In this document: in pieces, positions 1-64,000 of the stretch
Numbering within the stretch: the stretch's first letter is position 1
Layout of the letters: each line of letters starts with the position of its first letter
Made by a program: the position numbers and the translations under genes
The notes under the pieces: generated by a model
What the model was told of the DNA's origin: nothing
Seen by the model: only the letters and a program-made list of their open reading frames with translations
Databases searched by the model: none
Assembly (NCBI GenBank): GCA_964579415.1
Contig: CAZOGW010000003.1
Coordinates: 7,759 to 71,758 of the forward strand
DNA: 64,000 bases
Direction: 5' to 3'
From: an uncultured Acidimicrobiaceae bacterium
GTDB taxonomy: Bacteria; Actinomycetota; Acidimicrobiia; Spongiisociales; UBA5794

Positions 1-2813
1 GGGATGGTCGGGTGCCCGCCGAGCAGGTGCTCCAGCGCGCTGGCTCCCGACCCGTTGGGGTGGGTGGCTTGGGAGACCTGGGGCAACTGTTGGGGGTCGC
101 CGAGCAGGATGACCGTGGCCGCGGAGATGGTGGCCGCGAGGGTGTCAGCCAAACCTAGTTGTCCGGCCTCATCCACGATCAGCACATCCACGGGATGCGC
201 ACGCATGTCCTTGCTGGCGAACAGCCACGGGGTCCCGCCCACGACGTTGTAGTCGCCCGTCGCGCAGGTGCCGTTGTCGTCGATGTAGTCCACGCCGCGC
301 ACGCTCCCGCCGGTGGCCTTGCGCACGGCGCGCAGATCACCACCGTCCTCGGCGAACCGGTCGACCACGGCCTGCAGCTGGTTGTCGATGGCGTAGTGAC
401 TCAGGGCGGTCACACCCACCCGCTTCCCCTGGCCGACGAGGGCGCGGATGACGTGGGCGCCGGTGAAGGTCTTGCCGGTCCCGGGCGGACCTTGCACGGG
501 GACGCAGCTGGCGTCCAGATCACCAGCCCACCCGCAGATCGCCTCGTAGCCCCCGACGAACCTGCCTCCGGCCGGGCCGGTGCCGGGCCGGAACCGGGGT
601 AGGTCCCGGCGCAGCATGGCGTGCCCGACGGAGGTGGCGGCACCGTCGAGCATGCGTTGGGCGAGGTCGGACAGCGCCTGCTGCTTGGTCTTGGTCGGGA
701 ACTTCTGGTAGTGGACCAGGTGGGTGGGGGACACGCCCGCGTCGATCGCCTCCTGGTCCCAGATGAGCTTGAGGAGGCCCGCTTCGCGGTCGATCGCGGC
801 GACGTTGAAGAAGGCCCATTTGTGTTCCTGCAGGGCGAGGATCAGCGTCGAGTCGGGCTTTATCTCGGGGTCGACCGGCTGCGGGGGGAAGGTGAACACC
901 GCCGCTTGCCACTTCAGCGGCCTGCCGGTCCTCGTGCTGAGCCGATCCTCGAACTCGCGGAAAGCCAGGCCCGCGATCGCTTGGGGCGATTCCCGCTGGT
1001 CGGCCTCCTCGGCGATCGAAAGCCGAAGGCAGTCCGCAGCCACGGCCCGGTCCTCGCGGCGCCAGTAGCCGAGCAGGTCGCCCATCAGGTGCTCGGGCGT
1101 ACCCGGGCCATAGGCGTGCAACGCCTCGATCCGGGCGTCCAGCTCGGGGTCGGGCCTGCCGGCCTCGACCAGGGCCGGCGGCCAGGCGAGCTCGGCCGGG
1201 CGGTGGGCCACGAGCCAGTCGCGCACTGCGCGGGTGGCACGCACGTCGTCCTCGTTGTACCGGGCGATCCGGTCCAGCCGGGACCCATCCAGATCGGCGG
1301 TCCAGGCCTCGTACTCCACGACCGCGCCGGCTCCCCGGTCGATGTCGTGGCTGCGCACGTACTCGGTGAGCCGCTCGACCTGCTTGAGGCCATAGGACTC
1401 CACACCGATTTGGACCGAGCTCACGATGATCGGGTACAGGTCCACAAACGTGCCGCTGGTGACCAGCTGCTCCAGCTCCAGCTCGGCCACCCCGTACTCG
1501 CGGGTCAGGCGCTCCAGGGACGACCGCTCGGTATGGTTGTAGTGGTAGACGTGCATGTCCGGGAAGCGCTGCTTCCGCTCGGTGAGATGGTCGACGAGAC
1601 CCCGCACCGCTTGCGCCTCCTGGGCCTGGTCGTGCGCCCAGAACGTCCGATACCCCCAGCCGTCGCGTCCGTGCTCGATCAGGCCGAACAGGAAGAACAG
1701 GCCCACCTCCGGCTTCCAGAACGGGTGGCCCTCAAAGTCCAGGAACACGTCCCCGGCGTGGGGCCTGGGCAGGGCCGCCAGACCGGCCAGCTCCACCGGG
1801 TCGGTCGCGTCCTCGGCCTGATCGGCGGACGGGTCGGCGGCATGCAGGATCGGGTCCAGCAGCTGGAACGGGGGCCGCTCGTCGGGGGCGTTGCGTGCCC
1901 GGACCTGCAGCGCCGCCTGGGTCACCGACCGGGTCAGCCGGTCGGCGTCCAGGTCGGGCAGCACCCCCTCGAACCCGGCCAGCTGCGCGATCGTGGACAC
2001 CCCCCCTGCCTCCAGCACCACCCGGTCGGCGCGGCGCAAGCCGGCGACATGGACCAGCGAGTCCTCGGCCCGCCACCGGTCCTGGCAGACCTGTTCGAAC
2101 TCGCAGAACGCGCAATGGCCACAGGGTTCCGGCCTGGTGGGCTGCTGGGGCGGGGCCGCCACCACTGAGGCCAGCTGGGCGCGCAGCCGGCGCCAGTACG
2201 CCAGCACCTCGTCCACCCGGATCGACTCCCGCCCCCCCGCGCCCAGCTCCAAGTGCATCAGCTTGGGCAGCGTCCCCGTTCTCGCGGCGAGCGCGTCGGC
2301 GTAGAAGCACAGCTGCAATACGTGACCAGGTTTGGCCTCGCGGCGGGCCAGCTTGGCGTCCACCGGTTGGTAGCCGAACGATCCATCGCCGTGATCCACA
2401 CGTTCGAGGAAGTCGGCGACCCCGCGGATCCCGTCATGCACCAACGGCATCTGGTACAGCACGTCGTGGCCCTCGTCCAGGATCGGCGCGACTCGATCGG
2501 TCCACCGCTGGAACGACTCGCCCCTCGCCTTCCCCGGCACCTCAAGCACCGTCCGCCCTTGGGCGCGGTACTTCACCAGGACCGCCTGCTCGTGCTGAAG
2601 TCCCTTGGCCTTCAGCATCTCGGACATCGCGCCAGCCCGGAAGCTGGCCGGTGCCCTGATGCCCTGGTCCACTTCGTGCTGCAGGCTCAGGAAGTGCGCA
2701 CAATCCAGCCACGCCGTGATCTTGGTCGGAGTCAGCAGCACAACGGTCACACTCGAATAGTCGCCCTCCGACGGTGGCCAAGGCCGAGTGAGGCCGTGAT
2801 CGCGCCGCGCCAT
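1..2813 (-). CDS. RecB-family (PD-(D/E)xK) nuclease fused to SF1B (DNA2/Upf1-type) helicase; 3' end lies beyond the window start; diverged paralog of the gene at 48826..52356
   Basis: The minus-strand frame is absent from the ORF track because it runs off the window edge. From ATG at 2813 it reads MARRDHGLTRPWPPSEGDYSSVTVVLLTPTKITAWLDCAHFLSLQHEV... The Walker A motif GPPGTGKTFT is encoded by the reverse complement of 462-491. Near 1-160, IVDEAGQLGLADTL...LLGDPQQLPQVSQATHP is about 60% identical to LVVDEAGQFALAPTL...LLGDPQQLPQVSQGTHP in the 1176-aa protein at 48826. The 515-aa plus-strand ORF 621..2168 is its antisense shadow. Confidence 0.8.
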   Translation of the reverse strand, partial: MARRDHGLTRPWPPSEGDYSSVTVVLLTPTKITAWLDCAHFLSLQHEVDQGIRAPASFRAGAMSEMLKAKGLQHEQAVLVKYRAQGRTVLEVPGKARGESFQRWTDRVAPILDEGHDVLYQMPLVHDGIRGVADFLERVDHGDGSFGYQPVDAKLARREAKPGHVLQLCFYADALAARTGTLPKLMHLELGAGGRESIRVDEVLAYWRRLRAQLASVVAAPPQQPTRPEPCGHCAFCEFEQVCQDRWRAEDSLVHVAGLRRADRVVLEAGGVSTIAQLAGFEGVLPDLDADRLTRSVTQAALQVRARNAPDERPPFQLLDPILHAADPSADQAEDATDPVELAGLAALPRPHAGDVFLDFEGHPFWKPEVGLFFLFGLIEHGRDGWGYRTFWAHDQAQEAQAVRGLVDHLTERKQRFPDMHVYHYNHTERSSLERLTREYGVAELELEQLVTSGTFVDLYPIIVSSVQIGVESYGLKQVERLTEYVRSHDIDRGAGAVVEYEAWTADLDGSRLDRIARYNEDDVRATRAVRDWLVAHRPAELAWPPALVEAGRPDPELDARIEALHAYGPGTPEHLMGDLLGYWRREDRAVAADCLRLSIAEEADQRESPQAIAGLAFREFEDRLSTRTGRPLKWQAAVFTFPPQPVDPEIKPDSTLILALQEHKWAFFNVAAIDREAGLLKLIWDQEAIDAGVSPTHLVHYQKFPTKTKQQALSDLAQRMLDGAATSVGHAMLRRDLPRFRPGTGPAGGRFVGGYEAICGWAGDLDASCVPVQGPPGTGKTFTGAHVIRALVGQGKRVGVTALSHYAIDNQLQAVVDRFAEDGGDLRAVRKATGGSVRGVDYIDDNGTCATGDYNVVGGTPWLFASKDMRAHPVDVLIVDEAGQLGLADTLAATISAATVILLGDPQQLPQVSQATHPNGSGASALEHLLGGHPTI

Positions 2814-2854
2814 TTGGCGCACTGGCAACTCAGCCCTGGAGCTAGGGCGTGTCT

Positions 2855-3391
2855 CTAAAGGTGCTTGAGCCAGATGGTGATGGCTCGTAGGACGGCGGCG
2901 CCGCGGTAGACGATGGCGAGCTTGTCGTAGCGGGTGGCCAGGCCGCGCCATTGCTTGATGGTGTTGAAGGAGCGCTCGACGACGTTGCGTGCGCGGTAGG
3001 TCTGGGCGTCGAACGCCGGTGGTCGCCCGCCCCGAGATCCTCGCCGTTGGCGGTTGCGGATCTGGTCGGAGGGTTCGGGGATCACCGTCTTGATCCCGCG
3101 GGCGCGCAGCCGCTCGCGGTGGGCACGCGAGGAATAGGCCTTGTCACCGAGGACCGCGTCCGGTCTCGTGCGAGGCCGACCAGGACCGCGCCGCTGGACG
3201 CGAAGGTGCTCCAGCAGCAGGGGGAACACCGGAGAGTCGTTGGCCTGGCCGGGACCGACCAACACGACAAGCGGTCGTCCGCGGCCGTCGACGAGCTGGT
3301 GGATCTTGGATGACAACCCTCCGCGAGAGCGGCCGATCCCGTGGTGGAACGGCTCGACGTAAAGCCCCGGAACAGCACGTTGACCTGCCAA
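2855..3391 (-). CDS. IS5-family transposase OrfB (DDE catalytic part); the frame stays open upstream past 3442 and overlaps orfA, so a programmed frameshift fusion is likely
   Basis: ...DKAYSSRAHRERLRARGIKTVIPEPSDQIRNRQRRGSRGGRPPAFDAQTYRARNVVERSFNTIKQWRGLATRYDKL is the DDE_Tnp_1 C-terminal signature. The track start at 3391 is a TTG codon. In-frame codons upstream read ATQGAESNYKDPLDSGV without a stop. orfB lies in the +1 frame relative to orfA. Confidence 0.75.
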   Translation of the reverse strand: MAGQRAVPGLYVEPFHHGIGRSRGGLSSKIHQLVDGRGRPLVVLVGPGQANDSPVFPLLLEHLRVQRRGPGRPRTRPDAVLGDKAYSSRAHRERLRARGIKTVIPEPSDQIRNRQRRGSRGGRPPAFDAQTYRARNVVERSFNTIKQWRGLATRYDKLAIVYRGAAVLRAITIWLKHL

Positions 3392-3425
3392 GACCCCCGA
3401 ATCGAGCGGATCCTTGTAGTTCGAC

Positions 3426-3860
3426 TCAGCCCCCTGTGTGGCCCGCGAGCACGGCGACGACCGAGGCTGCCGGGGCCTCCAGGGACACCAAGCCGCCGAC
3501 GGTGTCGGCCTTCTCGCGGGGAAGGTTCGTGGCGTGCTGGTGCGCCCGGTTGATGGTGGAGTCCACGCTCACCGTCCAATCGACCTCGCCGGCGTGGTCG
3601 GCCTGCGCCAGGAGGGCTTGGTGGATCCGGTCCCAGGTGCCGTCCGCACTGAACCGCCGGTGCCGCTTCCACACCGTCTGCCACGGACCGAACGAAGCTG
3701 GCAGATCCCGCCACGCCAGCCCGCACCGATAGCGGTAGATCACGCCCTCGACGACCTGCCGGTGGTCACGCATCGGCCGACCCCTGCCCGAGCGCTGCGG
3801 CGGCAGCAACGGCTCGATCAGTTCCCACTGGTCATCACTGAGAAGCGCATCACGATCCAC
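3426..3860 (-). CDS. IS5-family transposase OrfA (N-terminal DUF4096-like part)
   Basis: MDRDALLSDDQWELIEPLLPPQRSGRGRPMRDHRQVVEGVIYRYRCGLAWRDLP... is typical of the IS5/IS427-group OrfA. It ends HTGG* at 3426-3428. Confidence 0.8.
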   Translation of the reverse strand: MDRDALLSDDQWELIEPLLPPQRSGRGRPMRDHRQVVEGVIYRYRCGLAWRDLPASFGPWQTVWKRHRRFSADGTWDRIHQALLAQADHAGEVDWTVSVDSTINRAHQHATNLPREKADTVGGLVSLEAPAASVVAVLAGHTGG

Positions 3861-4278
3861 GACCGCCAGCCTGCCCGTTCGGCACCGTCACGCTTTGGAG
3901 ACACGCCCTAGACCACCTCCACTTCGACGCGGGCTGCCTGACCTAGATGCCGCGCCGGTGAGCTGGGGCCATCCCCTCGGTCCGCTGAACCCAGGCTTCC
4001 TTCGAAGGCGCACCGCCATCCGTCTCCCGGCAGCGCCGGGCCTCGCCGCACACAGCAGTCCGCTGCGCACCGCTTCCAGGTGGCCGCGGCCGCCACGTCA
4101 GTCCAAGCGCGCACCCGCGAGTTCGCTTCGTCCACGAACCGATGCTGCCCGCACACCCGGGGCTACTAGTCCGTGGATTCGTGTCCCGGACCTCTTCGAG
4201 CAAGAGGCCGGAAGCCACCTTCTGCAGCAGGCGGGCTTGTGGTCCCCCATGGAGACCGCGTGTGCGAGCGGACGATCG

Positions 4279-7200
4279 TCAGGACTCGAAGGTGTAGCGC
4301 AGGGCCTTGGCGGTGCGGATCCCTCCCAGGCTGACGGAGCCCTGCGGGAGCACATTCAGATGGTTGAGCGGATCGGTGATGATCCGGACCTCCGGACCCT
4401 TGTCGCCCCGCTCGACGTTGCCGACCACGACGAGGAAAAACTGCTCGGTCACACGGGCACGACGGAACTCCGAGTTGGTAAGCGAAATCATCTCCGGGAT
4501 CGGGCCGGCATAGACCTTCAGCTCGAAGAAGTTCTCCAGGTCGTCGATCGCGTCGGCGCCGACATGGCGTTGGTGTCGGATGTCGATGATCTGTTGCTCG
4601 TCGCCGCCGAGTATGCGCCGCACAAGCGCCAGTCCGACCGACTCGCGCTCTGAGTCGGTGTAGTTCTTGGTGGGGCGTCCCCCCTCCGACGGTTTCTTGG
4701 GCTTCGACGGATCAGGATCCCGGGGCCCGCTTACCGGGGATGTCGACTTCATGAAGGTAAAGCTAGCCCGTCCCGTCCCCCCACCGACAATCTCGCCATC
4801 CTCATTCCTCAGGGTCAGGTTGTCCGGGTCGACGAGCATCCTGGTCGGCTTCGCTGGGCTCGCCTCGGAGGCCGCGGGCGCCTTCACGCGCTTGGTCTGG
4901 GAAGTGTCCTCGGGGGTCGAGCGCCGGTCCTTCCCCTGTTCGGCCAACTTCCGCAGGAGTTCCTCACTGCGCTCGTCGCGCTTCTTCTTCCACTCGGCGT
5001 CGAGCCGCGCCGCCGTCGTGATCTCTTCCTCGCGGTGCCCGTCGAGGGCGATCGTCCAAGCTGCTATCCAGTCATGAGCGACCCGGCGAGCGTCGCTGTC
5101 GAAGACCGAGGCGATGGCGTAGGCGCCTGCGCTTGGCGACCAGATCGCGGCTTCGTCAGCGACAAAGAACGCCCCAGCGGCCAGGTCCAGCCAGGCGTTC
5201 ACCGGGACTGTCTCGTCGAGGCCGCCATTCGGCTCGAGCAGCCTGACCCGCAGTTCCGGCGACTGCCGGACGCTCAATGCTGCCAGCTCGTCCCATGAGA
5301 CGCGCAGACTCTGCTCGGCCTTCGGGTCGCTCCGCGCGAGGTCCGCCCGGAGGTTAGCGATAGCCCCGGAGAAGACTTGCGTCAGGTTCGGGTCGTAAGC
5401 GGCGCTGTCGGCATCAATCACGTCCCCGTGCGAAGCGTCGAGGAGAGTCAGCCTGAAGGCGCCGATCAGGGAATCGAGCTGCGCCAGTGACCCCCCTGGG
5501 CTCCAGATCGGCACGCGATCCTTGAGGGCCTCGACGATCAGTTCGTTATGCGTCGCGTAGACCGGCCGCTTGCGTTCCCACCGATCACCGACCCAGACCG
5601 CCGCCTTTCTAGGCCTTCCCACTTCGCTCTCGGGTGCTCCGGCCAGCACCCGGAGCGCTTCGAGCATCACGAGCTTCTCGGCGGGGGTGAGCGATTTCTT
5701 GCGCGCGAGTTGGCCGAGCACTCGCTGCGCGTCATGGGCGCTGGGTAGGTGGATGCCGAGCAGCGTCCAGAGCGAGTCGGTACCTGACACGGAGGGCACG
5801 AAGTCGCGCATGCGCCCGAAGATCGGCGGACCGGCGAGCACCACGCTCGGGCGGCGCCAGCCACTTCGGGTCGCGATCAGGCCCTCGCCTCGACCGAAGG
5901 CGTCCCGGGCTGGACCCGCCGGCTGGCCGCCGAGGCGGTTGCCGCGGACCTGCGCGGCCAGCGCCTGGTAGAGCGGTGCCGCGAGGTCTTCAGCCGCCTC
6001 TGGCGTCAAGTTCGTATTGGCGCGCACTGCTTCGAGCTTCAGGATCAGCTCGGAAGCTGTCGGATCGCCCGCCACCCCGATGCTGGCCAGCACTTCGCGG
6101 TATGCCTCGATCTCGAGGGCGGGGCTCAGGTAGCGGCGAGGGTTGTCGCCGTAGAGGGCAACGGTCGCCGGACTCTTGATCCGCAATTGCCCCGGGGCCG
6201 TCGCGGTGCCGTTCTCTGAGGGCAGCCATGCGATCGAAGCGGTGCTGCTGACCCACCAGGCCTCGACGATGCCCTTGTTTTCCCAACTGTAGTAGGGCCT
6301 GGCTGCGCTGACTGTCGCGTGGTCGCCCAGACGATCCCAGGCCCGTGCGAGGGTCCCCAGCACTGCACCCGCTCGCCGGACCTGCTGGGCAGCGTCCTTC
6401 TCCTTCGCGATGCTGCTGAGGACGGCTTCAAGGTCGGGCGACGTCCAGTCACGTAGCGTGAAGGTCGCCTTGGCCTGCCGCAGTGCTTCACGCCGGCGCA
6501 GGGGTGAGCCTGGTGCCGAATCAGGTACGCCAGGACTGTAGTTCGACAGCCGGAATTGGTTGGCCGGGTGACTCTTGATGCGGGGGGCTACCTCGGCACC
6601 GAGCAGCCGGAACAGACGTTGGGCCCCAATGCCGCCGCCGTCCCTCCGGAACTTCTCCGAGTAGCGCCTGTCGATCCAGGTCAGCCCATGGGTCTTCCCT
6701 GCTGCCACGAACCAGGTGTTGACCTCTCGTTCGATGAAGTACGCATCGCACGGACGTGCTTGGACTCGCTTGCGCTCCCCGGAACGATCGTAGGTGACCG
6801 CGTCGACCTGGACCGCTTGGCCAAGGCCGAGGCCAAGTCCTGGGCGCTCGGTGTCCGGGATTGCTTCGAGTGCTCGGCGAAGCCCGTCGACCTGGGCGTC
6901 GGTCAGAGGGGTTTTCAGCATGGTTCCCGCCGTCCCAGCGCCGGCCAGCACGAGCAACGCGTCTGCGCTGGTCGCTGATGCCCGAAGCCATCTCTTCTGC
7001 TGAAGCCAGTCACGGATCACGGTCCACCCCGCCTGATCAATGAACGTCGGGTGGAGCCGCGCACCGACCCGCAGCAGCTCCCACAGGGGGTCGGGGTCAG
7101 GATCTGCCGGGAGCAGGACGGCTAGGCCGGGACGGCTGGACGGTGTGACGCGGGAGCCGTCCTCGAGCACGAGGCAAGCTCGTGACTCGAGCGCGGCGCT

Positions 7201-8787
7201 CATGCCCGCATTGACCGCGATGGCCAACAGTTGGGCAACGAACTGCGGCGTCCGCTGTTCGTCACCCAACAGGGTGCTCGCGGCCTGCACGCTCACCATC
7301 GTTGGCGTCATGGCACCGATGTCCCACAGGTCGTCCAGCACGTCGCGCCACCGATCACCCTCAGAGCGCGCCTCGGCGGCCAGAAAGCCGCGTGTTCCTG
7401 CGATCAGGATCACGTCATCCGCGGAGAGAAGCGAGGTGAGCTCGTCTGCCTCGTAGGCGAGATCACTCAAGCGGTAGGTGGTTCCTTCAGATTCAAACGT
7501 CAGGGCTTCGGCGAACTCAATACGTGCTCTCTGGAGCAGATGCTCTGCGAAGCCGGCGCGGAGTCTGCCGGTCGTGCGGTCGTCGGCATCGAACTCGGCG
7601 GTCGTCGGAACGGTTGCCCAGCTGTGGGCTGGCGCCTGTAGGAAGGCGTCAAGCGCCGCGTCTCGCCAGAGGTCGCTGAGCAACGGAACGAGCGCCAGGT
7701 TCCAGTCAGTGTCGGCGATATCGCGCCTGGACGGCTGAGGATCGAACTGTGCCAGCATCCGGAACGGCAGAGAGGTTCTGCGAACAGGCAAGCCGACATG
7801 GATATGCCCAGTGTCACCTTCGAAAAGTGCGAACGCGATGGCCACCGGCGTGCGAGAGCCCAGCGCCTTCCCCGCCCGCTCGACGCCTTCAGGAGTACGA
7901 GCGCTACGGGTGTAGATCAGCCACTCCCGGCCGTCAGCAGCCGACACTCGGCGCCGAGCCGTGCGGTCACCCGCCAGCGGGAGCAACTCCTCAGGGCCGA
8001 GCTCCAGGTGCAGCCTGGCGATCTCGTTTCCAGCTTCGTCATCGAGCCGTACCGACCTCAAGTGTCGGAGAAAGACCAGACCGGCGTCATCCCAGTACTT
8101 GAGCCACTTCTCGACGTCATTCGTGCTGATGGCCGCTCGCGTGAAGGGGATAGCGAACGTGGTCCATGAGCTGTCGACTCGGGGCCAGCCGATGTGCCCG
8201 TCCAGCGGCTGGATGGTGTTGGAGCTGAAGCGAACATGAAAGTGGCCCTGGTGGACGTCGAGAACGTCCGACAGCGAATGGAGCGTCTTCAACCCGATTC
8301 CGAAGCGGCCGAGCTTCGCCTCGTCGGCCACTTTGAGGCTGAGCCAGGGGATCGCCAGTGCCCACACGTCATGCAAGGTGAGTGCCGCACCATTGTGCGA
8401 GAACAACAGTTGTGAGCTGGAGGCGTCGATGGCAACAACGGCGTCGGATGCACCCAGATCGTCAGCGTTCTGGATCAGCTCGGCCAGCCCTTGAAGACGG
8501 TCGTCGCTGAGGTAGGCGGCGCTGTCACCAGCCCGCTGGAGGGCGGACCGGATGGACTTCGGCAGACTGTGCAACCGCTCGACCAACGCAAGGACACCGG
8601 CGTCGGCCGCAGCCTCGTCTGCCGGTGTGAGGGAGACGGTGCGCGGGGTCTCAGGGTCATGATCTGCGACCAGATGGGCCACCTCGGACGCCTCACGCGC
8701 CTCGAATACGCGCGGCGTCAACCCATTCGCCATGCCGCCTCCCGCCCGGCTCACGGACGCTGCCTGATCGATCATCTCGCAGTCCAC
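4279..8787 (-). CDS. Giant GHKL/HATPase_c (sacsin-like) ATPase with C-terminal DUF3883 (NO VEIN C-terminal-like) domain
   Basis: 1502-aa ORF. The Bergerat-fold N-box LAELIQNADDLGA lies near the N-terminus. The C-terminal region ...ILGGDEQQIIDIRHQRHVGADAIDDLENFFELKVYAGPIPEMISLTNSEFRRARVTEQFFLVVVGNV resembles DUF3883. Confidence 0.7.
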   Translation of the reverse strand: MDCEMIDQAASVSRAGGGMANGLTPRVFEAREASEVAHLVADHDPETPRTVSLTPADEAAADAGVLALVERLHSLPKSIRSALQRAGDSAAYLSDDRLQGLAELIQNADDLGASDAVVAIDASSSQLLFSHNGAALTLHDVWALAIPWLSLKVADEAKLGRFGIGLKTLHSLSDVLDVHQGHFHVRFSSNTIQPLDGHIGWPRVDSSWTTFAIPFTRAAISTNDVEKWLKYWDDAGLVFLRHLRSVRLDDEAGNEIARLHLELGPEELLPLAGDRTARRRVSAADGREWLIYTRSARTPEGVERAGKALGSRTPVAIAFALFEGDTGHIHVGLPVRRTSLPFRMLAQFDPQPSRRDIADTDWNLALVPLLSDLWRDAALDAFLQAPAHSWATVPTTAEFDADDRTTGRLRAGFAEHLLQRARIEFAEALTFESEGTTYRLSDLAYEADELTSLLSADDVILIAGTRGFLAAEARSEGDRWRDVLDDLWDIGAMTPTMVSVQAASTLLGDEQRTPQFVAQLLAIAVNAGMSAALESRACLVLEDGSRVTPSSRPGLAVLLPADPDPDPLWELLRVGARLHPTFIDQAGWTVIRDWLQQKRWLRASATSADALLVLAGAGTAGTMLKTPLTDAQVDGLRRALEAIPDTERPGLGLGLGQAVQVDAVTYDRSGERKRVQARPCDAYFIEREVNTWFVAAGKTHGLTWIDRRYSEKFRRDGGGIGAQRLFRLLGAEVAPRIKSHPANQFRLSNYSPGVPDSAPGSPLRRREALRQAKATFTLRDWTSPDLEAVLSSIAKEKDAAQQVRRAGAVLGTLARAWDRLGDHATVSAARPYYSWENKGIVEAWWVSSTASIAWLPSENGTATAPGQLRIKSPATVALYGDNPRRYLSPALEIEAYREVLASIGVAGDPTASELILKLEAVRANTNLTPEAAEDLAAPLYQALAAQVRGNRLGGQPAGPARDAFGRGEGLIATRSGWRRPSVVLAGPPIFGRMRDFVPSVSGTDSLWTLLGIHLPSAHDAQRVLGQLARKKSLTPAEKLVMLEALRVLAGAPESEVGRPRKAAVWVGDRWERKRPVYATHNELIVEALKDRVPIWSPGGSLAQLDSLIGAFRLTLLDASHGDVIDADSAAYDPNLTQVFSGAIANLRADLARSDPKAEQSLRVSWDELAALSVRQSPELRVRLLEPNGGLDETVPVNAWLDLAAGAFFVADEAAIWSPSAGAYAIASVFDSDARRVAHDWIAAWTIALDGHREEEITTAARLDAEWKKKRDERSEELLRKLAEQGKDRRSTPEDTSQTKRVKAPAASEASPAKPTRMLVDPDNLTLRNEDGEIVGGGTGRASFTFMKSTSPVSGPRDPDPSKPKKPSEGGRPTKNYTDSERESVGLALVRRILGGDEQQIIDIRHQRHVGADAIDDLENFFELKVYAGPIPEMISLTNSEFRRARVTEQFFLVVVGNVERGDKGPEVRIITDPLNHLNVLPQGSVSLGGIRTAKALRYTFES

Positions 8788-9010
8788 CGATGGAAGTTCA
8801 GCTCACAGCGGCGTTGCCGTACTTGACCGTCCCCGCCGCGCGACCCGAGTCCGATGTACGAGGACTGGCGTCCAGGGGCGCAGGCGCGGTCGAAGGCATT
8901 GAGCGGCGACTTGCGCGCCACTGAAGTATGCGTGCGCGAAGTGTGTGGAATACTGAAGTTCGTCCCGGCTGATTCACCCCTCCGGACATACAGCTTGAGG
9001 AGGTTCATGC

Positions 9011-9679
9011 ATGCTCCCGGACACACCCGTCGAGGCACTCGGCGCTCAAGCGCACGGTGTTCGCGGTCTGGTCGTCGACGTCGTCCGTTCCCGGCACGAC
9101 AAGGCGGCAGAAGCCCACCAGGTCTCGGGGTCGCGGTACGGGCTGGGCTTCGGCAGTCAGTGGCGTGACCTTCTGGACGATACGCACGATGCGCTGATCG
9201 AGCGCGGGTTTCGGTCGCACAGGCTGGTTCCCGGCGGTCACAAGGTCGGGGTTGTCAACGACTGTCTGGTCTACGTGTGGCGCGTCCCGGACAACGCGAA
9301 CGCGGTACGGGACTTCGCCTCCAGCCCGACGCGCCAGAACGGCTTCGTCGCGCCGCCGCCGCCAGCGATGCTGTGGGAGGGCCTCCTGCCTGAGGAGGCT
9401 GCGTCTGCGGAGGTTGCGAGCATGATGGAGGCGGTCCGCGACACGATGCCTCTGGTCCTCGTCATGGTCTGGTCGACGCCGCGGCAGCTCCTGTCTATAG
9501 AGTGGGCCGTCGCCATCCTGGACGACTCAGGCAAGGTCGAGCTGCGAGGGCAAGAGTCGCTCTGGGAGCCGGAGCTCGTCGCCGACGACGTGTTCTCGGG
9601 CGTCGAGTCCTTCGACAGCGGCACGCCAGAAGGCCCAACGATCGAGCCGCGCGAGCGGGACAGGCCTTCGGATGCGTGA
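9011..9679 (+). CDS. Hypothetical protein (222 aa); first gene of a three-gene plus-strand module
   Basis: The Shine-Dalgarno-like sequence GAGGAGG lies 10 nt upstream of the ATG. Its end overlaps the start of the next gene by 8 nt. GC-rich third codon positions. No motif recognised. Confidence 0.5.
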   Translation: MLPDTPVEALGAQAHGVRGLVVDVVRSRHDKAAEAHQVSGSRYGLGFGSQWRDLLDDTHDALIERGFRSHRLVPGGHKVGVVNDCLVYVWRVPDNANAVRDFASSPTRQNGFVAPPPPAMLWEGLLPEEAASAEVASMMEAVRDTMPLVLVMVWSTPRQLLSIEWAVAILDDSGKVELRGQESLWEPELVADDVFSGVESFDSGTPEGPTIEPRERDRPSDA

Positions 9680-10796
9680 CGACAATCCCGGGCTGTTCGA
9701 CCTGACCGGATCCGAGCAGGCGCACGGCCGGTTCGAGCCGGCGCGGCTCACCCAGGCCCGTGCCCGCCGCGGGTTGAGCAAAACGGACCTGGCCGCTGAG
9801 GTCGGAGTCTCGGCCTCGGCGGTGGGGCAGTACGAGGCAGGAGTGAACTCGCCTCGGCCCGACGTGGTGAACCGCTTGGCGCGCGCACTTACGGTGCGCG
9901 CGGAGTTCTTCAACGTCGGACGCCCGCTGGCGCGCGTCGACACCGTCCACGCGCATTTCCGCAGCCTGCGTTCGGCACGCGTCAGCGACCGCCAGAAGGC
10001 TCTGGCAACAGCGACCTTGGTCTGGGAACTGACGTTCGCCCTCGAGCGCTACGTCAGGCTGCCAGATGTCGACCTGCCCGTCCTCCCCGCCGGCACGCCG
10101 CCGCCGGTGGCCGCAGCTGCACTCCGCGAGCACTGGGCCTTGCCGGACGGTCCGGTCAAGCACCTGGTCGCCACTGCGGAGGCTCACGGCGTAGTCGTCG
10201 CGGTGCGTCCTCTTCGCGAGATCGACGCCGTGGACGCCTTCTCGGTTGTTATCGTCGAGCGGCCGATCATCATCACGACGCCTCGCCGAAGCGAGAACGT
10301 GTTCCGGCACCGCTTCTCGATCGCGCACGAGATCGGGCATCTCCTCCTGCATCGCGACACAGAGGAGTACAGCGCCGTGATCGAGAAGGAGGCCGACGAG
10401 TTCGCTGCCGCCTTCCTGACGCCGGCGGCCCCCATGGACGCGGCGTTGCCACAGCGGCTCGACCTTTCGGCACTGGACCGGCTCGGCAGGACATGGGGCG
10501 TGTCGCCGCATTCGCTCGTGCGTCGAATGGTCGAGCGCGGTCGTACTACGGAGTCGTCGGCGCGACGGGCTTACCAGCGCCTGGCCGCCGCTGACGATCC
10601 GCTGTCTGACCCGACCAGCGCGTACCCGGGGGAGATGCCATCGCTGCTGAAGAAGGCCGCGGAGTTGGCAGGTGAGCATGGCGCGGGAGTGCCCGCTCTC
10701 GCCCAGGCGCTGAAGCTCAGCGCCGCGCAGGTGAGTGATCTGCTCGGCGACGCAGACCACCGCCCGATTCTGCACCTCGTCGGCAGCGAGGACTGA
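9672..10796 (+). CDS. HTH_XRE DNA-binding domain fused to ImmA/IrrE-family zinc metallopeptidase (COG2856/DUF955)
   Basis: N-terminal RLTQARARRGLSKTDLAAEVGVSASAVGQYEAGVNSPRPDVVNRLARAL is an XRE-type HTH. Central FSIAHEIGHLLLH plus downstream EADEFAAAFLTP is the HEXXH...E signature of ImmA/IrrE. Confidence 0.8.
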   Translation: MRDDNPGLFDLTGSEQAHGRFEPARLTQARARRGLSKTDLAAEVGVSASAVGQYEAGVNSPRPDVVNRLARALTVRAEFFNVGRPLARVDTVHAHFRSLRSARVSDRQKALATATLVWELTFALERYVRLPDVDLPVLPAGTPPPVAAAALREHWALPDGPVKHLVATAEAHGVVVAVRPLREIDAVDAFSVVIVERPIIITTPRRSENVFRHRFSIAHEIGHLLLHRDTEEYSAVIEKEADEFAAAFLTPAAPMDAALPQRLDLSALDRLGRTWGVSPHSLVRRMVERGRTTESSARRAYQRLAAADDPLSDPTSAYPGEMPSLLKKAAELAGEHGAGVPALAQALKLSAAQVSDLLGDADHRPILHLVGSED

Positions 10797-10801
10797 CCGC
10801 T

Positions 10802-13543
10802 GTGGCGTCGGTGCAGAAGCAGGTGCAGAGCGCCGACGGCGTGATCTGCCAGAGCATCGCCAGTCTGGATGGCCACCGTGGCTTCGTCTCCCAGACCGTC
10901 CTCGCGCAGCTCCGAAACCTGGTCGAGGGCCTCATCGTCTGGGCGTGCCTCGAAGATCCGGCAGCCGAGTTCCACTACGACCAGGTGGGGTCGGCGCTGG
11001 TCGAGGTCAAGGCGAAGGCGAAGTTCCGCCTGCTCGGCAGGTTCCACAACCTGCTCCAGGCCAGCACCTCGCACTACACGCTGGACGGGGATCCGTCCGA
11101 GCGCCTGATGCTCAAGTACTACGAGTACCTGCTACGCACGCGCGATCTCGCGCTGAAGCAGTTCGGCATCGCGATCCTTCGCAACCTTGAGCTGTTCCCA
11201 GTGGATCTCGACCCGTCCCTGCGCGAGTACCACGAGAAGATCGCGGAGCGCATCGAGGCAGTCCGGGGGACGCCGACGGAGCCTCGCCGCGAGCGCTACT
11301 ACGTCCACAGCTCGCGACCGCTCTTCGTCGGTGGCCGGATCTACTACGAAGTCACGCTTTCGCTCGCCCACGACTGGAGGAGCAAGTTCGACCGCACGAT
11401 CGCGTTCACCGACGTCGATATGTCCGACAAGTACGCGGCGTACCTGTACCTGTCAAGCGAATCGATCACCGTGCTCGGCCAGACCATGCCAATCCTGATC
11501 ATCCGTGCCTGGGAGGTCTCGATCCGCCCGTGCGAGCTCAAGAACTTCGCCCGCATCTTCGGCCAGGAGTCGCGAATCCAGTCGAGCCACACCGAATACC
11601 GCAACCTGATGCGGTATTTGACGACGACCCGCTCCAGCCTCCTTGATCTCGTCGATATGGCCGACGCGAGCTACAACCAGATCCGCGCGTGGGCTCTCCG
11701 TGACTCGCGCGGATCGGCGGCGTTCTTCCCCGCGCTCGACCAGGCCCGGGAGATCATCCGCGCGAACCGCCCAGGCTCGCGCGTGCTGCGGTACCTGATG
11801 CTTCAGATGCGCAACCAGGTCATCAAGGCTCAATCCGACGCGACACCCTGCAGCTGGCTGTCAAATCTGCGGCTGTCATGGAGCTGTCGGCCGTTCGACA
11901 CTATGCCCTTCTGCACCTCACCGCGTGGACACAACCCACGCTTCGCTGACCTCGCGGACAGCCTGGATGCAACCGGCCGTGAGCACGAACTGCTGGCACG
12001 CCGAGTGAGGACCAACGTCGAGCAGCACGGCGCGATCTACACCCCGGCCGGGGAGCTTGAAGATCTCGGCGACGTGGACCAGCTGATCGCCAAGCACAAC
12101 CGCCTCCTGCCGCCGACCGACCGGCACGCCCCTCGGAAGCTCAAGCACGAGAACGGGCACGTGTTCATCGTCGGCTACGAAGACGACACTGTCGCGATCA
12201 TCGAGAAGCTGCAGGAGGCCGCCGGCGAGGGCCTCGACCGGCATGCCGACGACGTGCAGGACTGGTTGGACGCGAACCCGGGCATGATCGACGACCCCTC
12301 GAAGGCCGAGGCTCTGAAGGCCCTCTTCGAGCAGTCGAACGTCGCCCTCGTCGTCGGAGCAGCCGGCACGGGCAAGTCGACCATGGTGAACCACATCGCC
12401 AACTACTTCTCTCCCAAGAGCAAGCTCTTCCTCGCACACACGAACCCGGCCGTCGACAACCTGAAGCGACGCGTCGACGCGCCCAATACCGACTTCAGCA
12501 CGATCACCAGTCATGTCAAGAAGAGTGAGGACTTCGGCTCCACCTACGACGTGCTGGTCATCGATGAGTGCAGCACCGTCGACAACGCGAGCCTGCTGAA
12601 GGTGCTCAACTGCACCACGTTCGATCTGCTCGTGCTCGTCGGCGATGTCTACCAGATCGAGTCGATCCAGTTCGGCAATTGGTTCAGCCTCGCCCGCTCG
12701 TACATCCCGGAAGGCTCAACGTTCGAGCTCACAAAGCCGTTCCGAACTGACAATGCTGAGCTGCTCACGCTGTGGCACAGAGTGCGCAACCTAGATGATC
12801 GAATCGAGGAATCGCTGTCGAAGAACGGCTACTCGATGGTGCTGGGCGAGGATTTGTTCACGCGCCGGAGCGACGACGAGATCGTTCTCTGTCTGAACTA
12901 CGACGGCCTTTACGGCATCAACAACGTCAACCGCTTCCTGCAGGCGGGCAACCCAAGCCCAGCCGTCGCCTGGGGGGAGTCGCTCTACAAGGTCGGCGAT
13001 CCCGTGCTATTCAACGAGACTGACCGATTCCGGCCCGTCATCTTCAACAACATGAAGGGCACGATCGCCGCCATCGATCGCGCGCCCGGACGGATCACGT
13101 TCGACGTCGACCTCGAACGAGAGGTCACCCCAGGCGAAGTGGCCTGGACAGAACTGCGCTGGATGGCGGGGTCGACAGTCCAGTTCGATGTCTACGAGCG
13201 CGCGAACAGCGACGAGGACGATGACACGCTCAACACCCTCATCCCGTTCCAGACCGCGTACGCGGTGTCGATCCACAAAGCCCAAGGCCTCGAGTACGAC
13301 TCGGTCAAGGTCGTCATCACCGATGCCAACCAGGAGCGGATCTCTCACAACATCTTCTACACGGCGATAACCCGAGCACGCCGGCGGCTCGGGATTTTCT
13401 GGACCCCGGAGACGCAGCAGAGGATCCTCAGCCGGCTCGCCGTACGAGAGAACACGAAGGACGAGAGCCTGCTGAGGGCCCGGCGCGGTGTGACTCCACT
13501 CGCTGGTCGGCAAAGGCGGCAGAAGGGGCGGCCGTCGGTGTAG
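10802..13543 (+). CDS. Large protein: unknown ~520-aa N-terminal region fused to a RecD/TraA-like SF1 helicase (AAA_30/UvrD_C_2-type)
   Basis: GTG start 6 nt after the ImmA-like stop. Walker A VVGAAGTGKSTM, Walker B VLVIDECSTV, C-terminal AVSIHKAQGLEYDSVKVV and YTAITRAR motifs. The N-terminal half has no recognisable motif. Confidence 0.8.
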   Translation: MASVQKQVQSADGVICQSIASLDGHRGFVSQTVLAQLRNLVEGLIVWACLEDPAAEFHYDQVGSALVEVKAKAKFRLLGRFHNLLQASTSHYTLDGDPSERLMLKYYEYLLRTRDLALKQFGIAILRNLELFPVDLDPSLREYHEKIAERIEAVRGTPTEPRRERYYVHSSRPLFVGGRIYYEVTLSLAHDWRSKFDRTIAFTDVDMSDKYAAYLYLSSESITVLGQTMPILIIRAWEVSIRPCELKNFARIFGQESRIQSSHTEYRNLMRYLTTTRSSLLDLVDMADASYNQIRAWALRDSRGSAAFFPALDQAREIIRANRPGSRVLRYLMLQMRNQVIKAQSDATPCSWLSNLRLSWSCRPFDTMPFCTSPRGHNPRFADLADSLDATGREHELLARRVRTNVEQHGAIYTPAGELEDLGDVDQLIAKHNRLLPPTDRHAPRKLKHENGHVFIVGYEDDTVAIIEKLQEAAGEGLDRHADDVQDWLDANPGMIDDPSKAEALKALFEQSNVALVVGAAGTGKSTMVNHIANYFSPKSKLFLAHTNPAVDNLKRRVDAPNTDFSTITSHVKKSEDFGSTYDVLVIDECSTVDNASLLKVLNCTTFDLLVLVGDVYQIESIQFGNWFSLARSYIPEGSTFELTKPFRTDNAELLTLWHRVRNLDDRIEESLSKNGYSMVLGEDLFTRRSDDEIVLCLNYDGLYGINNVNRFLQAGNPSPAVAWGESLYKVGDPVLFNETDRFRPVIFNNMKGTIAAIDRAPGRITFDVDLEREVTPGEVAWTELRWMAGSTVQFDVYERANSDEDDDTLNTLIPFQTAYAVSIHKAQGLEYDSVKVVITDANQERISHNIFYTAITRARRRLGIFWTPETQQRILSRLAVRENTKDESLLRARRGVTPLAGRQRRQKGRPSV

Positions 13544-14262
13544 ACGTCAGGGCAGGCTCCGGCCCCGAGTAACCTTCGCGATGGGTGTGCGATCGACCAC
13601 CCGTTCCCGCTGATCAATGTCGTGATCGACCTGGCCCGGACCGATGCAATGCCCAGGCTGGGACCGTGGACGACCTGCGCGATGGCCCGACCCGCTGATG
13701 CGCGCCCGCCGGTGGGCGCCCTGCCCTGTTCAGGCACCCACTGGGCCGGCATGGGCAGAGCCACTGGTCACAGATTGCCTTGGAGTGGGTGCGGGCCGGC
13801 CGGCCGTCGATCGCAGGTGCTGTGCGATCCGTGGGTGCTGTAGCGGACAGAGAGATCCGTAGCGGCGGCGTAGCGGGTCTGGTGGCCGGTGGCCGCTACA
13901 CCCTTGGGGTCCACGGCTCAAGGGCCGCAACCGGTTCGCCGGGACAGATCGAGCACGACCGGGGCCGCGGGGGCGGTGCCCAGCGCCGCCATTCTGCCCG
14001 TCCTGCAACGGCTCCGAGCGGCCAGCGCGGACGTGTAGCGCGTGTAGCGCCTGGTGGGGGGCAAGGGCGAGGACCCGGGGATACGGGAGCACCCAGGGGC
14101 AGTTGGGGCGATCACCCAGTACGCGCCTCGACTGCTGGCCCGGGTCGCCACCGTGTAGCGCGACAGCTTCACCCGATTCCTGCCCGTGAGCGTCCTTGCC
14201 GGGCCCACCAGTGGCACCCGCGGCGAGGATCGGCCCCCGGCGGGCCTTCGCGGTGGCCCACT

Positions 14263-14501
14263 GGTCACACTTTGGTCACAAACGCCTACGCAATAGGTGC
14301 CACAGAGGGCACCCAATGGAATTTCGTGAGCACGGAACGCACCGTATGGACGCGGTAACACCGATCTCACTTCTCTTGTAAACAGGTGGTTCCCGGTTCG
14401 AGTCCGGGCGTCGGCTCCGTATCGTCGCAGGTCAGAGGCATGTTGCGGCTCGTGAGTGGCCACCGTCTGGGGGTCCTTGGTCACAGATTGGTCACAAACG
14501 C
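14263..14501 (+). repeat. Direct repeats TGGTCACA-N4-GGTCACAAACGC (14263-14286 and 14478-14501) and a related copy CCACTGGTCACAGATTG (13761-13777), plus an 18-bp palindrome GGTGCCACAGAGGGCACC (14296-14313). They sit in a 1.1-kb non-coding spacer that also carries recurring GTAGCG motifs
   Basis: Read directly from the sequence. The repeats flank the tRNA 3'-end remnant. No credible ORF in 13560-14700; the listed ORFs there are low-complexity and rich in R, G and A. Confidence 0.6.
14385..14418 (+). other. tRNA 3'-end remnant (T-arm plus acceptor 3' strand); putative att core of an integrative element
   Basis: cccgg-TTCGAGT-ccggg T-stem/loop (14392-14408), then 7-nt acceptor strand cgtcggc, discriminator t and cc. 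No complementary 5' acceptor strand, D-arm or anticodon arm upstream, so it is not an intact tRNA. Confidence 0.5.
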
Positions 14502-14713
14502 TCTGGGATGGAGCGCCCTCGATGGACCGTTTGAGGTCCTGGGGACAGGCGAAGGTCGGTGCGCGAAGAACGACGCGCACACCTGGTCGGGTCTACTTGA
14601 CCCCGTTCATGATGGGGCGGCACACATCTGCTCCTGGGCCGTCTTGTCGGACCCCGCGGCTAGGCTCGTAGGACCATCCGTGCGTCGCCACAGCTAGGAC
14701 GGGAGTCAAGTCA

Positions 14714-15823
14714 ATGGGGGTCCTCTGGCCTCTCGAGCCTCACACGGAGGCCAAGCACCGTCTCTACAAGAGATACCTGGACGCGTGGTTCCCCATCTTC
14801 CTGCAGCAGGGGTGGGTCGATCGGGTGACCTACGTCGATGCGTTCGCCGGGCCTGGTGAGTATGAGGGCGGCGAGGAGGGCTCGCCGTTGTTCGCGATCG
14901 ACCGCCTGCTCCACCATGAGGCTCGTCAGCGCATGAACCTCACTCGCAATCGCGTCACGATGCTCTTCATCGAGGGTGACCAGGCCCGGCACAAGCACCT
15001 GACCGACCTGCTTCTGGCGCGGTTCGGCCCCCTTGATCGGCTACCTGTCACGGTGATCGTGATGCAGGGCCGCGCCGAGCTGGACACGCTGCCACTCCTG
15101 ACCCAAACCGGGGCGTGGGGCTCCCCAATCCTCGCCATCTTCGACAGCTGGGGGAACGTAGGCGTCCCCTGGGAGCACTTGCAGGCGATCGCTGCTAACC
15201 CATCCAGCGAGGCCATCGTGACGTTCGGCGCGAACTGGTTCAGCCGCCGCGAGCGTGAAGAGCCACGGAAGTTGGATGTCGTGTTCGGCGGCTCCCAGCA
15301 CTGGACCGCCAGCGACAAGGCGCTGCAGCCAAGCGACCGCTGGCGGTTCTGGCTCGAGACATACCGCGCCGCCATGCTCCGAGCTGGGTTCGACTACTGC
15401 CTGCCTTTTCAGGTTGTCCCCCACACGGGCCAGCCCTTGGATCTGGTCTTTGGGACCGGGCACCATCGGGCTGTCGAGGCCTTCAAGGATGCGATGTGGA
15501 ATGTCGATCGCTCGGACGGAATGCGGTTCAGCGATCCCCGAACCACGATCGCCAAGGAGGCCGCCATGGCAGCCGTACAGCCCACCCTCTTTGAAGATCC
15601 CGACTCCCCCGACGCCGAACTGCTCGGCTTCGTGGCAGACAGCCTCCAGGATGGGCCGAAGTCACTGGAGAACGTCCGGGACTTCCTGTTGCGCGAGACC
15701 GCGCGTTGGCTCCCGAAGCATGCAAAGGAAGCAGTGCAGTACCTGATCGACGAGGGCCGCGTTGTGCGGGATCCTGCCACCGGTCGACTCACAAGGACAA
15801 GCGTTCTGCGCTTGGTGGGCTAG
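14714..15823 (+). CDS. tcmP: TcmP (three-Cys-motif partner protein)
   Basis: N-terminal MGVLWPLEPHTEAKHRLYKRYLDAWFPIF matches the TcmP family hallmark. Convergent with, and overlapping by 4 bp, the Gp37/Gp68 partner gene. Confidence 0.75.
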   Translation: MGVLWPLEPHTEAKHRLYKRYLDAWFPIFLQQGWVDRVTYVDAFAGPGEYEGGEEGSPLFAIDRLLHHEARQRMNLTRNRVTMLFIEGDQARHKHLTDLLLARFGPLDRLPVTVIVMQGRAELDTLPLLTQTGAWGSPILAIFDSWGNVGVPWEHLQAIAANPSSEAIVTFGANWFSRREREEPRKLDVVFGGSQHWTASDKALQPSDRWRFWLETYRAAMLRAGFDYCLPFQVVPHTGQPLDLVFGTGHHRAVEAFKDAMWNVDRSDGMRFSDPRTTIAKEAAMAAVQPTLFEDPDSPDAELLGFVADSLQDGPKSLENVRDFLLRETARWLPKHAKEAVQYLIDEGRVVRDPATGRLTRTSVLRLVG

Positions 15824-16563
15824 CTGGCAAGTTCGGGCATCTCGTCCCACGTGCGGCCGTCGAGTTCACGGCCTCCACTCTTGGATCGAATCCCGCCCCA
15901 CTGCTTGAAGAAGAAGGGAGTGCGCGCCGCGACGCACTGATCGCGGATGTCCCGGATCCATTCAGGTTCGACGGGCCGGGCGCTGAACCCGCTCTCGCCA
16001 CCAGCGATGACCCAGTCGACGCCATCGAGGGGGAGTTCCGGGAGCTCGTTCAGCAGCGGCTCACACGAAAGGAAACGCACCGCTGCTGGTACCTTCGCCA
16101 GATCGTGGATCCGGTCGTAGTGGTCGGGCGACTCGACGCTCACACCCATCCACACGTTGCTGGGCCACTCGAGCTTGTCAGCGATCCTGGTCAGCCGGTG
16201 GGCCCGCTTCGTTAGGACTTGGTAAGTGTGGTGGGGAGTGTCGGCCATGACCGCGAACACCTGCTGGATGAAGTCCATCCCGACCCGAGCATGGAACAGG
16301 TCGCTCATCGAGTTCACGAAGACCACCCGTGGTCGTTTCCACGAGTACGGGATGAGGAGCGCATCGGGGTGAGCGGTCACGCCGAAGCCGGGTCCACTGG
16401 TACGCGCGTCGCCGTCGTTCTGGTACTTGGGATTACCCATTGCCTTAAGTCGCTTCGCGAGCGTGAGCGCGTAGCAGTTGTCACATCCTGCGGAGACACG
16501 GTCACACCCGGTCGTTGGGTTCCAGGTGGCCTCCGTCCACTCAATCGCACTCTTGTCGCCCAT
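15820..16563 (-). CDS. Phage Gp37/Gp68 family (PF07505/DUF5131) three-Cys-motif protein; canonical partner of TcmP
   Basis: MGDKSAIEWTEATWNPTTGCDRVSAGCDNCYA carries the family's conserved N-terminal W-N-P-x-x-G-C...C-x-x-C motif. Confidence 0.85.
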   Translation of the reverse strand: MGDKSAIEWTEATWNPTTGCDRVSAGCDNCYALTLAKRLKAMGNPKYQNDGDARTSGPGFGVTAHPDALLIPYSWKRPRVVFVNSMSDLFHARVGMDFIQQVFAVMADTPHHTYQVLTKRAHRLTRIADKLEWPSNVWMGVSVESPDHYDRIHDLAKVPAAVRFLSCEPLLNELPELPLDGVDWVIAGGESGFSARPVEPEWIRDIRDQCVAARTPFFFKQWGGIRSKSGGRELDGRTWDEMPELAS

Positions 16564-17594
16564 GACCTCACCGTAGTTGGTCGAACATGCGTTCGATAGT
16601 GAGCGCCACTCTGTACCTCACTGGTCTTCTTGGCTTCCGCGCAGAGATTCGTGCGATGACAGCGCGCGGTGGGGTGGATCTTCTCTCGGACAAGCCAACA
16701 CGCGTTGGGCCTGGGGCGCGAGCCGCTCATGTACCCCGCGGCTTGACCTCCCAAGCTGCAGCTGGGCAGTGCGTGCACCAACTCGCGACCACCACCCCGC
16801 GGAGTGAGTCTTGAGCTGGCGGCCATCGGTGGCCCTGTCCGGGGCCCTGGCAGGGGCGGCGGCGTTTCATCTGGCCCACTTCTGGTGATGAGGCGGTCAC
16901 AGCACCTCGGCGACTTGTCCAAGTCTCCGGGCATGAGGTGGCTGTAGGTACGGCGCATCGTCTGTTCGTCGTGGCCGTGGTAGGCGGCGATGACCTGGTC
17001 GGAGATGCCCTTGGAGCGCATCAGGGACACGGAGCTGTGACGGGCCTCGTGGAGGGTCAGCTCCCGCACCTTGGCCTTGCGGCACAGCCTCTTCCAGTGC
17101 TCGGAGTAGAGCCGCGGTCTCATCGGCTCCCCGATTTCGGTGATGGCCAGGTAGCCGTCGGCCACGTGCGCCTCGCCGAGGTGCTCGGCGTGCTTCGCGC
17201 GCATCTCCTTGAGCGCCTCCACGTAGCTGGTGGGGATCGAGAGTTGGCGCGCGCTGTTGTGGCTCTTGGGGTCGCCCTCGGTGACGTTCTTGGTGTCGAC
17301 GAGGACGCGGCCGCGGGAGATGGTGACGATCCCATGTTCGAGGTCCACGTCGCTCCAGCGCAGCCCGAGGACCTCGGACCGGCGGAGCCCGGCCAGGCTC
17401 AGCAGCCAGCAGGCGGACAGCCATTCGTCGGCTGCGGCGGACTTGAGTGCGGCGCGCTCCTTGTCGGTGTGCGCAGTCCGCCCGGTGGGGGCCTCGCCGC
17501 GGGGTTTGATCTTGCGCCCGGGGTTGCTGGCCAGGATTGCCCGATCGAGCTCGGCCAGTTTGCCCCTTCGGAGATGGTCCGGAATTCGCTCCAC
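16377..17594 (-). pseudogene. Tyrosine recombinase/phage integrase remnant. The catalytic domain is present (about 16950-17594) but the N-terminal arm/core-binding domain is missing, and the ORF runs on about 190 codons past the catalytic Tyr into low-complexity sequence
   Basis: LSLAGLRRSEVLGLRWSDVDL...HEARHSSVSLMRSKGISDQVIAAYHGHDEQTMRRTYSHL carries the R..H..R..Y catalytic residues. The frame upstream of the GTG at 17594 closes within 17 codons at a TGA (17643-17645). The tail PPPLPGPRTGPP... overlaps the Gp37/Gp68 gene. Confidence 0.6.
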
Positions 17595-17803
17595 TGGTTC
17601 CGCGACTTGATGCTTTCGCCGGGGCCGGCTCCGCGTGGAGCATCAGGCTCAGGCGCCCGCTGCTGGCACTTGCCGACCGAGACGGGCGCATCCTCGACGG
17701 GGTGCTGGCTCCGACGACGTCGGCGGCTGCGGATGTCCTGGACGGGTACACCAGCTGGTGGCGCCGCGGATAGTGACCGCGACATCAGTAGCCAGGTCGA
17801 CCG

Positions 17804-20800
17804 ATGTTCCAGCCCCACGCTTCGCGAGCGCCTGCCGTCGCGCTTCCGCCAGGGGCGCCGCCCAATAATCCCAGCGTGACGGCCATCGCGGAGGCCCGCC
17901 GGACTTGGATGGCGTACGACCGTGCCTTCCACGTCCAGGCTGACTCGGTGTCGCTGGTCGCCGAGCTCATGCTTCCGGCATCTGACCTCGCCGAGATGGT
18001 CAACGCTCTCACCGTTATCGGCACGCAGCCGCCCGCCGCGACAAAGGCGGACGTGAAGCACGGCGCCACGGCGCTGGCGGTGCTGATGCCCAACGTGTGT
18101 CGCGAAGACTACGGCGAAGCGACCTTCTGGCCCCACTTTTGGGACCGGATCGGTGTCCCACAGCCCCGCCGGCAGGCACTCCAGACCGCCTTCGGCGAGA
18201 CCTTCCTCGAAGGACTCAAGCGCGCGCGGTGGCCCGCGTTCGATGACGTTGGACAGAAGTACCTCGCCAACATCCTCATGCATGCCGGCGTCCCCGATGC
18301 GCTGCTTCCGGACTGGTTCGAGCTGCTGGACGCGGCGACCCGCGCCGTGACCTTGGAGCCCGACCTCGTCACCCGTTGGATCAGGGATAGAGCGGGTGTG
18401 GGAGGCCTGCCGTGGGTGAACGTGCCCCTGCGCCGGCTGGTCTTGCATGGCGGCCCGTTCGCGGCGGATCTGATCGAGCGCAGCCTGACGTTGCTGGACC
18501 TTGTCCGATCGGGCTCCGACCGCGACCCGGCCTTCCTGGGCCTCCCTCCGGCCTACCTCACAGCTGCCGAGACCCACTGTCGCGCCCGCGCTGCTCTACG
18601 GGCGACCGGGGGCATCCGGGCAGCCTCGGCTCCCGTGCTGCGGCTGGTGCCGGAGGAGGGTCGAGTCGAGCTCGCCCTGCCACAGCTGGAAGACGTCGTA
18701 GACACGTTGCGCTGGCTGGTCAAGATCGAGCAGCGCACCGTCGAGATCGTCCCGCATCGGCTCTGGGGCGGCGATCGGGTCCAGTTCGCAGGGGCAACAG
18801 TCCCGGTGGACACACCGACACGGTCCATTGAAGTCCGTGCCATCGGCGCGGATCGAGCCGCCCTGGTACCGGTCGTTCCTGATGACCTGCCGTTGCTCGC
18901 CTTCGACCGAAGCGGTGCGGCTATTCGGGTAGCTGAGGGACTGCCAGCCGAGCCGGTATGGCTCCTGGGACCTCCGTCGGGGTCGGCTGCCGGTCCCCAG
19001 CTCAGCGTCGTGGGAGGCCGCCTGATGGCCGACATGGGGTCACCCCTGGGATGGGCCGGCTGGCCGCTTTCCCTGTGGGATCTCGGCGGCGCCGAAGCGG
19101 TCGAGGTGGGGGATCACACAGTAGGTCTCACACGCCGCACGCGTGCCCAGATCGAGTCGGCGCCTGCCGGGCATGTCGAGGCCGCCTCGATCGCCGGGCT
19201 GCCCCTGCATACGCAGCGTCCGGCCGTCAGTCTCCCGGCTGGCCACGCACAGTGGTCGGTGACGGTCAGCGACTACCAGACCGGTCAGATCGTGACCGAG
19301 CTCCGACACCAGGGTGAGGCTATGAGCCTGGACCCGTTCGCGGGGATGCCCGCCCCCATCGTCGGCGCATTCACGATCGTTGTGCGTGGACCTTTGGGCC
19401 GCGGCGCCAGCCGCACTTTCGCGCTCGCCGAGGGACTCAGCGTCAAGGTCGAGCCACACTTCCGGACCTTCGGACCTGACGGGCTGCGACCTGCCCGGGC
19501 CGCGATCGCCTTGCCTGGGGGCACGACCTCGTCTGCTGTGGTGGAGTTCGCCGCGGCTGAGCGACTCAGCTCCGTGCTGGTCACCGGTGCTGAGGGGCGG
19601 CAGGAGCGCATTGTCATCCAGCCCCCCTCGCTCGCTGTCGCGATCCAAGCTGAGGGCCAACCGCCGGGAGCGTGGAGCAACGGCCCTATCACGGTGCTGA
19701 AAGAGGACTTGGTCCATACGCACTTGCTCTTGCGGATCGGGCTCGGAGCACAGCCGGAGCTGGCCGTGTGCAGCGGAAACAGCGCGGTTCAAACTCTGGA
19801 CCCGATCTCGGTGACAGCAGAGCGGAACGTCGCATACAAGCTTGCCCGGATCGTCGACTCGGTTGATCACCTTGGGGCCAATGGACTCGTGCTCGGTCGT
19901 ACGTCCGACGATCCGGGGGTCCTGGTCGCGCGAATCGTTCCGCGGAAGCTGGCCACAGGAATCGCGGTCGACGACCCGGGGCTCCGGTTGGTCGATCCAG
20001 GCAGCGGTGACCTGGAGGTTGCGCTGTGGAGCACGGGCGAGCCTTGGCGTCCACCCATCGTCCGACGCTGCGACCAGGACGGTCGCATTGCGCTGCTCCC
20101 TGGCGATGTTCTCTCCGGAAGAGTCGTCGCCGTGCCCCGAGTCAGCGACCCGTGGAGCCTGCCCGACCCGTTCCCGCGATTCCCCTACCGGTTCAGCATG
20201 CTCGTCAGCGATCCCATGTCGGCCGAGGAGGAGTCGACCATTGCGCCCGCCGATACCTCGGTTGAACGGGCGTGGGCCACGGTCCTGCTCAACGTGGTGC
20301 TGCCGGGCTCCGTCCAGGCCAGCGGGCTCGCGGACGCCCGCCAGGCCCTGGATGCGCACGGACCGGAGGCCCTCGCTGCACTATCGACGTTCGCCCTGCC
20401 GCCAACGGAATCAGCAGCGGCCCTCGTCCGCACAGGCGTCGCTGGGGCATGCTCGAATGTCGCGGGCGATGACCTCAGCATCGCTGAAAGCCTTCGCGCA
20501 GATCCTGTGGCCGCTTCCCTGGCGCACCTGCCGACGGTGATGGCGCGACCCGACGACTTTCCGGAAGCACGCCTCGCGGTGCGCGACGCGTTGGGCGATG
20601 CGGGGCTGGCCTTCCTCGACACCGGTGTGGACGATCACATGGCTGCTGGCGCTTACGGGGATGACCCCTCGCTGATCGCGCTCGCACGACTCCGGAAGGC
20701 CGACGTGGCGCGGTTCGAGACGTTGCTGGCGTCCATGGCGCTGCGGCCGGTCGGGCTGCTCCACCCTGACAACCGGGTTCTCCGGTCGGTCGAGATCTTG

Positions 20801-21157
20801 GAGCGTGTCGGAGCCGAGCGCGTTCGGATCCTTGCCAAGGACTCGCTCAAGCTCGTGGTGACCGTCCGGGCATCACTGGCGAAGTCAGGGTTCGACCGGG
20901 CCGCTCACGCAATCGAGGAGCGAGGCGTGTCCGACGGTACGCCGTGGCTCAACCTCTCGGCCGCGTCGCTCGCCTGGTGCATAGCCCTGCGATACGGGGC
21001 TCGGGGACATGAGCTTGAGAGGCTGAGCCCACATCCTCAGATGTCCTCCTGGCGCGAGAACGCGCATGCCATAGCACCACTACAAGCCGTTGACCTCGTG
21101 CTGGCGGAGATCCATGCCTCGCACGACCTGCCGATCAACGATGGGAGACGACGGTGA
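17804..21157 (+). CDS. Large hypothetical protein (1117 aa), translationally coupled to the downstream helicase+DUF1998 gene; DruH-like by position (Druantia type III)
   Basis: No recognisable motif. Its stop TGA (21155-21157) overlaps the GTG start (21154) of the next gene as GTGA. Size and context match DruH. Confidence 0.6.
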   Translation: MFQPHASRAPAVALPPGAPPNNPSVTAIAEARRTWMAYDRAFHVQADSVSLVAELMLPASDLAEMVNALTVIGTQPPAATKADVKHGATALAVLMPNVCREDYGEATFWPHFWDRIGVPQPRRQALQTAFGETFLEGLKRARWPAFDDVGQKYLANILMHAGVPDALLPDWFELLDAATRAVTLEPDLVTRWIRDRAGVGGLPWVNVPLRRLVLHGGPFAADLIERSLTLLDLVRSGSDRDPAFLGLPPAYLTAAETHCRARAALRATGGIRAASAPVLRLVPEEGRVELALPQLEDVVDTLRWLVKIEQRTVEIVPHRLWGGDRVQFAGATVPVDTPTRSIEVRAIGADRAALVPVVPDDLPLLAFDRSGAAIRVAEGLPAEPVWLLGPPSGSAAGPQLSVVGGRLMADMGSPLGWAGWPLSLWDLGGAEAVEVGDHTVGLTRRTRAQIESAPAGHVEAASIAGLPLHTQRPAVSLPAGHAQWSVTVSDYQTGQIVTELRHQGEAMSLDPFAGMPAPIVGAFTIVVRGPLGRGASRTFALAEGLSVKVEPHFRTFGPDGLRPARAAIALPGGTTSSAVVEFAAAERLSSVLVTGAEGRQERIVIQPPSLAVAIQAEGQPPGAWSNGPITVLKEDLVHTHLLLRIGLGAQPELAVCSGNSAVQTLDPISVTAERNVAYKLARIVDSVDHLGANGLVLGRTSDDPGVLVARIVPRKLATGIAVDDPGLRLVDPGSGDLEVALWSTGEPWRPPIVRRCDQDGRIALLPGDVLSGRVVAVPRVSDPWSLPDPFPRFPYRFSMLVSDPMSAEEESTIAPADTSVERAWATVLLNVVLPGSVQASGLADARQALDAHGPEALAALSTFALPPTESAAALVRTGVAGACSNVAGDDLSIAESLRADPVAASLAHLPTVMARPDDFPEARLAVRDALGDAGLAFLDTGVDDHMAAGAYGDDPSLIALARLRKADVARFETLLASMALRPVGLLHPDNRVLRSVEILERVGAERVRILAKDSLKLVVTVRASLAKSGFDRAAHAIEERGVSDGTPWLNLSAASLAWCIALRYGARGHELERLSPHPQMSSWRENAHAIAPLQAVDLVLAEIHASHDLPINDGRRR

Positions 21158-24100
21158 CGAGCACGTCCCTGGACGCCATGAGCGCGAGCGCGCATATAGA
21201 GTCGGACTATCGGCGGTACGTGGGCTCGCTCATGGAGCCCCGTGAGGCCCCCCTTGCTGACGCGCTGGCAAGGGCCACCAGAAGTCATCCGATCGCAAAA
21301 GGCCCCTACCTCGAGGTCACCCCCCCGTATCGACGGGGCCGAACGATTCGACAGCTCATTGCTGAGGGACTCCTCCCCGCTGGGTTCGACAGATTGGGCG
21401 GCCCGGCTTTGCCGCTCGACCGGCCTCTCTACGCGCATCAGGAGGAGGCGCTGCGCAAAGTCCGGGCCGGGCGAAACGTGATTGTCTCCACCGGGACCGG
21501 TTCGGGAAAGACCGAGTCCTTCCTGCTTCCCATCCTGGCCCACCTCGTCTCCGAAGAGGAGGCGGGAACGCTCGGACCGGGAGTCCGCGCGCTGCTGCTA
21601 TACCCGATGAACGCGCTGGCCAATGATCAGATGAAGCGCCTGCGGGCCGTCCTGGCCGACCACCCCGCCATCAGCTTCGGACGCTACGTCGGCGACACCC
21701 GGGAGGAACCGAAGGATGCGAGGGCGGCCTTCGCGGACATCAACCCCGGCGAACCCCTGCTGGCGAACGAACTGCTGTCGCGCAAGGAGATGCGTGCCAC
21801 TCCACCGCACCTGCTGCTGACCAACTACGCGATGTTGGAGTACCTGCTGCTCCGGCCGGCCGACCTGGACCTGTTCGAGGGTCATGGAGCGTCGACCTGG
21901 TCGTTCGTCGTTGTCGACGAGGCCCACGTGTATGACGGCGCTCAAGGGGCGGAGATCGCCATGCTCCTGAGGCGGCTGCGCCATCGTGTGCGACCCAACG
22001 ATGGTTTGCGTTGCATCGCAACGTCAGCGACCGTGGGCGACCGCGGGGCCGAGCCGCGAGTGACGGCGTTCGCGGCCGACCTCTTCGACGCCCCGTTCGA
22101 GTGGGTTGAGGGACAACCGGGTCGCCAGGATCTGGTCGTCTCTCAACGCGTCCATCCTCCAACAGGCACATGGGGACCGATCAGCTTCACATCGTGGGCC
22201 CAGTTGGCCTCGGCATCCGATCCAGACCCCCGAATCCTCGAGTTGGCCGCCCAGTTCGGCCGACCTGGGATGAGCGTGTTCGAGGCGCTCTCCACCGAGC
22301 GGACCATCGCACGTCTGCGCGACTCGCTCGTCGACCGTCCCAAGCGTGCCGACGTCTTGGCGGGCGACCTTGTCGGTGACGCCGACGATCCCCTGAGGAC
22401 CCTGCACCAGGTCATCAGCGTGGGCAGTCGTGTCACCGACGAGTTCGACTCGCCACTGATCTCCGCCCGCTACCACCTGTGGTTGACGAGCATCGAAGGC
22501 GCGTTCGCGTGCCTGCACCCGACCCAGCCGCATGTGACGCTCTCGCGTCATGAGATATGTGAGACGTGCTCGCGTCCCATGTACGAGATCGCCGCGTGCA
22601 AGCGCTGTGGAGCGGTCCATGCGCAGGGCGTTCGAATCACCGGTCAGGGTCGCGAGAAGCTGGTGCCCCGGGTGCGCCTTCAGGACGCTCCCACTTGGAT
22701 CGTCCTGGAGACCACCTCGGTCGAGGATGAGGATGAGCAGGAGGCCAACGTTGCGGCCGAGGCTCCCCAGATCCGCGACGCGGCGTTCTGTTACGACTGC
22801 GGCACACTCTCAGGGCCCGAGGCCGGCACCTGCGCAGGCTGTGATTCGAACACGCTGCGACATGTGGCGCTCATCGAGGGCAGGCGCCGCGAGCTTCGGA
22901 TGTGCCGAGCATGCGGAGCCAGGTCCAGCGGGATCATCCGTCCGCTATCCGCGGGCGCCGATGCGACCACAGCAGTGCTCACCACCTCGCTTTACGAGCA
23001 GCTGCCACCTGGTCCGCAAGATATTCGGGACAACCCAGGGGATGGCCGTCGCCTCCTGGCCTTCAGCGACTCCCGGCAGGCGGCGGCATACTTCGCTCCC
23101 TACCTGCAGACCACGTACGGGCGCATTCAGCATCGGGCAATGGTCCTCGAGGGAGTCCGACGCGCAGAGGAATTGGAGCGCGGCCCGGCGCGGCTCCGGG
23201 ACGTCATCTCCCATACCGCTGATGCCGCCTCGGAGGCCGGGTTCTTCTTGTCACGTGACAGTCGTCAGCTGAAGGAGCGACAGGCCGGTACATGGCTCTC
23301 CGCTGAGCTGGTGGGAGTGGACGACCGCCAGTCCCTGGAAGGGCTCGGACTGCTCCGCGTCGAGTTCGAGCCACTCGACGGAACACCGTTGCCCCGCGGG
23401 TTCGCGGATGCGGGTCTGACCGACGAAGTAGCGCTAGGCGTCGTGGCCGAGCTCATCCGATCGGTCCGCCTGCAAGGGGCGATGAGCATGCCGGCGGGCG
23501 TAGCCGCCGATGATCCGCTCTTCGAACCTCGGGTCGGGCCCTTCTACATCAGGGAAGGCGCAGCCGAGGTCAAGCGGAAGGTGTACTCGTGGATGCCGAC
23601 GAAGGGCCGCAATCGACGCCTCGACTACGTAGAGCGGGTATTGGCCCGCCTTGACTCCCGTGCGGACCCCAAGCGCCTGCTTCAGGGCATCTGGGCGTTC
23701 GCCTCCGATCCTCGGGCGATGAGATGGATGACCTCGGCCACCGTTCGGGTGCTGGGGGCCGTGTGGCAGGTCGACTCGGGAAGCCTCCTGCTGTCCACGC
23801 TCAAGCCGGGTGCGTCGGTCTGGCGGTGCTCGTCGTGCCGGCGCCTCGCATCGGCAAGCGTGGCGGGCGTCTGCCCCGCGATGGGTTGTTCCGGTGAGTT
23901 GCAGGCCCTTGTGACGCCGACCGAGAGGGAGGAGACGAACCACTACCGCCTTCTCTATCTCGCCCAGCGGCATATACCCCTCTCCGCCGAGGAGCACACA
24001 GCCCAGTGGACGAGCGAGGAGGCGGCCGCCGTCCAGCAGCGGTTCCTCCGCGGGGAGATCAACCTGCTGTCGTGCTCCACGACGTTCGAGCTGGGCGTGG

Positions 24101-25800
24101 ACGTCGGTGACCTGCAGAGCGTGGTCCTGCGCAATGTGCCTCCGACGACCGCGAACTACGTCCAGCGGGCTGGGCGAGCCGGGCGACGGGCGGAAAGCGC
24201 CGCGCTGGTCCTCACGCATGCGGCGCTGCGATCTCACGACCAGAGTCGCTTCGCCCGGCCTGAGACCATGATCAAGGGCGAGGTGCGCACCCCGGCCATC
24301 CCTCTGACCAACGAGCGGATCGATCGACGGCATGCCCACTCGGTCGTGATCGCAGCCTTCTTCGCCGAGCAGTCACGGCAGCATGGCCGCGTATGGAAGA
24401 AGGCGGGCGAATTCTTCGTTCCAGACGACGATGCGCAATCGGGGCCGGCGCTGTTGCGGGAGTTCTTGACTCCACCCCCGCAGGCGCTCGTCGACTCGGT
24501 CCGGTCGATCCTCCCCGAGCCGGTTGCCCAGGAGATCGATCTCGATGGCTCAGGCTGGGTCGACGAGCTTCTCGCACGTGTCCTGACGATCTCCGAGGAG
24601 CTCCACACAGACCTTTCCTACTTCGAGGCTCAACGGCAGGCGGCATTCGAGGCACGCAAGGACGGCCTCGCCCAGCAGTTCGGCCGCATCGTGAGGACGC
24701 TTCGCGAGCGGGATCTCATCGGTGTCCTGTCCCGGAAGAACGTCCTGCCGAAGTACGGCTTTCCCGTCGACGTCGTGGAGCTGCGAACGGCGCACGTCGT
24801 CGAGGGCGGCGGAAGCAGACTCTCTCTGGACCGGGACCTCACCATGGCAATCAACGAGTTCGCGCCTACCGCGCAGATCGTGGCCGGTGGAAGCCTCTGG
24901 ACGTCAGCCGGCCTATACCGCCTACCGCAACGCGGATTGGAGACCAAGTTCTACGCGGTCTGTGGCGGCCCGGCAGGGTGCGGGAGGTTCAAACGGAGCA
25001 ACGACAGGGATGAACTCGGTGCTCAGTGCGATGTGTGTCAGAGGGATTGGCGTGTCAGCCAATGGGTGGTCCCCGAGTTCGGCTTCGTGGCCGATCGCCA
25101 GCCCACGAGAGCGGGGGCCGAGCCACCCAAGCGGATCTGGAACAGCGCCACCTATATCCAATCGATCGGCGCCGATGTGACCGAGATGTCCATCGACCTC
25201 CCGGGTCGGAGCCTCTCACTCACGTTCGGGACCCGAGGCGAGCTCGTCACGATCAACGAGGGCTCCACTGGTGCTGGTTTCCTGATCTGTGAGTGGTGCG
25301 GGCGCGGCATGGAACTCACGGGCACGAAGATCCGAAAGCACAAGCGGACTTTCAAGGACGAGGACTGCGAAGGGCCATTACGCCTCCAATCGCTCGCGCA
25401 CCACTACCAGACGGATGTGCTCGCGATCGACGCCGGGATCGACCGATGGGCCGACAGGGGCGCAGTGCTCTCCGTCCTCTACGCGATCCTCGAGGCTGGA
25501 GCGATGGAGCTTCAGCTCTCACGTGACGACATCGACGGGACCGTAGAAGTGACGGGCAAAGGCCAGCGGTTCGTGCTTTTCGATACGGTCCCTGCCGGAG
25601 CAGGCGCCGCTATCTCCATCGCCCATCAGCTGGGCCCGATCCTCGACAAGGCGCTCACCCGTGTCACCAACTGCGAATGCGGGGAGGAAACCAGCTGCTA
25701 TACGTGCCTTCGAAGTTTCAGGAACCAGCGCTTCCACGAAGTGCTGAGCCGCGGAGCAGCGAAGGACTTCCTCGGGGGGCTCCTCGGGGTCGCGAGCTAG
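21154..25800 (+). CDS. DruE-like (DrmA/B-like) SF2 DEAH-box helicase with C-terminal DUF1998 zinc-ribbon domain (1548 aa)
   Basis: Motif I VIVSTGTGSGKTESFLLP, Ia LLLYPMNALANDQ, II VVVDEAHVYDG, V-VI LLSCSTTFELGVDVGDLQSVVLRNVPPTTANYVQRAGRAGRR. The C-terminal Cys clusters CGGPAGCGRF...CDVCQ and ICEWCG, and NCECGEETSCYTCLRSFRNQRFHEVLSRGAAKDFL, match the DUF1998/MrfA Zn-binding hallmark. Confidence 0.85.
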   Translation: MTSTSLDAMSASAHIESDYRRYVGSLMEPREAPLADALARATRSHPIAKGPYLEVTPPYRRGRTIRQLIAEGLLPAGFDRLGGPALPLDRPLYAHQEEALRKVRAGRNVIVSTGTGSGKTESFLLPILAHLVSEEEAGTLGPGVRALLLYPMNALANDQMKRLRAVLADHPAISFGRYVGDTREEPKDARAAFADINPGEPLLANELLSRKEMRATPPHLLLTNYAMLEYLLLRPADLDLFEGHGASTWSFVVVDEAHVYDGAQGAEIAMLLRRLRHRVRPNDGLRCIATSATVGDRGAEPRVTAFAADLFDAPFEWVEGQPGRQDLVVSQRVHPPTGTWGPISFTSWAQLASASDPDPRILELAAQFGRPGMSVFEALSTERTIARLRDSLVDRPKRADVLAGDLVGDADDPLRTLHQVISVGSRVTDEFDSPLISARYHLWLTSIEGAFACLHPTQPHVTLSRHEICETCSRPMYEIAACKRCGAVHAQGVRITGQGREKLVPRVRLQDAPTWIVLETTSVEDEDEQEANVAAEAPQIRDAAFCYDCGTLSGPEAGTCAGCDSNTLRHVALIEGRRRELRMCRACGARSSGIIRPLSAGADATTAVLTTSLYEQLPPGPQDIRDNPGDGRRLLAFSDSRQAAAYFAPYLQTTYGRIQHRAMVLEGVRRAEELERGPARLRDVISHTADAASEAGFFLSRDSRQLKERQAGTWLSAELVGVDDRQSLEGLGLLRVEFEPLDGTPLPRGFADAGLTDEVALGVVAELIRSVRLQGAMSMPAGVAADDPLFEPRVGPFYIREGAAEVKRKVYSWMPTKGRNRRLDYVERVLARLDSRADPKRLLQGIWAFASDPRAMRWMTSATVRVLGAVWQVDSGSLLLSTLKPGASVWRCSSCRRLASASVAGVCPAMGCSGELQALVTPTEREETNHYRLLYLAQRHIPLSAEEHTAQWTSEEAAAVQQRFLRGEINLLSCSTTFELGVDVGDLQSVVLRNVPPTTANYVQRAGRAGRRAESAALVLTHAALRSHDQSRFARPETMIKGEVRTPAIPLTNERIDRRHAHSVVIAAFFAEQSRQHGRVWKKAGEFFVPDDDAQSGPALLREFLTPPPQALVDSVRSILPEPVAQEIDLDGSGWVDELLARVLTISEELHTDLSYFEAQRQAAFEARKDGLAQQFGRIVRTLRERDLIGVLSRKNVLPKYGFPVDVVELRTAHVVEGGGSRLSLDRDLTMAINEFAPTAQIVAGGSLWTSAGLYRLPQRGLETKFYAVCGGPAGCGRFKRSNDRDELGAQCDVCQRDWRVSQWVVPEFGFVADRQPTRAGAEPPKRIWNSATYIQSIGADVTEMSIDLPGRSLSLTFGTRGELVTINEGSTGAGFLICEWCGRGMELTGTKIRKHKRTFKDEDCEGPLRLQSLAHHYQTDVLAIDAGIDRWADRGAVLSVLYAILEAGAMELQLSRDDIDGTVEVTGKGQRFVLFDTVPAGAGAAISIAHQLGPILDKALTRVTNCECGEETSCYTCLRSFRNQRFHEVLSRGAAKDFLGGLLGVAS

Positions 25801-25809
25801 GAGGGTCGG

Positions 25810-26406
25810 ATGACGCGATTGACGACGTTGGAGGACGTCACCCTGACCAGCGCTGGGAGCCCGGTGGCCCACATCGGGCAGGACGTGGGGGGCAAGGACA
25901 CCTCGGGGCGCCTGCACACAAGCGTGGTCAGCTGCTCTGGGGGTTCAGTGATGCTGCAGCTTGCGTACTTCGAGTACGGGGACCGGCCTGAGGGGGAGGT
26001 GGGATGCCTGGACCATCTCGGAAGTCCGGTGTACTTCGGCCCCCGTATCGGCCTTGTCGGACGCCTTCGGATCGGGGTGTACACGAGGGAAGGCGTCACC
26101 TTCGGGGAGTTGGGAGGCGCTGAGTTCGTGGCTGACAAGGGTCCAGCCAGGTTCAAGGCCCAGAAGAAGACGTGGCCCACGCTCCCAGAGCTTGACCGAC
26201 GGGCTGGCGGGTCGGTCGCCGGCTTCCTCAGCGAGAAAGGGATCGTTCGGCTCGGATCGCGCGAGGAGCTGTTCGGCGACCGCACGAGGATGCGCAACAG
26301 GCTCGCCGCACGGTTCCAGGACGCATCAGCCCCGGCACCGCCGATGTGGGTCTTCGTGGCCACCCGGGTTGTGCCCCTGGTGAGGCAGTGGGAGGAGGGA
26401 CTGTGA
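25810..26406 (+). CDS. Hypothetical protein (198 aa), co-transcribed with the DruE-like gene
   Basis: GGAGGG Shine-Dalgarno-like sequence then ATG 10 nt after the DruE-like stop. Its stop overlaps the next start as GTGA. No motif recognised. Confidence 0.5.
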   Translation: MTRLTTLEDVTLTSAGSPVAHIGQDVGGKDTSGRLHTSVVSCSGGSVMLQLAYFEYGDRPEGEVGCLDHLGSPVYFGPRIGLVGRLRIGVYTREGVTFGELGGAEFVADKGPARFKAQKKTWPTLPELDRRAGGSVAGFLSEKGIVRLGSREELFGDRTRMRNRLAARFQDASAPAPPMWVFVATRVVPLVRQWEEGL

Positions 26407-27797
26407 CGACGACGCCCACCCATGACCTGTATGTCGGCGCAGCACCGATCTACCACCCGACCGAGCAGACGCCAGGGCAGATGGTCGGCGCGTGGTCGAC
26501 CGCGCTGGGTGCTGCGGCCGCCGAGCTGGGAGCTGTCTTCGACGCGTTCCTGAAGGACCGCATCGGCCCCGATTGGCGGCCCGCATTGGAGAATGTCCGG
26601 GCAGAGCGGGAGAGGAAGCCCAACTACAGCATCAATGTCCGCGATCCCCAGTGGGTCTTCTCCGAGGCGAAGAAGCCGAACAGCCCCCTTCATCCAGCGA
26701 TGCGTCCAGGCTGGAGCCGAAGCTTCGGAGACGTGATCGAATGCCGGAACGACTGGTACCACTACAACCATCAGTGGACGCTGGACGAACTGGTGAACTC
26801 GATCGAGGCTCTCTACCGGGCGACGCGTCTGTGGCCCGAGCTGCGCGTGAATGACGCCGTCAAGGCCCTTCATGTCCATCTCGGGAGGCTGCGGGAGCAG
26901 CGGGTCCTCCCCGGCCCGCGGGAGAAGGAGCTGCGCAACCTGCTCGCGGACCAGGCACGGAGGGCAGAGGAAACTCAGGCAGAGCTGGGCGGGCAGCTCG
27001 ACAGCCTCCGCAGAATCGTGGCGGAGCAAGCCGGCAATGCCGAGCTTCAGGACCTGTTGCGGGGACAGATAGCTGAGAACGAGGAGCGGGCTCGCGTCGC
27101 CGAGGAGCAGTCGCGGATGCTCGAACGACGGCTGGCCGAGCTGGAGCGCGAGGCCGCAAATCAGGCTGATCCTGACTCGCTGCTTCCCATCACGATTCGA
27201 CCCGGCGACAAGTGGCCCGATGACGTTCCGCACGGACGGCGTGTCATGAAGCTCATGGCGCGACCCGTGGATCAGATCTTCGACCCGGCGAAGGGTGACT
27301 TCATCACGTCAGAGCTCGGGGATGTGGCCCGTGCGGCGGCGACTCGTTGGCACGAGGTGATGCCCCTGGGTGGGGAGATCCACGTGACGGACGGTTGGAA
27401 CAGTGCCGGCCGGGTGAACGGTGTGTGGACCTATCTCGGCCGTCTCGACGATCCAGGAGAACAGGATCGAACACTGGGGGCGGCGATCAGCGACTTCCTC
27501 GTACCGCGCAGCTACGCGCTGCTCACATCCGAGGTCGTCGATCTCAGGAGTGACGTCCGGCTGACCGACGTCCGGCCGGAGACGGCGGAACTCACTATCG
27601 AACGGCTTGAGTCCGCGGTCGCGGATGCTCGGGCCCGCCAGCTCTTGGAACGTGAGGAGATAACTGACGGCGAGGAGGATTCCACTGGCCTTCGCATCAC
27701 CGTGAATGGACACGTTGTCGCCACGTTCGGAGAGGATCGTGGGTACCTGGCCACTGTGACCCCCGACGAGTGGTTCCCCGGGCACCTTCGCGAGTAG
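26403..27797 (+). CDS. Hypothetical protein (about 464 aa) with a candidate HEPN-like RNxxxH motif and a long coiled-coil segment
   Basis: GGAGGAGG Shine-Dalgarno-like sequence then GTG at 26403; the track lists an alternative upstream start at 26346. Motif SFGDVIECRNDWYHYNHQW (R-N-x3-H, the HEPN Rx4-6H pattern). Heptad-like charged region LRNLLADQARRAEETQAELGGQLDSLRRIVAEQAGNAELQDLLRGQIAENEERARVAEEQSRMLERRLAELEREAANQ. Confidence 0.55.
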   Translation: MTTTPTHDLYVGAAPIYHPTEQTPGQMVGAWSTALGAAAAELGAVFDAFLKDRIGPDWRPALENVRAERERKPNYSINVRDPQWVFSEAKKPNSPLHPAMRPGWSRSFGDVIECRNDWYHYNHQWTLDELVNSIEALYRATRLWPELRVNDAVKALHVHLGRLREQRVLPGPREKELRNLLADQARRAEETQAELGGQLDSLRRIVAEQAGNAELQDLLRGQIAENEERARVAEEQSRMLERRLAELEREAANQADPDSLLPITIRPGDKWPDDVPHGRRVMKLMARPVDQIFDPAKGDFITSELGDVARAAATRWHEVMPLGGEIHVTDGWNSAGRVNGVWTYLGRLDDPGEQDRTLGAAISDFLVPRSYALLTSEVVDLRSDVRLTDVRPETAELTIERLESAVADARARQLLEREEITDGEEDSTGLRITVNGHVVATFGEDRGYLATVTPDEWFPGHLRE

Positions 27798-28024
27798 GGG
27801 CCCCCGGTCTGGCCCCTGGGCACTCGACAGGTGGCGTTGACCTAAGTTTTGCACGTGAGTGAATTGAATAGGGCCGGCCCGCAATGACATCAATTGACCG
27901 ACCGATCCGAGACATGCTGGCTTCGCATGCTGCCGACGCTGGCGCGGCACGCACTGCCTTCGAATCGGAGCCGAGATGGCCCAGCCCAACTCCCAGCCGA
28001 GCCTTCATTCACAGCGGGCCCGAG

Positions 28025-31000
28025 TCAGTACTTCGGTGCCATTCTCTCTGCGTCTGTCGGAGGCGGAAAGTCCCTTGGGGAGAAGACCGGGCCATCAAGG
28101 ATGCGATCCAGAAGATCCCGAGCAACCGGCGTCACGTCGATCGTGTTCTGCAGGATCGATATGACAGCGAGGAGTTCGTCCGTGAAGACCCACTCCACGT
28201 ACCGGATGTCGTCGAGGGGGCTGGACTTCCTGCCCTTGCCGCCCGCCATTCGGTTTCCGAGCCAGGATTGCAGGACTCTGAGCCCGGAAACCTCGAAGTC
28301 ATAGACGTCTTGGCTTACGGGCGCGATGGCCCCGTTTCCCACTAAGAGCTCGGATGTCTTAGAGTCGTACCCGAACGTTGTTGGCCTCCCGCTGATCCGT
28401 CGAACTTCCCTTGTCGAGATCACAAGCTCATCCTGCCTGCCGCGCTCTCCGAACGTGTGCCACCCGATCAGGTCACGACCGAGCGCGACGGTCTCGTCGA
28501 AACAGCCGACGTCCTTTGTAATCGGGATGCGAGGGCCCGTGGTGAGCGCAGCAACTTCCTTCGCGAACCGATCGCTGTAGGCGCCGGTCCCTAGGATGCC
28601 GTAGACATACGCAGCCACATCCTCAGGTTCGATACCTGCGCGAAGTTCTTTGCGCAATAATTCCAGGACTCCGCTGGCAACGTTCGAGCTGGTCCGGGCC
28701 GCGTCGCGCCATAGGGGCATCACTCCCTTGTCGCCTCGGCCGCGAAACGCGTGGCAGTCAGGTACATCGGCGAAGGCCATCAGTGCGGGCCCGGCGCCGA
28801 GTGGCGACATCACGAGGGTTTGGAAATAGATCTGCTGGTCACTGGAACAGCCCCACAGCTGCGGCCGCAGGTAGTCTCCCAGGCGTCCATCGGGCATGCA
28901 CCATTCTCGATCAAAAGACCGATAGGCGTATCGACGAATGGTAGGTACGGGGCTCGTCGCCGGCAGCGCTTCGATTGGCGCTAGGGGCGTCCCGGTCAGC
29001 ACGTCCTTGTAAGGCTTCGAGGCCTTTCTGTCACGAGATTCCTTGAGCAATGCGCCGCGGCCCGCTGGCTCGGCAGCCATAAGGGCAGACCAGCGACGCA
29101 CAAGGTCGTCGGCTGACTCCGCTATTGGCCATGTGCGATAGAAGTGGAGGCCGGTCTCCCGCCAGGGGAAGAGATCGGTAAGAAGCGGGAGGGAGTCGAA
29201 GCTCGTGTCGGCTGCGGGTAGGAACGACGACGCGCATCCACCCTCGATCGTGAGCCAACTGGGGTCGGCTTGGTCAAGTCCAGCGAGGTTGTCGAGCAGC
29301 TGGAACTTGGTCGCTCGGTCACCGCGGATCCTCCGGTAACGGATCTGCGTGCGCTGTGGGCCCCGAGTTCGGTAGCGAACCCCGACACCTATAACCACGG
29401 GGGTCAGCACGCCGTCAAAGACGTTGTCCTCCCTGTGGACGCCCCGCCCCTCGCCCCCCAGGTCGACGAGCCACAGTTCGTCGAAGGTCTTTCGCATAAA
29501 CTCGCGCATTCCCGCGAATGCGGGGCCTGCAAGGAATGAAGAGGGCGAGATGAGGGCAATAACTGCTGGCCCCGGGCTTTGCTCACAGGCCTTCCAGATT
29601 GCCCAACGCCAGAAGTAGACGTAGTCGTTGTAGAGGGACTTCGCATAGACCCCCATACCGTCCCGCTTCAGGGGCGCAATAAAATCTCGGATAAGACCGT
29701 AGTCATTCGTCAAACCGTGATAGCGAACAAGTCCGCCCTTTCGCCTTACGGTGGACTTCGTCTGCGACTCGTCGCGATCATAGGGCGGGTTTCCTATGAT
29801 CACCGTATGGTTACGCTCAAACTTTCTCTCATTTGCTCGGTGGCCCTCGAGAGAGATAGGGTCGTCGAAGATCTCCAGAACTTGTGAAGGTCCTTCCAGT
29901 GTGTCGGTCAGGAAGACTGGAACCGAGACGTCTGACACGCCGACTTCAAGCTGAATCTTGAGTTGGGAGACTGCGTACGAAGCGAGTGAAACCTCGAACG
30001 CTGTGTACCGGTCGAGGACGTCCTCCGCAGAGCGCCCTACTCCTCGGGCCGCCTTGAGCCACTGGACCAGGAAGGTTCCAGTTCCGTTGGCAGGGTCGAG
30101 GGCGTTCAGGATGGGGTCGCTCGGGCGCGCTAATGGGGGCGCGTCCCAACACAAGTCCTGCCATGTGGATTGGTCTGCGATACCGCGTTGCAGACCTACG
30201 GACATCTTGAGGGCCGTGTCCACAGCGCGGATCATGAACCGAACGACGGGCAGCGGTGTGTAGTACGCCCCGAGATTCCTGCGCTGCTCCGGGTCGTACT
30301 GGGCCAGAAACTCCTCGTAGAAGTACACGACCGGATCGTCACGCTGATTATCCGCACCGAAGTCGGCGAGCAGCTCGTCGACGTCTGTCCTCGCCAACTC
30401 CTCCGCCAGCTCGTTGAGCCCGAGCTCGTCCACGTCGATGATGCCGTCGGAGTCGTCACGGAAGCGCGAGTAGATGGCATCGAGGAAGTCGTTGTCGAAC
30501 CGCAGCGTCGAGACGGACTGCTCGACCTTGAACTGATCCGGGTGGGCGATCCGGGCTGTCAGCAGGCCGTAGACCATGGTCTGCGCGTAAACGTCTGCAA
30601 ACCGTTTGGGTGTGAGGTCGCCGAGTAGCTGGGTACGGACGTCCTGAAAGAGCGCTCGAATCGGCCCATCCTCCGTCTCGACCTCATAGAGCGCGCGGAC
30701 CTCGTCGCGGACGTCCTGGGCTACTTCGGCCATGCGCCGCGACAATGCTGCCGCGGATCTGATGCCTTCCCGATATCCGTGGAAGCCGTCGCCGGAGTCG
30801 GGGCTCAGGATGATCCTCGGACCTGAGCCGGGCGACCAGACCAAGTCCGGCACGCCGCGGCGAACCAGAAGGTCAAGCCGGGTACTCGTGAGCTCATCGC
30901 TCCATGACATGACCCGCAGGACGCGCTTGCCGTCCCTCTCTCGGAAGTTCACGACGTGCAACAGCTTCTCGTGTCCATCAGAGAGGCAGAAGAACAGCAG

Positions 31001-31363
31001 GTCGTTGAGGGACCACTGGGCGTGAGTGCCGCTGCCTGTGCGGGCCCGCTCGTTCTTGACCAGCCGATGTACCAGACGTCGGATCGCGCCGATCGGGAGC
31101 CGGCCACCTTCGAAGTCCAGGACGAAGGTGCCGAAGCCTTGGTTCTTCGTCAGGGGCGGGATCTGCGAGATCCGCTTGAGATTGGCGACCTTCTCCGGGT
31201 CGAGATGGAGCTCCTCCGGCTCCCACGCCAACTCAAGTTCATCCCATGACATGCCGTCAGGGATCGGCCAATCGAGCCCGTTGAGCAGCAGATCGAGCAG
31301 GTGATCGGCTGAGGTGGGAGCCGCTCGGAGCAGCTTGCGCATGCGATCCTCGGCGACGCTCAT
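28025..31363 (-). CDS. Large gamma-class N6-adenine DNA methyltransferase (PglX / DrmMI / type IIG-like), 1112 aa
   Basis: LGAYYTPLPVVRFMI; motif I LDPANGTGTFLV; motif IV IIGNPPY. Long unknown N- and C-terminal extensions as in PglX. Overlaps the upstream gene by 4 bp (31360-31363). Confidence 0.85.
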   Translation of the reverse strand: MSVAEDRMRKLLRAAPTSADHLLDLLLNGLDWPIPDGMSWDELELAWEPEELHLDPEKVANLKRISQIPPLTKNQGFGTFVLDFEGGRLPIGAIRRLVHRLVKNERARTGSGTHAQWSLNDLLFFCLSDGHEKLLHVVNFRERDGKRVLRVMSWSDELTSTRLDLLVRRGVPDLVWSPGSGPRIILSPDSGDGFHGYREGIRSAAALSRRMAEVAQDVRDEVRALYEVETEDGPIRALFQDVRTQLLGDLTPKRFADVYAQTMVYGLLTARIAHPDQFKVEQSVSTLRFDNDFLDAIYSRFRDDSDGIIDVDELGLNELAEELARTDVDELLADFGADNQRDDPVVYFYEEFLAQYDPEQRRNLGAYYTPLPVVRFMIRAVDTALKMSVGLQRGIADQSTWQDLCWDAPPLARPSDPILNALDPANGTGTFLVQWLKAARGVGRSAEDVLDRYTAFEVSLASYAVSQLKIQLEVGVSDVSVPVFLTDTLEGPSQVLEIFDDPISLEGHRANERKFERNHTVIIGNPPYDRDESQTKSTVRRKGGLVRYHGLTNDYGLIRDFIAPLKRDGMGVYAKSLYNDYVYFWRWAIWKACEQSPGPAVIALISPSSFLAGPAFAGMREFMRKTFDELWLVDLGGEGRGVHREDNVFDGVLTPVVIGVGVRYRTRGPQRTQIRYRRIRGDRATKFQLLDNLAGLDQADPSWLTIEGGCASSFLPAADTSFDSLPLLTDLFPWRETGLHFYRTWPIAESADDLVRRWSALMAAEPAGRGALLKESRDRKASKPYKDVLTGTPLAPIEALPATSPVPTIRRYAYRSFDREWCMPDGRLGDYLRPQLWGCSSDQQIYFQTLVMSPLGAGPALMAFADVPDCHAFRGRGDKGVMPLWRDAARTSSNVASGVLELLRKELRAGIEPEDVAAYVYGILGTGAYSDRFAKEVAALTTGPRIPITKDVGCFDETVALGRDLIGWHTFGERGRQDELVISTREVRRISGRPTTFGYDSKTSELLVGNGAIAPVSQDVYDFEVSGLRVLQSWLGNRMAGGKGRKSSPLDDIRYVEWVFTDELLAVISILQNTIDVTPVARDLLDRILDGPVFSPRDFPPPTDAERMAPKY

Positions 31364-34300
31364 CGGATCTCCATCCAGCAGAGCGTCTTGGGGCTGGGTG
31401 CGTCGAGTGGCAGTTGTGTCTCCTTGCGCAGTCGCTTGGTCTCACCACGCTCGAATTCGCGCAGCGTAGCTCGGAGGCTGGATCGGTCACTAAACGCTTG
31501 CGCTTGGTCAGTCGGTTGGGCGGAGATAGCAGCGTCGACGGTGTGCAGGCCCCGCTCGACGCCGTCCGAGGTGCGCAGCGCCCACTCCACCGCGCCGGTA
31601 TCGAGCGTCCATTCCGAGTCCGCGTCGTCGTCGTGCGCCTTGGTCAGGACGGGCACGCGGCGGCAGATGAACACTCCAGACGGTTCGCCGGTCTTCGCCA
31701 CCGAGATACCCTCGGGCAACCGTTCGATCAGCTCCTCCAGGCCCGGGTCGTCCTTGACCAGCTGAAGCCATGTGAGGCGGAGCGCCTCGATCGGGGCGAT
31801 GTCGCCGTCGTATTCGTCCTTGAACGCCTGGAAGACCTTCACGTCATCAAACATGTCGCTCTCGTCGAAGAGCTTGCCGCCAGGTATGCCGAGGGCTTTC
31901 GAGATCATGAGCGTCTTGTTCTGAACTCGGTTGTAGAGCGTGAGCAATGCCTCGATCTCTGCGGGCGGAAGGAAGTTGCGGATCTGAATGTGCCCTCTGG
32001 ACTTCTTGGCGGACGGCTTCTCCCGGATGAGCTGGGCCTCGATGACAGGGTTCATCCGGCGGTCTACACGACCGATGCGCTGCATGAGCCGCACCGGGTT
32101 CCAGTGGATGTCGTAGTTGACCAGCAGAGTGCCGTCCTGGAGGTTCACACCCTCGCTCAGAACGTCGGTGGAGATGAGGACTCGAAGAGGGGCGAGGGTC
32201 CTGCGGTCGGCTGCTGAAACCTTGTTGTAGAACGGGGCGAACCGCTTGATCATCGCGTAGCGGTCGTTGCTGCGGGTCCCGTCCAGGCGGTCGATATCGG
32301 CGACGCCATCCTTCCTGAGCTGTTCTTCGAGGTAGCGAGCGGTGTCGGCAAACTCCGTGAACACGATGACCTGTTCATTGCGGAACTCTGGAGTGAAGAC
32401 CGCCTTGTCCAGGGTCCTGATGCCTGCCTTGGACGGTCCGAGCAGCAGGTCGCGCAGGCGCAGGTACTTGTCGTCGTACCCGGCACCGGCGAGGGTCAGG
32501 TCCATGAAGCGGTTGAGCTGGTCGAGGTCCTCGAAGGCAGCGTCGATCATCTCCTGGAGGTTGTACTCCCCACCCACGAGGTTGACGCCCAGCTCGCCCA
32601 GCTCCTCCTCGGTGAGATCCTCCTCGTGCCAGACTTCTTCGAGCGTTGAGCGGTAGCGGTCGTGGATGGCCTGCAGCGTCGAGTCATTCGCAGCCCGCCA
32701 GTCGGCGAGCCGCATCTGCTGATCGGGGTCGATCCTTGTGTTGACGTCCAGCCAGTGCAGGATCTTGGCCGACAGATCCAGACAGGAGCCAGCGAATGCG
32801 GCGAGGCTGGACTCGAACCGCTTCAGGAAGATGGTCCGGATGAGGGCGACGACCTGACGCTGCCGGTTCTCCGCCACCGTGTCGACGTCTTCGTCCTTCG
32901 AGAACGCCAACGGGTAGTACATCGGCAGGACGAACAATGGGGTCTTGCGGTTGAAGGCATTTTGAAGTTCGGTGAAGAGCGGGGAGTAGAGAGCGCCGAA
33001 CTCGTACTCCACGACGCGAGGGACCTGGGTCTCTGGGAATACCACGTCCGCGCCGCCAACGATTCGCGAGCTCTCGATGGCGTATTTTCGGCTGCTCTGG
33101 TGGATGATCGATTGGAACAGCTTGTCCCGTGACATCAGGCCCGCGATGGCTGCGTGGTCGGGCACGTTGCTCTTGAACGGCTTCTCCAGTTCGACGGTGT
33201 ATTTGCGCAGACTGTTGACGCCGATGCTGGCGAAGTGGTCGTCGGCGTCGACCCCGGTGAACAGCTCAGCCTGATGCACAAGGTCGAAGAAGGAGTTGTT
33301 GATAGGTGTCGCGGTGAGCAGGAACACGGTCTTGCCCTGGCAGATCTCATGCATCCGCCACCATCGAGAACCCCACGGATTCTCCTCTGTGGGGGTCTTG
33401 CCGTGGTTCCGGAAATTGTGGGCTTCGTCGATGATGATGACATCGGCTCGCTCGGCGAGGTGCTCGATCTCCGCGAGACCCTGCTTGGTTGTCAGGTCGG
33501 TGTGCGCCCGGACAAGCACGTTGGAGAACTGGCCGAACAGCGAGGGAAGCTTCTCCTTGAGCTCGGGGCTCCACACGGCGTCCTGGCCAGTCTTGGTGGC
33601 CATGATGAGCACGTTCTTTCGGTGTCGCACCGCGTAGTACTCCGTGAGCATCAGGCCGACGAAGGTCTTGCCCAGCCCGACGCCGTCAGTGAGGAATCCG
33701 CCATTCCACCGTCGTGACATCTCAATCAGTGCGTGGAACGCCTCGCGCTGGTACGGCGCCAGCATCGGGTAAATGACGGATTCGGATTCCTCCCAACTCT
33801 TGTCGGTCTGATCCACGTTCGCCGTCAGTGCATGAAGCGCCTTCGCATAAACCTCGAACGGAGTGAACCCGCGGATGTTGTGCTCTAGCACCGACAGTAG
33901 CTCGGCATTGACAGGGGTGGCCAACTCCCAATGCTGCTCATACCATGACTGCAGGTCGGCGACCTCCGGGCCCTGGAACCTTACATTGAGCTCGACGTTC
34001 TGCGTCAGTCCCGGGCGGGTGAAGTTGGAGGAGCCGACCAATGCCGCGGAGCCGACAACCTTGAGCTTGCTGTGCGTGATGTATGCCTTCGCATGGAACT
34101 TCTTCGGCTTGTAGACGCGAATCTCGATCTTGTCGTTGCGGATGCCATCAACGACAGCTTCTATGCCGGCCAGAAAGGCGTCTCCGTTCTGGCGCTCGAT
34201 AACGATGGATGTATCGAGCGCGGCTGCGATTGCGTCTGCGGTCGTGCGGCTAGTCTCGCCGCCGATGAGAAGGCGGATCTTGTTGACCTTCTGCCAGGCT

Positions 34301-34446
34301 CCATCCAGAGCGAGGAAGGCTCCGATCTCGAAGTGCCCACTGGCGATGTCTATCGCCGAACTGATGTCGCACCACTCTCGGACGTACTGCAGCGCCTTCC
34401 ACTCCTCGTCGGTGTTGTCGACGATGAACTGCTCAGGAGTCGCCAT
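31360..34446 (-). CDS. Phospholipase-D-family (HKD) nuclease domain fused to SNF2-family helicase (DrmC+DrmD-like fusion), 1028 aa
   Basis: N-terminal KFHAKAYITHSKLKVVGSAALVGSSNFTRPGLTQNVELN is a PLD HxK(x)4D...N motif. SNF2 motifs GFLTDGVGLGKTFVGLML (I), DVIIIDEAHNFRN (II) and VFLLTATPINN (III). C-terminal helicase lobe LRVLISTDVLSEGVNLQDGTLLVNYDIHWNPVRLMQRIGRVDR. Confidence 0.85.
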   Translation of the reverse strand: MATPEQFIVDNTDEEWKALQYVREWCDISSAIDIASGHFEIGAFLALDGAWQKVNKIRLLIGGETSRTTADAIAAALDTSIVIERQNGDAFLAGIEAVVDGIRNDKIEIRVYKPKKFHAKAYITHSKLKVVGSAALVGSSNFTRPGLTQNVELNVRFQGPEVADLQSWYEQHWELATPVNAELLSVLEHNIRGFTPFEVYAKALHALTANVDQTDKSWEESESVIYPMLAPYQREAFHALIEMSRRWNGGFLTDGVGLGKTFVGLMLTEYYAVRHRKNVLIMATKTGQDAVWSPELKEKLPSLFGQFSNVLVRAHTDLTTKQGLAEIEHLAERADVIIIDEAHNFRNHGKTPTEENPWGSRWWRMHEICQGKTVFLLTATPINNSFFDLVHQAELFTGVDADDHFASIGVNSLRKYTVELEKPFKSNVPDHAAIAGLMSRDKLFQSIIHQSSRKYAIESSRIVGGADVVFPETQVPRVVEYEFGALYSPLFTELQNAFNRKTPLFVLPMYYPLAFSKDEDVDTVAENRQRQVVALIRTIFLKRFESSLAAFAGSCLDLSAKILHWLDVNTRIDPDQQMRLADWRAANDSTLQAIHDRYRSTLEEVWHEEDLTEEELGELGVNLVGGEYNLQEMIDAAFEDLDQLNRFMDLTLAGAGYDDKYLRLRDLLLGPSKAGIRTLDKAVFTPEFRNEQVIVFTEFADTARYLEEQLRKDGVADIDRLDGTRSNDRYAMIKRFAPFYNKVSAADRRTLAPLRVLISTDVLSEGVNLQDGTLLVNYDIHWNPVRLMQRIGRVDRRMNPVIEAQLIREKPSAKKSRGHIQIRNFLPPAEIEALLTLYNRVQNKTLMISKALGIPGGKLFDESDMFDDVKVFQAFKDEYDGDIAPIEALRLTWLQLVKDDPGLEELIERLPEGISVAKTGEPSGVFICRRVPVLTKAHDDDADSEWTLDTGAVEWALRTSDGVERGLHTVDAAISAQPTDQAQAFSDRSSLRATLREFERGETKRLRKETQLPLDAPSPKTLCWMEIR

Positions 34447-34761
34447 CTTGCTCCCCTCGCCTGCTTAGTGCCTCTAGGACTGCGAGTGGCTGTGTTCTTG
34501 GTGGATTGGCTATGTCGGGCCGTTGCCGGCCCGAGCTTGTGACGGTAGCGGGCTGCGGCGTCGATCTCCACCGGGGGTGATCTGGCGAACTGGGCACTTG
34601 CTGGCGTCCGAGGTCGTTGGAGGTCAGCACCGATCGCCGAGCATCCCGTAAGCCCGGGACTGAGTCCGCCGTGATGAGGCCGGGAAGGCCGGGCGCCGCC
34701 CGCTCCGTCGGGGCAGCTCTGCGGTCGACTTCCGAGAAGTCGAGCTGCAAAGCTCACGCCC

Positions 34762-35001
34762 ATGGCCAGCAAGCACGATCTCCCCGCGTGGGTCGTCGAG
34801 GCGCTCACCGAACTGGGCGGTTCCGGAAGCGTCGTGGAGGTCTGCGAGGTGATCTGGCGTCGCCACGAGCCTGAGCTCCGCACGTCACGCGAGCTCTTCT
34901 ACGCGTGGCAATACGACGTCAGGTGGGCGGCACAACAGCTGCGCGATTCCGGCCGACTCCAGCCGATGGCCGGAAGGAGGGGTCCCTGGGAGCTCGCCTG
35001 A
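34762..35001 (+). CDS. Small winged-helix protein (79 aa), Mrr_N-like wHTH
   Basis: LPAWVVEALTELGGSGSVVEVCEVIWRRHE...WQYDVRWAAQQLRDSGRLQPMAGRRGPWELA follows the pattern of the Mrr N-terminal winged helix. Confidence 0.4.
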   Translation: MASKHDLPAWVVEALTELGGSGSVVEVCEVIWRRHEPELRTSRELFYAWQYDVRWAAQQLRDSGRLQPMAGRRGPWELA

Positions 35002-35141
35002 GCAGGCAACGCCCGAGCCTCACGTCCCCATGAGAACGTTCGCTTATTGGTCGCGTGCCTCTTCGCGGTGGTCGATTCAGGGTCAGCAAGCTTCGATGAT
35101 CGTGGCCGGGCGATGTAGGTCCCTCGGGGAAGTCATCGACG

Positions 35142-35747
35142 TCAGTGACCGCCGGCGACCTTGAAGCCCAATCCCGCGAGTCGCTCGGCGGTTGCGCTCT
35201 CCTCGGCTTTGGCCTGATCGCGATCGAACAGCGGGCCCACCGGCTCTAGGTCCGGGCGTCGTCGCAGGAAGTGCTTGGCCACCACAGGTGAGTAGAGCTT
35301 TCCATGAGCTCCGACCGCGAGAGTCCGATGCTGCTCGATCCGGCGGTCCACGTCGATCGCCGTCTCCCCTACGTAGACCCAGCCAACAGTCCCCGGGGGA
35401 CTCGGACTCAGCTCGACGACGTAGACGCGCCAGAGGCGCTGATCCCGGTTGACGGTGAAGCCGAGCCCGGCCAGGCGCCGACAGGCGTCCCGTCCCGTCG
35501 CATCACTCGGATCCGCGAGGTCGGGGCGCAGCCTCTTGACACGTTCGCGAGCCCACTTGGGCTTCCCCCTTCCCGCCGCCAAAGCACCCAGCTTCGCCTC
35601 AGTGTCGAGCGTCAGGATGACGACCAGGTTCGGCCGATCACCCACTCGGCGGGGCACGACATCATCGACTTCGATGATCGCCAGACGCAGCGCAGGAACA
35701 GCCTGAAGGCCACCGCCGGTGGGCTGAGAGGTCGCCTCGCGTGTCAT
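35142..35747 (-). CDS. Hypothetical protein with a possible GIY-YIG-like nuclease core; start uncertain (the track ORF extends to 35894 through a low-complexity P/R/S-rich leader)
   Basis: WRVYVVELSPSPPGTVGWVYVGETAIDVDRRIEQHR reads as GIY...YIG...R..E.H. RLAGLGF occurs twice, the second copy at the C-terminus. Internal Met MTREATS taken as the start. Confidence 0.4.
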   Translation of the reverse strand: MTREATSQPTGGGLQAVPALRLAIIEVDDVVPRRVGDRPNLVVILTLDTEAKLGALAAGRGKPKWARERVKRLRPDLADPSDATGRDACRRLAGLGFTVNRDQRLWRVYVVELSPSPPGTVGWVYVGETAIDVDRRIEQHRTLAVGAHGKLYSPVVAKHFLRRRPDLEPVGPLFDRDQAKAEESATAERLAGLGFKVAGGH

Positions 35748-35871
35748 TAGCTGCGATCCTCGCTCGGGCTGGCGGTGACCCATGAGAGATCGGGGATTCG
35801 CCACCGGGCGCGGGGACCCTTGTGGCGAGGGACGCGGGCGCACGGACGGCGTGGCATCAGTCGCGCGTGCC

Positions 35872-36519
35872 TCACCAGCGTCTCCAAGTGTCACGGCCAG
35901 ACAGCTCCATGGATGTCACGAAGTCCGCGGCCGCCAACAACCCGGGGCCGTTCGCGGTCTGAAGGGGTAACGGCGCGCTGTCGGGGCTGCTCAACCAGAA
36001 GTGTTGTTCGGCGGCGCGGAAGTCGCTGTCAACGACGACCAGCCGACCCTCCGGCCATTGAACAGGTTGGTCGATAGCGTGGAACAACGTGTGGAGTTCC
36101 GCGCTCATCCTTCGGACGTCCGCTGCAGCCCGCTCCTCGTCCATGTAGACCCCACCCCAGCCGCGCTGGGCGAACACTGCGGCTCGATCGGTGACGATGA
36201 GGTAGGTGATGCCGTAGGAGTTCGCGCCATGACCGCAGTGGCCGAGGTAATAGCGCTGTCGCCAGTCGCCGTCCACGAAGCGCGACACCTCGGGAGAGAG
36301 AAGGTAGGCATCCGCCACGGTTGCAGTCTCGGTCTTGCTCCAGCCGCGCTCGTGTAGAAGGCAGCCCCATGCCCATTCGTGGTAGTGCGACAGCTCTGAC
36401 GCGAACCGCGCAGGGACAAAGGGCTCGCCCAAATCCGCCCGCCGCCATCCCGTGAACGACTCATCCACGTCTGGTGACAGGGTCGGTTCGTCCATCAAGT
36501 CGTCGGAATCGGATGCCAT
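35872..36519 (-). CDS. Hypothetical protein (about 215 aa from MASDSDDLMDEP); unknown function
   Basis: The ORF 35872..36759 has an R-rich low-complexity leader, so an internal start is preferred. GC-rich third codon positions. Confidence 0.4.
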   Translation of the reverse strand: MASDSDDLMDEPTLSPDVDESFTGWRRADLGEPFVPARFASELSHYHEWAWGCLLHERGWSKTETATVADAYLLSPEVSRFVDGDWRQRYYLGHCGHGANSYGITYLIVTDRAAVFAQRGWGGVYMDEERAAADVRRMSAELHTLFHAIDQPVQWPEGRLVVVDSDFRAAEQHFWLSSPDSAPLPLQTANGPGLLAAADFVTSMELSGRDTWRRW

Positions 36520-36640
36520 CCTTACCTCCTGGCGGTGTCGAGTCGCTTGAGCTCTGTGACGCCCCGGGCGCTCCGATCCGTCACGTCGGCGAGTGCGCTC
36601 GCCCTCAGCGACCTGGGCTCCGGGCAGTCCCCCCACTCGG

Positions 36641-38407
36641 TCATGTCGCCAAAGCCGCCACTGATGGTCGGACCCTGCCCACGCCCCCTGCACGCTCGTG
36701 CAGCCACTCCTGGACCGTGACCCAACCCATGCAGTCCGCAGCAGTGGCCTGACTCTCAACCCACTTCGGAGCCTGCTGCTTCAGAAGAGCCTTCGGCAGG
36801 TTGACCAGGTCCGCCGCCATGGCAGTCGTGAGCGCCCGCGGCCAGACATCTTCGGCTTCCCGCACGGCGAGCTTGCGATCGAGCGGCGCCTGCCCGTACC
36901 TGAGGACGATCCGATTCGGCTGGGTGTGGAAGTTGTGGAGGATCTTGGCCGAGCGCTTGCCCATCTGGTCGCTGTCGAGGAGGGCCAGCACCGGCTTGGA
37001 GGTGGATTGCGACATGAGGACGGCGATCGCAGGCAGCTTCGTGGCTCCCGCCGCGGCCACGAACTGGACTCTGTCGAGCAGATCCTCGCGACCGGCTATC
37101 CGGGCTGCTATCCGCATGTAGTCGATGTCCGTCTGCCCCTCGGTGATGACGACGAAAGCCGCGTGCCTGTCGACGGACTGGGCGGTTGCGAGCAGCCGAC
37201 TCACGCCTGCGTCCCGGAAGAGGAACCCCGCGTGATCGCGTCGACTGTCCGAATGGATAGAAGAGCGACCATCCGGCGCCTTGCTGATTCCGACAACTCG
37301 ACCCTCCTTTGCGTCGAGGTCCGGGATCATGAAAGGCGAATGGGACGTGACGAGCACGGACGTGTCTCGGCTGGCCGCAAGACCGACCAGAGACTCTCGC
37401 ATGAGCTCCTGGGCGGCCGGATGCAGGAAGGACTCGGGCTCCTCCACAGCAAGCACCAGGGAGCGATGGCTCTGCGCGGCCAGGTAGCGAAGGACGGCGA
37501 CCAGCACGCCCGCGCGCACGCCGGTGCCCTTGGCGCGAATGTCGGACTCCATCGCGTCGCGCAGCTGCACGCTCATCGAGGAGAGGGTGTCCTGGAGGGA
37601 AGGGATGGCTGGCAGGAGATCGGCCGAGGACATCTCCGGGAACAGCTGCCCAGTCATGGCTGCGATGTCGTCGCTCAGTGGTCGTAGGAGGGATTGCCTC
37701 ACGTGTTCGGCGTAGTGGTTGCGCGCCTCCTTCGCCCGATCCAGGTCCTCCCTCAGGTGATCCTCGATCACGCCTTCGAGGACCTCCCGGAAGGGGCCTT
37801 GCAGCACCGAATCAAGCGATTCACCGCTGCGGATCTTGACGAGGCGAACGTGCTCGTGGAGGAGGTCGAAGAGCCTGTCGTGCTCGCGGGACCCCTCCGG
37901 AGGGTAGGGCGAATCGCTGGCGGTCGGCTTCTTCCTCCCGAGCCCGGGGACCCCCAGGTACTCATGGCGTGTGACGGTGCCGGCGCGGACCCGCACGAGC
38001 GTGGTGAGAACGATGCGTCCCTGGGCCGCATGGGTGCCCCGACGATTGAACTGTCGGTTCGCCGACCGCTCGTAGTCGAGGGCACGCCTCAACAGCGTCC
38101 GGTCCCGGCTGGGCGCACGCGAGTCCGGGCGCGCTGTAGTCGTGAGGATCAGCTCGACCCGGAACTCCTTCGTCGCCGCACCGTCGGCGAATTTGGGAAA
38201 GTCCAACCGGGGGTTGACGTACGCGTGCGTCGAGGGGTCCTCCCAATGCGCCCCACCATGCAGCGCGATCCCGATCGCATCGAGGATGTTCGACTTCCCG
38301 CTGTTGTTGGGGCCGACCAGGCACGTCAATCCCGGACCCACAGGCATGTGGTGCGCCGAACCCGCGAATGAGCGGAATGCGCTGACCTTGACCGACTCCA
38401 GAATCAT
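36641..38407 (-). CDS. OLD-family ATP-dependent endonuclease (AAA/ABC-type ATPase + TOPRIM), 588 aa
   Basis: GGAGGG Shine-Dalgarno-like sequence then ATG at 38407: MILESVKVSAFRSF...LTCLVGPNNSGKSNILDAIGIAL (P-loop). LVLAVEEPESFLHPAAQ is the Walker B/D-loop of OLD/GajA-type ATPases. TOPRIM FVVITEGQTDIDYM...LALLDSDQMGKRSAK. The track ORF 36641..41248 (1535 aa) continues upstream only as antisense read-through of the Hsp70-like gene. Confidence 0.85.
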   Translation of the reverse strand: MILESVKVSAFRSFAGSAHHMPVGPGLTCLVGPNNSGKSNILDAIGIALHGGAHWEDPSTHAYVNPRLDFPKFADGAATKEFRVELILTTTARPDSRAPSRDRTLLRRALDYERSANRQFNRRGTHAAQGRIVLTTLVRVRAGTVTRHEYLGVPGLGRKKPTASDSPYPPEGSREHDRLFDLLHEHVRLVKIRSGESLDSVLQGPFREVLEGVIEDHLREDLDRAKEARNHYAEHVRQSLLRPLSDDIAAMTGQLFPEMSSADLLPAIPSLQDTLSSMSVQLRDAMESDIRAKGTGVRAGVLVAVLRYLAAQSHRSLVLAVEEPESFLHPAAQELMRESLVGLAASRDTSVLVTSHSPFMIPDLDAKEGRVVGISKAPDGRSSIHSDSRRDHAGFLFRDAGVSRLLATAQSVDRHAAFVVITEGQTDIDYMRIAARIAGREDLLDRVQFVAAAGATKLPAIAVLMSQSTSKPVLALLDSDQMGKRSAKILHNFHTQPNRIVLRYGQAPLDRKLAVREAEDVWPRALTTAMAADLVNLPKALLKQQAPKWVESQATAADCMGWVTVQEWLHERAGGVGRVRPSVAALAT

Positions 38408-38626
38408 GGGCTGCCCTCCGTTGAGGCACGGCAGTCGCACTGTGCAGTGCCGAGGCCCCTCGATTCCTGCTGACCAAGTATTCCGCTGGGTCGCTCGGCC
38501 GATGACCTTCAGGGTGCAGTTCAGTTCTTGAGCTTGCGCGGTTGACGTGGTCGGCCGACCCTCGGCGCCGCGCGTCCGGCTCCCCACTGCGCCTAGCCTC
38601 GGAGGCCCGAGTCGCGGCCGCATGCC

Positions 38627-41092
38627 ATGGGGAAGGCGAGGTACCCGATGTCCGCACCCTTCGATTGGCTCGCCGATTGGCAGCAGCCCCTCACCACGAA
38701 GGACTCGCTGCGCGTTCTCGGGATCGACCTGGGCACCACCAACAGCACGATCACGGAGATCGTCTGGGAGCCGGGCTCGGATCAGCCGCCGCGTCCCGAG
38801 GTCATCGATGTCGTCCAGCCCACCCACTTGGGGCAGGAGTACGCGGCTGACGTCGTTCCCTCCGTGGTGGCGCTCACGGGCGGCGCGATTCTGGTGGGCG
38901 AGGGGGCAAGCCGACTCCGAGGCACCGCCGAGCCGCACCTCACCCGGAACAAGGACATCTTCTGGGAGTGCAAGAACGAGATCGGCACACGCCGGACCTA
39001 CCGAGGTGCGCCGGATGGGTTCAAGACCCCACGCGACATCGCTTCGCATGTCCTGCGGTTCCTGCACGAGGCCGCGCTCGACTATGCCCCTTCGCCGATC
39101 GATCGGGTGGTCATCACCGTGCCCGCCTCCTTCGGCTGGGAGCAGCGCCAGGACACGTTCCTCGCCGCGGAGCAGGCGGGCCTCCACGTGCGACCCGGGG
39201 ATCTCCTCGACGAACCGGTGGCCGCATTCCTCGACTATCTGTCCGTGCACGGTGGGCAGGCCGCCCTCGGCAGGCGCTCGGTGAGCCGCCTCATGGTGCT
39301 GGACTTCGGTGGCGGCACCTGCGACGTGGCGATCCTGGAGGCCCGGGCTGGCAGCGCACACGCACCCGCACAGCCGGGGCCGGCCGGTGGACTCGGCGTC
39401 TCCAGGCTGGGGGTGTCCCGGTTCCATCGCATCGGCGGCGGTGATCTCGACACCGCCCTGGCGCTCAAGGTCCTCCTGCCCCAACTCGTGGCCCAGAACG
39501 CCGACGCGGGGCGCTTCTCGTACTCGGACAAGCGCGACTACTTGCTGCCCGCCCTCACGGGGGTGGCGGCTGTGCTCAAGATGAAGCAGTCCGAGTTGGT
39601 CCGGAATCGGCGACGTCTGGGCAGGTTCGACCCCAAGGATCCAGCGCTGACCGTCTCCCTGCCAGGTGTCTCCACCATCCCGGTCGGGGTCAGGGGCGGC
39701 GTGGTCCAGACGCTGCGCCTGGCCGCCCCCTCCCTCACGTACGACCAATTCGTCCAGGCGGCCCAGCCCTTCCTCTCCCGCAGGCTGCTCATGCCGCGTG
39801 GCGACGAGTACCTCCAGGCCCAGAGCGTGTTCGCGCCCGTCGCCGACGTGCTGCAGCGCAGCGATCTCGAACCGGGTGACATCGACGCCTGTCTGTTGGT
39901 AGGGGGCAGCAGCCTCCTCCCGCTGCTCGCCGACGAGGTCGAGAAGTACCTGCCGGACGCGGCGATCCTCACCTACAAGGAGTCTCGCGACGCGCTGCGC
40001 TGTGTTGGCCGGGGCGCCGCCGTCCATGCCCTGCTGCTCGCCGCGTACCACGAGAGCCCGCTGTCGCCGACGACGGGAGACGCGGTCAGCATCCGCACAC
40101 GCCAAGGCTTGGAGATCATCGTCCCCCGCAACGCTCCGCTGCCCTACCCGGCGGCGGGCCGCCAGGCCACCCGCCCGAGCCTGCGCATGGCGACGGGGGA
40201 CGGCGCGAGCGCGCAGCCCCTCACCCTCCAGGTGATGTCCGGCATCAGCGAGACGGACGCCCGGACTCTGAGCCTGCACCCGATCACGGTGCAGGCGCCC
40301 GTACGCGCCGGCGACCCCATCGAGCTGGACGTCAGCGTCGACGAGAACCAGCGGCTGTCGCTTCGGGCCGAGGTGCAGACCTCCGCAGGCCCCCAGACGT
40401 TCACTCTGGAGCTGGACAACCCGTTCTCCGTCGTGGTGAATCCGGACGCCAAGCGGGAGCGCATCCGCGAGCTCGAGGAACAGGCGGACGGCATGAGCCG
40501 TGCAGAGCGGATCGAGGCGATCCAGACCCTCGCCCGCCTGCATTGGGAGATCGGCGAGCGCGAGCGGGCGCGTGAATACCTGGAGCGCGTGCTGCCGATG
40601 GTCCCGGCACATCGCCGCGGCTACGTGCTCAACCTCCTCGGCATCATCAGCGGCGAGCTGGGCGACACCGATGCGCAGGTGGAGTACTACCAGGCTGCGG
40701 CAGAAGCCGGGCTCGGCACCGTGCCCCTGTTCAACCTGGCGATCGCTCTCCTGCGCCAAGGCAAGCCGGACGAGGCCCTGCTCATCATCGACGACGTGGT
40801 GGCTCGCGACCGAAGTCCGGAGAACCACGCCCTTCGCGGCCGGATCCTCGATGAGCTGGGTCGCGACACCGAGGCGCGAGCGGCGCAGCAGAAGGCGATC
40901 GACGGGCTGCACAACCCCAGAGGCGAGGACGACTTCGTCCTCTCCTGGGTCAAAGGCGCGGCGGACGCGGTCGGTGACGAGGACAAGGCCCGGTCGATCA
41001 AAGAGGAGCAGGCTCGACGACGGCGCGAGGGCGACGGGGGACGCAACGCTGCCCCCATCGGTACCCCGGACGGCTTGCCGGACCGGGCCTGA
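38627..41092 (+). CDS. Hsp70/DnaK-superfamily ATPase with C-terminal TPR repeats (821 aa)
   Basis: LRVLGIDLGTTNSTITEI is the phosphate-1 motif. VLDFGGGTCDVAILE is the DxGGGTxD motif. The C-terminal 200 aa have TPR-like helices (AIQTLARLHWEIGERERAREYLERVL..., YYQAAAEAGLGTVPLFNLAIALLRQGKPDEALLIIDDVV). Confidence 0.8.
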   Translation: MGKARYPMSAPFDWLADWQQPLTTKDSLRVLGIDLGTTNSTITEIVWEPGSDQPPRPEVIDVVQPTHLGQEYAADVVPSVVALTGGAILVGEGASRLRGTAEPHLTRNKDIFWECKNEIGTRRTYRGAPDGFKTPRDIASHVLRFLHEAALDYAPSPIDRVVITVPASFGWEQRQDTFLAAEQAGLHVRPGDLLDEPVAAFLDYLSVHGGQAALGRRSVSRLMVLDFGGGTCDVAILEARAGSAHAPAQPGPAGGLGVSRLGVSRFHRIGGGDLDTALALKVLLPQLVAQNADAGRFSYSDKRDYLLPALTGVAAVLKMKQSELVRNRRRLGRFDPKDPALTVSLPGVSTIPVGVRGGVVQTLRLAAPSLTYDQFVQAAQPFLSRRLLMPRGDEYLQAQSVFAPVADVLQRSDLEPGDIDACLLVGGSSLLPLLADEVEKYLPDAAILTYKESRDALRCVGRGAAVHALLLAAYHESPLSPTTGDAVSIRTRQGLEIIVPRNAPLPYPAAGRQATRPSLRMATGDGASAQPLTLQVMSGISETDARTLSLHPITVQAPVRAGDPIELDVSVDENQRLSLRAEVQTSAGPQTFTLELDNPFSVVVNPDAKRERIRELEEQADGMSRAERIEAIQTLARLHWEIGERERAREYLERVLPMVPAHRRGYVLNLLGIISGELGDTDAQVEYYQAAAEAGLGTVPLFNLAIALLRQGKPDEALLIIDDVVARDRSPENHALRGRILDELGRDTEARAAQQKAIDGLHNPRGEDDFVLSWVKGAADAVGDEDKARSIKEEQARRRREGDGGRNAAPIGTPDGLPDRA

Positions 41093-41093
41093 G

Positions 41094-42323
41094 ATGTGGC
41101 TCGTCCCCTTCGAGGACCTCTCGGCCGACCAAGCAGCTGCGGTGGCGCTGGACACGAGCAAGCACCGGATCATCCGCGGTGGTCCGGGCTCCGGCAAGAC
41201 CTTGGTGCTAGCCCACCGGGCCAAGGCCCTGATCGAGCAGCGCGGCATCCCACGGGAGCGGCTGCGCGTGCTCGTCTATACCCGGGTGCTCAATGCCTAC
41301 ATCCGGCAAGGCCTGGCCGACCTTGGGCTCGCAGACGTCTGCCAGGGCTACGACGAGTGGTGCCGATCGGTTCTGAGCGCTCGGCGGATCCCGACGCCGA
41401 AGGGCAGTCCCGGGAGCGTGACCGAGCTGCTCCGGACGCTCGTACTGGAGGCCCTGTCGCAGGACGCCGAGCCGATGCTCGACGCGATCCTCGTCGACGA
41501 GGGCCAGGACCTCACCGAGACGATGCTGCGCATCCTGCCCCGCGCCGCTCGCCACGTGACCGTGGCCATGGACTCCGCGCAGCAGCTCTACGAGGAGGGC
41601 TCCGACCTGGGTCGCGTCGCGGCAGCCCTCTCCTTGCCGGCCCGCCCCGCTGCCCTCCTGACGGCCTATCGCTGCACTCCGCACATCGTCGGTCTGGCAT
41701 CGGTCTTCCTCGACGACCCAGGGGAGCGGCACCGCTTCCGCTACGCCAACCTGATGCCGCTCGGCGCGAGCGAGCAGCCGGTGCTCGTCACCTCCCCGGA
41801 TGAGGAGGCAGAGCTCGACACGCTCGCCGCTGCCCTCCAGGAGCGGGCCTTCGTGGGCCAGCGCAGCGTCGTGCTGCTCCCCACCAATCGCGACCTGTTC
41901 CGCTTCAAGAAGCGGTTGCGGGAACGGGGCATGGACGTCTATCACCGCAAGGAGCTCGGCTTCGACGGCAACCGGCCTCTCCTGCTCACCTACCACTCCG
42001 CCAAGGGTCTCACCGCCGAGGCGGTCTTCCTGCCCAAGCTAACCGTGGGAGGCTTCGACAGCAGGCCCGACGACATGGTTGCCCGGATGCTGTTCGTCGG
42101 CGTGACCCGGGCCACCGAGTGGGCGTGGTTGGGGACCCGAGCGTCCGACCGGCTGCCGCTGCTCGCCCGGCTCGGGGCCCCCCTTCGCGAGGGTCATCTG
42201 GTGGACCTGTCGACTTCGGCGCCGCAGACCGTCGAACCCGACGGGGGCGGCCGGCCGAAACCGCCGACGGAGCCGACGGACGACTCTGCGGGCGACGACG
42301 AACTCATGGACCTGTTCGACTGA
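41094..42323 (+). CDS. Short UvrD/Rep-like SF1A helicase (409 aa)
   Basis: ATG 2 nt after the Hsp70-like stop. IIRGGPGSGKTLVLAHRAKALIE (Walker A), ILVDEGQDLT (DExQD), C-terminal TYHSAKGLTAEAVFLPKL and LFVGVTRATEWAWL (UvrD_C motifs). Confidence 0.75.
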   Translation: MWLVPFEDLSADQAAAVALDTSKHRIIRGGPGSGKTLVLAHRAKALIEQRGIPRERLRVLVYTRVLNAYIRQGLADLGLADVCQGYDEWCRSVLSARRIPTPKGSPGSVTELLRTLVLEALSQDAEPMLDAILVDEGQDLTETMLRILPRAARHVTVAMDSAQQLYEEGSDLGRVAAALSLPARPAALLTAYRCTPHIVGLASVFLDDPGERHRFRYANLMPLGASEQPVLVTSPDEEAELDTLAAALQERAFVGQRSVVLLPTNRDLFRFKKRLRERGMDVYHRKELGFDGNRPLLLTYHSAKGLTAEAVFLPKLTVGGFDSRPDDMVARMLFVGVTRATEWAWLGTRASDRLPLLARLGAPLREGHLVDLSTSAPQTVEPDGGGRPKPPTEPTDDSAGDDELMDLFD

Positions 42324-42334
42324 GAGGCAGCGCG

Positions 42335-45067
42335 ATGACCGAGATCGAGCACCGGTACGCGATGTTCGTTAGAGGACTCGCGGATCGGCTCGCTATGCCC
42401 GCTCCGGATATCCAGGCCGAGCTGTCCGGCCTGCGTGAGGCGTGGGCGCAGCCCCTGCCTCGCGAGCACCGCCTCGTGAGGCTGCCACCCGATGTGTGGG
42501 GGCGGCTGGCCGCGGCGATCAACGGCCATCGGTTCGGAGCCGACCCGTACGACCGGTTCCTCCCACCGGCGATCCTGCGAGGCCTCGACGCGACGTCGGC
42601 GGAGGGGAGGGGGGCTCTCGAGTCGGCCTGGCCGCTGGTCCAGACGTGGCTGGCCGTCCAGGCCGGGCTGTCGACAAACGCCGACAGCCTTCGGCTGATC
42701 AATGAGCGCTACGCGCCACACGTCTGGACCCAGCAGATCGACGAGGGCGACGATCTCGGCGAGGATGCCGATGGGCGTCACCAGCCCGCGAGTGACGGCC
42801 AAAGCGAGACCGAGCGCGGCGGGGGGCGTACCCCGATGGGGCGCGCATCCGAGCCAGCTGGGCGCACGCCGGCCTCGCCCGGGGTTGCCCTTCCACTGGA
42901 TGCGGCCGCGCGCCGCCAGCTTGCACGCTTGCAGGACTCTTTGCCCGACTCGGCCGCGCAGCGAGTCTGCCTGCCCGCGGTGCTGCTTGGGCTGTGGTGT
43001 GGCTCGCTGCGCATCCCGCGGCTGGCATCCGAGTGGGACGAGGTGCGTGGGCTGGTCGAGGAGGGGAGTACCGATGCCGTGGAGAGTCTGCAGCAGGTCG
43101 CTGCGATCCGAGTCTCGATGCTGGCGGAGAACTCCATCGGCGGCCTGGTCCCGGACGCGTGGGAGCGATTGGTGACCTGGGCCTACGCCCGGGCCTCCCG
43201 GTGGGCCGGACAGCGCACGCTCGATCCGGTCCTGCACGCCCAGCTCATCGAGGGCTGGCGGGCCGACCCGCTCCGGGGTGAACCGGTCGGCCCCGGCCTG
43301 GCTGCCAGCCCACGCTGGTCGGCCACTGTGGTCGAAGCGATCACCACCGGCAGCGCCCCCGAGATGACGACCGACGCCGACGTCGTGGTCTCCCGGCCGG
43401 CCTCCACCGCCGATGGGCTGCTCGCCGAGCTGGACGATCTCGAGGGCCTGGCGGAGGTCAAGACGGCCGTCCACGAACTGGTGCAGCAGGTGCAGTTCGA
43501 CCAGGCACGTCGGGTGCAGGGCCTGCCCGTCGTGCCGATGACACGGCACCTCGTCCTCATGGGCAACCCGGGCACGGGAAAGACGACAGTCGCACGGCTG
43601 ATCGGGCGCATCCTGCATGCGGCCGAGGCACTGCCCAGCGCGACGTTCCTCGAAGTGCGGCGAGGCGACCTCGTCAGCAAGTACTACGGCGAGACCGAGA
43701 AGCGGGTCCGCCGGGCCATCGACCAAGCCAAGGGTGGAGTGCTCTTCATCGATGAGGCGCACGCCCTGGCCTCTGGCGATCGGGACGAGTCCGGTGCGCA
43801 CCTCCTCCCGGAGCTCGTCGCCGGCATGGAGAACCAGCGCGACGAGTTCGTCCTCATGCTGGCCGGGTACTCCGCACCCATGCAGAAACTGCTGTCCTCG
43901 GACCCCGGCTTGGCCGGCCGGTTCGGCAGGATCCTCAGCTTCCCCGATCTCAGCGACGACGCCCTGACCTCGGCCTTCCTCAAGCGGGCCGCGGCCAGCA
44001 GGTACCGTCTCGCCGACGACGTCGAGGGCGCGGCGCGCTCCTACTTCGCGCGGCTCAACCGGGGCCAGGGCTTCGCGAACGCTCGTGAGGCACGCAGCCT
44101 GTTCGAGAGCGCGGTTGCCCGGCTCGCGTCCAGGTACGCCGCGGATCGTGAAGCGGTGGACGTAACCGTCATCACGGCTGACGACATCCCCAGGCCTGCG
44201 GGGCCAGGTCACATCGACGAGCCTGCATTGGCGCAGGCGCGCGCTGGGATCGACCGGCTTGCGGGACTCGAGTCAGTCAAAGCCGCGCTGTCCAAGGTCG
44301 CGGACAAGGCGCGACTCGAGCTGCTGCGCGTGCAGCGCGGGATCGCAGCGAAGCCGGTGGTGCCCGGTCACTTCGCGTTCGTGGGGCCGCCGGGCACCGG
44401 AAAGACCACGGTCGCCCGGCAGCTCGGGCAGCTGTTCGCGGCACTCGGTGTGCTGCGCTCCGGGCACGTTGTGGCGGCCAACCGCTCCACTCTCGTTGCC
44501 GAGTTCATCGGACAGACCGCTCCCAAGGTGCGCGAGCAGGTGCAGGCGGCGCTGGACGGTGTCCTGTTCGTCGACGAGGCCTACGCGCTCATGCCGGCGG
44601 ACGCCGCGCGGGACTTCGGAGCCGAGGCCGTGGCCACCCTGGTGGAGGAGATGGAGACCCACCGCGAACGGCTGGTGGTTGTGCTGGCGGGCTATCAGGA
44701 GGACGTCGATCGGCTCCTCGACGCCAACCAGGGATTGCGGTCGCGCGTGAACAATGTGCTCCAGTTCGAGGCCTTCACCCGAGACGAGTTGCGCGTGGTC
44801 GCCGACCAGATGGCTGCCGACTCCCGACTCGTGCTCGAGCCGGACGTGGCCGACCTGTTGGCCGAGCGCGCTTTCGCTGCCCGCAGCGAGCCTGGTTTCG
44901 CGAACGCGCGGGCCATCCGCAACCTGCTCGACGAGGCGGAGGGTCGACTGGCGGCCCGCCTGTCGAGCAGGCCGGCCGACCAGGTCGCCACGCGCGAGCT
45001 CTCGCTGATCACCGTTGCAGATGTGCCTGCAGCGGTCAGCCGGGAGCGCATCATCGGGTTCGTATAG
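42335..45067 (+). CDS. Protein with unknown ~400-aa N-terminal region and two tandem CbxX/SpoVK/EccA-type AAA+ ATPase domains (910 aa)
   Basis: ATG at 42335, 12 nt after the UvrD-like stop; the track ORF starts earlier at 42119 inside the upstream gene. Two copies of the LxxLxGLxxVK...HLVLMGNPGTGKTTVARLIGRIL...GVLFIDEAHAL pattern: VVPMTRHLVLMGNPGTGKTTVARL/GGVLFIDEAHAL and VVPGHFAFVGPPGTGKTTVARQL/DGVLFVDEAYAL. Confidence 0.8.
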   Translation: MTEIEHRYAMFVRGLADRLAMPAPDIQAELSGLREAWAQPLPREHRLVRLPPDVWGRLAAAINGHRFGADPYDRFLPPAILRGLDATSAEGRGALESAWPLVQTWLAVQAGLSTNADSLRLINERYAPHVWTQQIDEGDDLGEDADGRHQPASDGQSETERGGGRTPMGRASEPAGRTPASPGVALPLDAAARRQLARLQDSLPDSAAQRVCLPAVLLGLWCGSLRIPRLASEWDEVRGLVEEGSTDAVESLQQVAAIRVSMLAENSIGGLVPDAWERLVTWAYARASRWAGQRTLDPVLHAQLIEGWRADPLRGEPVGPGLAASPRWSATVVEAITTGSAPEMTTDADVVVSRPASTADGLLAELDDLEGLAEVKTAVHELVQQVQFDQARRVQGLPVVPMTRHLVLMGNPGTGKTTVARLIGRILHAAEALPSATFLEVRRGDLVSKYYGETEKRVRRAIDQAKGGVLFIDEAHALASGDRDESGAHLLPELVAGMENQRDEFVLMLAGYSAPMQKLLSSDPGLAGRFGRILSFPDLSDDALTSAFLKRAAASRYRLADDVEGAARSYFARLNRGQGFANAREARSLFESAVARLASRYAADREAVDVTVITADDIPRPAGPGHIDEPALAQARAGIDRLAGLESVKAALSKVADKARLELLRVQRGIAAKPVVPGHFAFVGPPGTGKTTVARQLGQLFAALGVLRSGHVVAANRSTLVAEFIGQTAPKVREQVQAALDGVLFVDEAYALMPADAARDFGAEAVATLVEEMETHRERLVVVLAGYQEDVDRLLDANQGLRSRVNNVLQFEAFTRDELRVVADQMAADSRLVLEPDVADLLAERAFAARSEPGFANARAIRNLLDEAEGRLAARLSSRPADQVATRELSLITVADVPAAVSRERIIGFV

Positions 45068-45202
45068 GTCCGGTGGCGGCGCCGAGTCCCCGGTTCCGCG
45101 GCACCATGACGTAGCCGACCTCGGCGCAGGCGCCCCCTGGCCCCGAGCTCCCGCGCGAGACTGGCCCGCGAGGTCTCTTCGATGCGTGGGGAGAATGCGG
45201 AC

Positions 45203-46048
45203 ATGTCGCACGTACCCTTCGAGATCATCCCTGGAGACCTCGCCTCGCCGGTCGTCATGCACGTCCCGCACGCCGCCACGTGGATCGAGCCGTCGGTGCG
45301 TGCCGACATCCTTCTGTCCGATGCCGAGCTTGCCGCCGAGCTCGCCGCGATCACCGACGCGATCACCGACGTCGTCGCCGAACGGGCGGCCGCTGCGGCC
45401 AGCATGCGGCCGTGGATCCTCGTCAATCGGACCTCCCGCCTCGTCGTCGATCCAGAGCGATTCCCGGACGAGCGTGAGGAGCTCAACAAGGTCGGAATGG
45501 GCGCCGTCTACGAGCGAACGACCACCGGTGCGGTCCTGCGCAGGCCGACCCCCGCCGAGCGGCAGGCCCTGATCGACGACTACTTCACGCCCTACGCGGA
45601 AGGCATCGCGCAGCTGGTCCGGGACCGGCTCGCGGAGGTGGGAACGGTCACGATCCTCGACGTCCACTCCTATCCACAGGTGCCGAATCCGTACGAGCTG
45701 CACGTCGACCAGCGGCGACCGGAGGTCTGCGTCGGGACCGACGAGCTGCACACGCCGACGGAGCTGCGGGAGCAGACGCTCGCCGCCATGCGCGCGGCCG
45801 CCCCGACCGGGGACGTGGGCCTCGACGCGCCGTTCTGGGGCTGCTACGTCCCCCTCGACCAGTACGGCACGAACCCCGCCGTGCGTGCCGTCATGGTGGA
45901 GATCCGCCGCGACGTGGTCGCGAACCACCTCGATCCCCTCGTCGAGGGCGTGGCCGCGCTGGTCACGCGGATCAGCGAACTGGGGCGGGCCACGGACGCG
46001 GGCGCTTTCGGCCTCGCCGGATCGCCGGAGCACTGCTCGCTGGGGTGA
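45203..46048 (+). CDS. N-formylglutamate amidohydrolase (FGase, PF05013) family protein
   Basis: PVVMHVPHAATWIEP matches the family's N-terminal HxPHAGT-like motif. Start taken at the second ATG, MSHVPF. Confidence 0.65.
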   Translation: MSHVPFEIIPGDLASPVVMHVPHAATWIEPSVRADILLSDAELAAELAAITDAITDVVAERAAAAASMRPWILVNRTSRLVVDPERFPDEREELNKVGMGAVYERTTTGAVLRRPTPAERQALIDDYFTPYAEGIAQLVRDRLAEVGTVTILDVHSYPQVPNPYELHVDQRRPEVCVGTDELHTPTELREQTLAAMRAAAPTGDVGLDAPFWGCYVPLDQYGTNPAVRAVMVEIRRDVVANHLDPLVEGVAALVTRISELGRATDAGAFGLAGSPEHCSLG

Positions 46049-46156
46049 TCGAGGCCTAGGAGCCTTCCTCGGCGCCCTCCACCAGGCGCCCCGGTTGTGT
46101 CAGACCGTCGTTGCACCATCGACGAGACACAGCGACAGAACCGGGAAGGACCGACG

Positions 46157-46834
46157 ATGACGACTCTCACGAATGACCCCTCGACCGCCAGGCACGACCC
46201 GGCCGCTGCGGGATGCGCGCCGGTCCTCGACGACTCCCGCCGCGTCGTCGCTTCGAGGGAAGGCTTCTGCGGTCGCCCTGACGATGCGACGCTCGCCGAG
46301 GCTCATCGCCTGGCTCGGCGCGTCGCCCGACGGATGCTCGGCTCCGACGCCCGCGACGGCCTCGATGCCGAGGATGTGGCCCAGGTGGTGCTGCTGCGGT
46401 TCGCCGACATCGACCTCGCGACACTGGGCAACTGGCGGGCCTGGATCACGACGATCACCCGCAACCGGGCCCTCGACTTGCTGCGGGCGGAGCGTCGTCA
46501 TGGGCACGAAGCCCTCGGTGACTCCCGGGACCCGCAGGACCAGCGGGCGGACGCACCACTGCCCCGACAGCTGCGGCAGCTCGGCCCGAGTGGCGAGGTC
46601 ATGGCGCGGATGGCGCTCCGACAGTCCGCTGCGGTCCTCGGGCCGCGCGAACGCCAGGTCCTCATGGCGCACCTGCATGGGTGGTCCAACCAGGAGATCG
46701 CCCACCGCCTGGGCTACGCGAGCCCCGGATCGGTTGCCGTCATCCTGACCCGCGCACGCCGACGGGTGCGCACTGCCTTTCCTGAGGGCCCCGAGCGCAG
46801 CCTGCTGCTCGGCGACGTTCGGGGCCTCTACTGA
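46157..46834 (+). CDS. ECF-type sigma-70 family RNA polymerase sigma factor
   Basis: Region 2 ...AWITTITRNRALDLLRAERR. Region 4 HTH LGPRERQVLMAHLHGWSNQEIAHRLGYASPGSVAVILTRARRRVR. GGAAGGA Shine-Dalgarno-like sequence then ATG at 46157. Confidence 0.75.
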   Translation: MTTLTNDPSTARHDPAAAGCAPVLDDSRRVVASREGFCGRPDDATLAEAHRLARRVARRMLGSDARDGLDAEDVAQVVLLRFADIDLATLGNWRAWITTITRNRALDLLRAERRHGHEALGDSRDPQDQRADAPLPRQLRQLGPSGEVMARMALRQSAAVLGPRERQVLMAHLHGWSNQEIAHRLGYASPGSVAVILTRARRRVRTAFPEGPERSLLLGDVRGLY

Positions 46835-46969
46835 GCCGCCCACGACCTGCCTGAACGGCCAAGGGCGGCTGTTCACAATCGCCAGCCCTCGTTCGTCGAC
46901 CAGATGACGACTGATCCACCCCCATCGCCGACCCATGCCTGACCAGACCAACGCAAGGAGACCCCAGCC

Positions 46970-48295
46970 ATGAAGATCAACACCTTCCTCGACGTCGACG
47001 TCGTCGCCATCGAGAACGACGACACCGTCACAGTCATGATCGACATCCAGGCCCCAGAGGCACCGCAGAACCCGGACGCGCCCCGCCCGGAGCACACCGC
47101 GATCGTGGTTCTCGATCGCTCGGGCTCGATGTCAGGCGGTCGGCTCGAGGCCGCCAAGCGTGCCTTGATCGACCTCGTGGCGCGGCTGGACGACCGCGAC
47201 ACCTTCGGCCTGGTCACGTTCGACAGCCAGGCGGAGATCGTCATCCCCGCCGGCCGGGTCGCCGAGCTCGGTCGCGAGCGCATCCATCGCCGGATCGCCG
47301 CCGTCCGCACGGGCGGCAGCACCGACTTGTCGAGCGGATACCTGCGCGGACTGTCCGAGGCGCAGCGCGCCGCTGGCGCCGCAGGTGCCACCATCGTGCT
47401 GCTGTCCGATGGGCATGCCAACGCGGGCATCACCGACCCGAAGGCCCTGCGTGACCTGGCCGCCGGTGCCGGAGCGCAGACGATCACGACCTCCACCATC
47501 GGCCTGGGTCACGGCTACGACCAGGACCTGCTCGCCGAAATCGCCACTGGCGGCAACGGCAACCACTCGTTCGCCGTCGACGGCGACGCCGCCGCGGCCG
47601 CCCTGGCCGGAGAGATCGAGGGTCTGCTGAACAAGACCGTCCAGGCTGCGAGCCTGCTCATCCGCCCGACGAACGACGTCGCGACGGTGAGCATCCTCAA
47701 CGACCTGCCGATCCATGCCGTGCAGGGCGGACTGCTGGTCGAACTGGGCGACTTCTACTCCAGTGAGAACCGCCGCCTTCTCATCTCCTTCGCCGTGCCG
47801 GCGATGGCCGCGTTGGGTCTGGCCCAGATCGCCGACCTGGAGATGTCCTACGTCGAGCTTCCCGCGCTGCGGCAGCACACGGTGCGGGTGCCGATCTCGG
47901 TGAACGTGGTTCCCGCCGACCTGGCGGCGGAGCGCGTTCCCGCCCCGGAAGTGCATGCTGAGCGGATGATCCTCACCGCCCAGCAGGCCAAGCGGGCAAG
48001 CGAGGAAGCGCTGGCTGCCGGCGACTTCCAGGCTGCGCAGGCCTCGCTGGACGGGGCGATCACGCACTTTGCTGCGATGGCGCCGGCCGACCTGACCGGT
48101 GACGCTGCCTCAGAGCTCGACTGGCTGCGCACGACGCGCGAAGGCCTCGACCATTGGGACAGCGCCTACACCTCGAAGCGTCTGCGCTCGGACCGCTCCC
48201 GCAAGCACCGCGGGTACCGGACCCGCGAGCAGGGCGGCGAGAAGGGTCCCCACGGGACAAGTGAGCGGGGCTCCGTCGAGGAGTCGCAGAGGTGA
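46970..48295 (+). CDS. von Willebrand factor type A (vWA) domain protein
   Basis: MIDAS motif VVLDRSGSMSGGRLEAAK, and downstream TDLSSG...VLLSDGHAN. AAGGAG Shine-Dalgarno-like sequence upstream of ATG. Confidence 0.75.
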   Translation: MKINTFLDVDVVAIENDDTVTVMIDIQAPEAPQNPDAPRPEHTAIVVLDRSGSMSGGRLEAAKRALIDLVARLDDRDTFGLVTFDSQAEIVIPAGRVAELGRERIHRRIAAVRTGGSTDLSSGYLRGLSEAQRAAGAAGATIVLLSDGHANAGITDPKALRDLAAGAGAQTITTSTIGLGHGYDQDLLAEIATGGNGNHSFAVDGDAAAAALAGEIEGLLNKTVQAASLLIRPTNDVATVSILNDLPIHAVQGGLLVELGDFYSSENRRLLISFAVPAMAALGLAQIADLEMSYVELPALRQHTVRVPISVNVVPADLAAERVPAPEVHAERMILTAQQAKRASEEALAAGDFQAAQASLDGAITHFAAMAPADLTGDAASELDWLRTTREGLDHWDSAYTSKRLRSDRSRKHRGYRTREQGGEKGPHGTSERGSVEESQR

Positions 48296-48807
48296 GCGGC
48301 ACCGGGACTGGGACAGACGGCGCTGCCAAGAACGCTCCGGACGAGGCCAGTGGCGCGCCCATGACACCGCGCGAGCTGCTCGAGCGCTACGAGCAGCGGC
48401 GCGAGACCGTTTCGGAGGAGCGCCTGCTGCGAGCCATCGTCGAACCGGACCCGTCGAAACCAAGGATCGACGACGACCCGGTCGCGGTGGCGCTGCTCCA
48501 GGCGACGGGGCCCGTGATCCAGGCAGTACTGGCTGTTCTGACCGCGCACGATCCGATCGGTGTTGTCTTCGAGGAGAACTCTGACGAATACGAGCCAGAA
48601 GCACGGACGATCGCGCTGCGCCTGATGATCGCCACGGCCCAGGTGGAGGGGCCGGCCGCATTGGCTACTGGTTTCAGCGGCCTGGGGCTGCTCAACGACG
48701 TCCGCCGAATGGTCCACGGCGAGTTCGTGCGCTGGTTCGACGAGGAGACTGCCGGCCCAGAGATCAAGTACACCGAGGTTGCACGGGAGATCCTCGATCT
48801 CCGGTGA
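48292..48807 (+). CDS. Hypothetical protein (171 aa), coupled to the vWA gene by a GTGA overlap
   Basis: Start overlaps the vWA stop. No motif recognised. Sits immediately upstream of the nuclease-helicase gene. Confidence 0.5.
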   Translation: MSGTGTGTDGAAKNAPDEASGAPMTPRELLERYEQRRETVSEERLLRAIVEPDPSKPRIDDDPVAVALLQATGPVIQAVLAVLTAHDPIGVVFEENSDEYEPEARTIALRLMIATAQVEGPAALATGFSGLGLLNDVRRMVHGEFVRWFDEETAGPEIKYTEVAREILDLR

Positions 48808-48825
48808 CCGTCGGGGCACGGGGCC

Positions 48826-51800
48826 GTGGCTGTCATTGAACGGGTATGGCGCGGACCTCGTGGGGAGAGTCTGCCGAACAGTTGCGATGTGTGGAGGGAT
48901 GGGTCGATGTTCCTGATCGACGGCGAACTGCGGTGGAGCGCGTCCGACCTGTCGGTCGCCGCAAGGTGCGAGTACTCGGTGCTGCGCACGCTGGACTACA
49001 AGCTGGGCCGGGCCGAGCGGATCGAGACACCGCCGAATGCCCTGATGGAGCACATCGCGCGGCTCGGTGACCGGCACGAGGAAACCTTGCTGCGCGAGCT
49101 GACCGCGGCGGGTGATGTGATCGCGCTGGAGCACGTCCGGCCGCCCTACTCCGCGACCGCTCTGCGCGCTGCCTCTCAGGCGACCATCGAGGCATTCCAG
49201 GCCCGCCCCTCCGTGGTGTACCAGGCCGCCTTCTTGGACGGTGAGTTCTTCGGATACGCGGACTTCGTCGAGAGGTCCGAGGACGGCTGGCTGGTCTCCG
49301 ACGCGAAGCTGGCTCGTTCCGCTAAGCCGGTCGCGTTGCTGCAACTGGGCGCCTACGCCGATCAGATCGCGCGGCTCGGGCTGCCGGTGTCCTCGACCGT
49401 GTCGCTGCTCCTGGGCAATGGTGAGCGCGCCGACTTCCGGACCTCCGACGTTCTGCCGGTCTTCGCGGAGCGCCGCGACCGGCTGCGCCAGCTCCTGGCC
49501 GACCATCGCGACGGCGGTACCCCGATCCAGTGGGGCGATGACCGGTACGTCGAGTGCGGCCGATGCGACGAGTGCGGGCAGGCCGCCGAACGGTCCAACG
49601 ACATCCTGCTCGTGGCCGGGTTGCGCGCCGACCATCGCCGCAAGCTCAGAGCCGCCGGCATCACGACGATCGGCGACCTGGCTCGCGCTACAAACCGGCC
49701 GAAGGGGATCGCGCCAGCCACCTTCGCCCGGATCCACTCGCAGGCGGCGCTCCAATGGGATCAGCTGCGGGCCGGACCAGACGCGCCGATCCGCTACGAG
49801 CTCCGGCCGAGCGCTGCGCAGACCCTCGCGCTGCTGCCTGCCCCCTCGGTCGGAGACCTGTTCTTCGACTTCGAGGGCGATCCACTCTACGACGAGGGCG
49901 ACCTGTCGCGGACGGGCCTGGAATACCTCTGGGGGGTCCTCGACGCCAGCGGCTCCCACCAGGCGGCGTGGGCGCACAGCTCGGCGGAGGAGCGCGAGGC
50001 GTTCGAGCGGTTCATCGACGACGTCGCCGAGCGGCGGGTCGTCCATCCCGACTTGCACATCTACCACTACGCGGCTTACGAGACGGCCGCACTCAAGCGC
50101 CTCGCGATGCGCTACCAGACCCGGGAGAAGCAGCTGGACGACCTGCTGCGCTCGGAAGTCTTCGTCGACCTGTACGCGACCGTCCGCGGATCGGTGATGA
50201 TCTCGGCCGGCTCGTACAGCATCAAGAAGCTCGAGCCGCTCTACATGGGCGACGACCTTCGGTCTGCCGACGGCGTGCAAGCAGGCGACGCGTCGATCCT
50301 CGCCTACCACGAGTTCCGCGACCTGCGGGCATCCGAACCGAGAGAAGCGGCGGCCCGGCTCGCAGCCCTCGAGGATTACAACGCCTACGACTGCCGCTCA
50401 ACCCTTCGGTTGCGCGACTGGCTGCTGGAGCGTGCCGTTGAAGCCGGAGTCCGCGACATGATCGAGCCTCGGGCCTTGGACCACCAGGGTGAGCAGGACT
50501 CCGATCAGGACCCGGTGTTCCTCGAGCTCATGGCCCGATCGGGCCCGGCTCGGCACGCTGACCGGACCAGCGAACAGCAGGCGCACGCCATGCTCGCGGC
50601 AGCCATCGACTACTACGGCCGGGAGCGCAAGCAGTTCTGGTGGGAGCACTACGACCGCCTCCAGCACCCCGTCGAGGATTGGTCGCACACGCGAGACGTG
50701 TTCTCGGTGGAGTCCGTCGTGGTCGTGTCGGATTGGGAGGTCCCGGACGGCCGGGCGCGCAACGCCCGCCGGGTCCTGCGGCTCACTGGTGACTGGGCCC
50801 CGGGCAGCAAGCCGAGTGCGTCGTTCCAGGTCGTGTACGCGACTCCCATCCCGCCCGGCGCGGTCGGCCCCGCGGGGGGGCGCTATGGGACGGCCGACGC
50901 CGAGTCGGTCCGACCGGATGAGCTCGATCCACGAGTGGCCCACGTGGTCGAGGACCGCCCGCTCGCCGACACCTTCGCAGACCTGCCCGTGGCGCTGGCC
51001 CCGCCGAAGCCACCCGGCACCAGGCTGATCGAGGAAGCGATCAGGGCCGTAGCTGCGGACGCCGCGACAGCCCTCAGCCTGCCGGATTCGGCTGCGCTGG
51101 ACATCCTCTCCCGGCGCCCCCCGAGACTCCGCAGTGGAGCAGCCCTGGCTGCCGTCGGCTCGACGATTGACGACGTGGTCGCCTCGCTGCTGGCGATGGA
51201 CGACTCGTATGTGGCGATCCAGGGCCCCCCAGGGACGGGCAAGACGTACACCGGGTCCCGGGTCATCAGGGAGCTGGTCAAGGAACACCGCTGGCGGATC
51301 GGTGTGGTCGCCCAGTCCCATGCGGTGGTGGAGAACATGCTCGGCGCGATCGTCAAGGCGGGGCTGGATCCCGCGCTGGTGGGCAAGAACGACAACGACT
51401 CTGGCGACCCCACGTGGACCGTCCTGAAGAAGAACGTGGGGCCTCGGGTGCGGTTCCTGCAGGAGCATGCCGGCAGCGGCTGCGTGCTCGGCGGGACAGC
51501 GTGGACGTTCGCCAACTCCAAGCTGGCGCAGGCAGGTGGGCTGGACCTTCTGGTCGTCGACGAGGCGGGCCAGTTCGCCTTGGCCCCGACGCTCGGCGCC
51601 TCGGTGTCGGCCCGGCGTCTGCTGCTGCTCGGCGATCCGCAGCAGCTGCCCCAGGTCAGCCAGGGCACACACCCCGAGCCCGTCGACGAGTCCGCGCTCG
51701 GCTGGCTGATGCGCGGCCACGACACACTCCCGCCGGAGCACGGGTACTTCCTCGGGCAGACGTATCGGATGCATCCACGCCTGGCCGAGAAAGTGTCGGG

Positions 51801-52356
51801 GCTGTCGTACGAGGGACGGCTGACCGCCGCTCCGTCGGCTGGTGCGCGACGACTCGACGCAGTGGAGCCGGGCCTTCACGTCGTGACGCTCGCCCACACG
51901 GGCAACCGAAGCGAGTCGCCAGAGGAAGCGAGTGCAGTCGTCGCCCAGGTCCGGGCGCATCTGGGCAAGACGTGGCATGACCCTGACGATCGGACCACTC
52001 CACGCCCGCTGGCGGCCCGGGACTTCTTGGTCGTAGCCCCCTACAACGCGCAGGTCGCGCTCATCCGCCGCGAGCTCGCCAGGGCCGGGCTCGAAGGCGT
52101 CCGGGTGGGCACCGTCGACAAGTTCCAGGGCCAGGAGGCGCCGATCGCCATCGTCTCGATGACCGCCTCATCGCACGGGGACGTCCCCCGGGGCATGGGC
52201 TTCCTGCTCAGCCGCAACCGCGTCAACGTCGCGGTCTCCCGCGCCCAGTGGGCCGCGATCCTGATCCGCTCCGACGCGCTGACGGCCTACATGCCCACCA
52301 GCGCTCATCAGATGACAGAGCTGGGCGCTTTCGTCGGCCTATGCCGAACATCGTGA
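48826..52356 (+). CDS. RecB-family nuclease (PD-(D/E)xK with Cys cluster) fused to SF1B (DNA2/Upf1-type) helicase, 1176 aa; paralog B of the gene at the window start
   Basis: N-terminal ARCEYSVLRTLDYKLGRAE... and ECGRCDECGQ, a Cas4/RecB-like nuclease with a Cys cluster. Helicase motifs QGPPGTGKTYTG, LVVDEAGQFALAPTL, LLLGDPQQLPQVSQG and YRMHPRLAEKVSGLSYEGRL; C-terminal VDKFQGQEAPIAIVSM...NRVNVAVSRAQ. Confidence 0.85.
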   Translation: MAVIERVWRGPRGESLPNSCDVWRDGSMFLIDGELRWSASDLSVAARCEYSVLRTLDYKLGRAERIETPPNALMEHIARLGDRHEETLLRELTAAGDVIALEHVRPPYSATALRAASQATIEAFQARPSVVYQAAFLDGEFFGYADFVERSEDGWLVSDAKLARSAKPVALLQLGAYADQIARLGLPVSSTVSLLLGNGERADFRTSDVLPVFAERRDRLRQLLADHRDGGTPIQWGDDRYVECGRCDECGQAAERSNDILLVAGLRADHRRKLRAAGITTIGDLARATNRPKGIAPATFARIHSQAALQWDQLRAGPDAPIRYELRPSAAQTLALLPAPSVGDLFFDFEGDPLYDEGDLSRTGLEYLWGVLDASGSHQAAWAHSSAEEREAFERFIDDVAERRVVHPDLHIYHYAAYETAALKRLAMRYQTREKQLDDLLRSEVFVDLYATVRGSVMISAGSYSIKKLEPLYMGDDLRSADGVQAGDASILAYHEFRDLRASEPREAAARLAALEDYNAYDCRSTLRLRDWLLERAVEAGVRDMIEPRALDHQGEQDSDQDPVFLELMARSGPARHADRTSEQQAHAMLAAAIDYYGRERKQFWWEHYDRLQHPVEDWSHTRDVFSVESVVVVSDWEVPDGRARNARRVLRLTGDWAPGSKPSASFQVVYATPIPPGAVGPAGGRYGTADAESVRPDELDPRVAHVVEDRPLADTFADLPVALAPPKPPGTRLIEEAIRAVAADAATALSLPDSAALDILSRRPPRLRSGAALAAVGSTIDDVVASLLAMDDSYVAIQGPPGTGKTYTGSRVIRELVKEHRWRIGVVAQSHAVVENMLGAIVKAGLDPALVGKNDNDSGDPTWTVLKKNVGPRVRFLQEHAGSGCVLGGTAWTFANSKLAQAGGLDLLVVDEAGQFALAPTLGASVSARRLLLLGDPQQLPQVSQGTHPEPVDESALGWLMRGHDTLPPEHGYFLGQTYRMHPRLAEKVSGLSYEGRLTAAPSAGARRLDAVEPGLHVVTLAHTGNRSESPEEASAVVAQVRAHLGKTWHDPDDRTTPRPLAARDFLVVAPYNAQVALIRRELARAGLEGVRVGTVDKFQGQEAPIAIVSMTASSHGDVPRGMGFLLSRNRVNVAVSRAQWAAILIRSDALTAYMPTSAHQMTELGAFVGLCRTS

Positions 52357-52490
52357 GCACGTGAGGCTGCTCTGCCTCCGGAGTGGACAGGCCGTCCTCT
52401 ACGGGAGGGCTCGAACAGGTCACCCGAACGTGTCATGGGCTCGTCGCCTCATGCTCACCGACAACGACATGCAATCTGAGGAGAGATTCG

Positions 52491-53661
52491 ATGACGGTGA
52501 ACGAGGAGCCGACCCAGAGCGCAGGCGGCACGCACCGCGGTGGAACCGGGAGTGGGGCCGCAGGCGGGAGTGGGGCCGCAGGCAAGATGGTGCTGATGGC
52601 GGGCCATCTGGATGACGAATCGTGGGAGGCGTTCAAGGACCGCGTCGCCCGTGGATTCTGGGCCGCTGGGCTGCTCCCCTCCGACGCGACCGAGCACGCG
52701 CTCCGGGCCGACACCTACGCCTTGGCCACAGCGGCAGGGCGGGTTCCGGGGACCGCCGGGCACGACGCCGCACGCGACCACGTGGAGGGTCGACTCACCG
52801 AGCTCGGCTTGCAGTCGTATCCCGGCATCGACGGGCATCTGCACACCTACCAGGCACGCGGCGCGCTGGAGCTGACCAACCTGATCGGCGTCATCCCCGG
52901 GGCCGACCGCACCCTGCCCCCGATCCTGATCGGGGCCCACTACGACTCCGTGATCGAGGCGCCGTGCGCCGACGACAACGCCGCGGGTGTCGCAGTCATG
53001 CTGCAGGTCGCTGCGCGGATCGCCGCCCAGCCCCTCGGTCGTGACGTGATCGTCGCCGCGTTCGACGCCGAGGAACCCCCGTTCTACCTCGGCCAGAGCA
53101 TGGGCAGCACACGCTTCGTTGAGGACGTCCTCGACCGACCCGTGCACCTCGGGGTGATTCATGGACCTCGTCGGGCATGCCGTCAGCGTCCCCGGGTTCG
53201 ACCTGAGCCCCGACCTGATGCTCGTCGTGGGCGCCGAGTCCCACCCCGCCCTCCCCGGACTGCTCGACGATCTCACCCTGCCGATCGCAGCCACCACACA
53301 GCCGCGCGTCGGGGACATGAGCGACTACCACGCCTTGCGCCTGGCCGGCGCCCCGTACCTGTTCCTCTCCTGCGGGGAATGGCGGCACTACCACCAGCCC
53401 AGTGACCACCCCGACCTGCTCGACTTCCCGAAGGTGGCCAAGCTGGTCGACGATGTGGACACCGTTGTGCGCCGCGCCGACCGCGTGAGCACCGGGTACC
53501 ACCGCCCGGCCGACACGACCGCCTTCGAGGTCGCCACCCTCGAAGGCGCCCTCGGCCCCGAGGCCATGGCCGGCCTCGCCCAGGTGTTCGGCCGACCCGG
53601 CTACCGCACCTCCGCCGACCTCGACACCATCGTCGAAGGCCTGCGCAGCCGCCCCGCCTAG
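52491..53661 (+). pseudogene. M28-family aminopeptidase interrupted by a frameshift near 53150-53165
   Basis: Frame 0: IGAHYDSVIEAPCADDNAAGVAVMLQVA (M28 metal-ligand motifs), then degenerate P/R-rich sequence. The M28 C-terminal part continues in frame +1 from 53161: MSDYHALRLAGAPYLFLSCGEWRHYHQPSD. Confidence 0.6.
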
Positions 53662-53671
53662 CAGCCAGCCC

Positions 53672-54855
53672 GTGGGCTCGGACAGCTGGATCGACAGGCG
53701 ATCGGGCCTTGCCCGGAGCGCCGGCCGTCCGGACAGAACCCTCACCGGTCTAGACGGTGTGGGGGTGACCCACGCTGAGTTCGGAGAGATGGGATCGGGT
53801 CCGGCGTTCCTCGTTGTCGATGATGTTGTGCCGGCGCTTGGTCGGTGTCAACGGGCCCGGCTGACCCCGTCCTATGAGGACATCCGGTCCTGGGTGGGTG
53901 ATCTGCCCGGCCCGGCGGCAGTGGTCTACGAAGCGGACCCGACCGGGTTCGGGCTCTACCGCCATCTGAGCGCGGCGGGGATCCGGTGCGAGGTCGCGGC
54001 ACCGAGCAAGGTGCAGCGACCGTCCGGGGATCGGGTCAAGACCGACGCCCGCGACGCGCTGCACCTGGCTCGGCTGTTGCGCTTGGACGAGATCGTCGCG
54101 GTCGCGATCCCCACGGTCGACCAGGAGGCCGCCCGCGACCTGGTCCGCGCGCGCGGGGACGCCCGCAGCGATCTGATGCGGGCCCGGCACCGACTGTCCA
54201 AGCTGCTGCTGCGACACGGACTCGTCTACGCCGACGGCAGGGCGTGGACCGGCAAGCACGACGCGTGGCTCTGCGTCGCGACGCGTTGCCGCAGCTGACC
54301 TGCACCCCGACTCGGATGGCGTTCGACTCCGACTACGAGGCGGTGCTGGCCGTGAAGGCTCGCCGGGATCGGTTGGACGCCGCGATCGAGGCGATGGCCG
54401 CCGACAGCGAATTCACCGCGCTGGTGCGCCGGCTGGGCTGCCTGCGCGGGATCAGCACCCTGACCGGGTTCGCGCTGGCCGTCGAGATCGGTGACTGGCA
54501 CCGGTTCACCGGCAACACCATCGCCTCGTTCGTCGGGCTCGTGCCCTCGGAGCACTCCTCGGGAGCCTCGCGGAGCCTGGGGCCGATCACCAAGACCGGG
54601 AACCGACACGTGCGCCGGCTGCTGGTCGAGGCCGCCTGGCATTACCAGCCCCGCTATCAGATCGGCAAGACCATGACAGACCGCTGGGCCCTGGCCCCGG
54701 CAGCCGCCCGGGCTCGCGGCGATCTGGGCAGCCGGCGCCTGCATCAGCGCTGGGTCGACTTCACAGCCCGCCGCAAACGCCACACCGTGGCCGACGTCGC
54801 CGTCGCCCGCGAACTCGCTGGCTGGTGCTGGTCGCTGGCCGTGATGACCGACTGA
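53672..54855 (+). mobile_element. IS110-family (DEDD) transposase remnant; N-terminus degenerate and a frameshift near 54298
   Basis: Frame A: ...VVYEADPTGFGLYRHLSAAGIRCEVAAPSKVQRPSGDRVKTDARDALHLARLLRL (IS110 N-domain). Frame B from about 54300: LRGISTLTGFALAVEIGDWHRFTGNTIASFVGLVPSEHSSGASRSLGPITKTGNRHVRRLLVEAAW (Transposase_20 C-domain). No canonical MxxVxVGIDVSK start. Confidence 0.65.
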
Positions 54856-55156
54856 CCCCCACCCCCTGATCTGCTCCGTTGACCAACCAGTTCTGGCGGC
54901 AGCGCGAGGACGACCCGCGACCGTTCTATGAGCAGCCCCGGGCTACCGAGGCCACGCTCGACCCTAGACACGCGCACCCGCTCCAGCCGAAACACCGTCC
55001 TGCGGTAACCAACCCGCGCACATCAGTCTGACCACGCGTCGCCGACGACACGCTCGCCAGATCAGGCCACAACGAAGCAGAGGCGCCCGCCCCGGAGCAA
55101 TCCAGGACGGGCGCCTCACCCTGCCTCTTGACAGGCACTCACTCCATATCAGAACG

Positions 55157-64000: not shown

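Follow-up and report, generated by a model that had tools for sequence, protein, structure and literature searches.

Three adjacent genes on the plus strand raise the question of whether they form one integrated defence system or a combination of units that also live apart. They lie in a window of 64,000 nucleotides, which is the whole stretch of DNA that was analyzed, and encode a 222-aa protein (9011-9679, ATG start), a 374-aa protein (9672-10796, ATG start) and a 913-aa helicase (10802-13543, GTG start). The analysis below identifies the locus as a RosmerTA-type module plus the PADLOC candidate PDC-S53: it is a new RosmerTA-type member that is operon-fused to this known candidate, inside a large defence island.

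Anatomy and genomic context of the locus

The ORF list and the junction sequence agree with the first-pass annotation that the three genes are co-oriented and that 8 nt are shared at the first junction, where the 222-aa and 374-aa genes overlap (reading ...GATGCGTGA). The spacer between the 374-aa gene and the helicase gene, given there as 6 nt, is in fact 5 nt long (TGA-ccgct-GTG). A Shine-Dalgarno sequence, GAGGAGG, is located 6 nt upstream of the 222-aa start, and GAGGA is located 8 nt upstream of the helicase GTG. The GC contents at the third (GC3, 0.82-0.88) and second (GC2, 0.41-0.50) positions indicate that all three genes are coding and that the antisense ORFs are spurious. All three also represent conserved families, with 459 relatives found for the 222-aa protein and 3737 for the helicase, so these ORFs are no chance occurrences. 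The sole match in an exact look-up of the 222-aa protein was this locus itself, in a 7-kb Logan copy. No exact match of the window helicase was found in the assembly index, and when the trio was compared with plasmids by megablast, a hypothetical gene from a Nocardioides plasmid gave the one short match (76%).

Around the trio, the window forms a defence island that contains Tiamat, PDC-M30, a DruE-like gene, a type IIG RM system and other genes, with an integrase 3 kb downstream of the trio. Several related loci are likewise dense defence islands; between them, these loci and the window carry Tiamat, Hachiman, OLD and RM genes of types I and IIG.

The 374-aa protein is an RmrA-type protein

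The 374-aa protein matches the PADLOC RmrA profile PDLC03955 over its full length (E = 2.4e-85, residues 15-369 of 371), and 13 further RmrA profiles in PADLOC (14 in all). It carries an XRE HTH (Pfam HTH_3, residues 28-78; 9741-9911), an ImmA-IrrE zinc peptidase domain (Pfam Peptidase_M78, residues 169-285; 10176-10526) with an intact HEIGH motif (residues 219-223; 10326-10340) plus EKEADEFAAAFL, and a C-terminal helical region encoded 3′ of the M78 domain, all on the plus strand. The earlier reading of this gene as a single-chain fusion of an XRE HTH with an ImmA/IrrE peptidase is thereby borne out, and its remark that defence islands and mobile elements typically carry modules of this kind was right. 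The protein also matches PHROG 2439 over its full length, the PADLOC profiles capP (E = 5.7e-17) and capH (E = 2.1e-08), and, below the cutoff, the NCBIfam spr1629 repressor/antitoxin model. No close structure was found in a PDB sequence search with RmrA and the 222-aa family.

An XRE HTH and an M78 (COG2856) HExxH peptidase are likewise the components of CapH/CapP, ImmR/ImmA and DdrO/IrrE, and in two M78 peptidases, CapP and PprI/IrrE, ssDNA is the activating signal. By analogy, RmrA plausibly follows the same switch logic as these pairs, in which a peptidase activated by damage or ssDNA lifts repression. The repressor and the peptidase of CapH/CapP are encoded by separate genes, however, whereas here they form one fused chain of 374 aa, and the 222-aa protein is an extra obligate partner. 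CapP has a cysteine-switch loop, whereas the RmrA sequence is free of cysteine and therefore has no cysteine switch.

The 222-aa protein represents a new partner family of RmrA

In RosmerTA systems a Zn-peptidase antitoxin is combined with toxins of diverse kinds, and deletion of rmrA proved impossible (Millman et al. 2022, bioRxiv 10.1101/2022.05.11.491447); the RmrTA of Gordonia phage Kita gives phage defence (Ernits et al. 2023, PMC10440598). The first two genes of our locus resemble RosmerTA as a two-gene operon of a variable partner and an HTH-M78/ImmA zinc-peptidase protein, in the conservation of a tightly linked, co-oriented partner with RmrA, and in that the RmrA-like family occurs also in phages (phrog_2439), as with the Kita system. 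They differ from RosmerTA in being operon-fused to a third gene, and in the partner itself: the Kita toxin is predicted to be membrane-localised, whereas the 222-aa protein is soluble.

No match to the 222-aa protein was found in Pfam, NCBIfam, PADLOC, PHROGs or PDB, and the window protein together with 37 remote relatives gave no PADLOC hit at E ≤ 0.01. It shows no recognizable catalytic motif or transmembrane segment. Clustering at 50% identity divides its family into about 100 groups, the majority of them actinobacterial, and the family has a conserved motif, F-D-x-G-x-P (from F201), in a disordered C-terminal tail. A PD-(D/E)xK nuclease, with a restriction-endonuclease-like fold and conserved D...(D/E)xK residues, was looked for and not found. 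With no match to any described RmrT family, catalytic motif or transmembrane segment to go by, it is from position and analogy that we label the protein a putative RmrT-type toxin/effector of an undescribed family; and because the gene order of RosmerTA is variable (toxin first in 58%), the toxin cannot be picked out between the neighbours by position alone. Heterogeneity is part of the definition of RmrT families, so an unmatched protein amounts to a new partner and does not exclude the class. The 222-aa proteins thus define a new and compact family of RmrA partners with a conserved operator-like motif.

This promoter/operator-like motif, CTGAAG-N25-ACTGAAG, is located at 8921-8958 on the plus strand, 53-90 nt upstream of the 222-aa start, and includes TGCGCG and an extended -10-like element, TGn-(C/A)ATACT. 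Eighteen aligned upstream regions show invariant blocks in the motif, and the conserved element is a direct repeat; no inverted repeat was found in the upstream region. Nowhere else in the window does the motif occur (0.02 matches expected). Thirty-three loci carry it exactly once, 5′ of the 222-aa gene and whatever is downstream, and it is absent from all solo-helicase loci. We regard it as a putative RmrA operator. A scan of 8600-14000 for sigma-70 consensus promoters found none, as expected for a high-GC actinobacterium, and a terminator scan of the same region gave chance-level matches only. With both scans empty, it is only from the 5-nt spacing that we infer co-transcription of the helicase with the pair.

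The 913-aa helicase is a member of PDC-S53

The 913-aa protein matches the PADLOC profile PDLC05035 of PDC-S53 over residues 1-897 (profile 1-896 of 900; E = 0, 1312.3 bits) and is thus a full-length member of a family whose gene is present in >550 species of at least six phyla. As both RmrA and PDC-S53 are already in PADLOC, the earlier view that the locus corresponds to no named defence system does not hold. Literature searches on PDC-S53 and on tested PDC candidates returned nothing relevant, neither validation nor mechanism. One helicase homolog is carried on a Rhodococcus plasmid.

The SF1B RecD/Dda-like helicase core (12299-13411, plus strand; residues about 500-870 in Pfam), with its Walker A motif GTGKS at residue 522 (12365-12379), matches sequences and structures of RecD2, RecD and Pif1, and weakly matches the PADLOC profiles of type IV RecD, Nhi, AbiO and GajB. 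What sets the protein apart from RecD2, Dda and Pif1 is the 500-aa region preceding the core, which is specific to the PDC-S53 family. This region had been described as domain-less, and indeed no Pfam domain was found in residues 1-~500. A structure prediction models it as a HEPN-like helical bundle (residues 1-155; 10802-11266) followed by an OB fold (11279-11521) and, between the OB fold and the core, a helical and alpha/beta linker region, all on the plus strand. This provides a first domain model for PDC-S53, namely HEPN-like bundle, OB fold and SF1B motor, and the predicted folds agree with the earlier suggestion that the N-domain could act as an effector or sensor. The sole match to the HEPN Rx4-6H motif in the N-region is R76-x5-H82, which is confined to an actinobacterial subset; position 76 is N in other lineages. 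The invariant SERLMLKYYEY that opens helix 4 contains R101 and no H. Since Rx4-6H is not conserved, we set aside a canonical HEPN RNase. A housekeeping RecD2 was rejected as well, with TIGR01448 scoring 115.7 bits (cutoff, 500) and covering residues 402-877 only.

The pair and the helicase are separable modules

Wherever the sequence reaches far enough (43 loci), the 222-aa gene is followed by, and overlaps with, an RmrA orthologue (bit score >500, E at most about 1e-160), and 4 of 4 annotated genomes show this arrangement. The helicase is located 3′ of RmrA in 15 of these 43 pair loci and is absent from the other 28. Conversely, among 80 helicase loci, each from a different species, 5 contain the pair and 74 are without it; in 1 further locus the pair is decayed. 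No family recurs in >7 of the 80 flanks. In keeping with the listing of PDC-S53 as a single-gene candidate (PADLOC-DB v2.0.0), the helicase is across these 80 species a solitary gene in variable contexts, with no conserved partner. Co-occurrence thus speaks against the "tight three-gene module" of the first-pass annotation as an obligate system. The pair is an autonomous module and the helicase is another, both probably horizontally mobile and defence-type, and the trio is their operon fusion, specific to one lineage.

Downstream of the pair, the non-helicase loci have OLD/GajA-like, DUF6973, DUF6119 or DUF4192 genes, an ECF sigma factor or a Mu transposase. In some of them the next downstream gene is on the opposite strand; in several unlinked pairs a co-oriented gene is located 20-305 nt 3′, some of these being OLD/GajA-like, PDC-S60-like or DUF6119. 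Where pair and helicase are linked, the flanks include IS110 transposases, resolvases, Tn3-like genes, TraG and primase. A relaxase (TrwC) is encoded near 2 of 9 linked loci, as a separate protein each time; a TrwC gene is found near the Kribbella copy. No conserved T4SS genes are shared among the helicase flanks.

In a neighbor-joining tree every pair-linked helicase falls into one clade. The rmrA-helicase junction is 3-5 nt long in all linked loci, which were seen in Marmoricola, Amycolatopsis, Microbacterium, Kribbella and metagenomes; the clade seldom loses the junction, and the DNA upstream of solo helicases is unrelated. One locus, L004, retains a decayed rmrA 3′ end. The single clade suggests a probable single origin of the junction, within one actinobacterial lineage. 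In the RmrA tree, pairs with and without the helicase are intermingled, which requires repeated loss or recombination, and could also mean that the downstream slot is exchangeable in function.

A model for the fused operon and its alternatives

We consider it probable that two autonomous modules, a RosmerTA-class pair and a PDC-S53 helicase, were joined once into one operon. Module 1 (8921-10796) would be a RosmerTA-class two-gene unit, in which a conserved promoter/operator drives the 222-aa toxin/effector, translationally coupled to RmrA as its presumed antitoxin and sensor. Following the precedents of ImmA/ImmR, IrrE/DdrO, CapP/CapH and RosmerTA, the XRE HTH of RmrA would repress its own promoter in the uninfected cell and keep the 222-aa protein harmless. 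An infection or DNA-damage cue, possibly ssDNA, would switch on the M78 peptidase, which would cleave or inactivate the HTH or the neutralising part, so that the operon is de-repressed and the freed 222-aa protein may arrest the cell or the phage. Module 2 (10802-13543) would be the solitary helicase with its predicted HEPN-like bundle, OB fold and SF1B motor, which stands alone in most genomes and presumably loads on phage single-stranded nucleic acid via the OB fold and the motor. In this window and in the linked clade, unlike elsewhere in PDC-S53, the gene lacks a separate upstream region and begins 5 nt after rmrA in the window; having lost that region, it most likely depends for transcription on the promoter that RmrA controls, and would be co-induced with module 1. 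Gene anatomy, family memberships, separability, the single origin of the junction and the conserved upstream motif are what the sequences show, whereas toxicity, trigger, proteolysis, co-transcription and anti-phage activity are what we infer for the locus.

The 3-5-nt junction is kept across genera and is rarely lost in the linked clade, and unlinked pairs have co-oriented downstream genes, some of them defence-like. These observations would also fit an integrated three-gene system, in which the pair is a portable sensor-switch controlling any downstream effector, RmrA acts like a fused CapH-CapP and the helicase is the real effector. The capP and capH matches of RmrA, the control of many immune operons by CapP and CapH, and the variable gene order of RosmerTA all point in this direction. 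We nevertheless regard it as unlikely: at some of the 28 loci without the helicase, the next gene downstream is unrelated or on the opposite strand, which leaves the pair on its own; the downstream genes include non-defence ones such as the ECF sigma factor and the Mu transposase; the helicase is normally partnerless; a pure regulator leaves the obligate 222-aa partner unexplained; and the cysteine-free RmrA cannot use the CapP switch. A related and rather unlikely possibility is that the 222-aa/RmrA pair, with its conserved operator, is a self-contained infection-sensing switch inserted before different effectors (the PDC-S53 helicase, an OLD-family nuclease, DUF6119, DUF6973 or PDC-S60-like proteins), whose expression would be gated by proteolysis; the 222-aa protein would then be a substrate or co-sensor and not a toxin.

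The mobile-element genes around the linked loci (IS110, resolvases, Tn3-like genes, TrwC at two loci, TraG and primase), the helicase homolog on the Rhodococcus plasmid, and the presence in PHROGs of the RmrA-like phrog_2439 and the helicase-like phrog_325 ("Dda-like helicase") are consistent with yet another reading. The pair would be an addiction/stabilisation TA of mobile elements with no direct anti-phage role, the helicase would serve replication or repair of the element, and their adjacency would reflect hitch-hiking on plasmids, ICEs or transposons. This is improbable given the density of defence genes in the window and at several related loci, the listing of the helicase family among PADLOC's phage-defence candidates, and the protection from phage that tested RosmerTA systems do give. 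A conjugation/ICE control unit, with an ImmR/ImmA-like switch and a TraA/TrwC-type relaxase-helicase, could account for the integrase 3 kb downstream, the TrwC near the Kribbella copy and the NCBIfam matches of the helicase core to TraA_Ti and TraA, far under cutoff. It is very improbable and already largely refuted. The TraA_Ti match covers residues 461-628 only (score 62.5 against a cutoff of 590) and that of TraA is limited to a C-terminal motif; the relaxases are separate proteins near 2 of 9 linked loci; and the helicase flanks have no conserved T4SS genes. Residues 1-500 contain no relaxase domain and are modelled as a HEPN-like bundle and OB fold, and we rejected a conjugative relaxase-helicase (TraA/TrwC/TraI) for this protein. 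A relaxase or RecD2 N-domain in a conjugation context, which the first-pass annotation had named as grounds for abandoning a defence role, was looked for and not found, nor was a conserved conjugation operon.

Because the two modules are separable, constructs can be designed with either module by itself as well as with the trio. The naturally fused operon would be a handy case for asking whether M78-peptidase switches can make an unrelated defence gene infection-inducible.

Gene anatomy and identity of the encoded proteins

The trio comprises three plus-strand ORFs, as the first-pass annotation described: the 222-aa gene (9011-9679), the 374-aa gene (9672-10796) and the 913-aa helicase gene (10802-13543). 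The first junction, ATGCGTGA, is an 8-nt overlap as annotated, but the second, TGA-ccgct-GTG, leaves a spacer of 5 nt and not 6 when read from the sequence. A ribosome-binding site (GAGGAGG) lies 6 nt ahead of the 222-aa gene, and GAGGA lies 8 nt ahead of the helicase GTG. GC3 of 0.82-0.88 and GC2 of 0.41-0.50 across the three ORFs, in sequence of ~67% GC, confirm their reading frames as coding.

The 374-aa protein carries HTH_3 at residues 28-78 and Peptidase_M78 at 169-285 in Pfam, in keeping with the HTH_XRE/ImmA-IrrE fusion noticed earlier, and has HEIGH at residues 219-223 followed by EKEADEFAAAFL. It matches 14 RmrA profiles in PADLOC-DB (best E=2.4e-85, residues 15-369 of 371) and, over its full length, phrog_2439 in PHROGs. 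By similarity we identify it as a predicted RmrA, the antitoxin of RosmerTA. The 913-aa protein matches PADLOC-DB PDC-S53, a single-gene phage-defence candidate (E=0, 1312 bits, 1-897 on 1-896 of 900), and, including its N-region, phrog_325 'Dda-like helicase' in PHROGs. Its Pfam domains, all of the SF1 helicase, begin only at about residue 500, leaving the N-terminus domain-less as described, with Walker A GTGKS at residue 522. We found no functional tests of the 222-aa, RmrA-type or PDC-S53 families in the literature.

The AlphaFold2 (AF2) model of helicase residues 1-510 (pLDDT 76) consists of a four-helix bundle (1-155), a five-stranded beta barrel (160-240), a helical part (243-345) and a less confident alpha/beta part running into the motor. 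HEPN domains bear their motif at the start of helix 4, and the most conserved stretch of the N-region, SERLMLKYYEY, lies at the start of helix 4 of the bundle; R101 is present there and the histidine is absent. The HEPN catalytic Rx4-6H is not conserved in the N-region, R76-x5-H82 being confined to an actinobacterial subset. TraA_Ti and RecD2 match the motor only, far below cutoffs, and PDB sequence matches are likewise limited to the motor. The N-region contains neither a relaxase nor a RecD2 N-domain, the two that had been considered; the model has the bundle and barrel there instead.

The 222-aa gene and rmrA form a pair separable from the helicase

A scan that took a single genome for each species gave at least 552 helicase relatives. 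The 80 best, without exception full-length and at 57% identity or more, cover Actinomycetota, Proteobacteria, Cyanobacteria, Planctomycetota, Nitrospirota and Bacteroidota. The pair stands directly upstream in only 5 of these 80 loci, and one further locus (L004) has a decayed rmrA 3′ end before the helicase. When all flanking ORFs were clustered, no family occurred in more than 7 of the 80 loci, RmrA and type I HsdR being the runners-up. Since the pair is so rarely present and no flanking family recurs, the helicase is normally a solitary gene, in agreement with the single-gene ('S') label of PDC-S53.

From the other side, we surveyed the 222-aa gene in 4 annotated genomes (Kribbella, Nocardia, Rhodococcus, Agrococcus) and 55 metagenomic loci. 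An RmrA orthologue overlaps its end in every locus with downstream sequence, whereas the helicase follows in 15 of the 43 loci with room behind rmrA. In the remaining 28, downstream genes are heterogeneous or on the opposite strand; OLD/GajA-like, DUF6973, DUF6119, DUF4192, ECF sigma factor and Mu transposase genes are examples. The first two genes thus make an obligate pair, with the helicase as an optional third, so that the proposed three-gene module holds as an obligate unit for the pair but not for the helicase. Some unlinked pairs have a co-oriented gene 20-77 nt behind (L118 from 2145; L132 7823-9481; L124 and L125 7822-8292; L088 9999-10892), these followers being a DUF6119 gene of 552 aa, an unknown ORF of 156 aa and a gene for a 297-aa protein whose N-terminus is PDC-S60-like. 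The position downstream of rmrA may thus be a hotspot for insertions or a slot in which effectors can be exchanged.

A family of RmrA partners and its upstream motif

The 222-aa protein has no match in PADLOC, Pfam, NCBIfam or PHROGs and no matching PDB sequence. It has 459 close relatives, and an exhaustive profile search gave a superfamily of only 98 clusters at 50% identity, every member stand-alone and of about 215-260 aa; 38 diverse members yielded no PADLOC match and no meaningful Pfam match (0/38 each). The AF2 model has a confident core (overall pLDDT 77, with 103 residues above 90). It shows two long helices and a sheet of three strands, then an acidic loop that is disordered, three further strands and a tail that is again disordered. 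Residues H29, W90-R91, S105, R108, S155 and W165 are conserved superfamily-wide; they include no D...(D/E)xK motif, and we do not call the protein a nuclease. Also conserved superfamily-wide is F201-D-x-G-x-P (residues 201-206; 9611-9628) in the low-confidence, predicted-disordered tail, which looks like a candidate docking or cleavage peptide for RmrA.

Eighteen loci, aligned over the 165 nt 5′ of the 222-aa gene, share a near-invariant CTGAAG-N25-ACTGAAG that encloses TGCGCG and an extended -10-like box, TGn-(C/A)ATACT. The motif (8921-8958) is unique in the window, with 0.02 matches expected by chance. Among all fetched loci it is single copy in 33, always before the 222-aa gene, and absent from the solo-helicase loci. 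We infer a putative promoter and RmrA operator, which would make it the sole evident helicase promoter in linked loci. The annotated 269-aa Agrococcus homologue (L088, 8001-8810) begins upstream of this motif (8026-8063), so its annotated start is probably wrong and the true protein about 230 aa.

History and mobility of the junction

A neighbour-joining tree built from 88 helicases places every copy linked to the pair in one actinobacterial clade, which also holds the solo L003 and the decayed L004. Linked and unlinked pairs are interleaved in the RmrA tree. The rmrA stop lies 3-5 nt from the helicase start in every linked locus, and the DNA upstream of solo helicases is unrelated. These patterns are most simply read as a single ancestral capture that put a PDC-S53 gene right behind rmrA, after which the trio spread as a unit and its parts were repeatedly separated. 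L108 (7798-12037), with transposase-like ORFs between rmrA and a helicase remnant, is an example of such separation. L136 holds fragments of all three genes, the rmrA 3′ remnant of L004 (6408-6992) precedes an intact helicase, and the solo helicase of L079 has an in-frame stop at codon 50 (around 7150).

The flanks of nine linked loci are wholly different, with IS110, resolvases, Tn3-like genes, TrwC (2 loci), TraG, Hachiman or housekeeping genes. The trio is accordingly carried as cargo by various mobile elements and is not part of a conjugation operon.

The surrounding defence island

By its profile matches, the neighbourhood is a predicted defence island. A full-length TmtA (Tiamat) homologue (4279-8787, minus strand; 1502 aa; PADLOC PDLC03968, E=0; sacsin-like ATPase motif) is transcribed divergently from the 222-aa gene, with 223 bp of intergenic DNA between the two. 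Genes for TcmP, a three-Cys-motif partner (14714-15823, plus), and a DUF5131 protein (15820-16563, minus) are convergent, share 4 nt at their 3′ ends and together match PADLOC PDC-M30/M41. A tyrosine-integrase ORF downstream of the trio (16377-17594, minus) shares 187 nt with the start of the DUF5131 gene; its catalytic domain stops near residue 220, followed by about 180 low-complexity residues, which may be due to a frameshift, to a wrongly called end or to decay of the integrase. A 1117-aa ORF, for which no library gave a match, has a 4-nt overlap with the gene for a 1548-aa DruE-like helicase (17804-25800, plus; PADLOC DruE E=4e-178), an arrangement reminiscent of Druantia type III in which an unrecognised partner takes the DruH position. 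A type IIG restriction-modification enzyme (28025-31363, minus) and an overlapping HKD(PLD)+Snf2 helicase (31360-34446, minus) occupy the lowest GC of the window (0.59-0.63). Further along are a 1535-aa protein with an OLD/GajA-like C-terminal third (36641-41248, minus), an MkoA-like (Mokosh) protein (48826-52356, plus) and a SIR2/ThsA-like protein (55157-56866, plus). Defence-type genes extend along most of the 64 kb, among several long ORFs without PADLOC match.

Proposed mechanism and alternatives

RosmerTA pairs a Zn-peptidase/HTH antitoxin with diverse toxins, and an rmrA deletion was not obtainable (bioRxiv 10.1101/2022.05.11.491447). HTH cleavage has been proposed as a regulatory step by Ernits et al. 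(PMC10440598), and ssDNA switches on the related M78 peptidases CapP and PprI/IrrE. Building on these three precedents, we favour, with some reserve, a two-module mechanism with a RosmerTA-like module 1 (motif and pair, 8921-10796) and the helicase as module 2 (10802-13543). RmrA would repress the 8921-8958 promoter and neutralise the 222-aa protein until infection-derived ssDNA or another cue activated the peptidase. Repression and neutralisation would then be lost, the 222-aa protein would act, and the co-transcribed PDC-S53 helicase would be induced alongside in this clade. The helicase itself would most likely load on phage single-stranded nucleic acid via its predicted OB fold (11279-11521) and 5′-3′ motor.

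The conserved, tight junction and the several defence-like, co-oriented genes behind the pair speak for an alternative, either a truly integrated three-gene system or a portable 'sensor cassette' serving variable effectors. This reading, which we regard as unlikely, is weakened by the large number of pairs and helicases that stand alone. A mobile-element addiction module joined to a replication helicase seems more doubtful still. A conjugation or ICE switch, a context the first-pass annotation had raised, is essentially excluded.

That annotation had recognised no named defence system here. By profile match both building blocks are already catalogued, one as the RosmerTA antitoxin and the other as PDC-S53 of PADLOC. 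The novelty lies in the RmrA partner family, its conserved putative operator, the PDC-S53 domain model and the trio as a lineage-specific operon fusion.

Follow-up and report, generated by a model that had tools for sequence, protein, structure and literature searches.

The region described here, part of a 64-kb stretch of DNA (the window), is probably (at about 0.65) a fossil att junction of tandem elements that targeted tRNA-Thr(UGU) by means of a lambda-type (heterobivalent) integrase, both of which have been gutted. Like an attP, it runs from a P arm through the core to a P' arm, with arms of the same type on either side of the core (Table 1). To the right of the core lies a P' arm made up of CGCAGGTCAG and two TGGTCACA sites one helical turn apart, followed by an integrase gene (int) that points at the arm, as in related elements. 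To the left lies an int-distal P arm that has the same tandem sites; before it comes a cluster of GTGTAGCG motifs that, in complete relatives, adjoins replication/mobilisation genes. The tRNA core, the flanking arms and the dead integrase support the original prediction that the locus is the footprint of one or more decayed integrative elements targeting a tRNA gene. A plain attL/attR reading does not hold, as same-type arm repeats occur on both sides of the core, in the manner of an uncut attP or a tandem-array junction.

Table 1 Features of the att remnant and its surroundings (window coordinates)
Feature	Position	Strand	Basis or remark
Distal single TGGTCACA site (CCACTGGTCACAGATTG), possible outer P-arm site	13761..13777	+	~610 nt upstream of core
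Seven (G)TGTAGCG motifs, 6 direct and 1 inverted; candidate cis site (ori or oriT-like)	13840..14160	+	Random placement, relatives
P arm: tandem candidate arm-type sites TGGTCACActtTGGTCACAAACGC (14262-14285) and spacer up to core	14262..14374	+	Homology to int-distal ends
Core: 3' part of tRNA-Thr(UGU) gene, anticodon loop to discriminator, without 5' half	14375..14416	+	ARAGORN, cmscan, locus comparison
P' arm: CGCAGGTCAG (14426-14435) and tandem candidate arm-type sites TGGTCACAgatTGGTCACAAACGC (14478-14501)	14417..14501	+	Same motif pair in relatives
Mobile two-gene cassette, convergent genes	14639..16596		Pfam/TIGRFAM, PADLOC, DNA identity
tcmP	14714-15823	+	TIGR04474, 171 bits (cut-off 53)
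DUF5131 (Gp37-Gp68 family)	15820-16563	-	PF07505, 334 bits (cut-off 28.9)
LexA (SOS) box-like palindrome TCGAACATGCGTTCGA	16581..16596		18 nt upstream of DUF5131 start
Tyrosine integrase pseudogene, catalytic domain only	16897..17538	-	PF00589, relatives' alignments
Breakpoint: integrase homology ends, Druantia-like block begins	17538..17539		Homology limits, PADLOC

The tRNA-derived core and its flanking motifs

Truncated-mode cmscan on 14362-14440 aligned positions 19-71 of RF00005 with 19.2 bits. As the core of an att site, 14375-14416 (CTTGTAA...GGCT) is identical to the 3' part of a tRNA gene: the same sequence occurs within intact tRNA-Thr(TGT) genes at seven loci of related actinobacterial MAGs (L012, L021, L023, L053, L075, L085 and L112). 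In addition, 14377-14437 shows 61/61 identity with a fragment in L091 that likewise lacks its 5' half. The 34-nt tRNA fragment noticed earlier is therefore real and longer than first claimed, reaching from the anticodon loop to the discriminator, and the cognate tRNA sharing its 3' end, which the original prediction left unnamed and proposed to look for, is present in relatives as tRNA-Thr(UGU). The core is the tRNA 3' part that such elements carry to rebuild the tRNA upon integration. ARAGORN found no tRNA over the 64-kb window, and a search of the same window gave neither a second core copy nor an intact tRNA-Thr, leaving no pair of copies to delimit an element. The surrounding 1.1-kb spacer is indeed gene-free, with no ORF of coding-like GC3 in 13544-14713.

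The proposed motif search for the GGTCACA repeats yielded five TGGTCACA copies in 64 kb, all on the + strand and all within 13765-14496, a span of ~730 nt around the core. Pairs of them stand on either side of the core, one at 113 and 102 nt before its first base (14375) and one at 62 and 73 nt past its last (14416). The two 24-nt copies (14262-14285 and 14478-14501) are identical at 22 of 24 positions, and both arms share TGGTCACAAACGC, being of the same type with an AAACGC extension common to both. Two GGTCACA-N4-GGTCACA copies do flank the tRNA fragment, against 0.02 expected; a half copy at 13761-13777 had been overlooked, and it agrees with the reference copy of repeat family D2 at 15/17 positions.

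These repeats flank the core, differ from it in sequence and recur at fixed offsets in related elements. The same TGGTCACA pairs were found in L023, L092, L191, L194-L196, L215 and L216 as well as in 18 metagenome contigs. The P' motif pair follows tRNA-Thr or its core at the same offsets in L023, L092, L215 and L216. On metagenome contigs the pair likewise stands behind tRNA-Ser, Leu(CAA), Leu(TAA), Gly, Tyr and Gln, and 6-600 nt beyond it comes an int gene on the other strand. The P' arm module is found behind 13 intact tRNAs, which represent 7 isoacceptor types, and is itself followed by an int gene. The tandem motif lies at most 300 nt from the 3' end of an Int ORF in 12 of the 66 IMG/VR contigs that carry it, and the motif lies within 300 nt of such an end in 4/18 metagenome loci. 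Two viral contigs (L142, L148) are arranged like an attP, with int followed by an arm pair, a tRNA fragment and a second arm pair. On the left, P arm and core together show 76-77% identity over 166-181 nt with the int-distal end of ~7.5-kb elements (L191, L194, L195, L196). In other genomes, positions -110 to -130 and +60 to +80 are likewise occupied by tandem repeats, 8-10 nt long but of another sequence. Position and co-occurrence thus suggest that the TGGTCACA repeats are arm-type integrase sites, and the earlier proposal to this effect is supported by the fixed offsets and the association with homologous int genes and tRNA genes in metagenomic and viral contigs. A limited literature search found neither the TGGTCACA arm motif nor the CGCAGGTCAG post-tRNA motif, which does not by itself prove novelty.

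The recurring GTAGCG motifs pointed out before are truly clustered: 7 of the 33 copies in the window fall inside 13840-14160, and none of 10,000 random placements gave 7 in 330 nt (p<1e-4). L091 and L216 have clusters of the same motif 220-350 nt before their tRNA-Thr cores, and in L194-L197, L191/L192, L085 and L092 it clusters directly 3' of a DUF3631 gene; no DUF3631 gene is left in the 64-kb window. The cluster is a candidate cis site (ori or oriT-like) that an integrative element left behind with its tail. The perfect 6+6 palindrome that had also been singled out, GGCCGGCCGGCC at 13794, is unremarkable because the window has 38 such 12-nt palindromes, the level expected by chance.

Integrase remnant, inserted cassette and defence island

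The integrase remnant matches PF00589 at 69 bits and no other domain. It corresponds to about residues 157-363 of 369-aa relatives and is 95% identical to P0002 over residues 150-363 and 65% identical to the Int of the L191, L194, L195 and L196 elements, and DNA homology to L193 spans 16895-17538 only. Full-length relatives have arm-binding, central and catalytic domains, with PF14657 at the N-terminus in the Int of L212. Missing here are the 5' 467 nt, that is, the first 156 codons with the arm-binding and core-binding domains, and the N-terminal 150 aa were found nowhere in the 64-kb window. The catalytic residues (R...HxxR...H/W...Y) are all kept, in LRRSE, HEARHS, YHGH and RTYSH; the protein is incomplete and its frame is broken. 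Contrary to what was previously thought, the natural stop codon was not lost: a TGA stands at 16897-16899, but a 1-nt deletion near 16915 has shifted it out of frame (alignment and frame check), and the ORF in its present state runs from 17594 to 16377. The earlier view of an integrase devoid of its N-terminal domain holds, and this loss together with the frameshift supports the prediction that the pseudogene is inactive.

The convergent genes tcmP and DUF5131, whose stops overlap, make up a 1.96-kb cassette that is mobile in its own right and has inserted between the P' arm and int; the pair is a candidate defence system. The cassette DNA is 82% identical to that of L218 and L219, where the contexts are unrelated and the homology stops sharply at 14639 and 16596, and L220 adds a fourth context. 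The adjacent genes match TIGR04474 and PF07505 above cut-off, as in PDC-M30; PADLOC gave 103 bits for PDC-M30A and 352-363 bits for PDC-M30B/M41B. The Gp37/Gp68 and TcmP pair named in the original prediction is accordingly present (TIGR04474, PF07505). It is not the backbone of a phage-type element, given four unrelated contexts and the occurrence of TcmP in only 5/50,697 phage records. Upstream of DUF5131, TCGAACATGCGTTCGA is the sole LexA box-like match in the window, and L218 and L220 have a perfect box at the same position; it fits the consensus tCGAAC-N4-GNNCGa, which is that of Streptomyces (PMC9380542). For the gene pair itself we found no functional paper, mentions in the literature being confined to gene tables in two publications.

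To the right of the integrase breakpoint follow a 78-aa ORF, an ORF at 17804-21157 and DruE (21154-25800). The 17.8-34.4 kb block begins at this truncation (17538/17539), 3.1 kb right of the core, and the last gene of the left block (2.8-13.5 kb) ends 830 nt left of it. Contrary to what had been considered, the junction is thus not the direct edge of either block, and neither is bounded by the att site itself. Around the att remnant are genes for PDC-S53, RmrA-like, DruE, type IIG RM, HKD-Snf2, SIR2 and OLD-like ATPase proteins, along with IS elements. The site is a genomic scar of an ordinary type, though well preserved, and the anti-phage defence island in which it lies is large.

Origin of the junction

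In a working element, the N-terminal domain of Int would bind the TGGTCACA arm sites, and the central and catalytic domains would bind and cut inside the tRNA-derived core, with the cut predicted at or right of the anticodon loop, where tRNA identity starts. Two elements of the same arm type integrating in tandem at tRNA-Thr would produce the P-core-P' junction. Both would later have decayed, the left one to its non-coding tail and the right one to its P' arm and the 3' 58% of int. The int gene may have been cut at 17538 by the arrival of the Druantia-like block or by a deletion up to it, with the frameshift coming after this truncation, and the TcmP/DUF5131 cassette would have entered the 437-nt spacer between P' arm and int stop. 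Tandem arrays at tRNA-Thr do occur in relatives: L092 has two cores 5.1 kb apart, and L091 and L194-L196 have tandem junctions with unlike arms. The 64 kb hold no intact tRNA-Thr and no second core copy, and the tandem history here is therefore inferred rather than shown; Xis and Rep are not left in the window either, and the site is now incapable of recombining by itself. The canonical layout is not universal in the subfamily, because the int-proximal ends of the closest complete relatives (L191/L192, L194-L198) are without tRNA, core or TGGTCACA sites.

The same-type arms with their common AAACGC extension fit one uncut attP equally. P-core-P' would then be a single site, on a contig that is or derives from an extrachromosomal or captured element; in one variant, illegitimate recombination placed between the defence blocks a 3.7-kb arc taken from a circular element and comprising GTAGCG cluster, P, core, P', cargo and int 3' part. 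The circular form that L194 and L085 imply has GTAGCG cluster, P, core, P' and int 3' end in exactly this order, the two-sided layout recurs in L142 and L148, TGGTCACAAACGC is common to both arms, and no housekeeping gene was recognised in 64 kb. Nevertheless, we consider this origin unlikely, though a serious contender: the window yielded no genes for replication, partition or transfer, and the nearest relatives directly show tandem junctions at tRNA-Thr. Moreover, the integrase is dead and all backbone genes are absent, and therefore no element is left for which the site could be attP.

A tRNA fragment near a truncated integrase in a defence-rich region also recalls a single attL/attR junction at the edge of the 17.8-34.4 kb or 2.8-13.5 kb block, with TcmP/DUF5131 and int as island backbone, and tRNA-gene islands commonly end in such fragments. 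This is improbable given that the core has same-type arm sites to its left and right, the left arm being homologous to an int-distal element end and the right one to int-proximal arms, that the defence block starts at the int breakpoint rather than the core, and that TcmP/DUF5131 is an independent cassette. The right-hand repeat stands ~210 nt upstream of tcmP, and the repeats could in principle be transcription-factor operators for tcmP or its neighbours, beside an unrelated pseudo-tRNA with no recombination history; a simple scan detected no promoter-like site. Operators are nonetheless highly improbable and largely refuted: the tcmP cassettes of L218, L219 and L220 have no TGGTCACA sites, their homology begins at 14639, past the right-hand repeat, and in dozens of contigs the repeats go together with the 3' ends of tRNAs and with integrase genes.

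Under the tandem-junction reading, the site is mainly an annotation aid, which dates and orders island events from tRNA-Thr integration through cassette insertion to Druantia-like truncation. It also supplies a searchable signature (tRNA 3' end, CGCAGGTCAG, ~40 nt, TGGTCACA-N3-TGGTCACA, then int on the opposite strand) that finds integrated elements of this integrase family beside many tRNAs; this signature and the TcmP/DUF5131 cassette may be more useful than the junction itself. It is conceivable, if rather doubtful, that the TGGTCACA tandem pair and CGCAGGTCAG mark one broad integrase family and that orphan sites can be used in trans by a resident full-length member. If so, the arm-site code would be fixed across hosts of 24-68% GC with core specificity retargeted to at least 7 tRNA species, and orphan P-core-P' sites would be landing pads at which defence cassettes accrete.

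Relation to known systems

Heterobivalent (lambda-type) tyrosine integrases that target tRNA genes and form attP, attL and attR sites include those of mycobacteriophage L5 and of actinomycete elements. As in these, the core in the window is identical to a tRNA 3' part from the anticodon loop onwards, each arm has short direct repeats spaced by ~11 nt, int is the neighbour of the P' arm and is transcribed towards it, and the full-length relatives share the three-domain build. In contrast to them, the site is an orphan: Int has lost both N-terminal DNA-binding domains and is frameshifted, and the 64-kb window has neither Xis nor a partner att copy.

Tandem AICEs in one tRNA, with a 44-bp att site between elements, have been reviewed (PMC2440964). 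The actinobacterial host, the tRNA 3'-end target and an attP directly downstream of int are common to AICEs and the present site, whereas the window lacks an AICE backbone: the set of int, xis, a replication gene and an FtsK-like transfer gene between att sites is not there, Pfam scans revealed no Tra or Rep in it, and tblastn of the relatives' backbone proteins against it gave no match. The complete relatives carry HTH_17, HTH_31, DUF3631, NikA/MobC-like and Fic genes, which gives them the look of small mobilisable elements and not of conjugative AICEs, whose Tra is FtsK-like.

An att remnant and an int pseudogene amid defence genes are likewise seen in tRNA-linked genomic and defence islands that grow by tandem accretion and then decay. 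The difference is that the anchoring tRNA itself is absent from the window, so that a link of the site to a tRNA locus is presumed. Finally, the TcmP/DUF5131 pair agrees with the PADLOC candidates PDC-M30 and PDC-M41 in that both proteins are above cut-off and adjacent. The version in the window has convergent genes with overlapping stops in a 1.96-kb mobile unit and a LexA box on DUF5131, whose conservation leads to the hypothesis that this candidate defence system is induced by DNA damage.

The tRNA-Thr fragment and its flanking repeats

The window has a GC content of 62-71% and is actinobacterial in character. ARAGORN identified no tRNA gene in the whole 64 kb, and Rfam gave no match, either over the whole window with the gathering threshold or over 13500-14750 with E<=10. 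Only when the search was cut at the fragment (14362-14440), allowing a 5'-truncated match, did a truncated tRNA match appear, with model positions 19-71 aligned (19.2 bits) across the anticodon arm, variable loop, T arm and 3' acceptor strand. The 25-nt T-arm/acceptor string, sought in one genome per species, was recovered from at least 120 loci. In the matches listed, it forms the tRNA-Thr 3' end, including that of tRNA-Thr(CGT) in Thermoleophilia and that of tRNA-Thr(TGT) in Actinomycetes, Nanopelagicales, Micrococcales and Frankiaceae MAGs. The TGT-type match begins at the anticodon loop (CTTGTAAACAGGTGGTT...GGCT, window 14375-14416), and downstream of the tRNA-matching part the window reads CCGTATCGTCGCAGGTCAG, which is common to the closest loci. 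Furthermore, a 5'-less fragment in comparison locus L091 is identical to window 14377-14437 at 61 of 61 positions. This identity and the TGT-type match show that the tRNA 3' fragment without a 5' half is real, as originally predicted, and that it derives from tRNA-Thr(UGU). On the left, within the anticodon loop, it stops at the same point as the fragments in L091, L092, L191, L194-L196 and L216. A degenerate second copy of this core was sought across the window and none was found above chance; the core pattern did not occur in IMG/VR. In the search for an empty site, the window had no counterparts of the genes flanking tRNA-Thr in related MAG loci.

The core is flanked by two 24-nt bipartite repeats, a pattern seen twice against 0.02 expected in the window. 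The TGGTCACA octamer occurs five times in the window, all on the plus strand and all between 13765 and 14496. In each genome compared, a tandem pair of 8-10-nt repeats, approximately one helical turn apart, lies at +60 to +80 of the tRNA-Thr or its fragment. The repeat type is TGGTCACA in L023 and L092, GTGCCTAC in L085 and L091, TTGCCTAC in L021 and L112, and GTAACTAC-like in L075, L092 and L012; tRNA-Thr fragments have a second repeat pair at -110 to -130. A metagenome scan recovered CGCAGGTCAG-N30-55-TGGTCACNNNTTGGTCACA in 18 contigs, where this module lies directly 3' of tRNA-Ser(CGA), Leu(CAA), Leu(TAA), Gly(TCC), Tyr(GTA), Gln(CTG) or Thr(TGT) and precedes an integrase gene encoded on the opposite strand. 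The tandem pair alone was present in 66 IMG/VR contigs (24-68% GC). An Int profile was made from 102 relatives of the integrase remnant. With it, we located the 3' end of an Int ORF within 300 nt of the motif at 12 of 66 viral loci and within 1 kb of it at 8 of 18 metagenome loci. In viral contigs L142 and L148, the order is integrase, pair, tRNA fragment, pair, i.e., an attP layout. Based on their placement beside tRNAs and integrase genes and on these attP layouts, the TGGTCACA repeats have the properties of putative arm-type integrase sites, a role suggested for them beforehand as one possibility and supported by the comparison. The 12-nt 6+6 palindrome GGCCGGCCGGCC, put forward alongside them, is at chance level, with 38 such palindromes in the window.

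The first part of this tRNA-adjacent module, CGCAGGTCAG, also lies 10-20 nt past the tRNA 3' end in L007, L048, L052, L091, L194 and all 18 metagenome loci. It is common to elements that differ in arm repeats and target tRNA, and looks like an arm site in degenerate form (aGGTCAgA). In IMG/VR, a viral contig of 40% GC (L132, 9050-9250) contains at least seven TTGGTCACAA units head-to-tail, and this octamer recurs as tandem pairs in viral contigs of 24 to 68% GC.

A ~7.5-kb element in L191 and L194-L196 has an end with 76-77% identity to window 14262-14439. This element is arranged as int, HTH_31, HTH_17, DUF3631, NikA/MobC-like, ..., Fic, TGGTCACAcagTGGTCACAAACGCC, core, and its integrase shares 65% identity with the window remnant. 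Since the homology is to the integrase-distal element end, the left repeats are the predicted P arm and the right ones the predicted integrase-proximal P' arm, both of TGGTCACA type. At the integrase-proximal end, the elements in L191/L192 and L194-L198, which are the nearest complete relatives, have no tRNA, core or arm sites. Homology between element copies ends ~255 nt past the int stop (L191 7605-8100; L194 11111-11800), and the ends in the two groups of loci abut different chromosomal genes, SHOCT/LPG synthase in one and MOT1/Moa in the other.

Seven GTAGCG motifs (consensus GTGTAGCG) are clustered in 13840-14160 (p<1e-4). In L091 and L216, such clusters also precede the P arm, and in complete elements they lie just 3' of the DUF3631 gene. 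We speculate that the cluster is a left-over cis site, a candidate origin of replication or transfer. TGTAGCG/CGCTACA clusters lie by the DUF3631 3' end in L194 (7723-7846), L085 (5416-5519) and L092 (5522-5619), with differing arm repeat types. Remnants of Xis, HTH_31, DUF3631, NikA/MobC and Fic were sought in the window and none was found; no element backbone gene survives. The spacers 13544-14261, 16564-16896 and 17539-17803 had no DNA homologue among the fetched loci, and a promoter and terminator scan gave nothing informative.

Integrase pseudogene and TcmP/DUF5131 cassette

The closest relatives of the integrase (P0002, 95% identity; P0003, 83%; P0007, 65%) are 369-aa proteins with arm-binding, central and catalytic regions. 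DNA homology to L193 is limited to window 16895-17538; the first 467 nt of the gene have been swapped for unrelated DNA leading into a Druantia-like pair, and the missing N-terminus was not found across the window. The relatives' final codons (...VADVL-TGA) persist as VAEVL-TGA, with the TGA at 16897-16899. Loss of 1 nt near 16915 puts this stop out of frame, and the ORF therefore continues into DUF5131. The gene is a pseudogene twice over, by 5' truncation and by frameshift: the N-terminal loss of the original prediction is confirmed, but the stop codon said to be lost is in place and frameshifted.

The nearest TcmP homologues are 89% identical and lie in quite different contexts. DNA identity of 82% spans 14639-16596 and stops sharply at each end. 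From these sharp ends and unrelated contexts, we infer the insertion of a 1.96-kb cassette into the spacer separating the P' arm from int. In the absence of the cassette, this spacer would be 437 nt, compared with 6-600 nt in relatives; variable genes just after the int stop are also found in close integrase relatives. Neither a recombinase of its own nor terminal repeats were seen in the cassette, and a nearby 11-nt repeat, ACCCCGCGGCT, was rejected, being at chance level and not placed at the cassette ends. A plasmid megablast of the region gave a weak DUF5131 match only. The pair, which had been taken as phage-type, is indeed present, but its reading as phage-type backbone of the element is not supported. 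Among phage records, TcmP turned up just five times, each time in a Gordonia phage with the gene annotated as methyltransferase. In PADLOC, TcmP/DUF5131 matches the defence candidates PDC-M30 and PDC-M41; the PHROG that contains DUF5131 has no assigned function, and no solved-structure relatives were found for either protein.

The right end of the cassette is a perfect TCGAAC-N4-GTTCGA palindrome (16581-16596), 18 nt upstream of the DUF5131 start and the sole such site in the window. It is kept in the same place in L218 (6701-6716) and L220 (7875-7890), lying 18-19 nt upstream of DUF5131 in three of four independent cassettes, and fits the Streptomyces LexA consensus (PMC9380542). This suggests that the candidate defence pair may be SOS-induced.

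Gene neighbourhood

The 1117-aa protein and the DruE-like helicase look like a type III Druantia pair, whose left edge coincides with the integrase breakpoint. The two giant nuclease-helicases at the window edges are paralogues with 32-43% identity, and a large inverted duplication was rejected; the copy at the left edge runs off the window.

Coordinates of the repeats, the integrase remnant, the cassettes and neighbouring genes (window numbering unless a locus is named)
Feature	Coordinates	Strand	Content or context
24-nt repeat copies	14262-14285 and 14478-14501		TGGTCACA-N3-TGGTCACAAACGC
Integrase remnant ORF	17594-16377	-	405 aa, catalytic domain only
Cassette in L218	4761-6716		ICE-like region
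Cassette in L219	9972-11884		mobilisable element with TrwC and another integrase
Cassette in L220	6000-7857		adjoins RHS toxin
Giant nuclease-helicases	1-2951; 48826-52356	-; +	PD-(D/E)XK nuclease, RNase H-like, SF1 helicase
IS5-family element	2855-3860	-	split into DUF4096 and DDE ORFs
RmrA-like gene and helicase	9011-13543		HTH + M78 peptidase (285 bits) with unannotated upstream partner, then 913-aa SF1 helicase (PADLOC candidate PDC-S53, 1312 bits)
Druantia-like pair	17804-25800		1117-aa protein without family match, then DruE-like helicase (593 bits)
Restriction-modification locus	28025-34446	-	type IIG enzyme (704 bits), then HKD/PLD + Snf2 helicase
Defence-like genes	36641-45067 and 55157-56866		AAA_15/OLD-like ATPase, HSP70 + TPR protein, double AAA+ ATPase, SIR2_2 protein
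IS110-type transposase fragment	53672-54298	+

Origin of the site

The tRNA 3' core, the arm repeats and the integrase pseudogene bear out the footprint of a decayed integrative element. Its further placement as the left or right boundary of a defence block, i.e., a plain island boundary, is not supported, given that the right-hand block begins at the integrase breakpoint and 830 nt separate the end of the left-hand block from the core.

We consider it probable (roughly 65%) that the site is a P-core-P' junction of two same-type elements, tandem at tRNA-Thr(UGU) and both since gutted. Two elements of the same arm type would have integrated in tandem at this tRNA, leaving the junction, and both would later have lost their contents. 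One uncut attP, carried by a captured fragment or an episome, would also account for the order GTAGCG cluster, P, core, P', int 3' end, which is colinear with one circular element, and for a 64-kb window with no tRNA, second core or recognisable housekeeping gene. However, we think this main rival less probable, and favour the tandem junction, because tandem arrays are directly seen at tRNA-Thr in the nearest relatives and have likewise been described for AICEs (PMC2440964). In L191 and L194-L196, a GTGCCTAC-type arm belonging to a different element comes after the core, so that these junctions are tandem. The window site is an ordinary, if well-preserved, remnant that integrative elements left in a defence island.

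Follow-up and report, generated by a model that had tools for sequence, protein, structure and literature searches.

A two-gene cassette encoding a predicted HEPN ribonuclease and a small partner protein lies behind a DruE-like helicase and beside several kinds of DNA-restriction gene

The window analysed here is a stretch of 64,000 nucleotides of DNA from an uncultured Acidimicrobiaceae bacterium. It contains a compact DruH-like/DruE gene pair and, on the minus strand, a PLD-SNF2/methyltransferase system, and between the two lies a cassette of two genes, here called X and Y. The features are as follows:

17804–21157, plus strand: ORF-A, in the DruH position; 1117 aa in the ORF list, overlapping DruE by 4 nt
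21154–25800, plus strand: DruE-like helicase of the YprA family; 1548 aa, TAG stop at 25798–25800
25799–25809, plus strand: DruE-X spacer, 9 nt, read off the sequence
25810–26406, plus strand: gene X; 198 aa, ATG start at 25810
26403–27797, plus strand: gene Y; 464 aa, GTG start at 26403
26436–26912, plus strand: predicted HEPN domain of Y, Swt1/Abi2 clade; residues about 12–170
26745–26762, plus strand: Rx4H motif R115-N116-D-W-Y-H120 of Y, predicted to be catalytic
26916–27164, plus strand: predicted antiparallel two-helix coiled-coil hairpin of Y; residues 172–254
27171–27794, plus strand: C-terminal alpha/beta region of Y; residues 257–464 (C1, 257–352; C2, 353–464)
28025–31363, minus strand: N6-adenine methyltransferase with a Type ISP C-terminal specificity domain; 1112 aa
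31360–34446, minus strand: PLD(HKD)-SNF2 helicase-nuclease; 1028 aa, overlapping the methyltransferase gene by 4 nt

X begins directly after the DruE-like ORF, as an earlier note on this DNA had it. Its Shine-Dalgarno sequence (AGGAGG, 25799–25804) overlaps the DruE stop, so that the spacer leaves no room for a promoter or a terminator. The stop of X is overlapped by the start of Y through GTGA (26403–26406), again in line with the earlier reading, and GGGAGGAGGG stands upstream of the Y start at 26390–26399. NCBI-derived proteins match both lengths exactly (P0003, 198 aa, for X; P0001, 464 aa, for Y). A scan of low information saw no promoter-like or terminator-like site on the plus strand from DruE to Y. 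X and Y constitute a translationally coupled two-gene cassette, which is almost certainly co-transcribed with the DruH-like/DruE pair. Y and the methyltransferase gene are convergent, with a gap of 227 nt. A GC-rich hairpin after Y (27791–27826) is not taken for a terminator; its folding is no stronger than that of shuffled sequence (z -0.21).

The family of Y came to light only by an exhaustive search of representative proteins, which yielded 108 representatives; a word-indexed search gave one relative. Direct searches of Pfam, NCBIfam, PADLOC, PHROGs and PDB sequences returned nothing significant for Y, and the window protein matches no Pfam HEPN model even at E <=10. The Pfam model PF18731 (HEPN_Swt1) is matched by 8 of 50 family members in near full-length alignments, the best at E 5e-4 and 20.2 bits, below the cut-off of 27.5. 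The earlier note had described an R-N-x3-H motif followed by a coiled coil, and had proposed structure prediction and conservation of the R..H pair as checks on a HEPN assignment. Both came out in its favour. In the AlphaFold2 model of Y (pLDDT 89), the N-domain is predicted to be all-alpha with a four-helix up-and-down core similar to solved HEPN domains, a fold that frequently carries an insert between helices 2 and 3, and its top structural match is the C-terminal domain of yeast Swt1. The motif, RNDWYH, is placed in the models at the C-terminal end of helix 104–119 and ahead of helix 127–141, with the predicted antiparallel coiled-coil hairpin following the domain. [quoted passage not shown] The presence of RN...H alone is not beyond chance: the window's stop-free stretches of 100 aa or longer contain it three times, and one of these copies falls in the MZB domain of DruE (25720). 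Its invariance over 47 homologues at a mean column identity of 37% is beyond chance. R, N and H are found in 47/47 N-domains, as are W58 and D81, and E88 is nearly invariant. From sequence and model, Y is predicted to be a divergent, RNA-cutting HEPN protein of the Swt1/Abi2 clade.

The coiled-coil hairpin is variable in length and the least conserved part of Y, and conservation is highest in C1, which is 62–65% identical to that of P0002 and P0004. In the C-terminal region G346 is invariant, and G268, W271, R280, L284, D294, G306, W316 and G332 are conserved to at least 90%. C2 is absent from family members of roughly 330–350 aa. Sequence searches of PDB and Pfam with the C-terminal region gave no match, and Lipase_GDSL_2 matches in four homologues of Y were judged not significant.

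X is the small obligate partner of Y, and its homologues stand directly upstream of Y at every locus examined (alignments A4 and A7). Sequence searches of Pfam, PADLOC, NCBIfam, PHROG and PDB found no match for X. With nine homologues included there was no NTase or other Pfam match at E <=1 and no PDB match, and an Imm75 match of two of these homologues was weak (E 0.07) and judged not significant. A word-indexed homologue search found no relative of X, and a profile search gave two matches.

Thirteen loci with the pair were compared, namely the window, L001, L002, L003–6, L007/8/18, L009, L010, L011, L012, L013, L014–17, L021–24 and the P0047 contig. This is a small sample in which kinship is ignored, and some loci share an island backbone; WhiB, HTH and DEAD-helicase genes, for instance, are common to L007 and L021. 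G+C content among the loci runs from 35% to 68%, and every one of them (13/13) has an overlap of 1 or 4 nt between X and Y. Identity to the window pair is 43% for X and 47% for Y in L001, and about 19–37% for X and 25–44% for Y in other loci. X and Y are real genes that have been kept as a pair. A scan of genome contigs found no relative of the window Y, a single-protein scan found only the already known Terrabacter locus, and two scans of metagenome contigs found no further loci.

The cassette sits behind or beside large DNA-directed defence genes, which include YprA/DruE, SNF2, PLD-SNF2 and UvrD-like helicases, an AAA+ ATPase and GmrSD. Two loci each have DruE or GmrSD as the next gene upstream, and one locus each has PLD-SNF2, a BrxHII-like SNF2, a UvrD-like helicase or an AAA+ ATPase there; GmrSD is downstream in two further loci. 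In 8 to 10 of the 13, a large NTPase or nuclease gene in the same direction overlaps the pair or lies no more than 130 nt away, and in L009 and L011 the pair begins its own transcription unit. It is a PLD-SNF2 helicase paired with an N6-methyltransferase, not DruE, that accompanies the cassette most steadily. The helicase lies within 10 kb in all eight loci with enough flank (the window, L002, L003, L007, L010, L012, L014 and L021), and the methyltransferase is present in seven of these, the helicase gene of L021 running past the end of the stretch examined. The helicase is placed in several arrangements, and its subtypes are merely 25–30% identical. At L013, which is covered on the upstream side only, there is no PLD-SNF2 gene within 7.7 kb. 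In the window, the helicase-nuclease has the Pfam domains PLDc_2, ResIII, SNF2-rel_dom and Helicase_C, matches the PADLOC model HKD+Snf2 (E 9e-50) and is 82% identical to the helicase of L007, the Terrabacter locus. The methyltransferase matches Type_ISP_C (E 1e-62) and N6_Mtase in Pfam and REase_MTase_IIG in PADLOC (E 9e-212), and is 52% identical to that of the same locus.

The helicase upstream of X has the makings of a type III Druantia DruE, being a large SF2 helicase of the YprA kind that carries an MZB/DUF1998 domain. It matches DruE1 (E 4e-178) and DruE3 (E 1e-175) in PADLOC and the solved DruE-like chain 9tu7 (E 4.5e-76), has DEAD, Helicase_C and MZB domains (the last at residues 1443–1519), and stops at MZB/DUF1998 without a C-terminal nuclease, in the compact, III-B-like form. 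ORF-A is a candidate DruH by position only. It has no match in Pfam, PADLOC, NCBIfam or PDB, nor to the DruH-position protein of C. butyricum; its size and its 4-nt overlap with DruE resemble DruH of M. smegmatis, a protein of 1132 aa (PMC13316683). A similar gene set (YprA helicase, SNF2-PLD, methyltransferase) is found in ARMADA/DISARM, but membership was ruled out by a helicase that lacks Vsr, has a partner in the DruH position and is convergent to the methyltransferase pair, and by X-Y loci elsewhere that have no YprA helicase at all. Since PADLOC 2023 contains no ARMADA models, the missing Vsr domain and the upstream ORF-A also carry the Druantia-like assignment.

Several described systems bear comparison with X-Y. 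Like the Swt1-like HEPN proteins of restriction-modification-type operons (the Ava_2192-type HEPN-DUF499 of Hma/type-1 'BREX-related' systems), Y has an N-terminal domain of the Swt1 clade with an intact RNxxxH. As in Hma/BR, the pair stands beside an N6-adenine methyltransferase and an SNF2 helicase-nuclease (with HKD at the N-terminus in type 2), and a role as last-resort RNA-degrading effector has been proposed there (PMC3710099; PMC12839542). Unlike HEPN-DUF499, Y lacks an AAA+/DUF499 ATPase, has a coiled-coil hairpin and an unclassified alpha/beta domain in its place, and is always accompanied by the separate small protein X. The Hma/BR core is missing, as neither the window proteins nor the Pfam labels of the X-Y loci include DUF499 or DUF3780, and X has no sequence match to the latter. 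The neighbour pair recalls Type ISP enzymes and type-2 BR HKD-helicase systems in its Type_ISP_C domain, N6-methyltransferase and SNF2 motor with a PLD/HKD nuclease. It differs from Type ISP in splitting these functions over two genes rather than one polypeptide and in having a PLD rather than an Mrr nuclease, and from type-2 BR in lacking the DUF499 ATPase and DUF3780; X-Y is an addition described for neither. PrrC, which is linked to type Ic enzymes, joins an N-terminal ABC-ATPase domain to a C-terminal nuclease and lacks a partner like X. No sequence relation of X-Y to PrrC/RloC was detected. The likeness to these anticodon nucleases is in the HEPN-type RNase in or beside a DNA restriction-modification system, and in the concept of a latent RNase that is released once restriction is countered (general knowledge; PMC3710099). 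X-Y differs from AbiF/AbiD (Abi2) and HepT-MNT toxins in showing neither an ncRNA nor an MNT antitoxin signature; Y is 3–4 times larger than HepT, and X, in which the minimal nucleotidyltransferase of HepT-MntA antitoxins is absent, is unrelated to MNT. Finally, the upstream genes resemble Druantia type III in its compact III-B-like form, the DruE-like helicase being preceded by an overlapping gene for about 1100 aa as in M. smegmatis (PMC13316683), but described type III systems have two genes, and X-Y occurs in no described Druantia type and mostly without DruE.

The pair sits by several kinds of DNA-restriction defence gene and is not specific to Druantia. It is best read as a new variant of the known theme of HEPN RNases with DNA-restriction systems. 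Swt1-like HEPN domains are found in operons with restriction-modification components that include SNF2 helicases (PMC3710099), and stand-alone HEPN genes beside BREX/BR systems have been termed 'backup effectors' (PMC12839542). We consider it somewhat probable that X-Y is a portable RNA-targeting backup or abortive-infection cassette that travels with DNA-restriction systems. The following mechanism is inferred throughout, from the RNase activity and the regulation by X to the trigger and the outcome. The X-Y complex would hold the HEPN site silent until a phage signal, or the failure or inhibition of the adjacent DNA-restriction machinery, is sensed by the C-terminal domain of Y, by X or by both. 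The HEPN domains, brought together by the coiled coil, may next assemble a composite Rx4H site and cleave RNA, which would halt translation as a second-line abortive response. PrrC with EcoprrI, and HEPN-DUF499 as proposed in Hma/BR systems, would be precedents. Restriction-linked HEPN RNases are regarded as a fallback defence that is set off by a failure of restriction, and few such pairs have a defined partner set. The near-constant company of PLD-SNF2 and methyltransferase, combined with docking behind varied helicases, makes X-Y a testable case of RNA effectors plugged into DNA-sensing motors. Being absent from Pfam, NCBIfam, PADLOC, PHROGs and PDB, the pair is missed by current defence-finder pipelines.

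One tentative possibility is an unnamed four-gene restriction-type defence system made up of X, Y, the PLD-SNF2 helicase-nuclease and the N6-adenine methyltransferase. An X-Y HEPN RNase complex would then fill the place that HEPN-DUF499 has in Hma/BR systems and guard or complement the DNA-cutting motor, and might be coupled instead to other motors, DruE, GmrSD and UvrD-like helicases among them. In the window, X-Y would join the Druantia III-B-like and restriction pairs into one cooperating unit. It is unlikely that X and Y, as antitoxin and HEPN toxin, are a self-standing toxin-antitoxin or abortive-infection pair that has no functional tie to its neighbours and simply collects in defence islands and mobile elements. 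A small gene overlapping a larger downstream HEPN gene by 1–4 nt at all loci is the typical layout of such pairs, the upstream neighbours are heterogeneous, the pair has its own transcription unit in L009 and L011, and HEPN toxins are common among toxin-antitoxin systems (PMC3710099). However, Pfam searches found no MNT or DNA-binding signature in X, Y is far bigger than the HEPN toxins of these systems and has a conserved extra domain, and collection scans found no copies on plasmids or viral contigs. The adjoining co-directional NTPase and nuclease genes also speak against it, and the PLD-SNF2 gene near all eight informative loci is hard to ascribe to chance. Still less probable is a non-catalytic HEPN-like domain that serves as an RNA- or protein-binding scaffold, with Y a structural or regulatory subunit such as a coiled-coil adaptor. 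The Swt1 domain that Y resembles best is considered possibly inactive (PMC3710099), and the conservation of Y peaks in C1 rather than in the HEPN domain. Against this reading, loss of Rx4-6H is typical of inactive HEPN domains (PMC3710099), whereas Y keeps an invariant R, N and H, accompanied by D81 and E88.

The earlier note had proposed a Druantia accessory or effector module. Two real, conserved genes, one of them HEPN-like, do follow DruE, but the tie to Druantia held less well: DruE is directly upstream at 2/13 loci, and when homologues were checked for this position, only L001 was added to the window. That X-Y is a dedicated Druantia component, making up in trans for the nuclease missing from the compact DruE, is improbable. 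The window DruE indeed ends at MZB without the PLD nuclease of type III-A, and III-B-like DruE is most often without a nuclease (10.1101/2025.09.15.676423; 10.64898/2026.05.13.724758), but a HEPN RNase is no like-for-like substitute for a DNA nuclease. The other 11 loci have other neighbours, seven (L002, L003, L007, L010, L012, L014 and L021) encode no YprA-like helicase nearby, and P0004, the third-closest relative of Y (42–44% identity) and a member of its close clade, follows a PLD-SNF2 helicase. The compact two-gene DruH-like/DruE plasmid locus of C. butyricum has no X-Y pair, and the two-gene DruH-DruE system of the actinobacterium M. smegmatis is reported to defend unaided (PMC13316683). 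Genes behind a compact DruE should thus not be taken for Druantia components until their neighbourhoods have been checked across the family. The short spacer, the ribosome-binding site on the DruE stop and the lack of a visible terminator favour a link nonetheless. L001 keeps the order DruE-X-Y, with a spacer of 17 nt, despite the divergence of X and Y, and the junction could mark a true functional tie to Druantia in this lineage.

X (198 aa) and Y (464 aa), the two genes downstream of the DruE-like helicase, are best read as a translationally coupled HEPN pair, a portable cassette found alongside DNA-directed defence motors. Its most faithful company is PLD-SNF2/methyltransferase restriction pairs, and in the lineage of the window it is wired into a Druantia-like operon of four ORFs in tight succession:

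17804-21157, + strand: ORF-A, 1117 aa
21154-25800, + strand: DruE-like helicase, 1548 aa, 4-nt overlap with ORF-A
25810-26406, + strand: X, 198 aa, ATG start
26403-27797, + strand: Y, 464 aa, GTG start

The DruE stop codon (TAG, 25798-25800) is overlapped by an AGGAGG ribosome-binding site for X and separated from the ATG by 9 nt, a junction implying that DruE and X-Y are transcribed together. The X and Y genes share GTGA, with GGGAGGAGGG upstream of the Y start, and NCBI-derived products of exactly 198 aa and 464 aa are present in the protein collection. The earlier note had described both ORFs and their overlap accurately. A 478-aa ORF antisense to both genes (25797-27233, - strand) is probably a high-G+C artefact, since homologue conservation and the NCBI-derived products back the + strand genes.

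The X-Y family is itself new: neither protein matched Pfam, NCBIfam, PADLOC, PHROGs or PDB sequences, and the family is absent from every library searched. A word-indexed search gave a single Y homologue, P0002 (47% identity). An exhaustive search of 1.84 billion representatives returned 108 at E ≤1e-3 and 56 at ≤1e-10 (330-460 aa), and by sequence Y belongs to a family both genuine and rare. Aligned with one another, 50 members fall into three modules: the N-terminal domain (~12-170), a helical spacer that varies in length and a C-terminal region, of which the first part (257-352) is found in all members and the second (353-464) is absent from short ones. The first part, for which no sequence match was found, is the best-conserved portion of Y (62-65% identity to closest relatives), and the coiled-coil region is the least conserved (30-34%). 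The heptad-like stretch pointed out after the motif in the earlier note is predicted by AlphaFold2 to form two antiparallel helices (172-208 and 213-254), a hairpin resembling prefoldin-type coiled coils. This architecture, in which HEPN, coiled-coil hairpin and unclassified alpha/beta domain are combined and a small partner is obligate, is also new.

The R-N-x3-H motif noticed earlier is present in Y as ECRNDWYHYNHQ (R115-N116-x3-H120). The bare motif is unremarkable, with three occurrences in the long stop-free stretches of the window. One of these (RSFRNQRFHEVL; 25720-25737, + strand) falls within the DruE MZB/DUF1998 domain, so that the motif is not diagnostic of HEPN; it is kept as RNQGHH in L001, the contig of P0002. 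Four independent lines, each moderate alone, converge on a HEPN identity for the N-terminal domain. Across 47 N-domains (mean column identity 37%), W58, D81, R115, N116 and H120 are invariant, and conservation of E88 and S94 reaches 90% or more. The AlphaFold2 model, on which the suspected HEPN fold could be checked, is confident (pLDDT 89 for whole Y; 95.2 and pTM 0.89 for the N-domain alone) and places RNDWYH at the C-terminus of helix 104-119, running into the loop before helix 127-141; the published HEPN description also mentions that R is followed by a polar residue and that helices 2 and 3 are separated by an insert (PMC3710099). PF18731 (Swt1-like HEPN) is the only recurrent non-coiled-coil Pfam family across the 50 members, matched by eight of them (best E 5e-4, all below the curated cut-off of 27.5 bits) with near full-length alignments (in the homologue P0047, residues 23-133 align to positions 2-114 of the 115-position profile); to this, searching PDB sequences by profile adds non-significant matches to three HepT toxins, aligned on RN..H. 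In structure, the closest match is the C-terminal domain of yeast Swt1.

The neighbourhood rule, a further novelty, comes from a small sample of 13 X-Y loci (the window, L001 and eleven others), counted raw and uncorrected for kinship. Flanks of L009 and the P0047 contig were too short for neighbour assignment; gene orders at the others are:

L002: methyltransferase (1363 aa), PLD-SNF2 (1178 aa), X, Y; Y 42-44% identical
L003-L006: AAA+ (935 aa), X, Y; convergent with SNF2 (1174 aa) and methyltransferase (1363 aa)
L007 (Terrabacter sp. MAHUQ-38): PLD-SNF2 (1027 aa), methyltransferase (1128 aa), BrxHII/DrmD-like SNF2 (1094 aa), X, Y
L010: X, Y, GmrSD; convergent with PLD-SNF2 and methyltransferase
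L011: X, Y, GmrSD; divergent SIR2 gene adjoining
L012: GmrSD, X, Y; interrupted methyltransferase and helicase copies upstream
L013: GmrSD, X, Y; 35% G+C
L014-L017: X, Y, PLD-SNF2 (1077 aa), methyltransferase (1080 aa); 48% G+C
L021-L024: UvrD-like helicase (801 aa), X, Y; PLD-SNF2 gene 8 kb downstream

Every one of the 13 loci has an overlap of X and Y, by 1 or 4 nt, and the X proteins are homologous across them. Within 10 kb of X-Y, all eight loci with enough flank carry a PLD-SNF2 helicase, in several different arrangements and with helicase subtypes only 25-30% identical, and an N6-methyltransferase stands beside it wherever the partner gene is in view (7/7). That X, Y, helicase and methyltransferase form one four-gene system is a tentative proposal, which we consider less probable than not. 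In L012 (~100-7100, - strand) the methyltransferase and PLD-SNF2 are split into several short ORFs upstream of an intact GmrSD-X-Y operon. For hundreds of residues these ORFs still align to the L002 proteins (53% and 33% identity); either the restriction pair has decayed or the sequence is misassembled. The distant loci L007 (11162-15474) and L021 (7505-11934) have WhiB, HTH and DEAD-helicase (~675 aa) genes in common, in differing orientations, a possible sign of a shared actinobacterial mobile-element backbone that makes these two neighbourhoods less independent.

The gene upstream of X-Y in the window is, judged by its sequence, a bona fide DruE-type helicase (PADLOC DruE1, E 4e-178; solved chain 9tu7, E 4.5e-76; Pfam DEAD, Helicase_C and MZB). 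The protein stops after its MZB domain and is therefore without the PLD nuclease of type III-A, fitting the compact III-B-like form (10.1101/2025.09.15.676423; 10.64898/2026.05.13.724758). ORF-A fits DruH in size and position only (M. smegmatis DruH has 1132 aa; PMC13316683) and has no detectable similarity to PADLOC DruH models, any solved structure or the C. butyricum DruH-position protein; DruH-like partners of compact DruE seem to be extremely divergent, or unrelated. The earlier proposal of X-Y as a Druantia module stands as far as gene order is concerned: the tight arrangement recurs in L001 (2.9 kb), where a DruE C-terminus 72% identical to that of the window is followed by a 17-nt spacer, an X homologue (43%) and Y. 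It does not extend to the eleven other loci, which have different neighbours, DruE being directly upstream in 2/13. The compact DruH-like/DruE locus of a C. butyricum plasmid contains no X-Y, and the two-gene DruH-DruE system of M. smegmatis is reported to suffice for defence (PMC13316683). A Druantia-specific effector is thus an improbable reading.

An autonomous toxin-antitoxin pair is somewhat less improbable, though still unlikely. A non-catalytic scaffold role for the HEPN domain, with its invariant R, N and H, is very improbable. For the portable cassette, we infer that X would keep Y silent, and that a phage cue or failed restriction would let HEPN domains pair and cleave RNA. Parallels are seen in PrrC and EcoprrI, in the HEPN-DUF499 of Hma/BR systems and in the idea of a "backup effector" (PMC3710099; PMC12839542). 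HEPN RNases inside R-M-like operons are a known concept, including Swt1-clade HEPN beside SNF2 helicases and N6-methyltransferases. X-Y belongs to neither BR/Hma nor HepT systems, since it has neither the defining DUF499 ATPase and DUF3780 of the former nor the MNT of the latter.

The window itself fits the locus pattern, with a restriction pair convergent with X-Y among other island genes:

4279-8787, - strand: weak sacsin-domain match, 1502 aa
9672-10796, + strand: HTH and IrrE/Peptidase_M78 regulator
10802-13543, + strand: SF1 helicase (Viral_helicase1/AAA_30/UvrD_C_2), 913 aa
15820-17594, - strand: DUF5131 (phage Gp37/Gp68-like) gene and tyrosine-integrase ORF, just upstream of ORF-A
28025-34446, - strand: PLD(HKD)-SNF2 helicase (1028 aa) and N6-methyltransferase (1112 aa, Type_ISP_C), 4-nt overlap
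36641-41248, - strand: OLD/GajA-type ABC-ATPase protein, 1535 aa (AAA_15, AAA_21; PADLOC Old E 9e-34)
42119-45067, + strand: double-AAA+ ATPase, IetA/TRIP13-like (PADLOC), 982 aa

The pair is a split type ISP-like restriction system. Its helicase is 82% and its methyltransferase 52% identical to those of Terrabacter sp. MAHUQ-38, and the Y proteins are 27% identical; the far greater divergence of the methyltransferase is as expected if its target-recognition domain had been swapped. The DUF5131 and integrase genes, together with a drop in G+C from ~70% to 59-66% over roughly 11-39 kb (window ~67%), suggest an integrated mobile island. The 1502-aa gene, HTH/IrrE regulator and SF1 helicase prolong the defence island upstream. 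In the 1535-aa protein the ABC-ATPase region occupies the C-terminal third, and the long N-terminal part is without annotation. The 982-aa ATPase, here 15 kb from X-Y, shares 43% identity across 684 aa with the AAA+ protein directly preceding X-Y in L003-L006, and may be a further recurrent companion.

What the first reader, a model, noticed from the sequence alone, without database searches (positions are those of the whole stretch)
36641..38407. OLD-family (GajA-like) ATPase-TOPRIM nuclease without a cis UvrD partner
The protein has the full OLD/GajA architecture: P-loop, EEPE..LHP, and TOPRIM with DxD. In Gabija and class 2 OLD systems a UvrD-like gene follows on the same strand. Here the only UvrD-like gene (41094..42323) is 2.7 kb away on the opposite strand, inside another operon. 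So this is either a standalone class 1 OLD or a rearranged Gabija-like pair.
Basis: partly seen in the sequence, partly recalled or inferred. Interest (0 to 1): 0.5.

Follow-up and report, generated by a model that had tools for sequence, protein, structure and literature searches.

The report
Standalone OLD nuclease in defence island
The gene is a real, intact OLD-family ATPase-nuclease that stands alone (Class 1 type) in a crowded anti-phage island; the nearby UvrD-like helicase belongs to a different conserved module, so this is a new member of a known kind and not a scrambled Gabija system.

Summary
[quoted passage not shown] Every catalytic residue is intact and at least 95% conserved across 106 relatives.

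By sequence it is closest to the Class 1 references. A family profile hits Thermus scotoductus OLD at 6e-20 and P2 Old at 8e-17, against GajA at 1e-11 over the ATPase only. The PADLOC 'Old' model scores 119 bits, AriA 84 and GajA 57.

No helicase follows it. The UvrD-like gene at 41094..42323 (+) is the middle gene of an HSP70-TPR / compact helicase / double-AAA+ module. That module recurs in three unrelated contexts without any OLD gene, so the 'rearranged Gabija pair' reading is rejected.

The six-member subclade containing the window protein (44-52% identity) has variable neighbours. Its sister clade (100/100 bootstrap) sits in Type III R-M / OLD / UvrD-nuclease / HerA operons, but nothing from that operon is in the window.

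The two small genes downstream (215 and 201 aa) are not conserved partners.

Verdict: a divergent Class 1-type OLD, most likely a single-gene DNA-nicking and degrading defence. Interest is low to moderate.

The parts
36641..38407 (-). OLD-family nuclease gene, 588 aa: ABC ATPase (about residues 1-400, with a helical insert at about 198-276) plus a TOPRIM domain and C-terminal helices (about residues 415-588)
   Evidence: Coding frame supported. Pfam AAA_15/AAA_21. PADLOC Old 5.8e-35. TsOLD 6p74 is the best PDB match. AlphaFold model has pLDDT 91.6.
38414..38419 (-). Shine-Dalgarno-like GGAGGG, 6 nt upstream of the ATG
   Evidence: Read directly from the sequence.
38291..38314 (-). Walker A / P-loop G32-PNNSG-K38-S39
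   Evidence: G32, N34, N35, G37, K38 and S39 are invariant in 106 sequences.
37421..37444 (-).
   Evidence: Invariant in 106 sequences. Aligns with TsOLD 'IIEEPEMYLHP', in which E276 and H283 were shown to matter (PMC7049728).
37127..37141 (-). TOPRIM glutamate E423 (metal A) and D427 (metal B)
   Evidence: Invariant. 'TEGxTD' aligns with TsOLD 'VEGYGD', i.e. E377 and D381 (PMC7049728).
36968..36976 (-). TOPRIM DxD motif, D478-S-D480 (metal A)
   Evidence: Invariant. Aligns with TsOLD D431/D433.
36851..36859 (-). E517-A-E519, the predicted second metal-B site
   Evidence: E517 in 101/106 and E519 in 104/106 sequences. The position matches TsOLD S478/E480 and BpOLD T506/E508 by order in the fold; this assignment is an inference.
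36779..36781 (-). K543, a conserved lysine on a C-terminal helix and the candidate counterpart of BpOLD K562 / TsOLD R487
   Evidence: K in 105/106 sequences. It lies in predicted helix 539-553. The role is inferred and the geometry was not checked.

Best explanation
This is a single-gene, Class 1-type OLD-family nuclease acting as one anti-phage module among many in a dense defence island.

**Shown here.** The gene is intact and encodes an ABC-type ATPase with a helical insert, fused to a TOPRIM nuclease. Both active sites are complete. It has no conserved neighbour.

**Inferred from characterised Class 1 enzymes (P2 Old, TsOLD, Vibrio cholerae OLD).**
- The protein dimerises through the helical insert.
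- The ATPase (K38, E322/E323, H329, H356) acts as a regulatory switch.
- The TOPRIM site cuts DNA by two-metal catalysis. Metal A is held by E423, D478 and D480. Metal B is held by D427, E517 and E519. K543 stabilises the transition state.
- It nicks invading phage DNA and/or degrades it 5'->3', which blocks phage replication.

The trigger is unknown.

The UvrD-like helicase 2.7 kb away is not part of this system.
For: **Gene and motifs:**

**Family assignment:**
- PADLOC Old 5.8e-35 (119 bits), against AriA 84 bits and the best GajA model 57 bits.
- The A2 family profile hits TsOLD at 5.8e-20 with the TOPRIM E and DxD aligned, and GajA at 1.4e-11 over the ATPase only. The Class 2 Bp/Xcc C-terminal structures are not hit.
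- hhalign against P2 Old gives probability 98.8, E 8e-17.
- Foldseek's best hit is 6p74 at 2.5e-18.
- The model is confident: pLDDT 91.6, pTM 0.80.

**No partner:**
- The minus-strand neighbours are a 215-aa gene and a 201-aa gene. Neither has a relative in any of about 90 fetched loci.
- The two closest relatives of the 215-aa protein (L095; L097/L098) are not next to an OLD.
- Contexts in the window's own subclade differ from locus to locus.

**Helicase excluded:**
- The HSP70-TPR + ~400-aa UvrD-like pair recurs in L089, L091/L092 and L093/L094 without an OLD.
- The window holds no homolog of the sister clade's helicase, Type III R-M or HerA.

**Defence island:** Tiamat TmtA, PDC-S53, DruE, a type IIG-like MTase + PLD-SNF2, MkoA-like helicases and a SIR2 protein are all in the window.
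Against: - No activity, oligomeric state or phage phenotype was tested. The whole mechanism is transferred from relatives with only 16-23% identity.
- The sister clade at 36-40% identity is helicase-linked, so the lineage is not purely 'standalone'.
- The C-terminus has about 70 residues of helices carrying the conserved Lys. That is longer than TsOLD and recalls the Class 2 helical domain.
- The 215-aa gene lies 121 nt downstream on the same strand with its own AGGAGG site. No terminator was found between the two genes, so co-transcription cannot be excluded.
- Context sampling for the subclade is thin: six loci, four of them on contigs of 5.5 kb or less.
Confidence: 0.78

Rival explanations
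1. A rearranged Gabija-like (Class 2) pair: OLD works together with the UvrD-like helicase at 41094..42323, which an inversion separated from it.
For: - The helicase has weak GajB-model hits, best 5.8e-13, and lies only 2.7 kb away.
- The sister clade of this OLD is tightly coupled to a UvrD-type helicase.
- One subclade member (P0003) has a NERD-SF1 helicase directly upstream.
Against: - The 409-aa helicase is the conserved, abutting partner of an HSP70-TPR gene in three independent contexts with no OLD nearby. In one of them the same double-AAA+ gene follows.
- BLASTP against the P0003-linked helicase gives E 0.18. Against the sister-clade 934-aa helicase it gives 2e-4, over the P-loop region only.
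- Its best PADLOC model is 'NERD+UvrD' C3a187, not GajB.
- OLD scores higher on the Old model than on any GajA model.
Confidence: 0.03
2. A new multi-gene OLD system: OLD acts with the 215-aa protein (35872..36519) and/or the 201-aa GIY-YIG-like protein (35142..35747) encoded just downstream on the same strand.
For: - The three genes share a strand, with gaps of 121 and 124 nt. The 215-aa gene has a strong AGGAGG site, and no terminator was detected.
- The 215-aa protein belongs to a real family of 522 relatives with a confident predicted fold (pLDDT 88) and no PDB match.
- Relatives are fused to a PD-(D/E)XK nuclease, and one is encoded overlapping the end of recD. P2 Old is genetically tied to RecBCD (PMC10568477).
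- The 201-aa protein has a weak GIY-YIG match, E 0.03.
Against: - Neither protein has a relative next to any other member of the OLD family in the fetched loci.
- The two closest relatives of the 215-aa protein are not beside an OLD.
- The gaps of more than 100 nt contrast with the 4-nt overlaps seen in true OLD operons.
- The GIY-YIG hit is below Pfam's threshold.
Confidence: 0.1
3. OLD is an accessory of the adjacent restriction-modification-like module (PLD-SNF2 31360..34446 and type IIG/ISP-like methyltransferase 28025..31363), by analogy with the sister clade, where OLD is embedded in a Type III R-M operon.
For: - In the sister clade OLD sits between the Type III Mod gene and a helicase-nuclease, with stop/start overlaps, in at least five genomes.
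- Among 66 neighbours at 21 family loci, ResIII occurs 6 times and N6_N4_Mtase 5 times.
- The window's OLD is on the same strand as, and 2.2 kb upstream of, an R-M-like pair.
- There are weak hits to MADS MAD3 and to 'restriction system-associated AAA ATPase'.
Against: - The window's R-M-like genes are unrelated to the Type III genes of the sister clade.
- Two unrelated genes and a 695-nt gap separate OLD from the PLD-SNF2 gene.
- GC content is 0.59-0.63 in the R-M block and 0.66 in OLD, which suggests separate acquisition.
- Other subclade members have no R-M genes nearby.
Confidence: 0.06
4. A non-defence, housekeeping OLD-family ATPase/nickase, like archaeal Cran1.
For: OLD-family proteins can have cellular roles (PMC12796447).
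Against: - The gene sits among at least six recognisable defence modules.
- The family is patchily distributed and its neighbourhoods vary.
- The nearest relative is only 52% identical. That fits a fast-evolving accessory gene, not a conserved core one.
Confidence: 0.03

Closest known systems
Class 1 OLD nucleases: Thermus scotoductus OLD (PDB 6P74), phage P2 Old, Vibrio cholerae OLD
   Same: - Single polypeptide of 500-600 aa with an ABC ATPase, a helical insert and a TOPRIM domain.
- The same EEPExxLHP, H-loop, TOPRIM E..D and DxD motifs.
- These are the best sequence and Foldseek matches.
- No dedicated partner gene.
   Different: - Only 16-23% identical.
- The ABC signature position holds a conserved KGTG.
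- The predicted catalytic basic residue is a Lys on a helix 24 residues after E519. In TsOLD it is an Arg 7 residues after E480.
- The C-terminal helical region is longer, about 70 aa.
- It lies inside a defence island, whereas the 2023 review describes Class 1 genes as not lying near other defence genes (PMC10568477).
Gabija GajA / Class 2 OLD (B. cereus GajA 8SM3; B. pseudomallei OLD 6NK8)
   Same: - The same two-domain architecture and two-metal TOPRIM site.
- A conserved Lys on a C-terminal helix, as with Bp K562.
   Different: - No UvrD-like gene follows it.
- GajA HMMs score about half as much as the Old model.
- The family profile aligns with GajA over the ATPase only, and does not hit the Bp/Xcc C-terminal structures.
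Sister clade in Actinomycetota: Type III Res / Mod / OLD / UvrD-PD-(D/E)XK helicase-nuclease / HerA operons (Kribbella, Nocardioides, Nostocoides, Mycobacterium; loci L006-L008, L010, L013, L016, L029)
   Same: - 36-40% identity over the full length, with all catalytic residues shared.
- Sister groups in the NJ tree with 100/100 bootstrap support.
   Different: - The window lacks every partner gene of that operon.
- The window subclade has a deletion of about 16 residues between E519 and K543: 24 residues against 37-44.
PARIS AriA/AriB (Class 4) and retron Eco8 OLD (Class 3)
   Different: - The ATPase and TOPRIM are fused in one protein, not split as in PARIS.
- No reverse transcriptase was found among the scanned neighbours, and no Rfam RNA family in the window.

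Membership tests
OLD family nuclease | N-terminal ABC-type ATPase with Walker A, Walker B, D-loop and H-loop | tested here: met
OLD family nuclease | C-terminal TOPRIM domain with a conserved Glu and a DxD motif | tested here: met
   E423 and D478/D480 are invariant and align with TsOLD E377 and D431/D433.
OLD family nuclease | Second metal site and a catalytic basic residue (Ts D381/S478/E480 + R487; Bp E404/T506/E508 + K562) | tested here: inconclusive
   D427, E517, E519 and K543 are conserved in at least 95% of sequences.
OLD family nuclease | Metal-dependent nuclease and ATPase activity | not testable with these tools
   Needs biochemistry.
Class 1 OLD | Single gene with no conserved partner (no helicase, reverse transcriptase or split TOPRIM) | tested here: met
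   Neighbours are not conserved. Contexts in the subclade vary. Sampling is limited.
Class 1 OLD | Length about 500-600 aa | tested here: met
   588 aa. This is the range used in PMC12392090.
Class 1 OLD | Lacks the Class 2 C-terminal helical domain, with the basic residue in a loop close to the metal-B Glu | tested here: inconclusive
   The model predicts four to five helices over residues 518-587, with K543 on helix 539-553. This region is longer than in TsOLD and shorter than the 90-residue Bp helical domain (PMC6755086).
Class 1 OLD | Closer in sequence to Class 1 references than to other classes | tested here: met
   TsOLD 5.8e-20 against GajA 1.4e-11 and Eco8 OLD 1.6e-8. P2 Old 8e-17. 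PADLOC Old scores above AriA and GajA. No full reference phylogeny was built.
Class 2 OLD / Gabija | [quoted passage not shown] | tested here: not met
   The downstream genes are 215-aa and 201-aa proteins with no helicase domains. The only PF00580 gene is divergent and belongs to an HSP70 module.
Class 2 OLD / Gabija | GajA-type sequence (matches GajA profiles best) | tested here: not met
   The best GajA model scores 57 bits against 119 bits for Old.
Class 3 OLD (retron effector) | Adjacent reverse transcriptase and retron ncRNA | tested here: not met
   No RT domain in any scanned gene of the window. No Rfam match in the window. The NCBIfam retron Eco8 model scores only 24.5 bits against a cut-off of 250.
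Class 4 OLD (PARIS) | ATPase (AriA) and TOPRIM (AriB) encoded as separate genes | tested here: not met
   Both domains are in one 588-aa ORF. AriA models score below the Old model.

The most novel reading that the evidence does not exclude
OLD and the 215-aa protein encoded 121 nt downstream form a two-component system. The small protein belongs to an uncharacterised family of 522 members. It has a conserved HxGHGxNSY...QxGWGGVYMD motif and a confidently predicted fold with no PDB match. One relative is encoded overlapping the end of recD, and another is fused to a PD-(D/E)XK nuclease. In this reading the small protein couples OLD activity to RecBCD or DNA-end status. That would give a molecular handle on the old genetic link between P2 Old and RecBCD.
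Probability: 0.07. Interest if true: 0.6.

Novelty: new member of a known kind. Interest (0 to 1): 0.27.

Why it matters
For the gene itself, little changes. It adds a divergent actinobacterial lineage to the Class 1 OLD nucleases: the nearest relative is 52% identical, and the lineage has a characteristic deletion of about 16 residues before the conserved lysine. Few Class 1 members have been tested for defence.

The comparison is more useful than the gene. Two sister clades at 36-40% identity differ sharply in context. One is hard-wired into Type III R-M / helicase-nuclease / HerA operons, and the other is free-standing. This is a clean natural pair for asking what an OLD enzyme gains or loses with a helicase partner. 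It also fits published trees in which Class 2 nests inside Class 1.

The window also shows that genes which look like Gabija parts can sit close together while belonging to different modules. That is a caution for annotation based on proximity alone.

Tried and rejected
- **First gene callers failed.** Two callers based on GC3 and codon scores were misled by the high GC content and merged OLD with the antisense of the HSP70 gene. Trimming start codons fixed this.
- **Promoter and terminator scans gave nothing.** The scan of 34300..38800 found no promoter and one chance-level terminator. The OLD-to-215-aa spacer folds no better than shuffled sequence, z = 0.64.
- **No close relatives on plasmids.** Identity is at most 26%. 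PHROGs gives only families of unknown function.
- **No shared neighbours.** The window's neighbours were searched against the fetched loci and nothing was shared with OLD relatives.
- **A word-index search misled.** It found only the 215-aa protein itself. The exhaustive HMMER search then found 522 relatives.
- **The 201-aa protein stays unassigned.** It has a sub-threshold GIY-YIG match and nothing in PDB or PHROGs.
- **A DISARM guess was wrong.** I first read 17876..34446 as DISARM-like. PADLOC shows that 21154..25800 is DruE, i.e. Druantia.
- **No tRNA or Rfam element marks the island**.
Full report

Yes. The window is high-GC (0.59-0.71), so mechanical ORFs run long. The ORF ending at 36641 extends on paper to 41248 (1535 aa). 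Only its last 588 codons are a gene. Upstream of 38407 the frame is the antisense of a + strand gene.

Third-position GC on the minus-strand frame is 0.74-0.87 between 36700 and 38350. A codon log-odds model trained on long ORFs gives +133 for 36641..38407, and a start-trimming gene caller recovers exactly these coordinates. The ATG at 38407 has GGAGGG 6 nt upstream. The N-terminus MILESVKVSAFRSF aligns with the N-termini of relatives. The identical protein is in the public collection, and 224 relatives have E<=1e-5.

**2. What is the protein?**

- **Domain and profile matches.**
  - Pfam finds AAA_15, AAA_21, AAA_23 and SMC_N.
  - Among defence-system profiles the best is PADLOC 'Old' (5.8e-35, 119 bits), ahead of AriA (84 bits), HEC-01A (75 bits) and the best GajA model (57 bits).
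- **Catalytic residues.** In an alignment of 106 family members these residues are invariant or at least 95% conserved:
  - ATPase: G32/K38/S39 (Walker A), K293-G-T-G296 (signature position), E322/E323/P324/E325 (Walker B), H329 (D-loop) and H356 (H-loop).
  - Nuclease: E423 and D427 (TOPRIM), D478/D480 (DxD), E517/E519 and K543.
- **Solved structures.** A profile of the family hits the Class 1 T. scotoductus OLD at 5.8e-20, with the TOPRIM Glu and DxD aligned to Ts E377 and D431/D433. GajA is hit at 1.4e-11 over ATPase segments only. The Class 2 Bp/Xcc C-terminal structures are not hit. Profile-sequence comparison with phage P2 Old gives probability 98.8, E 8e-17.
- **Predicted structure.** The AlphaFold model is confident (pLDDT 91.6, pTM 0.80). 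It shows an ABC head, a helical insert (helices 198-276) and a TOPRIM sheet, followed by helices over 518-587.

**3. Is there a partner?**

The published classes are defined mainly by gene context: Class 1 alone, Class 2 with a UvrD-like gene immediately downstream, Class 3 in retrons, Class 4 split (PMC10568477, PMC12392090). Published trees place Class 2 inside Class 1 (PMC12796447).

Downstream of OLD on the minus strand lie these genes:
- a 215-aa gene (35872..36519; 121-nt gap; AGGAGG site);
- a 201-aa gene (35142..35747);
- after a further 695 nt, a PLD-SNF2 gene and a type IIG/ISP-like methyltransferase.

None of these is a helicase of the UvrD type. Neither small protein has a relative in any of about 90 loci fetched around OLD relatives.

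**4. The UvrD-like gene.**

The 409-aa product of 41094..42323 starts 2 nt after the stop of an 821-aa HSP70-TPR gene. A 910-aa double-AAA+ gene follows it. I searched its relatives (388 hits) and examined three contexts.
- In L089, L091/L092 and L093/L094 a ~400-aa helicase of this family directly abuts an HSP70(-TPR) gene.
- In L091/L092 the same 901-aa double-AAA+ gene follows.
- No OLD gene is present in any of them.

The helicase resembles the helicases that truly neighbour OLD relatives only at generic SF1 motifs (E 0.18 and 2e-4). It is therefore part of a separate, conserved module. The 'rearranged Gabija pair' reading is rejected.

**5. The family around it.**

A scan of species-representative genomes returned 79 loci. 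I called genes in the 25 closest of them and clustered the neighbours.
- **Helicase-linked loci.** Eight loci carry a 920-1040-aa UvrD + PD-(D/E)XK helicase-nuclease after OLD, usually with a stop/start overlap (best GajB model 6e-54). Five of these also have Type III Res and Mod immediately upstream, and two have a HerA-like ATPase downstream.
- **Neighbour domains.** Pfam counts over 66 neighbours at 21 loci are UvrD-helicase 8, PDDEXK_1 7, ResIII 6 and N6_N4_Mtase 5.
- **Tree.** An NJ tree with 100 bootstraps gives three results, each with 100% support. The window protein groups with P0002-P0006. The helicase-linked proteins form their own clade. The two clades are sisters.
- **Contexts within the window's subclade differ:**
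  - P0002 has an AAA_21-like gene plus a 136-aa gene upstream.
  - P0003 has an MZB protein and a NERD-SF1 helicase upstream with a 4-nt overlap.
  - P0004 has an overlapping upstream gene that is cut off by the contig end.
  - P0005 and P0006 have no partner apparent on short contigs.
  - P0007 is a split copy.
- **Subclade signature.** The subclade shares a deletion of about 16 residues: 24 residues between E519 and K543, against 37-44 elsewhere.
- **Nothing from the sister operon is in the window.** There is no homolog of the sister clade's helicase, Res, Mod or HerA.

**6. Most likely mechanism.**

By analogy with P2 Old, TsOLD and V. cholerae OLD (PMC7049728, PMC12392090), the protein probably dimerises through the helical insert and uses the ATPase as a switch. 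It would cut DNA at a two-metal TOPRIM site: metal A held by E423/D478/D480, metal B by D427/E517/E519, with K543 in the role of Ts R487 or Bp K562. The intact motifs are shown. The oligomeric state, the role of K543, the substrate and the trigger are inferred.

The C-terminal helices make the Class 1 versus Class 2 structural criterion inconclusive. They are longer than in TsOLD and shorter than the 90-residue Bp domain (PMC6755086).

**7. Rivals.**

- **A three-gene cassette with the 215- and 201-aa genes** cannot be excluded, because the genes share a strand and no terminator was found. It lacks any conservation support. The 215-aa protein is nonetheless interesting:
  - an exhaustive search finds 522 relatives;
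  - the family has no Pfam model;
  - the fold is predicted confidently and has no PDB match;
  - one relative is fused to a PD-(D/E)XK nuclease, and another overlaps the end of recD.
- **A link to the adjacent R-M-like pair** is suggested only by analogy with the sister clade. The intervening genes, the 695-nt gap and a GC shift count against it.
- **A housekeeping role** is unlikely in an island that also carries Tiamat, PDC-S53, Druantia DruE, MkoA-like helicases and a SIR2 protein.

**8. Verdict.**

This is a real, intact, divergent Class 1-type OLD nuclease and a new member of a known kind. Of the two interpretations offered, the first holds and the second does not.

Noticed in passing
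window 38627..45067 (+): A three-gene operon: an HSP70-TPR protein (821 aa), a compact UvrD-like SF1 helicase (409 aa), and a double AAA+ protein (910 aa, EccA/CbbX/SpoVK-like). The HSP70 + ~400-aa helicase pair recurs, abutting, in unrelated contigs L089, L091/L092 (there with the same double AAA+) and L093/L094. The HSP70-TPR protein has no PADLOC model hit. This looks like a conserved candidate conflict or defence module.
   Followed up: partly
window 35872..36519 (-): A 215-aa protein of an uncharacterised family. It has 522 relatives by exhaustive HMMER but none by word-index search, and no Pfam model. Conserved motif: H94-x-G96-H97-G98-x-N100-S101-Y ... Q118-x-G-W-G122-G123-V-Y125. The AlphaFold model has pLDDT 88 and pTM 0.85, with no PDB fold match (best E 0.09). 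Relatives occur free-standing, fused to PD-(D/E)XK_13/REase-ARP (P0358) or to TY-Chap3 (P0252), and once overlapping the stop of recD (L098).
   Followed up: partly
window 35142..35747 (-): A 201-aa protein with a GIY-YIG-like motif (VYVVEL...WVYVGETAIDVDRRIEQH). The Pfam GIY-YIG match has E 0.03, below threshold. It has no PDB, PHROGs, PADLOC or NCBIfam hit, and the start codon is uncertain: the mechanical ORF starts at a GTG at 35894.
   Followed up: partly
loci L006, L007, L008, L010, L013 (also L016, L029): A conserved actinobacterial operon of Type III Res (1022 aa), Type III Mod (906 aa), OLD (585 aa), a UvrD + PD-(D/E)XK helicase-nuclease (934 aa) and, in L006 and L007, a HerA-like ATPase, with stop/start overlaps. 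It is effectively a Gabija-like pair wired into a Type III R-M system. Its OLD still matches the 'Old' profile better than the GajA profiles.
   Followed up: partly
window 17876..25800 (+): A 1548-aa DEAD + Helicase_C + MZB protein matches Druantia DruE (4e-178). It is preceded by an overlapping 1093-aa gene with no family hit, which may be DruH-like. This is probably a type III Druantia system.
   Followed up: no
window 28025..34446 (-): A type IIG/ISP-like methyltransferase (1112 aa; REase_MTase_IIG 9e-212; Type_ISP_C domain) overlaps a PLD + SNF2 helicase (1028 aa; 'HKD+Snf2' C3a139 9e-50). GC falls to 0.59-0.63 here against 0.66-0.71 in the flanks, which suggests separate acquisition.
   Followed up: no
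window 4279..8787 (-); 9672..13543 (+); 3..2750 (-) and 48907..52356 (+); 55166..56866 (+): Further defence genes are present. There is a full-length Tiamat TmtA (E=0) and an HTH-M78 peptidase followed by PDC-S53 (E=0). Two MkoA-like helicases with similar RNase_H_2 + SF1 domain content are also present; the one at 3..2750 also has a PD-(D/E)XK domain. A SIR2_2 protein is ThsA-like. The whole 64 kb reads as one defence island, with no tRNA and no Rfam element.
   Followed up: no
locus L085 9397..11158: The closest truncated relative (P0007, 52% identity) is the C-terminal part of an OLD gene split into 186-aa and 385-aa ORFs. This is probably a frameshifted pseudogene or an assembly error.
   Followed up: no
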